Positions 1-20,000 of a stretch of DNA of 20,000 nucleotides are shown here, one piece after another; positions within the stretch are counted from its first letter, which is position 1, and every line of letters starts with the position of its first letter. The DNA comes from an uncultured virus (IMG/VR IMGVR_UViG_3300048599_000797) (lineage: Duplodnaviria > Heunggongvirae > Uroviricota > Caudoviricetes): the IMG/VR virus record IMGVR_UViG_3300048599_000797; one strand, given 5' to 3'. Under the pieces are notes generated by a model. The model saw only the letters and a program-made list of their open reading frames with translations, made no database searches and was not told the DNA's origin. The translations under genes were made by a program, and so were the position numbers.

Positions 1-192
1 CGCCACGGGCTTGGGGGCCGCGGCCTTTTCGAGGGCCGGCACCTCCTGGGCCAGCGGCGCTTTTGCCAAGACCAGCAAACTATATTTGCCGTTGTGGCAG
101 GGGTTCGTGGGCTTCGCATCGGCCGTGCTCAACAGCAGGCCGGCGAGAGCCAGGCAGACCAGGGGAAGTAGAAGCACCTGATAACCTCGCAT
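1..192 (-). CDS. Secreted/membrane protein, 5' part only (runs off the window)
   Basis: ATG at 192 with AAGGAGG 9 nt upstream. Translates as MRGYQVLLLPLVCLALAGLLLSTADA|KPTNPCHNG..., a signal peptide with an A-x-A site. Not in the ORF track because it is truncated. Confidence 0.8.
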   Translation of the reverse strand, partial: MRGYQVLLLPLVCLALAGLLLSTADAKPTNPCHNGKYSLLVLAKAPLAQEVPALEKAAAPKPVA

Positions 193-206
193 CGCAAACA
201 TCCTCC

Positions 207-749
207 TTACTTTGAGGTGGTGGTGGTGGTTGAAGTCGTCGGCGCCTCGGTGGTGACGCGGACGCCGATCGCGGCCTCGGGCGTGGCCGTGCTCACCGCC
301 GGCGCCGCTGGCTTGCGGAACCAGTCCAGCGCCCGCTGCGCGGCCAGGCCGCTTCCCGCACCGCCGGCCAGCAGCGCGGCCACCGCCGCTGCCTTGCCGA
401 TTGTCGATAGTCCCGAGCTCTGCGGCGCCGCTTCCGCGGGCGAACTCGGAGCAATCGCCTGCTGGTAGTAGTTGTTGGTCACCGGCGAATCCACGTAGGT
501 CTGCATCTCCTCGCCCTCGTCACTTCCCGCTTGATCCACCGGACTCGCTGTCGCCTCGGGCCAGGCCGCGCCGAAGCGCGCCTTGGCCAACGTCTCTTGC
601 AGGCGGTGATTGAAATCGTGCGCGGCGTCAACCACCTTGCGGTTCCGTGCCAGCAGTTGGAGCTGGTCCGTTGCCGCCGCCGTCGCCGTCAGCTTGGCCA
701 GGGAGGCCAAGTTCTCGGCGCAGGTCGTCGATGCGCTGCTGTTGCTCAC
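207..749 (-). CDS. Hypothetical protein (180 aa) with a C-proximal Ala/Gly hydrophobic segment and Thr-rich tail
   Basis: GTG start preceded by GGAGGAG. Contains GKAAAVAALLAGGAGSGLAA. The stop overlaps the RBS of the next gene. Confidence 0.75.
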   Translation of the reverse strand: MSNSSASTTCAENLASLAKLTATAAATDQLQLLARNRKVVDAAHDFNHRLQETLAKARFGAAWPEATASPVDQAGSDEGEEMQTYVDSPVTNNYYQQAIAPSSPAEAAPQSSGLSTIGKAAAVAALLAGGAGSGLAAQRALDWFRKPAAPAVSTATPEAAIGVRVTTEAPTTSTTTTTSK

Positions 750-855
750 GCCGTAACTCCTCCACGCGTTGGCCGATCAGCGGGGTGAGGGTGTCGGCGC
801 GGGTGCCGAAACCCTCCACCGCCGCTGTTCGGAGCTGGGCCAGGAACGGATCCAC
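628..855 (-). CDS. Small coiled-coil hypothetical protein (75 aa), overlapping the downstream ORF by 122 nt
   Basis: GTG start 2 nt after the upstream stop, with GAGG-like sequence absent but tight coupling. Helical RVEELRREQQQRIDDLRRELG. Confidence 0.6.
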   Translation of the reverse strand: MDPFLAQLRTAAVEGFGTRADTLTPLIGQRVEELRREQQQRIDDLRRELGLPGQADGDGGGNGPAPTAGTEPQGG

Positions 856-857
856 GA

Positions 858-1187
858 CTACGAGGTCGCCGGCTTGATCGCGCTCGGGGCGACGACGAAC
901 TGGGGTTGCCCCATCACGCTCCGCTGATCGAGAATCCGCGAAGCGAGGCCGTTCTCGAGCTGACCGGCCGCGTGCGCGTTGACCAAAGCGAACGCCTGGT
1001 TCGCCGTGTTGCGGAGCAGTTCGGCGACCTTCATGTCGCCACTGATCGCCGAGTTTTGCAGCACGCGCATCGTGTTCTGCTGCTCAGCGAACTGCTGATC
1101 CAACACCTTTTCCACGGTTGGGTCGATCGTGGTCGCCATAGAAGACTCCTCTGTGCCTACTGGCACGGTTACGATTGGGTCGGCCAT
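858..1187 (-). CDS. Hypothetical Gln/Ala-rich helical protein (109 aa; alternative start at 1139)
   Basis: Fills the gap between neighbours. GAGGG precedes ATG 1187 and GAGGAG precedes ATG 1139. Confidence 0.8.
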   Translation of the reverse strand: MADPIVTVPVGTEESSMATTIDPTVEKVLDQQFAEQQNTMRVLQNSAISGDMKVAELLRNTANQAFALVNAHAAGQLENGLASRILDQRSVMGQPQFVVAPSAIKPATS

Positions 1188-1199
1188 GTGCCGCCGCCC

Positions 1200-2219
1200 T
1201 CAGTGGTTGCGCACCGTGATGACCTGGATGTGCAGAGTGGCGCCCGACGGTGCTGCGAGCGTCTGCACTTGGTTGCCTTGGGGATCGGTAATCGTCAGCG
1301 GTTTGCCGTCCGCGCCGTAGAAATGCAGCACCGCCGGCGGCGCCGGAGCCGGCGGCTGCGTGGTCGGTTGTGTCGGCGGGGTGGGCTGAGCCGGTTGACT
1401 CGGCTGAGGTTGCGGCGGCTGTTGCGATGGCAGCGGTAGCGGCGGCTGCAGCGGCGCGACCGGCTGCGTGGGCGTGGTGATCGTGGTCGTGATCACCGGG
1501 ACCAGCGGGCGATCGAGCGGCCGTAGCAGGCCCGCCAGCCACCTGCGGATCCAGCCGCACCACGTGCCGTAGTGGTGCCCGTCGCGCGAGCCCCACACGA
1601 TCGCCACCACCTGCCCCTGCTGGTTGAGCACCGCGGCGCCGGAGTCGCCGTTGCGCCCCTCGCCCGTGATCTGCACCCAGTCGTACGGGCCTTTGACGGC
1701 GATTTGCACGTAGCCCACCACGCGCCCGGAAAGCGGGCGGTAGATGCGGTTGGCAAACCCGGTCATCACCGTCACCGTGCCCGGCTGCGGCGGATCGGCG
1801 GCCAGCGGCCGCACGGGAAGTCGTGGGTCGGCGATCGACAACGCCAGCAGATCGCGCTGCGGTTCGGCCCCCAGCACGCGCGCCGCGAAGGCCGCGCCGG
1901 TGTAGGTATACACCACCACGCTATCGCCGCCGTCGCGCATGCCATGCCAGCAGGTGAGCACCACGGCCGTGGTGCCGTTGGCCTCGACGATCACGCCGCT
2001 GGTCCAGAAAATCCCGCTTTTCGCATACACCGCCACGCTCACCGTCGATGGGTCGGGCGCCTCTTGCACGGCATTGGCGCCCTGCGTGATCGAGCATCTG
2101 CCGTCGGCACACGGGGTGCCGGGAGCGCACGGTCCGCCGCCGCCGACAAACGTCGTCGGCTGCTGGCCGAGGGTCGCAGTACTCACGAGCGCTGCTACGA
2201 TCGCCGCCGCGAATCGCAT
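1200..2219 (-). CDS. Secreted trypsin-like (S1) serine protease with Pro/Gln-rich linker and short beta-rich C-terminal domain
   Basis: Triad motifs VLTCWH, RDLLAL and GRNGDSGAAV. The start is moved to ATG 2219 (MRFAAAIVAALVSTATLG signal peptide), 2 nt after the upstream stop. Confidence 0.9.
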   Translation of the reverse strand: MRFAAAIVAALVSTATLGQQPTTFVGGGGPCAPGTPCADGRCSITQGANAVQEAPDPSTVSVAVYAKSGIFWTSGVIVEANGTTAVVLTCWHGMRDGGDSVVVYTYTGAAFAARVLGAEPQRDLLALSIADPRLPVRPLAADPPQPGTVTVMTGFANRIYRPLSGRVVGYVQIAVKGPYDWVQITGEGRNGDSGAAVLNQQGQVVAIVWGSRDGHHYGTWCGWIRRWLAGLLRPLDRPLVPVITTTITTPTQPVAPLQPPLPLPSQQPPQPQPSQPAQPTPPTQPTTQPPAPAPPAVLHFYGADGKPLTITDPQGNQVQTLAAPSGATLHIQVITVRNH

Positions 2220-2221
2220 GG

Positions 2222-2803
2222 CTATTCCCCGGGAACGAGGGTGTGGTCGAAGCGGAAAAACGGCGAGCGGGCCAGATCGGCCGGCTCGGTGATCTCGTCG
2301 GCCAGGTGCTGCACCGGATCCACGCCGCCGCCGAGGCGGTAGGCCATCGAGCACGCCTGGCTGCAGAACGGCGGGCGGTGCGAGGGATGCAGATCGTCCG
2401 TCTGCGGCTTGCGCACAAAACGCACCAGCGGCAGATGCAGCAGGCCGGCCTGGAGCACGCCTAAGTAGCCGTAAGGGCAACCGCACAGCCGTCGCATGTA
2501 GGCCGCGGCGCCGTCGCGGTTAAATTCCGGCCACCGGCCTTGGGGATTGGCCACGTAGTGATCGATCGCGCCGGGGAATTTGGCGACCTGGCTGGAAAGC
2601 ATCACCGCGCGGCCGCCGTGCCACTCGCGCACCTCGACCGCGAACAGGTCGTCGCCCCACCACACGGCCATCGCCGCGTGTGTGTACTCGCTACGGCCGG
2701 CCACGGCGATCAGGCGGATCGTGCCGCGAAACAGCAACAGGTCGCCGGTGGCGATCTGCCGCCGGACGGCGGCATACGCTCGTGGTTTAGGATCCTGAAG
2801 CAC
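2222..2803 (-). CDS. Permuted papain-like NlpC/P60 hydrolase (YiiX/YaeF, peptidase C92-like)
   Basis: GDLLLFRG, YTHAAM (His), PYGY, FCSQAC (Cys) and PADLARS, in the His-before-Cys permuted order. Confidence 0.85.
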   Translation of the reverse strand: MLQDPKPRAYAAVRRQIATGDLLLFRGTIRLIAVAGRSEYTHAAMAVWWGDDLFAVEVREWHGGRAVMLSSQVAKFPGAIDHYVANPQGRWPEFNRDGAAAYMRRLCGCPYGYLGVLQAGLLHLPLVRFVRKPQTDDLHPSHRPPFCSQACSMAYRLGGGVDPVQHLADEITEPADLARSPFFRFDHTLVPGE

Positions 2804-2870
2804 GGGCTAGCTCGCGCGAGGGGAATGGTTAATTCCCCGGCGTTCTAGCCCGCGGAAAAATTTCCGCCAA
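2803..2870 (-). promoter_or_regulatory. Palindrome-rich intergenic region; candidate late promoter
   Basis: Minus strand TTGGCG(2870-2865)-N17-TAGAAC(2847-2842), an imperfect -10. Inverted repeats at 2803-2810/2845-2852, 2820-2826/2832-2838 and 2852-2858/2861-2867. Confidence 0.4.
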
Positions 2871-2876
2871 ATCGGC

Positions 2877-3404
2877 TCAGATTTTTTCGAGCACGAGCAG
2901 GATCCCCGGCTCGAGGCCCTTGATGATCCGGGGCGGAAAGATCTTCAGCTCGCGATCGTTGGCGAATACGCCACCGTCGGCCAAGCCGTCGATCGCCGGC
3001 TTGAGGGCGGCGATCAAATTATCGGGGTCGGGATGCCGCCGCGTGGGGTACACGGCCACGATTTGCAGCGTGGCCCGTTTCCACGCACCCCGCATCCCGG
3101 CCCGCATCCTCGCCACGGCCGCCTCGTCCGCCGTGCGCCGACGGAGGGACTTCGCAATGCGACCTTTTTCCGCCCAGTGCACTCCTCGCGCCCGATTCGG
3201 CAGCAGCACCGGGTTGATCGGCGGAACCCGTACCGCCAGGCGGAGCACCACGAGCTCCTCGGGCAATGGCGGCAGCCGCTGGGGCTTGTCCGGCTTCCGT
3301 CGCTTGCGTTTGGCCGGCCGGGCCGCCGGCGCGTCGACGAAGCCCTGGAACGATCCTGGGAGCTTCGCCGACACGCCGGTGATTAGTCCCTTGGGAAGTC
3401 CCAC
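2877..3404 (-). CDS. rusA: RusA-like Holliday junction resolvase
   Basis: RRHPDPDNLIAALKPAIDGLADGGVFAND matches the RusA DxDN..K...D.L......DD motif, with ND for DD. Confidence 0.8.
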   Translation of the reverse strand: MGLPKGLITGVSAKLPGSFQGFVDAPAARPAKRKRRKPDKPQRLPPLPEELVVLRLAVRVPPINPVLLPNRARGVHWAEKGRIAKSLRRRTADEAAVARMRAGMRGAWKRATLQIVAVYPTRRHPDPDNLIAALKPAIDGLADGGVFANDRELKIFPPRIIKGLEPGILLVLEKI

Positions 3405-3599
3405 TCAGTCCTCCTTGGCCCACCGCAGGGCCTCCCGGGCAATCTGCCGCGACACGGGATGGCCGCCGGATTTGTTTTTTGCGGCGATGGCCAGGTTGCG
3501 CCGGAATAACTTCGACTGGGGGTCGCATTTGCTGCGTGACCTTGTGGAGATCCACGCGCGGACGCGGGCCCATTCGACGGCCGACAAGGATTCGATCAT
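3405..3599 (-). CDS. Small basic hypothetical protein (64 aa)
   Basis: ATG 3599 overlaps the ASCH stop (ATGA). Its stop abuts the rusA start. Confidence 0.7.
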   Translation of the reverse strand: MIESLSAVEWARVRAWISTRSRSKCDPQSKLFRRNLAIAAKNKSGGHPVSRQIAREALRWAKED

Positions 3600-4051
3600 G
3601 ACTCGTTGACTCCAGCCCAGAACAGTTGCTCCTCGACGACTTTCAGGGGCACGTCGAACAGCCCCTGGGCGCCACGATAGGGGATCGGCCGCTGAAATCG
3701 TCGCGCATCGTTGAGCACCCAGGCGCAGGGGCCCTCGGTGTGCTGATGCGTTTCCAGCCACGGGTATCTTTGCGCGTCCTCGGCCCGCCGCGGATCGCCC
3801 AGCGAGTTGACCTCGACGCAATCCACGAGCGCCACGACCCCCACGATCGCCCCATAAATCAGGGCCTCGAAATGGTGCGGAAAACTGTTCAGCCACCTCT
3901 TCGAGAGTCCGGCGTGGATCAGCAGCAGTCCCCGGTACCGCGTGGACCAGGTGCGGTTCTCGACTCGCTTCTGGAAGATGAACCGCGGCAGCTCGGCCTG
4001 CGGGGTGACGATGAGGTGGGCGTAGGGTTGGCAAATCGTGAGACACTTCAT
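3596..4051 (-). CDS. ASCH domain protein
   Basis: MKCLTICQPYAHLI...KRVENRTWSTRYRGLLLIHAG...GAIVGVVALVDC...PIPYRGAQGLF. Confidence 0.92.
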   Translation of the reverse strand: MKCLTICQPYAHLIVTPQAELPRFIFQKRVENRTWSTRYRGLLLIHAGLSKRWLNSFPHHFEALIYGAIVGVVALVDCVEVNSLGDPRRAEDAQRYPWLETHQHTEGPCAWVLNDARRFQRPIPYRGAQGLFDVPLKVVEEQLFWAGVNES

Positions 4052-4057
4052 CGCCGA

Positions 4058-4516
4058 CTAGCCTCCCAGATCGGTGCGCAGGCCATCGAGTTTATGCTCG
4101 AGCTCCCACACTCGCCGCTCGAGGGTCTCGATCCGCTCGGCCTGGCTCAGCACCACCTCGTCCACGCGCTTTTCCAGCTTGCCGATCCGGCCAAACAGTT
4201 CGCGGGTGTGTCTCTTGTCGTCATGCCCTCCCTCGGTCTGCTTCCCGTAGACCTTGAGCTTCCGCCAGCCGAGCGCGTTGCGCATGTATTCAATCTGCGA
4301 TTCGGTCATCTCGAACGCCAGCGATTGGGAGCATACACGGTGCAACTTGATGGTCCCCAGATGCTCGAGCGTCTCCCGCCGCTCCTGCAGGAACGTGAGC
4401 AGTTCGTTGCGTTCGAGAATCGTCAAGCAGCGGCGTTTCTTCTTCTGCTGATCCTCGGGTTCGATGGGGCTCTGCGGGACGTGATCAAACAGCGGCGTTC
4501 CATTGGCGTTCGACAT
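4058..4516 (-). CDS. Hypothetical protein with possible helical DNA-binding region and C-terminal coiled coil
   Basis: RBS AGGAGAACGC. Heptad pattern IGKLEKRVDEV...IETLERRVWELEHKLDGL. Confidence 0.8.
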   Translation of the reverse strand: MSNANGTPLFDHVPQSPIEPEDQQKKKRRCLTILERNELLTFLQERRETLEHLGTIKLHRVCSQSLAFEMTESQIEYMRNALGWRKLKVYGKQTEGGHDDKRHTRELFGRIGKLEKRVDEVVLSQAERIETLERRVWELEHKLDGLRTDLGG

Positions 4517-4544
4517 TCTGCGTTCTCCTGAAGAAAAGGGGTTT

Positions 4545-4724
4545 TCACTTCACGATCGCCGCCAGGATCTCCTCCTTGAGCGGCTTCACGCCGAGCTCTT
4601 CGGCCACGGCGTACACAATCTCCCGAAAATCCAACCACGTGGATCCGGCGGCGCTCACGGCGCCGCAGCCCGGGGTTTCGATCCGCACCACCTCGTCGGC
4701 CATCACATTCGTCATCCGCGCCAC
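4545..4724 (-). CDS. Small hypothetical protein (~59 aa)
   Basis: In-frame GTG at 4724 follows AAGGAGAACGCC. ATG 4715 is an alternative start. Confidence 0.65.
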   Translation of the reverse strand: MARMTNVMADEVVRIETPGCGAVSAAGSTWLDFREIVYAVAEELGVKPLKEEILAAIVK

Positions 4725-4740
4725 GGCGTTCTCCTTCCTG

Positions 4741-5217
4741 CTAAGCGATTTGGGCCGGCCGCTCCTGGTCACGGACCCAAATCGCGGCCATCACGGTCAG
4801 CTCCAGCGAATTCTTCAGGCCCAGGCGGCGCTGGATCTCCGCCAGGTGCGTTTCCACGGTCTTCACGCCGAGACGCAGCTCGGCGGCGATCTCGTGCGTG
4901 GTATACGCGCAGCCCCGGAGCCGGAACACCTCGCGCTGCCGCTTGCTGAGCTTGCAGAGCGGCGCGTCCGCCTCCTGTTTCCACAACCGGCACGCGGGAT
5001 CCGCGGCACGAATATCGGTTGCAGGCCCGTGAGTCCAGTGATCCCTGAGCAGTCCACACTTGCGCCACCGCTTACCGTGGTAGTTCACCCGGCAGTAGTG
5101 GGCGCACGTGCGACAGGTTTCGCCGGCCGGGCCGGTACCGGGCAGCGCCGGGTGGGCCTTGTCGATCTTCCGCTTCGAGGGTTCGTCGGCGATCTCCTCG
5201 CCAAACAGGCTTGTCAT
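4741..5217 (-). CDS. Cys-rich (putative Zn-binding) domain fused to a LuxR/GerE-type HTH
   Basis: ATG 5217 overlaps the upstream stop. N-terminal CRTCAHYC...KC...PAC. C-terminal LSKRQREVFRLRGCAYTTHEIAAELRLGVKTVETHLAEIQRRLGLKNSLEL. Confidence 0.88.
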   Translation of the reverse strand: MTSLFGEEIADEPSKRKIDKAHPALPGTGPAGETCRTCAHYCRVNYHGKRWRKCGLLRDHWTHGPATDIRAADPACRLWKQEADAPLCKLSKRQREVFRLRGCAYTTHEIAAELRLGVKTVETHLAEIQRRLGLKNSLELTVMAAIWVRDQERPAQIA

Positions 5218-5555
5218 AGTGCTTTCGGCTCCTCCACGAGTCGGTACAGCAGGCTGCCTGGGTACATCCGCAGGCACTCGCCGCAGATAACACACGCCCG
5301 CCACTTGCGGGCGATGAACACTTGCGCCGCGTGCGGCGGGTTCGCCGTCCGGCCGCAGCGGCGACACCTGGGTACCGCGCCATCTTTCGCCGCGCGGGCC
5401 GCCGAGGCCACCTCCGGCCAGCGGCTGAGGGTCGATTGGGATACGCCCAGTTGCGCGGCGATCGAGCGGAGCGTCATGCCGGCCGCAGCCAGTTCCTTGG
5501 CCTTGGCCCGCACGGACGGGTCGATCGACTTCGCGGGTTTAAGTGCGTTCGCCAT
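5214..5555 (-). CDS. HTH protein with C-terminal CxxC...CxxC Zn ribbon
   Basis: AGMTLRSIAAQLGVSQSTLSRW (HTH), plus CRRC and CVIC. ATG 5555 follows AAGGAAAACGAC. Confidence 0.85.
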   Translation of the reverse strand: MANALKPAKSIDPSVRAKAKELAAAGMTLRSIAAQLGVSQSTLSRWPEVASAARAAKDGAVPRCRRCGRTANPPHAAQVFIARKWRACVICGECLRMYPGSLLYRLVEEPKAL

Positions 5556-6297
5556 TGGGTCGTTTTCCTTCACGAATGGTCTTCGTCAGCCGTTCGATGA
5601 TGGCGAGCAGATCCTCGATCCACACGCGGTTGAAATCCTCTTGTCCCCGGTCGTAGTGGAGTCGAATCGTTTCGACGTTCCGCCTCTCCTCCGCGGTGAG
5701 CGGGTCGGAGGCCTCTTGGCAGGCCGCCGCCAGCTCCCAGAACGTCGCCTCTGGAGCACATGCATAGCAGATTGCGTCTCGGTCACACTGGAGTGGGCCG
5801 CCACACGATCCGCAGCGCGCATCCAAGTGGAATTCCCCGCCGGCCCCCGGGGTGTCGTGAGACGCGGCGGGGGCTGATAACTCCCCGCAGCCCCGGGGGC
5901 CGTGCCCTGACAATGACTCGGCCATCGCGATGACGTCGGATAAAATCCGCGCCCATTCAGCCCACCAGGCATTTCGTTTTTCCTGCGGCCAGTGAGCGGG
6001 CAGCATGATCTCGGGTCCAGACCCTCCATCCTTGTCTCGAATCATGGCCGCCAGCCTCTCCGCTGCGGCCCTGCAGAGGGCGGAGGCATCCTGGCATGCG
6101 TGCTTGTCTCGCAATGTGGACTCGTAGTGCACACGCCAATTTCTGGCGCCTGCCTTCGCCGCCTCCAGCTCGGCGACGAGGCGGTCACGCTGGAAGGCCA
6201 GGCGGCTGATCACGTTCGTCTGGCCGGCTGCGTTTTCAGCACCGACCATTTCGGCAATCTCTTGTTCGGTCGGCGGTATCTTCACGTCAGGTTTCAT
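5539..6297 (-). CDS. Mosaic hypothetical phage protein (coiled coil plus Zn ribbon)
   Basis: The start at 6297 overlaps the upstream gene end. Helical N-terminal half, low-complexity linker, CGSC...CYAC. Confidence 0.7.
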   Translation of the reverse strand: MKPDVKIPPTEQEIAEMVGAENAAGQTNVISRLAFQRDRLVAELEAAKAGARNWRVHYESTLRDKHACQDASALCRAAAERLAAMIRDKDGGSGPEIMLPAHWPQEKRNAWWAEWARILSDVIAMAESLSGHGPRGCGELSAPAASHDTPGAGGEFHLDARCGSCGGPLQCDRDAICYACAPEATFWELAAACQEASDPLTAEERRNVETIRLHYDRGQEDFNRVWIEDLLAIIERLTKTIREGKRPNGERT

Positions 6298-6499
6298 CAC
6301 TAGGTTCCTTCTCGCCTTTCGGCTGCTCTCGAATCCTGCATTGGCACGGCACATGCCCACGGCCAGTCAGCACCAACGCAAAACCTTCCAGGTCAACGCG
6401 TACGTCGATTCGCGTGTCTCCGTGCCGAATCTCGATGGCTATGTACTCCTCGCCGTCGCCGGGGATAGAGCGCGAGATTGAAAGTTTGTCGGTGCTCAC
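6287..6499 (-). CDS. Hypothetical protein (70 aa)
   Basis: Starts 3 nt after the upstream stop, with a GGAG RBS. Globular beta-rich sequence. Confidence 0.7.
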   Translation of the reverse strand: MSTDKLSISRSIPGDGEEYIAIEIRHGDTRIDVRVDLEGFALVLTGRGHVPCQCRIREQPKGEKEPSDET

Positions 6500-6502
6500 C
6501 CA

Positions 6503-7147
6503 TCACTCCCCGCCGGCCTCGGGCTCGGCGACTGGCGGCCTCAGTCGTCTTTTCAATTGGCGCATCGACAGCGCACGAAATCCGTTGACCCCAGCTAGTC
6601 GACGGATGTTTATCCGCTGTCGACTCGTCCACTGAAAGGGCCAACCGTGTCCACACCCGTCGCACTCAATCAGCCCCAGCGTCCAAAGCAAGTCGGCATC
6701 AGCTTCGGCGATCCGAATACGGACGCCACCTTGGGTGTGCATAGTCCACCTTGCCGGATCATCCGGACTAGTGATGTATCCCGATTTGTTGATTCGATGG
6801 AGATCGTCACCGCTCAGCATCCGCCGAAGGATAACTGCCGCTCCGTGCGTAACTACGACCGACTTCGGACTGGCAAGCAGATCGAGGCACGGCACGAATA
6901 CCCCAGAGGCCGGAACCAAGTACGCAAATCCGGCGATCGTAAGGTTGTTCATCTCTCCGTAGGACACGCCGCGATTCCCGAATCGCCACGGGGCAATGGC
7001 GGCGCGTTTGCGCTGCGCCGTGAAGGCATCCCGGAATAGCTTGGCAATAATCTTGTCGCGATGCGTGAGCATCGTGCAGGCGTTTACGGCATCCTGCCAT
7101 CGTTTCCACGACCATCGCTGTCGATTTGTGGTTCCTTCGGTCGTCAC
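6503..7147 (-). CDS. Hypothetical protein (214 aa)
   Basis: GTG start after GGGAGGGGAGGGAG. Visibly lower GC than the flanks. Confidence 0.7.
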   Translation of the reverse strand: MTTEGTTNRQRWSWKRWQDAVNACTMLTHRDKIIAKLFRDAFTAQRKRAAIAPWRFGNRGVSYGEMNNLTIAGFAYLVPASGVFVPCLDLLASPKSVVVTHGAAVILRRMLSGDDLHRINKSGYITSPDDPARWTMHTQGGVRIRIAEADADLLWTLGLIECDGCGHGWPFQWTSRQRINIRRLAGVNGFRALSMRQLKRRLRPPVAEPEAGGE

Positions 7148-7194
7148 GTTGTTATCTCCCTCCCCTCCCGCCCGCCACGCGGGCTCTAGCGTTG

Positions 7195-7374
7195 TCAGTC
7201 GCGACTCGCCGCTTCAACCATCCCATGCACGCGGTTGCAGATGAACTCGATCTGCTTCAGTTCCTGTTGCGTCTCGGGGCAATGGAGCGAAACCGTCGCG
7301 GTCACATCCTTCGCTAACGCCCGTAACGCAGTAAGTTGGCCTTGCAGCCACGCCTTGCTAATACAGTCCATCAT
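7195..7374 (-). CDS. Small helical hypothetical protein (59 aa)
   Basis: TGATG overlap with the upstream stop at 7374; MMDCISKAWLQGQL... Confidence 0.65.
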   Translation of the reverse strand: MMDCISKAWLQGQLTALRALAKDVTATVSLHCPETQQELKQIEFICNRVHGMVEAASRD

Positions 7375-7664
7375 CACCCCTCCCCGGCCTGCTCGCCCTT
7401 CGCTAAAGCGGCCTCGACCGCCTCGGCCCAGGCCGTGTACTTGTGCTCGGCCTCCTTGAACGATTCGTAATACCGCTTCCGTTGCTGGTCTGAGTAGCGT
7501 CCCCAGCGGTTCTCGCCGCGTTGGCACTTGTATGCTTGCGTGGCGTGCTTCTGCGCGAGCTTGCGCAGGTAGATCGCCAGGTGAAACAGCGGCTGCGACA
7601 TGAGCGCTCGGCCGCATTGCGGGCAGAACGGGGTGTCGCGATTCTTCTTGCAGCATTGGACCAT
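7374..7664 (-). CDS. Zn-ribbon hypothetical protein (96 aa)
   Basis: TGATG overlap at 7664; MVQCC...TPFCPQCG. Confidence 0.72.
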   Translation of the reverse strand: MVQCCKKNRDTPFCPQCGRALMSQPLFHLAIYLRKLAQKHATQAYKCQRGENRWGRYSDQQRKRYYESFKEAEHKYTAWAEAVEAALAKGEQAGEG

Positions 7665-7921
7665 CAATGCACCTCGCCTTCGGCCTTGGCGGCGATCTCC
7701 ACCGCGAATCCGCACCACTCCGACGGGATCAGCTTCCGCTGGTCCGCGGTCAACGGGCGGTTCGGCTGGACGTGCAGGACGCCCGATCGGGCCTTTACCC
7801 ACTTTCCGTTGACGCATCGGCTCGTGGTGTACCCGACCATAGACGAGATCCCGAGGCGGGATAGCTCATCGAGGAGCGAGCAACAGGCGCGGTCGCGTTT
7901 CGTGCGTACGTAGGATTTCAT
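7664..7921 (-). CDS. Hypothetical protein (85 aa)
   Basis: Translationally coupled on both sides (ATGA and TGATG). Confidence 0.7.
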   Translation of the reverse strand: MKSYVRTKRDRACCSLLDELSRLGISSMVGYTTSRCVNGKWVKARSGVLHVQPNRPLTADQRKLIPSEWCGFAVEIAAKAEGEVH

Positions 7922-8382
7922 GTGTGATGCTCTCCCTCAAGCAACAGCTCGCACCAATCGCAAATCCGGCCGGCGCACACGTCGCGGATGCCGTCCCAGT
8001 CGGCCGGGTAGTCCGGCCCAGCGCCGCGTTGCTCCGAGTGGAAGCTCACCTGGCCGGTAGGGAGATCCACGTACAGCACCCAGCGGTGGTAGCTCTGTTC
8101 CGGGTCGATCTTCCAGCCCCAACGAATGCCGAGCTCGGCCGCGTGCCGGCCCAGCACCTGGACCAGGTTGCCCATCGACCATTGCTTGCGGTCGTAGGCC
8201 ATGTCCCGGTACCGGCCTTTGCCAGCGATGCCGCCGCGGTAGACCTTGGCCCTGGCCGAGCACTTCTGCGCGCGAAACAGATTCAACGCCACGGCGCCAA
8301 CCGGTCCCAATTCTCCCAGGCGAGCATAAAGAGCCTTGGTCGCTTCGCCGTCGCTGGCCAGGTAGATCTGGTGAGGTGTCAT
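7918..8382 (-). CDS. Conserved phage protein, WDGH-like domain
   Basis: VLYVDLPTGQVSFH...DWDG motif; coupled overlaps. Confidence 0.75.
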   Translation of the reverse strand: MTPHQIYLASDGEATKALYARLGELGPVGAVALNLFRAQKCSARAKVYRGGIAGKGRYRDMAYDRKQWSMGNLVQVLGRHAAELGIRWGWKIDPEQSYHRWVLYVDLPTGQVSFHSEQRGAGPDYPADWDGIRDVCAGRICDWCELLLEGEHHT

Positions 8383-8681
8383 AATCGACGCTGCCCCTTC
8401 CTCGCCATCTCCCGGCGCTCGGCCCGCTCAGCGTTGATCTCCGGCGAGCGGTAGCCGACGTCGCCGTCGTCCTGACCGTCAAACTCCCGCTTGCAGTTGG
8501 CACACCAGAAATTCCGCGGCCCGTCGGGGTGCACATGCTTGTCGGTCTTGCACCAAGGGCAGGGCGGGATCGGGGGCGGATCGTCGCTCGGCCGCGGCCG
8601 TGGGCAGCGGGGGCAACCGTGGTCCCCCTGCTCGTCCTCGGGCTCGGAGAAGAATCTGCGGTGGATCGGGCACCATCCCAT
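8379..8681 (-). CDS. Small double Zn-ribbon protein (100 aa)
   Basis: CPIH...CPRC and CPWC...CANC; GAGG RBS. Confidence 0.78.
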   Translation of the reverse strand: MGWCPIHRRFFSEPEDEQGDHGCPRCPRPRPSDDPPPIPPCPWCKTDKHVHPDGPRNFWCANCKREFDGQDDGDVGYRSPEINAERAERREMARKGQRRL

Positions 8682-8684
8682 GGC

Positions 8685-9578
8685 TCACCTCTCTGCGTAG
8701 CTGGGTCCGTTGATGATCAACACCTCGGGGGCCTCCTTCAGTTGGCTCCCTCGCCCGTTTTGCACATGCAGGTTCTTCTGCCGTGTCTTCTCGACAAAGG
8801 TCCACCCTTGGTAGAGATCACGCACTCGCGGGCTGTCGTAGTAGCTGATTACGATCCGCGCCCGCTTGTACCCAGAGACGATATCCCGCAGGCGAACGTG
8901 ATCGTCTCCAAACAGCTGATCATCGTGGCTAAACTCATGCAGGTACTTGTGATCAGGCCCCTTGCCCTTGCGGTAACCGCTGCGCGTGTCCGCCAGGTAT
9001 GGAGGGTCGAGATAGATGGCGGTTTTCGGCGAATCCTCAAAGCGGTCGAGGATGGCGAACGCGTCTCGCTGGAGAATTACCACGTTTTGCAGCCGTACGT
9101 GCCAAGCAGGAAGCGACTCGACGGCGTTTCTCCAGCGGACCGTGGGAGACCCGCCGTTATTTGTCCATCGAACAGCCAGTTGATAGTCCACTCGCTTTGT
9201 CCCAGCGGTACCGTTGCGTCCCATCCATGAGGCGAGGAAACACCAGTACGCGCGGTTCAGTGGATCCACTTCGGATTGCAGCGCCTGGCGGGCATCATTG
9301 AGTATCCCCTCGCAGACCAAGGCACGCTGAAGACGTCCGTACAACTCCGGTGCTTGGTCGCTCTGGATCACCCTCGCCAAGTTGACCAAGTCGCCGTGCA
9401 GATCGTTGACCGTTTCCTTCTGGCTCGGATCCTTTGCGAAGAGCACGGCCATCGAGCCGCAGAAAGGCTCGAAGTACTGCGAGTGCTTCCCAAGCTCGGC
9501 GACGATATCGGGCGCCATGGTCCGCTTTCCGCCGAACCACGGGACGATTGCTTTAACCTTCATTTCGCTTGTACTCAT
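8685..9578 (-). CDS. N6-adenine DNA methyltransferase, D12/Dam class
   Basis: PWFGGK, YFEPFCGS, ETVNDL and YLDPPY. The start is probably ATG 9578 after GGAGAACG; the ORF extends to 9602. Confidence 0.93.
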   Translation of the reverse strand: MSTSEMKVKAIVPWFGGKRTMAPDIVAELGKHSQYFEPFCGSMAVLFAKDPSQKETVNDLHGDLVNLARVIQSDQAPELYGRLQRALVCEGILNDARQALQSEVDPLNRAYWCFLASWMGRNGTAGTKRVDYQLAVRWTNNGGSPTVRWRNAVESLPAWHVRLQNVVILQRDAFAILDRFEDSPKTAIYLDPPYLADTRSGYRKGKGPDHKYLHEFSHDDQLFGDDHVRLRDIVSGYKRARIVISYYDSPRVRDLYQGWTFVEKTRQKNLHVQNGRGSQLKEAPEVLIINGPSYAER

Positions 9579-9611
9579 GTCGTTCTCCAGACTTGTGCTC
9601 ACAGACCATTC

Positions 9612-11453
9612 CTACGCCGCCTCCGTAATCGCCGCGCAGATCGCCCGCCCGAACACTGGCGGGACCGCATTCCCGATCAACTTCGTTTGCTCGGCGAGGG
9701 TTTTCGCACCATCCAGGCGATAGTCCGCAGGAAAACTCTGCGCGAGCAGTAGCTCCCGGTTGGTGAGCATGCGGAACCCAACGTCGTACACGCCTAACTC
9801 GGCCATGGTTTTGATCAGGCTCCGCATCTCTGGACTGTCGTCACCGAGCTCCGCAGCCCGGGCCGCAAGGTAGTTCCCGAGCTCGCCCGCGCACACGTGA
9901 GCCGTGGCCATGCCGAACCGGTCCTTGGTGGTGACAGTGTCCAGAGGATCGGAGGGATCCGTCGCACCTCCGGCGCCGTAGTACTTGGTCAGGAAGGGCA
10001 GGCACAAGCCTTTTCCGCGCACCGTCGTTACGGCCCCAAGTGGCCGATCAAGCGGTGCGCAGCGGTCGCCGGTCTTTCCGTCTTCTCCGTGGTTCACGTC
10101 GACCATGTACGGCGTCACGAGATGCCCAGGTGAATGGCTCGCGGTGACCGTGGGTACCGGATCGTCAATCGACCTGGCCGGCTTGTCCTGGCGGCAATCA
10201 TAAAACCCCTGGCGCGGCAGCAGAAACGGAGTCACAAGGCTGTTGCCGGGCTTGGTGACGATCGTCGGAACCGGTCTATCGATCGTGGTCGACGTGTCGT
10301 CCCTTCGTCGGTTGTGAATGTCGATCAGATAGGGTTGCACGATCGCGTGGTTCTCCCGAGCGGCCAGGATCGTGGGCACGGGCGCCTCGATCGGCCTGGT
10401 CAACCCTGGGTTTCTTCCCCTGGCCTTGAATTGGAAGGGCGCAACCAGGGCGTACCGCGGATTGGTATCGATCGTGGGGAACGGCTGAGAGACGTCACAT
10501 TGCCGCTCGGTGCCATCCCGCTCCGGGTCCGTGCCGCCGTGGTACTGGACCATGAACGGGGTGGCCATGGCCGTGTGCTGGCTCTTGGCGGTCACCGTAG
10601 GAACTGGCTGCCGAATGTCGGCTACGGTGCTCATGCCGTAGAGCTGGACCAGGTAAGACCTGGCTTGGCCGGCGAAACGCCTCAGCCCGACCTCGATTCT
10701 CCGTAGGGTCTTCGGTTTCAGCGGCCGCTTTCGGTCGAAAATCGAAGGCGATGGAAGCGACCAGTCGATGATCGACGCCGCCGGCGCCCACTGGTCTCGG
10801 TTGTGCGTCGGATCGGGCCAGGGGATGTCCTTGCACCGCACATCCTCCCGCTTGGCAATGATAAACAGCCGCTGACGCGTGGTCGCCGCGCCAAAATCGG
10901 CGGCGTTGAGAATCTGGTGATCCAGGCGGTAACCGATGCTTTCCAACGCCCGCACCCACTGGCGGAAGATCTCCCCTTTCCGTTGCGGGTCGGGGATCAT
11001 CCATGGCCGGCCCTTCCGGTCCAGCATCGGCCGCCCGTGCTTATCCCGCTTCTGAATCAGGGGCCCCCAGTCGCGGAACTCGCGGACGTTTTCCACGACC
11101 ACCCACTGCGGCCGCTTGCACTCGGTCCAGATCACCACGTGCCACGGTGTGGCACGTTTCTGGTCCTCGACGGGCTGACCGCCGCGGGCGATCGAGTGAT
11201 GCGTGCATTCGGGCGATGCCAGCAGGAGGTCGAGCTCGGGGAGCGTGTGATCGTTCCTCGGGTCCACGTCGTCGATCCGAGCACAAATCACCCGGGCCCC
11301 GGGATGGTTGGCCTGGAACGAGTACGCCGCCGGGCGCCAGTGGTTGACCGCCAACACCGTGCGCACGCGCCCGGATTCCTCGGCACCTTGGGAGAACCCG
11401 CCGAGACCGCAAAACAGGTCCGCCGCTGCAAAGATCTTTCGGCGTCGTGCCAT
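9612..11453 (-). CDS. C5-cytosine DNA methyltransferase with repeat-expanded variable region
   Basis: DLFCGLGG (I), SPEC (IV), VENV (VI), RQRLF (VIII), RMLTNREL..AQSFP (IX) and IGNAVPP (X). Confidence 0.95.
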   Translation of the reverse strand: MARRRKIFAAADLFCGLGGFSQGAEESGRVRTVLAVNHWRPAAYSFQANHPGARVICARIDDVDPRNDHTLPELDLLLASPECTHHSIARGGQPVEDQKRATPWHVVIWTECKRPQWVVVENVREFRDWGPLIQKRDKHGRPMLDRKGRPWMIPDPQRKGEIFRQWVRALESIGYRLDHQILNAADFGAATTRQRLFIIAKREDVRCKDIPWPDPTHNRDQWAPAASIIDWSLPSPSIFDRKRPLKPKTLRRIEVGLRRFAGQARSYLVQLYGMSTVADIRQPVPTVTAKSQHTAMATPFMVQYHGGTDPERDGTERQCDVSQPFPTIDTNPRYALVAPFQFKARGRNPGLTRPIEAPVPTILAARENHAIVQPYLIDIHNRRRDDTSTTIDRPVPTIVTKPGNSLVTPFLLPRQGFYDCRQDKPARSIDDPVPTVTASHSPGHLVTPYMVDVNHGEDGKTGDRCAPLDRPLGAVTTVRGKGLCLPFLTKYYGAGGATDPSDPLDTVTTKDRFGMATAHVCAGELGNYLAARAAELGDDSPEMRSLIKTMAELGVYDVGFRMLTNRELLLAQSFPADYRLDGAKTLAEQTKLIGNAVPPVFGRAICAAITEAA

Positions 11454-11456
11454 GCC

Positions 11457-11744
11457 CTAGTTCCTCCTCTGCTGCACGTTGCGGAAGATGGTTGCGGTTT
11501 CCGCTATCTTCATTGCCAGATTGGGCGAGTGGTCGCGGTCGGCAGGAAGTCCCCAGAGCGTGCAAAGCATCGCCGCCGTCAACCCCATGGCCGCGTCGGC
11601 GGCCGCGGCCAACACCCACCCCGGAATCTGGTCTGGAGAGCTCTGGTACCTCTCCATGACCTCGGCGCGGGCGATGTTGAATGCCGCAAGACATTCATCC
11701 CGAACATGTTTGAACTGCTCCGCTTCGATCTGCGTGTGTGGCAT
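11457..11744 (-). CDS. Hypothetical helical protein (95 aa)
   Basis: ATG 11744 follows GGAGAACGCA. The stop is 3 nt before the MTase start. Confidence 0.75.
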   Translation of the reverse strand: MPHTQIEAEQFKHVRDECLAAFNIARAEVMERYQSSPDQIPGWVLAAAADAAMGLTAAMLCTLWGLPADRDHSPNLAMKIAETATIFRNVQQRRN

Positions 11745-11821
11745 TGCGTTCTCCATTCTCGGGCCGGCCGGCGTTCCCTGCCGACCGTCCCGTGTCCATC
11801 CGCGGCCGCTGTCGTGCGACC

Positions 11822-12316
11822 TTACCGGGAAATCATCCGAGCCAAACGCTCGCTGTCGTCGAACACGGCGATCAGTCGCCCCACGGCGCGAGCCATGGCC
11901 ATGACGTCGCCGAGGCCGATTGCGTAGTTCGGCCCGAGGTGCTCGGTGAGCGCCTCGAGCTGCGGCGTGAGGTCCGCGTAACTCGGCGGAACATCCGACT
12001 CGGGCAGCATCTGCTGGCGCTCCAGGTCGTAGCCGACCATTCGGGCGAACACGCTGGTCAGCAGATCCAGGCCCTGCACCTGCATCAGCACGTTAAGCCG
12101 CAGCACGAGGAGGTCGTCGACGTGTTGCGGGCCGAGGCGTGGCGCCGAGGTCAGCAGCTCGGCGGCGCAGCGGATCCGCTCACGCAGGCCGGTCACGGTC
12201 CATGTGGGCGTGCCGATCTCGCGGTACTCTTGGAGCGTGTCCAGCAGCTCGAGAAACACGCTGGGATAGGCGTATTTCAGGCGCTGCACCAGGTCGACAA
12301 AATCGTCGAGCTTCAT
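11822..12316 (-). CDS. Hypothetical helical protein (164 aa)
   Basis: ATGA overlap with the upstream gene; GGAGG RBS. Confidence 0.8.
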   Translation of the reverse strand: MKLDDFVDLVQRLKYAYPSVFLELLDTLQEYREIGTPTWTVTGLRERIRCAAELLTSAPRLGPQHVDDLLVLRLNVLMQVQGLDLLTSVFARMVGYDLERQQMLPESDVPPSYADLTPQLEALTEHLGPNYAIGLGDVMAMARAVGRLIAVFDDSERLARMISR

Positions 12317-13635
12317 TCCTCCACCTCCGCCGGCTCCTCGTCCATGTCGGCGAAGTAGTCGTCGTCCAGGGGATCATCGACGAACTCGGCGTCCTCCGTT
12401 TCGTCGAGCTCCTGGTCGGCGGCGTCCTCGAGCTCCTCGTCGGTCGGCTCGGCATCGTCGTCGTCCTGATCCTGGGCCGCGGCGAAGGGCGACTCGATCC
12501 CGTGCTCCCTGCAGAACACCTCGAGCACCGCGGCCGTTTTTTGGGCCGTCGGCCCGCCCACCGCATCGAGCGACTCGAAACGGTTGCCGGCCTGCACCCA
12601 GGCGTAGACCTCACCCATCGTCGTGAGCTGGGCCTTCTCCAGGGCCGTGCGGGCCCGCTTGCAGAAGCCGCTGTCGTCGAGCGCGATCTGCTCCCAGTTG
12701 GCCGGCGCCGCCGGCTGGCGGGAGCCTTTCACGATCTCGGCGAACTCGAGCAGAATCTGCGCCTGGTCGCCGTTGATCCCCGGAATGTCGAGGAAGGTGA
12801 ACCCGGCCGAGTGCCAATCCACCGCCTGCTCGGGCGTCGTGATGCCCTGCGACTCGAGGTAGCTGAACGTGGCCGGCTGAAGTCCCGAGGGCCACTGCAG
12901 GCCGGGCTCCGGCTCGGCGGCCGACTCTGGGGCCGGCGCGCCGCCGCGGGCGGACTCCAGGGCGGCCTTATCACGGTTCGCGCTGAGCCAGTTGAGCACC
13001 GCCTCCTCGATCCGATCGGCGTTGCCCTGGCCGATCCCGTTGAGGCTCGTCAGGCCGGCGCCTGCCCGCAGATCCTCGAGCTCGCCGATCGTGCTCACGC
13101 CGCCCTCGTGGAGCAGATCCACCTGGCGTTCGTTGAGCGTGAGCTCCTCGATCGTCACCAGACGCCACGAGTTGTCCACCGGTTCGCTGGCCGCCGTGGG
13201 AGCTGCCGGTGCCTCCTCGCCGAACGGCAGTTGCCGCTGCGGGTCGGGCTTGGGCGGCAAGGCCGGGCCGCGGCGGATCAGGTCGCGGAGGTATTCGTCG
13301 GCGCGTTCGAATCGCTTCTTCGCGTTCTTGTGCTCCTCGGCGGCCTCCTCCATCTCCGCTTCGCGCTCCGCCACCTCGCGCTCCTGCTCCTTGATGGCCT
13401 CGTAGTGATCGCGCTCGGCCTTGTCCCAGGCAGCGGCCTCGTCCTGCTCGGCGACGTTGTCCTCCTCGGCGGCTGGTTCGGCTTCGGCGGCGACTTCAGG
13501 CACCTCGGCCGCAGTGGCTTCTGCGGACGCTTCCGGGGATTCGACGTGCTCCTCGGCCGGCGCGTCAACGACCTGCGTCTCCACCTGGTTCTGCTCTTCG
13601 GATTCGACTTCCACGGGGGTTTCGACTTCACTCAT
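12313..13635 (-). CDS. Acidic protein with coiled coil and three RNA polymerase alpha-CTD-like (helix-hairpin-helix) domains
   Basis: AAGGAG RBS. TIEELTLNERQVDLLHEGGVSTIGEL...LTSLNGIG..NADRIEE resembles alpha-CTD, and two further copies follow. Confidence 0.75.
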   Translation of the reverse strand: MSEVETPVEVESEEQNQVETQVVDAPAEEHVESPEASAEATAAEVPEVAAEAEPAAEEDNVAEQDEAAAWDKAERDHYEAIKEQEREVAEREAEMEEAAEEHKNAKKRFERADEYLRDLIRRGPALPPKPDPQRQLPFGEEAPAAPTAASEPVDNSWRLVTIEELTLNERQVDLLHEGGVSTIGELEDLRAGAGLTSLNGIGQGNADRIEEAVLNWLSANRDKAALESARGGAPAPESAAEPEPGLQWPSGLQPATFSYLESQGITTPEQAVDWHSAGFTFLDIPGINGDQAQILLEFAEIVKGSRQPAAPANWEQIALDDSGFCKRARTALEKAQLTTMGEVYAWVQAGNRFESLDAVGGPTAQKTAAVLEVFCREHGIESPFAAAQDQDDDDAEPTDEELEDAADQELDETEDAEFVDDPLDDDYFADMDEEPAEVEE

Positions 13636-13680
13636 CGATACAGCTCCTTGGGGTTGCGCTCGGCTTCCTCGCCGAGCAGG

Positions 13681-13872
13681 TTACAGTTCATCCACGGGAC
13701 CGAGTAAACGGCGCTTCTCGGACCACGCTCGGCGGTAGATAGCATCCAGGTCCGAGTTCTGGGGGAACCCGAGACGAACCATCACGATCACAAAATCGAT
13801 GTCGCGCTGCGCACGCTCGAGGCGTGCGGCGGGCTGTACTGGCCATCGACTGGGTGAGGAAATGCGGTTCAT
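13681..13872 (-). CDS. Small hypothetical protein (63 aa)
   Basis: TGATG overlap at 13872; MNRISSPSRW... Confidence 0.6.
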   Translation of the reverse strand: MNRISSPSRWPVQPAARLERAQRDIDFVIVMVRLGFPQNSDLDAIYRRAWSEKRRLLGPVDEL

Positions 13873-14129
13873 CAGTTGGTCCCTTTTGCTTTGCGGAGAC
13901 GCGAGGCCTCCCAGATCGCGAACATCAGCAGATCGCCCAGCCCGCTTGCGGTGATCTGGTATCCCGCGGCTTGTGACTTCGCGTCTTCGACGGCCTTGGT
14001 CGCGGTGAGGTAGGCACTCTCGGCGACCGCGAGCCACTCGTGCTCGGGCATCTCGATCAGCCGCTGCTTGATGCGTGTTACCGCCTCAAGGCCGCTGCGC
14101 AGCAGTTCCTGAACTTCAGCTTCGGTCAT
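13872..14129 (-). CDS. Hypothetical helical protein (85 aa)
   Basis: GGAGGA RBS; overlaps the end of the initiator gene. Confidence 0.75.
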   Translation of the reverse strand: MTEAEVQELLRSGLEAVTRIKQRLIEMPEHEWLAVAESAYLTATKAVEDAKSQAAGYQITASGLGDLLMFAIWEASRLRKAKGTN

Positions 14130-15024
14130 GGAGATCCTCCGTCTCTGGCAGCGCGATCCGGGTCGCCGCCAACAGTTGGTGCAGATTGACGCCGGCTTTC
14201 GAGGCCTCGGCCTTGATCACCGTCATGAGGTAGCCGACCGGCCGGGTTACGGGCTCTTCGCTGGTGTTGCGGCGCAGACTCAGGGCCTGCAGGCCGGAGT
14301 CGATCCAAGCCTCGGGGATCTGCCCGGTGACCATCAGGCTCCCGAGCTTCAGGAGGGTGAGCCGATCCTGCGCCCGAAAATGCTTGTTGATCAACCCGCC
14401 CCCCAGCGGTCGGAACTTGCGGAGTGCGGCCGCCACGGCCTCCTCGCTCGCGCACGCGTCTTTCTTGGATAACGTATGTAAATGGTCCTCACCTCTCCTC
14501 TCCTCACCGTCTGGTTGTGGTTGTGGTTGTGGTTGTGGAGAGGGCAAAACCTCCGCATTTGCTCCGCCTGATACTCCGCACGGCTGCGGAGTATTTGCGG
14601 AGTTTTTCTCCGCACCACTGCGGAGGTTTTGCGGAGTATTTTTCCGCGTCTTCACCGCACGAGCGTCGGCTTTCTTCCGCTTGGCGTCGGCAATTCGCCG
14701 CTTCGACGAGTTGGTGAACCACTTCTCGTAGTGCGGCATGACCGTGTCGCTGCCGTCGAAGTGCAGCCACCCCATAGGGTTTTCCGCGCTCTTCGTCACC
14801 CGCGCGATGGTCTCCCAGTACTCGGCCGTGCCTCCCAGCCGAGACGCCAGCCCCTTGGCCTGCACATTGCGATAGCGGCCGTCGGTGGTGTGCCGGTCCA
14901 TCAATCGCCAGAACAAGAACCAGCGGAAGAACACGGTTTCCACGGACTCACCAGTCGCCTCGACGATGGCGATGAATTCAGGCTTGTCGGGGAGGTCGTG
15001 ATCAAGAGGCAGCCAGTCGGCCAT
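14116..15024 (-). CDS. Phage replication initiator / replisome organizer-like protein
   Basis: MADWLPLDHDLPDKPE...FWRLMD.HTTDG N-terminal domain, basic helix (SKRRIADAKRK), repeat-encoded linker and PQPQ/EERRGE linker. Located just after RecT. Confidence 0.75.
   Translation of the reverse strand: MADWLPLDHDLPDKPEFIAIVEATGESVETVFFRWFLFWRLMDRHTTDGRYRNVQAKGLASRLGGTAEYWETIARVTKSAENPMGWLHFDGSDTVMPHYEKWFTNSSKRRIADAKRKKADARAVKTRKNTPQNLRSGAEKNSANTPQPCGVSGGANAEVLPSPQPQPQPQPDGEERRGEDHLHTLSKKDACASEEAVAAALRKFRPLGGGLINKHFRAQDRLTLLKLGSLMVTGQIPEAWIDSGLQALSLRRNTSEEPVTRPVGYLMTVIKAEASKAGVNLHQLLAATRIALPETEDLHDRS
14512..14538. repeat. (TGGTTG)x4.5 tandem repeat encoding PQPQPQPQP
   Basis: Directly visible in the sequence. 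Confidence 0.9.
14544..14648. repeat. Iteron-like TGCGGAG/CTCCGCA cluster; putative replication origin
   Basis: CTCCGCA at 14551, 14574 and 14608; TGCGGAG at 14585, 14596, 14619 and 14630; degenerate copies at 14562 and 14642. Confidence 0.75.
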
Positions 15025-15086
15025 ATCGCGTGTCTCCGTTCAAATGGGCCCGCCATGGCCCACGCGCGGCTCCGTCCGAACGCGGA

Positions 15087-16481
15087 TCAGGTGAAGAGCT
15101 TGCCGCCGCCGTTGGTCGGCTTGGGAGCCATGGCCGGGCGATCGGTGGGCGAGGCCGGCAGTTCCGCCAGTCGCTGTTCGACCAGGTGCAGCATGTCGTC
15201 GAGCTCCTGCTGGTCCGTGAGCAGCTTCTGGATCGCCTCCCATGCGGCTTTCCCGTCGCCCTTGTGCTTCATGCCACGCATGATCGAGTGCGCCTTCATC
15301 CAGGCCTCGGAGCGTTGCGGCTGGGCCGGCTGAGCCTTGGCCGGAGGTGTGGACGTGGGCGCCGTCTGGGCGGGCTTCTGCGTGGCCGATGGAGCCGCAG
15401 GAGCGGGCTTGGTGGCGGGGGCCGGCTTCTGCGCCGCGGGGGCCGTCGCGGCCTGCTGCGTGGGCTTGGTGGCCTTGCGGGGCGCGGCTTTGGCGGCCTT
15501 CTCGGCGGCCGTCGGCGGGAGCTCGACATGCTCGGCCGGCACGGTGACCGTTTCGGTTTTGGGCGGCTCCGGGGGCTGGCTCTGGACCGCGGGCTCGATC
15601 ACCTCGACCGGCCCGGCCGGAGCCTGGGGCTGCTCTTCCTTGGGCTGCGGCAGCCGCTTGACCTCCGCGTCGTAATTGTCGGGCATCGTGCTCAGTACGC
15701 CCGAGGCATCAAGGGTCGCGGGGAGCACCACGTCGATCCGCGATTGGCTCTCCTGGCTGAGCCCCATTTCGCGCTCGCGCATCAAGTCCAGGTCGTCATT
15801 GGAGAGAATGCCGAGCATCAGCTCGGGCGTGTAGCGGCGAGCCCACTTGGTGCAGCCCGTGTACCACAGTTTCTGCTCGGGATCCTTCCACCACATGTCG
15901 TTCTTGGTCTTGGCCTGAGCGACGGTCAGACGCACGGCCTCGACGCCCATCCGCAACAGCTTGCGGGCCGCCACGCGGTCCTCCTGGTCGGTGTACGCCT
16001 CGAGCAGCTCGTAGGCATCGTCGCTGACGTCGCCCTCGCGCTTGGCGAACACCACCGCCGCCAGATCGTCGCCTTTGCCGGGCCCGTACATGATCGACAG
16101 CGGCTTGCTCAGTCCGGCCCGCGTGTTGACAATCGCGGCGATGAGCTTGCCCTGGTACCCCAGCTTGTTGCCCACCACGTAGGTTTCGGCGGCCACCGCG
16201 AAAATATCCGCGCCCCACCGCACGGCCTGGTTGGCGACGAGAATGCAGTTGGCCACCGTCTGCTGCCAGGCAATATGGCCGCGTTTCTCCTCGGGCACGT
16301 TGGTCAGGTCCGACTTGCGGACCTTGAGGTGCACGGGCGTGAGCGGGGCGGCGGCGAGCTTTTCCGCCTGCTCACAGACGAACTTCCACATGCTCTCCGC
16401 GTCGTTGCGCACGGCAGGTGCCTTGGCCGGCGGTACGGCCACGGGCGGCGTTTCGGTGTGGGTTTGAAGCGAAGTCGACAT
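15087..16481 (-). CDS. recT: RecT-family single-strand annealing protein with long Ala/Pro/Lys-rich tail
   Basis: ANCILVANQAVRWGADIFAVA.ETYVVGNKLGYQGKLIAAIVN and WWKDPEQKLWY...WARRYTPELMLGI. Close to the exonuclease. ATG 16481 follows GGAGAACGCT. Confidence 0.82.
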   Translation of the reverse strand: MSTSLQTHTETPPVAVPPAKAPAVRNDAESMWKFVCEQAEKLAAAPLTPVHLKVRKSDLTNVPEEKRGHIAWQQTVANCILVANQAVRWGADIFAVAAETYVVGNKLGYQGKLIAAIVNTRAGLSKPLSIMYGPGKGDDLAAVVFAKREGDVSDDAYELLEAYTDQEDRVAARKLLRMGVEAVRLTVAQAKTKNDMWWKDPEQKLWYTGCTKWARRYTPELMLGILSNDDLDLMREREMGLSQESQSRIDVVLPATLDASGVLSTMPDNYDAEVKRLPQPKEEQPQAPAGPVEVIEPAVQSQPPEPPKTETVTVPAEHVELPPTAAEKAAKAAPRKATKPTQQAATAPAAQKPAPATKPAPAAPSATQKPAQTAPTSTPPAKAQPAQPQRSEAWMKAHSIMRGMKHKGDGKAAWEAIQKLLTDQQELDDMLHLVEQRLAELPASPTDRPAMAPKPTNGGGKLFT

Positions 16482-16517
16482 AGCGTTCTCCAAAGTTTGG
16501 GTGTTGTAGATGGTGGG

Positions 16518-17042
16518 TTATTCACCGGTGAAGGGGCTCGACGAGTTGCGAATCTCCCCGAGCATGACTTTCGGGTCGATCAAGTGGTACGTGCCGCCGA
16601 TCTGGAGCTGTACCGGCATCCGCTCGCGCGCGGCGAGAACGATCGCCTCCGCGAGCGCGCTCGCGGTATCGAATCCCAACTGCGGGATGGCGATGATCAT
16701 CGACGTCCCGTCGGGCAGTCTGTGCAGTTTGTGCCGCAGGTACCCGCGGGACGTGGTCGAGCACTGGGGCGCGTTGTCGCCGGCCGCGTCGGGATGCTTC
16801 GGCTGCTCGGGATTCTCCTCGGGCTCTGGCGGCGAGAGGAACAACTTCTGGCCGATGCCGCGATTGGGCTTACCGTCGCTGAACGTCGGGCGGAACATGC
16901 GGGCGAGCGCGCCCAGCATCTCGTCGAAGCAGAGCTCGGCGTGATCGAGCTTGCCGAAGCGATCAGCGATCACGTGGAAGTTGCTGCGCTGATACTCGGC
17001 GATGATCGTCACGCGTTGGGGTTGGCTGTTACTGATCGGCAT
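16518..17042 (-). CDS. Hypothetical protein (174 aa) between exonuclease and RecT
   Basis: ATG 17042 overlaps the exonuclease end, with GGAG upstream. Confidence 0.65.
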   Translation of the reverse strand: MPISNSQPQRVTIIAEYQRSNFHVIADRFGKLDHAELCFDEMLGALARMFRPTFSDGKPNRGIGQKLFLSPPEPEENPEQPKHPDAAGDNAPQCSTTSRGYLRHKLHRLPDGTSMIIAIPQLGFDTASALAEAIVLAARERMPVQLQIGGTYHLIDPKVMLGEIRNSSSPFTGE

Positions 17043-17958
17043 TGTTGGCAAACTCCATAAAATCGGTGAAAGGTTCGACGCTCCCGGGATTTTCATCCCA
17101 CTTCCATTTCAAAACCTGGGTCAACGTGCAGCGGCCGAAGCCATGGCCGCGCCAGTCGCCCGATGCCAGCCTCGCCCGCACCTCGGCCAACGAGATGTGG
17201 GTGTGGCGCATCCCCAGTTCGACGTCATGCTCGGCCAACTCCTTGAGCCGCGCACGGAACGGGGGCACGTTTTCCACGAACAGGAACACCCACCGGTTGG
17301 GCCTGGAATAGGCTCGTTCGGTGTGCTCCCAGTACATCCCGGCCTGGCTGTAGTAGCCCATGCCGGTGACCTGTTTCTCGATCCAGCGGTCGTCGCAGCC
17401 GCCCGAGAATTTCAGGTCCAGAATGTCCAGCGCGTTGCGGAACTGGCAGAGCTTGTCCAGCCGCACGCGGGTCGGCAGGCCCGTCGCCTGGTCGACCATA
17501 AACAGCGAGTGCTCGACGTACCCCTGGGTCTCGAGGTACGCCTTGATCTGCGGGTCGGCCAGGCAGTGTTCGCGGGCGTAGCTGAGTGCGCTGAACTCAT
17601 CGCGCTTGATCACCGGCACGTTGGGCAGGGCCTGGCCGATCTTTTCCCAGCCGCCGGGCGCCACCGATCCGGCTTTGGTCAGGAAATCCTGCGGCACGAG
17701 TGTGGGCTTGATCTGCTCCAGCAGCCAGGCGTGCAGCGCCGAGCCCATGACCATCGCCCGCGTCTGCGAGAATTCGACGCGCCGGAGGATGTACTTCCAC
17801 TCGAACATCTCCGGTTCGTCCGGCAGATACTTGAGCTGGCTGTGGGACCAGTTGCCCATACGGTGGTACCGGTCGTTGGGCATGTCGACGTGCACGCACT
17901 TGCCGTCGGGCGGCGCGATGATCTCTTTTTGTGGGTTAGGAGGCAGAACCACGATCAC
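17029..17958 (-). CDS. RecE/exonuclease VIII-like PD-(D/E)xK nuclease (DUF3799-like)
   Basis: DMPNDRYH, SHSQLK, GSALHAWLLE, VEHSLF, RVRLD, ILDLK and YYSQAGMY. Confidence 0.9.
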   Translation of the reverse strand: MIVVLPPNPQKEIIAPPDGKCVHVDMPNDRYHRMGNWSHSQLKYLPDEPEMFEWKYILRRVEFSQTRAMVMGSALHAWLLEQIKPTLVPQDFLTKAGSVAPGGWEKIGQALPNVPVIKRDEFSALSYAREHCLADPQIKAYLETQGYVEHSLFMVDQATGLPTRVRLDKLCQFRNALDILDLKFSGGCDDRWIEKQVTGMGYYSQAGMYWEHTERAYSRPNRWVFLFVENVPPFRARLKELAEHDVELGMRHTHISLAEVRARLASGDWRGHGFGRCTLTQVLKWKWDENPGSVEPFTDFMEFANNADQ

Positions 17959-18163
17959 CTCCTGCCGTCGCGGGCTGCAGCACCGGCGTTTTCTGCTCCG
18001 GCGGGCCTCTCTTCGTGTTGTCGCGCGAGAGGCGATAACACTGCGGGGCCGCCACGCCGACCCGCACGTAACTTCCGTTGATCCGGGTGACGAGCACTTC
18101 CACGCGACCGCCTGGGCCGTCGATAAAGAACTTCTCGCCGGCCCTCCTTGAAATCATCAGCAT
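17936..18163 (-). CDS. csrA: Phage-encoded CsrA/RsmA-family RNA-binding translational regulator
   Basis: MLMISRRAGEKFFI...VEVLVTRINGSYVRVGVAAP...LSRD matches CsrA MLILTRR.GE...VRIGI.AP....HREE. Confidence 0.88.
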   Translation of the reverse strand: MLMISRRAGEKFFIDGPGGRVEVLVTRINGSYVRVGVAAPQCYRLSRDNTKRGPPEQKTPVLQPATAGGDRGSAS

Positions 18164-18215
18164 CTTGCGTTCTCCATAGGAAATAGGCTTATCCCCGCCA
18201 TGCAGCGGGCGATTG

Positions 18216-18653
18216 CTACTCTTCGATGTGTGGCAACTTCGACGACGTTGACATGATGATCGCTTCCATGAGCTTGGGGTCGATCGTGTAGTAGACGCCG
18301 TGGAAATCCAACTGCACGCACGTGAGCGATTTCAACGCGACCCACGTTGCCTCGGCGATTGCTTCGTGAAACGCGCACGTGTCAGTTCGGGGAACGACGC
18401 GAATCCAGCGTTTGCCGTTCCGTGAAAGTTCCGACACCCGGCGCAACACCAGTTCGGTCGAAGTTGGATGGGCCCGGTTGGAGTCCTCGACCGCGGTAAG
18501 TTGCTTTTCGACCGTCTCGCGTTCCGATCGCTCGATCGACAGTTCTCGATTCAGCTCAGCGATCCGTTCGGTAGTAATGCACAGAGGGCAGCGGTCGCTC
18601 GCGGAGTGAACCACGATCCCGTCGTGGTGATCGCACGTCTTCATGCCGGTCAT
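18216..18653 (-). CDS. Hypothetical protein (145 aa) with Cys/His knuckle and coiled coil
   Basis: CDHH...CPLC; RBS AAGGGAGAACGCC. Confidence 0.8.
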   Translation of the reverse strand: MTGMKTCDHHDGIVVHSASDRCPLCITTERIAELNRELSIERSERETVEKQLTAVEDSNRAHPTSTELVLRRVSELSRNGKRWIRVVPRTDTCAFHEAIAEATWVALKSLTCVQLDFHGVYYTIDPKLMEAIIMSTSSKLPHIEE

Positions 18654-18684
18654 TGGCGTTCTCCCTTCGTGATGATGGACCTAC

Positions 18685-18712
18685 GAAAAGCCGGCCTAGG
18701 AGTATCGCCGGC
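18685..18712 (-). terminator. Weak intrinsic terminator-like hairpin
   Basis: Minus strand GCCGGC-11 nt-GCCGGC followed by TTTTC. Confidence 0.35.
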
Positions 18713-18856
18713 ACGGGGGCTCGTTCTCCCACACTCCCCTTTGGTGCACCTGTGCTTCTCGCGCCCCGTCCCGGGCACCCGGGCGGATTGCCAGCCGGTT
18801 TAACTCTGCTTGCGGGCAGGCCGCTCGGAGTTCCGGCGTCCGTTCGGCAACGCTGT

Positions 18857-18891
18857 GAAAAGCCGAGCGCGTGACTGGAAAACGCGCTCGG
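18857..18891 (-). terminator. Intrinsic terminator-like hairpin downstream of the recombinase
   Basis: Perfect 10-bp inverted repeat (18863-18872/18882-18891), followed by CTTTTC on the minus strand. Confidence 0.5.
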
Positions 18892-19003
18892 TCGCCGTGC
18901 GCTACGCCGCGCGCGGCGAATCCCGTTGCAAGGGTCCGGCCGCGCGTAGACAGGGGGCCGCGCGGCCGGGTGACCGCGCACCGCGCGCGGCCCGTGAGGA
19001 TCG

Positions 19004-19930
19004 TTAGAACAGCATCAACTGACGCTCGTGCGATGGAATTGGAAGCGCTGGCAGCACGTCGACGGCCCGCCGGTTTTCCGCGATCGTCGGGTCGATGTAG
19101 TGCCGGAGCGTAATCGCTGGTGAAGAATGGCCGGCCTGCGATTGGGCGAGTTCCAGACTGTCCACCGCAAGATACGACAGGTTCCAGCGTCGAATCGAAT
19201 AGAAGATGTCCTTGGTGACACGGCTGGGATGAATCCCCGCGGACTCCATGATCTTCCGTGCGGACGTCCAAAGGTGCCGCCGGCAGTGTGGCCATGGCCA
19301 CACCAATTCGCGGCTCGTATTGAAAATCTCGGCGACCGCTGAAACGGCCCAAGACGCCAACGGATAGACCTTGCCACGGCCGGTCTTGACAGTCCCGTGG
19401 CGTACGCGGATCCGGCCCGCCTGGAGGTCCACATCTTCGGTCCGCGTCCGCACCAACGCACCAGGTCGCTCGCCAGTGCTCGCCGTCACCAGGAACAGAC
19501 TCGCCCAGAAGTTGGATCGCGAAATTCCAGAAATCTGCCCCGCCAACCCAGCGCACCTGGAGATCAACGCCCGCAGCTCGTCGGTGGATCTCGCGCGCGG
19601 AGGATCGTAGCACTCCCGCATGCGGGGGACGTCCCGAGGAAGATCGCGGACGACATCCTTCCGCCAGGCACAACGCCACAACGCCAAAATCTTCGACCGC
19701 TTTCCATTCACGGTCGCCGGCGAATCCCCAGCAGCAACTCTCGACTGGAGGAACGCGACGACCACCTCGTCGCATAAGTCCGCCACCGGGGAACCGCAGA
19801 ACTCGTCGTATTGCCGCGCAACACGCTCGATTTCGGCGACCGCGCGCGGCGTGATTCCGAGTCGACTGGGGACGTAGACCGAACGGCAAAACGCCACTAG
19901 CGACATTGCGCCATACGTTGCGAAGTACAT
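19004..19930 (-). CDS. Tyrosine recombinase/integrase-family protein
   Basis: SPATVNGK core-binding region, TGER (Arg), VKTG (Lys), YSIRR (HxxR with H->Y), GHSS (His) and RHY (Tyr). Start at ATG 19930 or GTG 19936. Confidence 0.9.
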   Translation of the reverse strand: MYFATYGAMSLVAFCRSVYVPSRLGITPRAVAEIERVARQYDEFCGSPVADLCDEVVVAFLQSRVAAGDSPATVNGKRSKILALWRCAWRKDVVRDLPRDVPRMRECYDPPRARSTDELRALISRCAGLAGQISGISRSNFWASLFLVTASTGERPGALVRTRTEDVDLQAGRIRVRHGTVKTGRGKVYPLASWAVSAVAEIFNTSRELVWPWPHCRRHLWTSARKIMESAGIHPSRVTKDIFYSIRRWNLSYLAVDSLELAQSQAGHSSPAITLRHYIDPTIAENRRAVDVLPALPIPSHERQLMLF

Positions 19931-19951
19931 CGCCACCCCCCCTAAAAGCGG

Positions 19952-19974
19952 TTTCGCAATGGTAGCATGCGAAA
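19952..19974. promoter_or_regulatory. Inverted repeat TTTCGCA-N9-TGCGAAA upstream of the recombinase (operator-like)
   Basis: Perfect 7-bp arms in a locally AT-richer stretch. Confidence 0.4.
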
Positions 19975-20000
19975 AACACTCTACGTGTGGAGAGATCCAT

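Follow-up and report, generated by a model that had tools for sequence, protein, structure and literature searches.

Among described systems, those closest to the repeat reported here are the start-associated sequences (SAS) of Cluster K mycobacteriophages, 13-bp elements (GGGATAGGAGCCC) that are found on non-structural genes, occur rarely or not at all in the genome of the host, and are accompanied at about half of their sites by 17-bp inverted repeats (ESAS); in the accounts cited, they have been described since 2011 without an assigned reader or function (PMC3203893; PMC12699233). In the Citrobacter phage Mordin, a 26-bp repeat is located upstream of the starts of eight genes of unknown function in one genome arm (PMC4611695). 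Homologues of csrA were identified in 30 of 2517 phage genomes in a 2020 survey, in which their role was left unassigned (PMC7366521; PMC9144972).

The DNA analysed here, a 20,000-nt stretch of a prophage (the window) that holds only early genes, contains a repeated word, GGAGAACG(C), hereafter the tag, with GGAGAACGC as its 9-mer form. The tag belongs to the start-associated sequence kind, with a new sequence. Like the SAS, as far as the latter have been described, it is short, asymmetric and repeated in a single orientation, lying a few nucleotides before gene starts with ATG favoured. A Shine-Dalgarno core is flanked by conserved bases that, in the SAS, are unable to pair with 16S rRNA and, in the tag, would not pair with its canonical tail. 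The SAS are found on non-structural genes, and the tagged genes of the window, which are early genes, resemble them in this, but one tagged gene of another phage, G091, is in the head module. However, the tag (GGAGAACGC) differs from the SAS word (GGGATAGGAGCCC) and is shorter (8-9 nt), its extension lies only 3' of the Shine-Dalgarno core with no upstream inverted-repeat partner of the ESAS type, and it is common to phages lacking protein similarity, whereas the SAS were described within one cluster. Because the word differs and no other flank is conserved, the tag is regarded as an analogue of the SAS and not as a member of the SAS sequence family. A similar case is phage T4, in which RegB targets GGAG in the ribosome sites of early genes: a word embedded in the Shine-Dalgarno sequence serves there as a class mark of early genes for a factor of the phage, but the AACGC extension has no counterpart in the RegB system. 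The start-associated repeat of Mordin resembles the tag in ending in GGAGAA; it is, however, 26 bp long, AT-rich and described from one phage, whereas the tag is fixed over only 8-9 nt (PMC4611695).

An exhaustive motif scan, as proposed in a preliminary description of this DNA, identified eight copies of GGAGAACG on the minus (coding) strand and none on the plus strand, at exactly the eight places given in that description. Dinucleotide-preserving shuffles (n=200) yielded 1.07 copies on average and never more than 4, so that eight was reached in 0 of 200; the 9-mer GGAGAACGC is present six times versus 0.34 expected, a count likewise reached in 0 of 200 shuffles. Looser variants are at chance level, with 114 matches at up to two mismatches versus 100.9 expected (reached by 21 of 200 shuffles), and the enrichment is therefore limited to the exact word. 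The tetramer that most often follows GGAG on the minus strand is AACG (8 of 145).

Seven of the eight copies precede a start codon by 2-4 nt, the codon being ATG in six of the seven genes, and the earlier claim of a strand-specific, start-associated motif is thereby borne out. All of them are on the minus strand. The tag in the form GGAGAACG(C) is located 3 nt ahead of the ATG at 18653 of a 145-aa gene (18657..18664), for which no Pfam or PHROG family was found; 4 nt ahead of the ATG at 18163 of a csrA-like gene (18168..18175); 2 nt ahead of the ATG at 16481 of a RecT-like gene of 464 aa (16484..16491); 2 nt ahead of the ATG at 11744 of a 95-aa gene that is abutted on its downstream side by a C5 methylase gene (11747..11754); 2 nt ahead of the GTG at 4724 of a 59-aa ORF (4727..4734); and 4 nt ahead of the ATG at 4516 of a 152-aa gene (4521..4528). 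The form GGAGAACG(A) is found 2 nt ahead of the ATG at 9578 of a D12 adenine methylase of 297 aa (9581..9588). The RecT-like gene was assigned to PF03837 and phrog_561, and its start is backed by homology, the N-terminus MSTSLQ corresponding to MSTELQ in a relative. Both variants named in the preliminary description were also recovered on the minus strand, GGAGACACGC (15028..15037) before the ATG at 15024 of the replication initiator (phrog_2509) and GGAAAACGA (5560..5568) before an in-frame ATG at 5555 of an HTH gene (HTH_23).

The eighth copy, an orphan GGAGAACG(A) at 18722..18729 (minus strand), lies in the intergenic region between the integrase and the 145-aa gene with no credible gene behind it. 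The only frame that follows has 52 codons and a GC3 of 0.51 versus 0.75 in the neighbouring gene, and on account of this low GC3 and its overlap with the neighbouring gene the copy was not counted as a gene start. A terminator-like hairpin, recognized from the sequence and its folds as GCCGGC-(11 nt loop)-GCCGGC followed by UUUU (18686..18712, minus strand), separates the orphan copy from the 145-aa gene with its tag, and its loop contains CUCC.

The tag contains a canonical Shine-Dalgarno core: in all seven tagged genes GGAG ends 6-8 nt upstream of the start codon, within the 5-10 nt expected for a core of this type, and no second Shine-Dalgarno sequence besides this GGAG was found in the tagged leaders inspected. 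After GGAG, the canonical anti-Shine-Dalgarno tail would call for GUGAUC and not AACGC. The extension adds no pairing with the canonical 16S tail, which may not be the host's own, and the earlier view that AACG(C) exceeds what the Shine-Dalgarno sequence explains holds with respect to that tail; the exonuclease gene of the same prophage is preceded by AGGAGGTGATC, a canonical full match. In the leader alignment, positions +4 to +8 are invariant and positions -12 to -1 are variable, identity among the tag leaders breaks off sharply at 8-9 nt, and nothing further is conserved within 80 nt upstream and 52 nt downstream of the tag. Folds of the eight leaders revealed no common hairpin, and their unpaired probabilities differ widely. 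The 26 start-associated sites share a consensus that is A-rich, followed by GGAGAACGC, R-A-M and then ATG, the latter being the start codon used at 22 of the 26.

Among window genes the tag is limited to starts that are not translationally coupled. Under the gene calls made in this analysis, on which the coupled and uncoupled classes rest, 15 genes are separated from the gene upstream by 10 nt or more, and 7 of them bear the tag, versus none of 13 abutting or overlapping genes (Fisher p 0.007), and all seven tagged genes are heads of independently translated blocks.

The same 9-mer is used by two further phages. G002, which came to light via a methylase homologue and not via the motif, has a 52-aa methylase fragment as its sole protein similarity to the window, and carries 11 forward and 3 reverse copies, 8 of the 11 forward copies being directly ahead of an ATG; its first 20 kb contain 11 occurrences of the 9-mer versus 0.47 expected. 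By rough gene calls, 7 of 17 genes in the non-structural region of G002 are tagged versus 0 of 20 packaging and structural genes (p 0.002). G091, whose proteins match neither those of the window nor those of G002, has 12 copies on the coding strand, 10 of them start-associated and one of its tagged genes lying within the head module; here the spacer AACGC also occurs behind other Shine-Dalgarno cores, e.g. GGAGGAACGC and GAGGAACGCGAC. Other GC-rich viral records contain single start-associated copies, and among 98 viral records with at least one copy clear multi-copy use was seen only in G091. In tetranucleotide signature, the phage closest to the window is G001 (0.75); G091 differs (0.42), and a single host common to the window and G091 is therefore doubtful.

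The explanation that we favour, tentatively, is that the tag is a stereotyped translation-start signal, determined at the level of the host and acting as a ribosome-landing site in cis. In such a signal the Shine-Dalgarno core GGAG would be continued on its 3' side by the invariable AACG(C), and the start codon would come after a further 1-3 free bases; in the early region it would mark the first gene of each translationally coupled block, where ribosomes start afresh. As the 9-mer is common to phages sharing no proteins, the selecting agent appears to lie outside the phages' own proteins, and would most likely belong to the host or hosts, either as their machinery for translation initiation or as a factor, for which the tag may serve as a preferred strong landing site allowing efficient initiation. 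The translation enhancer named as an alternative in the preliminary description remains a plausible role. Several observations speak against this explanation. The degenerate variants predicted to be common for a best ribosome site sit at chance, and the confinement of the tag to one gene class in G002 gives it the look of a class mark and not of a general optimum. Furthermore, G001 lacks the tag despite being closest in signature, multi-copy use is rare among viral records, and the differing signature of G091 argues against one host for it and the window.

The enrichment of the exact word only and the restriction to one gene class in G002 (rough gene calls) would fit a tag that is a regulatory handle for a trans-acting RNA or protein, either a phage antisense small RNA or a host factor, that jointly switches early genes up or down; we regard this as a rather unlikely but plausible alternative. 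Support also comes from G002, where positions 749-843 comprise a promoter-like site, a hairpin in which GCGTTCTCC exactly complements the tag, and a strong terminator. With a fold z-score of -4.85, this unit is a candidate for a small RNA that could pair with the tag. The 5' part of this candidate RNA is a perfect complement, over 9-14 nt, to all eight tagged leaders examined, versus at most 8 nt of complementarity to 30 other leaders. However, IMG/VR contains no relative of the G002 unit from which covariation could be read, the one complement site that was read through in G091 falls in coding sequence, and the window has no exact complement beyond the tag sites and, with G:U pairs allowed, only 4 extra sites versus 2.5 expected. 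It is conceivable, though on balance improbable, that GGAGAACGC is a translational address label common to unrelated phages of uncultured GC-rich bacteria, through which a dedicated reader in trans switches early replication and recombination genes on or off together. A host factor might be that reader, or else an antisense small RNA of the kind suggested by the promoter-hairpin-terminator unit in G002, and the window prophage's own reader could then be encoded beyond the 20 kb.

We do not think that the tag is a CsrA operator. The preliminary description put forward such an operator; in that case the phage's own CsrA would occupy GGAGAACGC at the ribosome site and act as a repressor or activator of the tagged genes, including csrA. 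The csrA-like gene itself (17936..18163, minus strand, 75 aa; PF02599, phrog_9500) is divergent but genuine, and is itself tagged: its PF02599 score is 34.7 bits versus a cut-off of 27, its alignment with solved CsrA chains begins at residue 1, which backs the start of the gene, and includes MLMISRR, VRVGVAAP and an arginine matched to the arginine of HREE. Judged by its profile score and its sequence motifs (N-terminal MLxLxRR and GxxAP/R), the product belongs to the CsrA family. In addition, the tag contains a GGA, the leader of the 145-aa gene bears two copies 65 nt apart, and a private specificity is conceivable since the window CsrA is too divergent from that of G001 to be aligned by BLASTP. 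CsrA sites conform to the consensus RUACARGGAUGU, have a conserved 5' flank and display GGA in a hairpin loop, with a leader usually bearing at least two of them. The tag shares with CsrA/RsmA sites a GGA at the ribosome site, and this phage, like others, bears a csrA homologue, but the tag's conserved flank is on the opposite side (PMC7366521; PMC9144972): its invariant bases are 3' of GGA, and the 5' side, conserved in known CsrA sites, is variable. Nor is the GGA consistently held in a hairpin loop across the eight leaders. The genomic comparison leads in the same direction. The end of the window csrA-like gene is overlapped by 23 nt by the exonuclease gene, and G001, the nearest relative, keeps csrA next to its exonuclease gene, yet the tag is absent from G001, as it is from phage F116 with its annotated CsrA-like gene; conversely, the tagged G002 (42% complete) and G091 (88% complete) yielded nothing for PF02599 at an E-value limit of 0.1. 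Among the five genomes compared (the window, G001, F116, G002 and G091), csrA and the tag thus coincide in the window alone, and an operator for the phage CsrA is highly improbable. The occurrence of the same tag in two unrelated phages in whose available sequence no CsrA match was found points to a shared translation-start signal and not to a private CsrA switch.

A role at the DNA level, either as an asymmetric 'stoperator'-type repressor operator or, as also suggested earlier, as module-boundary micro-homology for RecE/RecT-like shuffling, is likewise highly improbable: the sites are asymmetric, in a single orientation and in short intergenic gaps, and genes for an exonuclease and a RecT-like protein are present, but GGAG stands at Shine-Dalgarno distance (6-8 nt) from every start in leaders with no other such sequence, the leaders of recT orthologues in relatives have other sequences, and identity, ending sharply at 8-9 nt, covers little by the standard of protein operators and much less than the homology on which RecE/RecT-like recombinases act, so that nothing favours the micro-homology boundary.

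For the biology of these phages, the presence of the tag on non-coupled genes only suggests that the step it serves is the fresh loading of ribosomes, and the identical 9-mer in phages without shared proteins shifts the search for a reader from CsrA to the host or to small RNAs. If host genes were also tagged, the finding would reduce to an unusually rigid consensus of host ribosome sites. If a reader exists, the tag would represent a simple and portable control of gene sets at the level of translation.

The window covers the early region of a GC-rich prophage (about 64% GC), devoted to integration, recombination, replication and methylation, the minus strand being the coding strand of every gene. 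The integrase gene, which runs off the right end, is followed on that strand by a gene for a 145-aa protein of unknown function, a divergent CsrA-like gene (PF02599), a DUF3799/exonuclease VIII-like gene, a 192-aa gene, a RecT-like gene, the replication initiator (14116-15024), the C5 and D12 methylase genes, the HTH and LuxR-type regulator genes and, last in this order, the RusA-like resolvase and trypsin-like peptidase genes. No close relative was found among deposited phages (zero megablast matches in phage records), nor was one found for the RecT-like protein in genome or viral contigs; the exonuclease had zero matches in genome contigs, and searches for viral relatives of the 440-aa protein and of the replication initiator were negative. 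Matches by tblastn in phages and plasmids gave no lead to the host, all being below 50% identity and spread over many phyla. Rfam and tRNA scans of the window returned nothing relevant, and a promoter scan returned one weak site. A 34-bp unit (CTCCGCA...CTGCGGAG...TTTGCGGAG, then T-runs) is repeated 2.2 times at 14574-14647 inside the replication-initiator gene, giving four or more copies of TGCGGAG; by analogy with lambda O/ori, this repeat looks like an iteron-type origin within the initiator gene.

The tag, in which the Shine-Dalgarno core GGAG is extended by AACG(C), is strongly overrepresented in the window: its 8-mer form GGAGAACG occurs eight times, always on the minus strand, against 1.07 expected, a count reached in none of 200 shuffles, and the 9-mer GGAGAACGC occurs six times against 0.34 expected. 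Seven of the eight copies lie 2-4 nt ahead of a start codon (ORFs of 145, 75, 464, 95, 297, 59 and 152 aa), with 6-8 nt between GGAG and the start, and the csrA and recT start codons are backed by homology; the preliminary description of an eight-copy, start-associated motif is thus borne out. The eighth copy lies in the spacer between the integrase and 145-aa genes, with only a 52-codon, non-coding-looking frame (GC3 0.51) behind it. As words with one or two mismatches to the tag are included without raising the count above chance (114 vs 100.9), the genome holds an exact word rather than a fuzzy preference, and beyond the tag itself conservation around the sites is limited to AT-richness at -3..-1 and to C as the ninth base. 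In our own gene calls, all seven tagged genes have an upstream non-coding gap of at least 16 nt; of the 15 genes with a gap of 10 nt or more, 7 carry the tag, vs none of the 13 that abut or overlap the upstream gene (Fisher p 0.007). Tagged genes are therefore those that head a translationally coupled block, as csrA does for the exonuclease and 192-aa genes and the 95-aa gene for the C5 methylase gene, and their starts are sites where ribosomes must load afresh.

The same word was encountered in a second phage. A search with the D12 methylase led to 15 viral loci, among them G002, a viral record of 34.5 kb (65.4% GC, estimated 42% complete) in which GGAGAACG is present in 11 forward and 3 reverse copies, and GGAGAACGC 11 times in the first 20 kb against 0.47 expected. 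An ATG directly follows eight of these 11 forward copies, the genes being those for a Sak4-like annealing protein, a helicase, a Holliday-junction resolvase, two conserved phage proteins and three small ORFs. By rough gene calls, the tag is found on 7 of 17 genes of the non-structural part vs none of 20 packaging and structural genes (p 0.002). When 17 sequences were analyzed in the same way, an upstream 8-mer in at least five genes, the same word in both cases, was seen only in the window and G002, the other 15 (13 methylase loci, the provirus G001 and Pseudomonas phage F116) having one in at most three genes each. The overlap between G002 and the window is confined to a 52-aa methylase fragment, and no CsrA match was present in the G002 sequence analyzed. 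This fragment belongs to an 83-aa ORF (L033, 8492-8743) representing the N-terminal part only of a D12 methylase, 77% identical to the window gene over 52 aa and 73% at the DNA level; judged by sequence similarity, it is a trace of gene exchange between two otherwise unrelated phages. In addition, two 93-aa ORFs near opposite ends of the G002 contig (L033, 947-1228; L034, 14185-14466) have an identical leader, CGGAGAACGCGAACATG; they may be paralogues, or they may reflect terminal redundancy.

IMG/VR was also scanned twice with the motif itself, and among the matches listed, with copies counted in 98 records, there was one further multi-copy case, G091 (56.9 kb, 61.6% GC, estimated 88% complete). 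Of its 12 coding-strand copies, 10 are start-associated; the leaders are very rich in A (AAAAAAGGAGAACGCAAAATG), and the tagged genes include those for a RecE-like exonuclease and a ParB-like protein, among others; no CsrA match and no protein common to the window or G002 was found in it. As G091 was located by searching for the motif itself, it counts for less than G002. Among the matches listed, records mostly had single copies, and the other 97 records held 1-6 copies each, those inspected having only 1-3 at gene starts. A 17-base pattern was found in 51 stretches and a 16-base anti-motif pattern in 29, both near chance by a rough estimate. By tetranucleotide signature, G001 (0.75) and G002 (0.68) are near the window and G091 (0.42) is far from it.

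Across 26 sites, the extension is fixed relative to the Shine-Dalgarno core while the spacing to the start ranges between 6 and 11 nt, so that the core and the extension are read as one unit, whatever the reader may be. The AACGC extension is not accounted for by pairing with the canonical 16S tail, in agreement with the preliminary remark that Shine-Dalgarno pairing leaves it unexplained; the exonuclease gene is preceded by AGGAGGTGATC, by which the host would seem to have a canonical tail. The h45 strand of 16S rRNA was rejected as a pairing partner of AACGC, being base-paired in the ribosome. As three phages without common proteins use one word, the selecting agent would lie outside their protein sets, and the tag is tentatively regarded as most likely a preferred, cis-acting landing site for ribosomes of their host or hosts, a reading given slightly less than an even chance; however, a plain optimum of this kind is at odds with the lack of degenerate variants, the restriction to one gene class in G002, the small number of multi-copy phages and the absence of the tag from the gene starts of G001.

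The main rival, in which a trans-acting reader would use the tag as its handle, is rather unlikely and draws on a candidate small-RNA unit on the plus strand of G002 (L033, 749-843), where a sigma-70-like promoter (TTGACT-17-TG-TATTCT) is followed by a hairpin containing GCGTTCTCC, the exact complement of the 9-mer tag, and by a strong intrinsic terminator. Duplex energies of this candidate RNA with gene leaders gave a weak split between tagged (-27.2 kcal/mol) and untagged ones (-22.9 kcal/mol), the GC-rich terminator pairing with everything, and exact complementarity was therefore used instead: the 5' part of the unit matches each of the eight tagged leaders as a perfect complement over 9-14 nt, whereas in 30 other leaders the longest such stretch is at most 8 nt. 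However, the unit had no relatives in the 16-mer scan, where the other 28 stretches were in unrelated contexts, and no equivalent was seen in the window or G091. The window does have a terminator-like hairpin after the integrase gene (18858-18890, minus strand; 9-bp stem, 9-nt loop, UUUU) with GCGUUUUCC, a G:U-tolerant complement of the tag, at its stem-loop junction. The wobble complement GCGTTTTCC at 18877-18885 in this hairpin was dropped as evidence, being within chance and half buried in the stem.

The preliminary proposal that the tag is an operator of the phage's own CsrA found no support and is now highly improbable. The CsrA-like gene itself is genuine (PF02599 at 34.7 bits vs a cut-off of 27, aligning from residue 1 to solved CsrA chains). 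Only the protein itself was recovered from 5.8 billion proteins, with no tblastn match in phage records. Known CsrA sites conserve the 5' side of GGA, whereas the conserved bases of the tag are 3' of it, and folds of the eight leaders showed no common hairpin presenting GGA. Relatives were located via the exonuclease, and in one of them, the 41-kb provirus G001, a canonical-looking CsrA gene (L013, 2993-3160; PF02599 at 69.3 bits) lies immediately upstream of an exonuclease gene (3235-4116) whose product is 69% identical to that of the window, in the same order; the csrA-exonuclease pairing may be a conserved trait of this phage group. None of the six GGAGAACG copies in G001 precedes a start, and its gene starts show varied Shine-Dalgarno contexts. 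Likewise, F116 has an annotated CsrA-like regulator, and no 8-mer is common to more than two genes at -22..-1 of its 59 annotated starts. Thus csrA occurs without the tag in G001 and F116, and the tag without a CsrA match in G002 and G091. As a caution, the CsrA proteins of the window and G001 are too divergent for BLASTP alignment, and their specificities may therefore differ. In three metagenome fragments, the leaders of the recT orthologues are GGAGTGATTTAAT..., GGAGGAATAATTC and CGGAGACATAGA. On the minus strand of G001, the 8-mer GGAGCCGT occurs 15 times, preceded by AGCC in 14 cases, and is probably a coding tandem repeat. Other phages that carry csrA are described in PMC7366521 and PMC9144972, with no role assigned to the gene; in the literature searched, no paper was found that ties a phage CsrA to a motif at gene starts.

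Readings of the tag as a DNA-level site are about equally improbable. Literature matches to the word AGGAGAACGC were unrelated primers only, and no paper on the tag word itself was found. The closest known system is that of the start-associated sequences of Cluster K mycobacteriophages (PMC3203893, PMC12699233), which have the same layout; the tag differs from them in sequence and length, in having no partner of the ESAS type (their upstream inverted repeat) and in being shared across unrelated phages.

Follow-up and report, generated by a model that had tools for sequence, protein, structure and literature searches.

The window analysed here, a 20,000-nucleotide stretch of DNA from an uncultured virus of the Caudoviricetes, carries on its minus strand, at 12313-13635, an ORF that encodes a 440-aa protein plus stop (P0001). 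The ORF has a third-codon-position bias typical of coding sequence (GC3 0.88), and its stop codon runs into the beginning of the ORF that follows (11822-12316). The net charge of the whole protein is -78, and its parts are listed in Table 1. The anatomy described in the initial annotation (the ORF, a Glu-rich N-terminus, a coiled coil, QRQLPF at 13222-13239, three units of the helix-hairpin-helix (HhH) type, and a tail rich in Asp/Glu) was borne out in full and, given that the motif and unit 1 are conserved across a family of 633 representatives, is more than chance.

Table 1. Features of the target gene and its product (positions in the window).
Feature	Residues	Position	Strand	Remarks
Shine-Dalgarno AAGGAG		13644..13649	-	8 nt 5' of the target-gene ATG; read from sequence
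N-terminal tail, Glu-rich, disordered	1-70	13426..13635	-	Charge -23; pLDDT 44-61
Long helix	72-122	13270..13422	-	AF2 pLDDT 90-96; a/d heptad pattern
Disordered linker from helix to HhH unit 1	123-156	13168..13269	-	Without secondary structure; pLDDT 63-73
QRQLPF, clamp-binding-type motif Q-x-x-L-P-F	133-138	13222..13239	-	
HhH unit 1 and trailing 'WL..NRD' helix	157-231	12943..13167	-	pLDDT 91-98
HhH unit 2	248-305	12721..12894	-	pLDDT 79-86 in full-length model
HhH unit 3	311-380	12496..12705	-	pLDDT 52-83; leading W kept
Asp/Glu tail, disordered	381-440	12316..12495	-	Net charge -31

The target gene lies downstream of genes for an exonuclease, a RecT protein, and a replication initiator. 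In the window and at four other loci the gene is situated between RecT/exonuclease/replication genes and DNA methylases; relatives adjoin RecT/exonuclease at locus L001 and at L004/L005, and DNA methyltransferases are encoded 0-3 genes downstream of the family gene in the window, L001, L002, and L004. The place of the family in phage early operons is fixed. An initiator is present in the window and neither a polymerase nor a clamp gene was seen there, which makes it likely that the element relies on the replisome of its host. The small neighbouring ORFs (85, 63, 164, and 99 aa) were considered as conserved partners and rejected, having no BLASTP match in related loci; the immediate neighbours differ between loci and thus point to no fixed partner from the phage. 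The gap upstream of the gene was likewise considered as the site of an origin or promoter, an idea rejected because a 63-aa ORF fills it. No promoter-like or terminator-like sites were found at 11400-14300, and no tRNA was found in the window. The initial annotation recognised no N- or Q-like antiterminator in the window; a LuxR/sigma-70 region 4-like protein is encoded at 4741-5367.

An exhaustive search at E<=1e-3 returned 633 relatives; none of them is named, and every one comes from a metagenome or a viral contig. An alignment of 112 members was taken from the best-scoring matches (best 150 of 633). The module conserved in the family consists of the coiled coil, the linker motif, and one HhH domain. 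Among the relatives seen, units 2 and 3 are shared by P0003 only and P0006 has two units; the description of the protein as multivalent therefore does not extend to the family. One relative, P0033, is a fusion of the module to MutS domain I (E 1.4e-22), which ties the family to DNA transactions.

Searches elsewhere returned little. With P0001 and the compact relative P0023 as queries, tblastn of sequenced phages and plasmids gave no match, and species genomes yielded no confirmed relative of P0001, of the family alignment A2, or of the RecT-like protein of the window. Viral contigs provided one locus by A2 and none by P0001 alone; a metagenome scan provided six loci, most of them short. In word-indexed protein searches, matches to the low-complexity acidic tails drowned out the rest, and 1-3 relatives without useful names were returned; the C-terminal half (240-390) retrieved only itself. 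A cluster look-up of ten relatives gave nothing beyond 'hypothetical protein', PHROGs gave only a spurious tape-measure match (E 0.29), and the single PADLOC match (LeoBC, 13.8 bits) was disregarded. A literature search on alpha-CTD-like or HhH bacteriophage proteins found nothing relevant in titles and abstracts.

Both tails of P0001 are extremely acidic, with 23 D/E residues in the first 70 aa (-23), 31 in the last 60 aa (-31), and no K/R in either. On this basis the protein could be an early anti-restriction or nuclease-inhibiting DNA mimic, in which the Asp/Glu tails would pass for nucleic acid and, soon after infection, inhibit host restriction enzymes or nucleases of the RecBCD type. The methyltransferase genes found 0-3 genes downstream in the window and at L001, L002, and L004 are in keeping with such a role, as is the location after exonuclease/RecT, which resembles that of the Gam/Ral-type genes of lambdoid phages. 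The tails, however, are disordered and poorly conserved, and what the family does conserve is the helix, motif, and HhH domain; no match to anti-restriction families was obtained in Pfam, PHROGs, or PADLOC, and acidity by itself is weak evidence. This reading is considered very unlikely. The stretch DDDYFAD of the Asp/Glu tail is common to P0001 and P0003. A family-wide acidic C-terminus ending in hydrophobic-x-x-hydrophobic was also considered and was rejected, being present in 10 of the 112 members.

AF2 predicted residues 72-122 as a single helix. Across the 112 relatives, hydrophobic residues recur at positions 78, 81, 84, 88, 91, 95, 98, 102, 105, 109, 112, 116, and 119/120, a 3-4-3-4 pattern for which the Fourier spectrum of helix hydrophobicity peaks at a period of 3.5. 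By VIA, the helix matched dimeric coiled coils with Z about 6.3. The helix is probably a coiled coil, and oligomerisation is supported because the heptads are a family-level property.

The linker that follows the helix contains the motif QRQLPF within a disordered stretch, as is usual for short docking motifs. According to an excerpt of PMC12309361, clamp-binding motifs include the tight-binding hexapeptide QLSLPL of Hda and the pentapeptide QL[S/D]LF, generally QxxLF; QRQLPF (Q-x-x-L-P-F) fits the published hexapeptide type. In the 112-member alignment, which favours query-like members in the motif region, Q133 is conserved in 73, L136 in 90, and P137 in 102 sequences, with F (48) or L (44) at position 138. 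In an alignment-free count, 77 of the 112 members carried a strict clamp-type pattern in their linker, or 94 when looser forms were included, and the density of the strict pattern was 1.72 per 100 aa in the linker compared with 0.038 in the rest of the same proteins (about 45-fold). Two forms occur in the family, Q-x-x-L-P-[FL] and [LM]-P-L-F, and they correspond to the hexapeptide and pentapeptide classes in print. A recognisable linker motif was absent from 13 of 112 members, and another five had LPG or LF only. The linker motif is the sharpest and best-conserved linear feature of the family.

A complex of residues 105-160 with two copies of E. coli DnaN, a stand-in for the clamp of the host, was modelled. 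The model scored 0.71, the best of three controls scoring 0.03; this score rests on a custom alignment, which lies outside its calibration. Of 157 solved complexes, 116 attain the score mark, as do 2 of 215 mismatched pairs. Contact agreement between runs was at least 80%, and the partner had a pLDDT of 51. The modelled interface places residues 132-139 against DnaN residues 172, 174-177, 242, 246-247, 320, 344, 346, 360, and 362-365, in the canonical hydrophobic cleft between domains II and III. The region of DnaN that contacts clamp-binding motifs includes P242, V247, M362, and P363, as listed in an extract of PMC7261172. The clamp-binding-like motif proposed in the initial annotation was supported: it is the best-conserved linear feature of the family, and the model, whose controls were clean, puts it in the canonical pocket of the clamp. 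The docking pass may nevertheless reflect the model's learned likeness to the many solved clamp-peptide complexes, and the same extract describes the clamp cleft as promiscuous (PMC7261172). The definition of clamp motifs is loose, which counts against the clamp reading, and the near-invariant Pro137, non-consensus in QL[S/D]LF, could mark another partner.

In pairwise comparison, the three units (157-217, 248-302, and 314-376) stay in register at 23-30% identity, and all have the same helix-helix-hairpin-helix layout in the AF2 models. An HMM built from family unit 1 alone scored unit 3 at 16.2 bits in P0001 and 20.8 bits in P0003; it was weak on unit 2 (0.1 and 9.8 bits, respectively). By these scores, unit 3 is a diverged copy of unit 1. 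A separate model of residues 240-390 had a mean pLDDT of 62, weaker than in the full model; the fold searches made with it covered unit 2, for which the Rad51 NTD (Z 6.5) and SAM/HhH domains ranked ahead of alpha-CTD (Z 4.5). Unit 2 is a diverged generic HhH/SAM-like domain.

For unit 1, the top solved fold match was the RNA polymerase (RNAP) alpha-CTD (1z3e_B, Z 9.0, rmsd 1.9 A over 64 of 67 residues), with a second alpha-CTD, 4mex_A, at Z 8.4; in Foldseek, alpha-CTD 7vpd_S had a TMt of 0.83, and the best PDB profile match was RNAP alpha (E 1e-4). Other HhH folds followed closely, namely AF1548 (Z 8.1), the RAD51C NTD (Z 7.9), and the NusA repeat AR1 (1u9l_B, Z 6.6); NusA AR2 (2jzb_B) matched at Z 6.2. 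Across the fold searches of units 1 and 2, the HhH domains of UvrC, DisA, and Pol X were also among the matches, together with the Rad51 NTD. The best Foldseek row was NusA (8y5l_NA, 155 columns, E 8.5e-3); no row at E<=0.001 was obtained against PDB and BFVD for either model, and PDB rows were used solely as a consistent pattern. In Pfam, RNA_pol_A_CTD (PF03118) remained below threshold in P0001 (13.3 vs 23.8 bits) and matched 22 of 112 relatives at E<=0.01 (best 1.9e-5), and the best family for the HhH unit was DUF3701 (PF12482), which matched 26 of 112 at E<=0.01 (best 3.4e-9) with P0001 below (19.1 bits) and P0003 above (28.8 bits) the cut-off of 26.9 bits. NCBIfam gave only a sub-threshold alpha-subunit match, neither Pfam nor NCBIfam gave NusA core domains, and no Pfam match to RNA_pol_A_bac or RNA_pol_L was found, the N-terminal part consisting of the acidic tail and the coiled coil. 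By models and profiles, unit 1 is alpha-CTD-like, narrowly ahead of other HhH domains. Of the alpha-CTD likeness that had been claimed for all three repeats, the part concerning unit 1 held by both fold and profile, though the label is not exclusive, given the closeness of AF1548, RAD51C, and NusA AR1 and the lead of DUF3701 in Pfam; unit 2, compared on its own, proved nearer to the Rad51 NTD.

These matches bear on a reading, put forward in the initial annotation, in which the protein is a mimic directed at the transcription machinery. Here, acidic domains resembling alpha-CTD and the NusA acidic repeats would bind activators, sigma region 4, NusA, or alpha-CTD, acting as a decoy or an antitermination adaptor, and the linker motif would serve another contact. 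The position of alpha-CTD at the top of both the fold and the profile matches of unit 1 is consistent with this, as are the matches to NusA AR1 and AR2, the NusA row in Foldseek, and weak BFVD rows (E 0.27-0.82) to small proteins of phages whose annotation reads alpha-subunit C-terminal domain. The acidic repeats of NusA have the HhH fold and bind proteins, and the HhH domain is similarly net acidic in 98 of 112 members. However, the lead of alpha-CTD over HhH domains unrelated to transcription is less than one Z unit, the Pfam threshold for RNA_pol_A_CTD was missed, and the five-helix unit 1 has in its hairpin the canonical G-I-G found in HhH motifs that bind DNA. The neighbourhood is one of recombination, replication, and methylation rather than transcription control, and multivalency is not conserved. 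What speaks for a decoy of activators or NusA comes down to likeness of fold and acidity, and a mimic of this kind is distinctly unlikely.

The same hairpin argues for a DNA-binding accessory of the recombination/replication module, in which the HhH domain would recognise DNA ends or branched intermediates whatever their sequence, dimerisation would come from the coiled coil, and the motif would contact a phage partner such as RecT, the exonuclease, or the initiator, or else some non-clamp protein of the host. Unit 1 is strongly conserved at W157 (109 of 112), G184 (109), and the hairpin residues G200 (104) and G202 (111), and basic residues are conserved at R158 (98), K/R170 (65), K174 (73), R190 (97), and K199 (64). 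The surface of alpha-CTD that contacts UP-element DNA is the '265 determinant'; the comparison with it covered two positions, the helix-1 Arg of T. thermophilus alpha, which aligns with family K/R170 in the profile alignment and is K or R in 65 of 112 members, and the hairpin Gly, retained in 111. The fold matches to Rad51 NTD, UvrC, DisA, and Pol X, the MutS domain I fusion in P0033, and the synteny with RecT and nucleases point to DNA, and DUF3701 is proposed to bind DNA in the part of PMC8138268 that deals with it. On the other hand, domain and protein are both acidic (the protein is net negative in 109 of 112 members), and the acidity of the HhH domain speaks against simple DNA binding. 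Variation of neighbours between loci leaves no fixed phage partner evident, and the clamp-type motif forms and modelled docking in the clamp cleft would go unexplained. Such an accessory role on DNA is on balance unlikely.

The reading that we prefer, at about even confidence, is that of an early adaptor, encoded by a prophage, for docking on DnaN, the replicative sliding clamp of the host. In its favour are the conservation, linker enrichment, published forms, and disordered setting of the motif, the docking model, the family-level heptads, the gene neighbourhood, and the MutS domain I fusion in P0033. The oligomerisation, clamp binding, HhH-domain ligand, and biological outcome that we infer would be as follows. 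The heptad helix 72-122 would pair two or more chains, each of which would offer a Q-x-x-L-P-F peptide on a flexible acidic linker, and the peptide would enter the hydrophobic clamp cleft used by polymerases, Hda, and MutS/MutL. The HhH domain, one in most relatives and three here, would bring a second surface, for DNA or protein, to clamp-loaded DNA. Two outcomes can be envisaged: the clamp clefts would be occupied, so that the host is taken over or RecT intermediates are shielded from clamp-dependent repair, or a phage function would be tethered to replicating DNA. A precedent is provided by MuC/Mor of phage Mu, which bind the clamp via such motifs according to an extract of PMC12867686.

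A further version, quite improbable as a whole, is a clamp-tethered surrogate alpha-CTD. In this case a coiled-coil dimer would sit on the DnaN rings of replicating phage DNA, and the HhH domains would recruit RNAP or activators, or displace alpha-CTD or NusA AR2, so that phage expression is coupled to replication. If true, this would be a third, structurally unrelated solution, alongside gp45 with gp33/gp55 in T4 and MuC with DnaN in Mu, and one widespread among uncultured temperate phages.

These proteins form a large unnamed phage family of at least 633 sequence clusters with a fixed architecture of coiled coil, clamp-type motif, and alpha-CTD-like HhH domain. Phage proteins known to act on the sliding clamp of the host are few, Mu MuC/Mor being examples, and T4 uses its own clamp, as stated in an extract of PMC12867686. 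If clamp docking is true, the family would represent a common, unrecognised route to capture or use of the replisome hub by temperate phages whose bacterial hosts are uncultured, and its members would be natural bivalent clamp ligands; if the HhH domain also touches the transcription machinery, a new link between replication and transcription would result.

Compared with known systems, unit 1 and alpha-CTD (PF03118) have a compact five-helix double-hairpin fold in common. The alpha N-terminal domain is absent here, a coiled coil and a docking motif instead preceding the domain, and unit 1 differs in its G-I-G hairpin, which is not of the alpha-CTD type, in its acidity, and in its sub-threshold Pfam score. 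The NusA repeats AR1/AR2 are likewise acidic HhH domains in tandem and belong to the same fold class, whereas the N-terminal, S1, and KH domains of NusA are absent here, the fold scores are below those of alpha-CTD, and most relatives are single-domain. DUF3701 is described, in the part of PMC8138268 that deals with it, as the N-terminal HhH domain of TnpR-type tyrosine recombinases, with proposed DNA binding and no known function; the recombinase domain of those proteins is absent here. The family form Q-x-x-L-P-[FL] agrees with Hda QLSLPL at positions 1, 4, 5, and 6 and occupies the same cleft in the model, and the form [LM]-P-L-F has the terminal L-F core of the polymerase motif QL[S/D]LF or QxxLF. 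Unlike in the Hda and polymerase motifs, the family motif lies inside the chain, where a coiled coil ends, has a nearly invariant Pro, and lacks Gln in about one-third of members, and its clamp binding is a prediction. Mor and MuC had no sequence or fold relation to the family in any search, the architecture here being coiled coil plus HhH, with no known role in promoter binding. The likeness to Mu MuC/Mor, which use host DnaN, and to T4 gp33/gp55, which use phage gp45, is one of design: an extract of PMC12867686 presents these as phage proteins whose clamp-binding motifs join a second activity to clamp-loaded DNA.

The target protein, P0001, is encoded by an ORF whose GC3 of 0.88 is typical of coding sequence in a window of about 65% GC (see table). 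Its net charge is -78, with 23 D/E and 0 K/R among residues 1-70 and 31 D/E and 0 K/R among residues 381-440; the reading of this acidic protein as a DNA mimic or anti-restriction factor was considered very unlikely. All elements listed for it in the initial annotation (Glu-rich N-terminus, helix, QRQLPF, three helix-hairpin-helix (HhH) units, and Asp/Glu tail) were found, and the units, at residues 157-217, 248-302, and 314-376, aligned in register at 23-30% identity. An AlphaFold2 model based on the 112-row family alignment had a mean pLDDT of 71, and both tails were disordered. At the family level, helix hydrophobicity followed clean a/d heptads (positions 78, 81, 84, 88, 91, 95, 98, 102, 105, 109, 112, 116, and 119/120) with the top Fourier amplitude at period 3.5, and by this pattern the helix at residues 72-122 is likely a coiled coil.

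Genes of the window and elements of P0001 (AF2, AlphaFold2 model)
Feature	Window position	Strand	P0001 residues	Remarks
Integrase	19004-19936	-
PD-(D/E)XK exonuclease	17029-17958	-
RecT-like protein	15087-16493	-		468 aa, unusually long; Pfam RecT covers its residues 192-241 only, phrog_561 44-376
Replication initiation protein	14116-15024	-		phrog_2509
Small ORF	13872-14129	-		85 aa
Small ORF	13681-13872	-		63 aa; fills apparent 236-nt gap upstream of target; ATG overlaps stop of 85-aa ORF; no family match
P0001	12313-13635	-	1-440	AAGGAG box 8 nt before ATG
Single long helix			72-122	AF2, pLDDT 90-96
Unstructured linker			123-155	AF2
QRQLPF	13222-13239		133-138
Helical domain			156-231	AF2, very confident, pLDDT 91-98
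Second domain			254-305	AF2, pLDDT about 79-86
Third domain			323-377	AF2, weaker, pLDDT 52-83
DDDYFAD	12346-12366	-	424-430	Within acidic tail; common to P0001 and relative P0003
ORF	11822-12316	-		164 aa
ORF	11457-11756	-		99 aa
C5 methylase	9612-11453	-		613 aa
N6 methylase	8685-9602	-		305 aa, D12-class; in tandem with C5 enzyme
HTH regulator, small	5214-5573	-
LuxR/GerE regulator	4741-5367	-		Sigma-70 region 4 likeness
phrog_3193	3596-4051	-
RusA	2877-3404	-
Trypsin-like peptidase	1200-2486	-

HMMER was run exhaustively against 1.84 billion cluster representatives and returned 633 matches at E<=1e-3 (128 of them at E<=1e-10 and three at E<=1e-30), counting the query; the alignment to which counts below refer comprises 112 members drawn from the best-scoring matches. 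No family member with a name beyond 'hypothetical protein' was found. Searches of 50,697 phage records, of 72,556 plasmids, and of the collected species genomes yielded no relative; an IMG/VR viral contig carried one, and metagenome contigs carried six. The nearest ESM Atlas clusters were unnamed and 73-91% viral, their score of 0.84 being a lead only. The conserved core spans query residues about 70-230 and comprises the coiled coil, the linker motif, Trp-Arg, one HhH domain, and a trailing 'WL..NRD' helix. The best-scoring relatives are mostly of 170-350 aa with a single HhH domain; among them, counterparts of units 2 and 3 and of the acidic tail were seen only in P0003 (421 aa, 33% identical across residues 81-434), and P0006 has two units. 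The three tandem units noted in the initial annotation are thus present in P0001 but represent a local elaboration rather than a family trait.

Additional domains were seen in some relatives. An ASCH domain was present in 1 of 112 members, and in P0033 (670 aa) the coiled-coil/HhH module is joined to a genuine MutS domain I (E 1.4e-22), with a weak RMF-like C-terminus and a linker devoid of an LPF-type motif. RMF-like domains (PF04957), with a 'DDW[LI]RGW' signature, may lie at either end of the module and were detected by Pfam in 6/112 members; carriers are P0002, P0007, P0010, P0011, P0024, P0028, P0034, P0040, and the relative at L007:1-591. In 10/112 relatives the acidic tail ends in hydrophobic-x-x-hydrophobic (e.g., LDDL, LADL, IDI), recalling single-strand-binding proteins, which have acidic tails with a hydrophobic tip. 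A 452-aa relative (L006:180-1538, +) carries a C-terminal HhH module after a long unrelated N-terminal region and lacks an LPF-type motif, so the HhH unit also travels without the clamp-type peptide.

Within the otherwise variable, disordered linker, P137, L136, and Q133 are kept in 102, 90, and 73 of the 112 members, respectively, and position 138 is occupied by F in 48 and by L in 44. Using strict, alignment-free patterns (Q..[LM]P[FL], [LM]P[LM]F, [QE][LM].[LM]F, and Q..[LM]F), a clamp-type motif was detected in the linker of 77/112 members, at a density of 1.72 per 100 aa versus 0.038 elsewhere in the same proteins. Inclusion of looser forms raised the count to 94; five more members had only LPG or LF, and 13 had nothing recognisable. 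The two forms of the motif match the two classes of bacterial clamp-binding motif (CBM) described in PMC12309361, namely the tight-binding Hda hexapeptide QLSLPL and the pentapeptide QL[S/D]LF, 'more generally QxxLF'. The CBM core consists of two hydrophobic residues, at positions 4/5 or 5/6, which insert into subsite I (PMC7261172).

Residues 105-160 of P0001 were co-folded with two copies of E. coli DnaN, the clamp of another host serving as a stand-in. The complex scored 0.71 (runs 0.72, 0.70, and 0.71), a value to be read in light of a self-made alignment outside the tool's calibration; the best of three controls scored 0.03, and the tool's mark was reached by 116/157 solved complexes versus 2/215 mismatched pairs. 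Contact agreement between runs was at least 80%, and partner pLDDT was 51. The confident modelled interface joins residues 132-139 to residues 172, 174-177, 242, 246-247, 278, 280, 320, 344, 346, 360, and 362-365 of one DnaN protomer; P242, V247, M362, and P363 have been mutated as part of the CBM-contact region, and the cleft is promiscuous (both from PMC7261172). The clamp-binding-like motif proposed in the initial annotation thus holds as a conserved peptide predicted to sit at CBM-contact residues. Because many clamp-peptide complexes have been solved, the docking pass may reflect likeness rather than binding. The reading of P0001 as a DNA-binding recombination accessory whose linker motif binds another partner was considered unlikely.

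The best-supported reading, to which we give about an even chance, is that P0001 is a coiled-coil adaptor that would dock on the host sliding clamp through its linker motif and carry its HhH domain(s) to clamp-loaded DNA. Clamp clefts might then be blocked, leading to replication take-over or keeping clamp-dependent mismatch repair away from RecT heteroduplexes; the MutS fusion in P0033 hints in that direction. Alternatively, a phage function could be tethered to replicating DNA.

The identity of the HhH units was assessed by profile searches and, for units 1 and 2, by fold searches. For unit 1, per-member Pfam scans gave DUF3701 in 26/112, HHH_5 in 22/112, and RNA_pol_A_CTD in 22/112, and P0001 fell below every curated cut-off. 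When the family profile was compared with PDB sequences, RNAP alpha ranked highest (E 1e-4), followed by the RAD51 N-terminal domain (NTD; 1.2e-3). In an exhaustive VIA fold search, unit 1 matched B. subtilis alpha-CTD best (1z3e_B, Z 9.0, rmsd 1.9 A, 64/67 residues), then E. coli alpha (8.4), closely followed by the AF1548 HhH domain (8.1), RAD51C NTD (7.9), NusA AR1 (6.6), and NusA AR2 (6.2); Foldseek gave the same fold set, with no row at E<=0.001. Unit 1 can therefore fairly be called alpha-CTD-like, with a lead of roughly one Z unit. The same label, applied in the initial annotation to all units, fits unit 2 less well: folded separately (moderate model, mean pLDDT 62), this unit resembled Rad51 NTD (Z 6.5), BAF, AF1548, and SAM domains more closely than alpha-CTD (Z 4.5) and is a generic HhH/SAM-like domain. 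Unit 3 was recognised by an HMM of the family's unit 1 alone (16.2 bits in P0001 and 20.8 in P0003, leading Trp included). The unit 1 hairpin is a canonical G-I-G (G200 104/112, G202 111/112), and basic residues are conserved at R158 (98/112), K/R170 (65/112), K174 (73/112), R190 (97/112), and K199 (64/112), notwithstanding which the HhH domain is net acidic in 98/112 members (mean -3.6). A transcription-machinery mimic, as initially proposed, was judged quite unlikely. BFVD contains phage proteins of 131-149 aa annotated 'RNA polymerase alpha subunit C-terminal domain' (uncultured Caudovirales; Mycobacterium phage Mithril), so stand-alone alpha-CTD-like domains occur in other phages; matches to them were weak (E 0.27-0.82).

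All genes of the window lie on the (-) strand. No polymerase or clamp gene is present, so the element presumably relies on the replisome of its host. Related loci have a similar gene arrangement: in L001, RecT, exonuclease V-like, the homolog, ERCC4 nuclease, methylase, phrog_3193, and primase; in L004/L005, 3'-5' exonuclease, RecT, the homolog, HNH, and methylase; in L002, the homolog then methylase; and in L003, the homolog then HNH. The order of family gene then methylase thus recurs in L001, L002, and L004, and the small immediate neighbours of the target are not conserved. The Pfam match of the C5 methylase falls into three separate segments, so this enzyme carries a long insert. The LuxR/GerE and HTH proteins are the only candidate late regulators in the window, which bears on the earlier remark that no N- or Q-like antiterminator is recognisable; their called ORFs overlap by about 150 nt, so one start is probably wrong.

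No publication on a coiled-coil/CBM/HhH phage protein of this kind emerged from the literature searches, and nothing on CTD-like, bacteriophage, and HhH combined; the DUF3701 literature found concerns tyrosine recombinases, and titles and abstracts on phage proteins acting on DnaN covered Mu, sRNA, and other unrelated cases. Both CBMs and alpha-CTD-like HhH domains have precedents; on this evidence, what is new is that a large phage family joins them with a coiled coil. The boldest reading, a clamp-tethered surrogate alpha-CTD coupling phage transcription to replication, is very unlikely; such a protein would parallel Mu MuC and T4 gp33/gp55 (PMC12867686) while being structurally unrelated to them.
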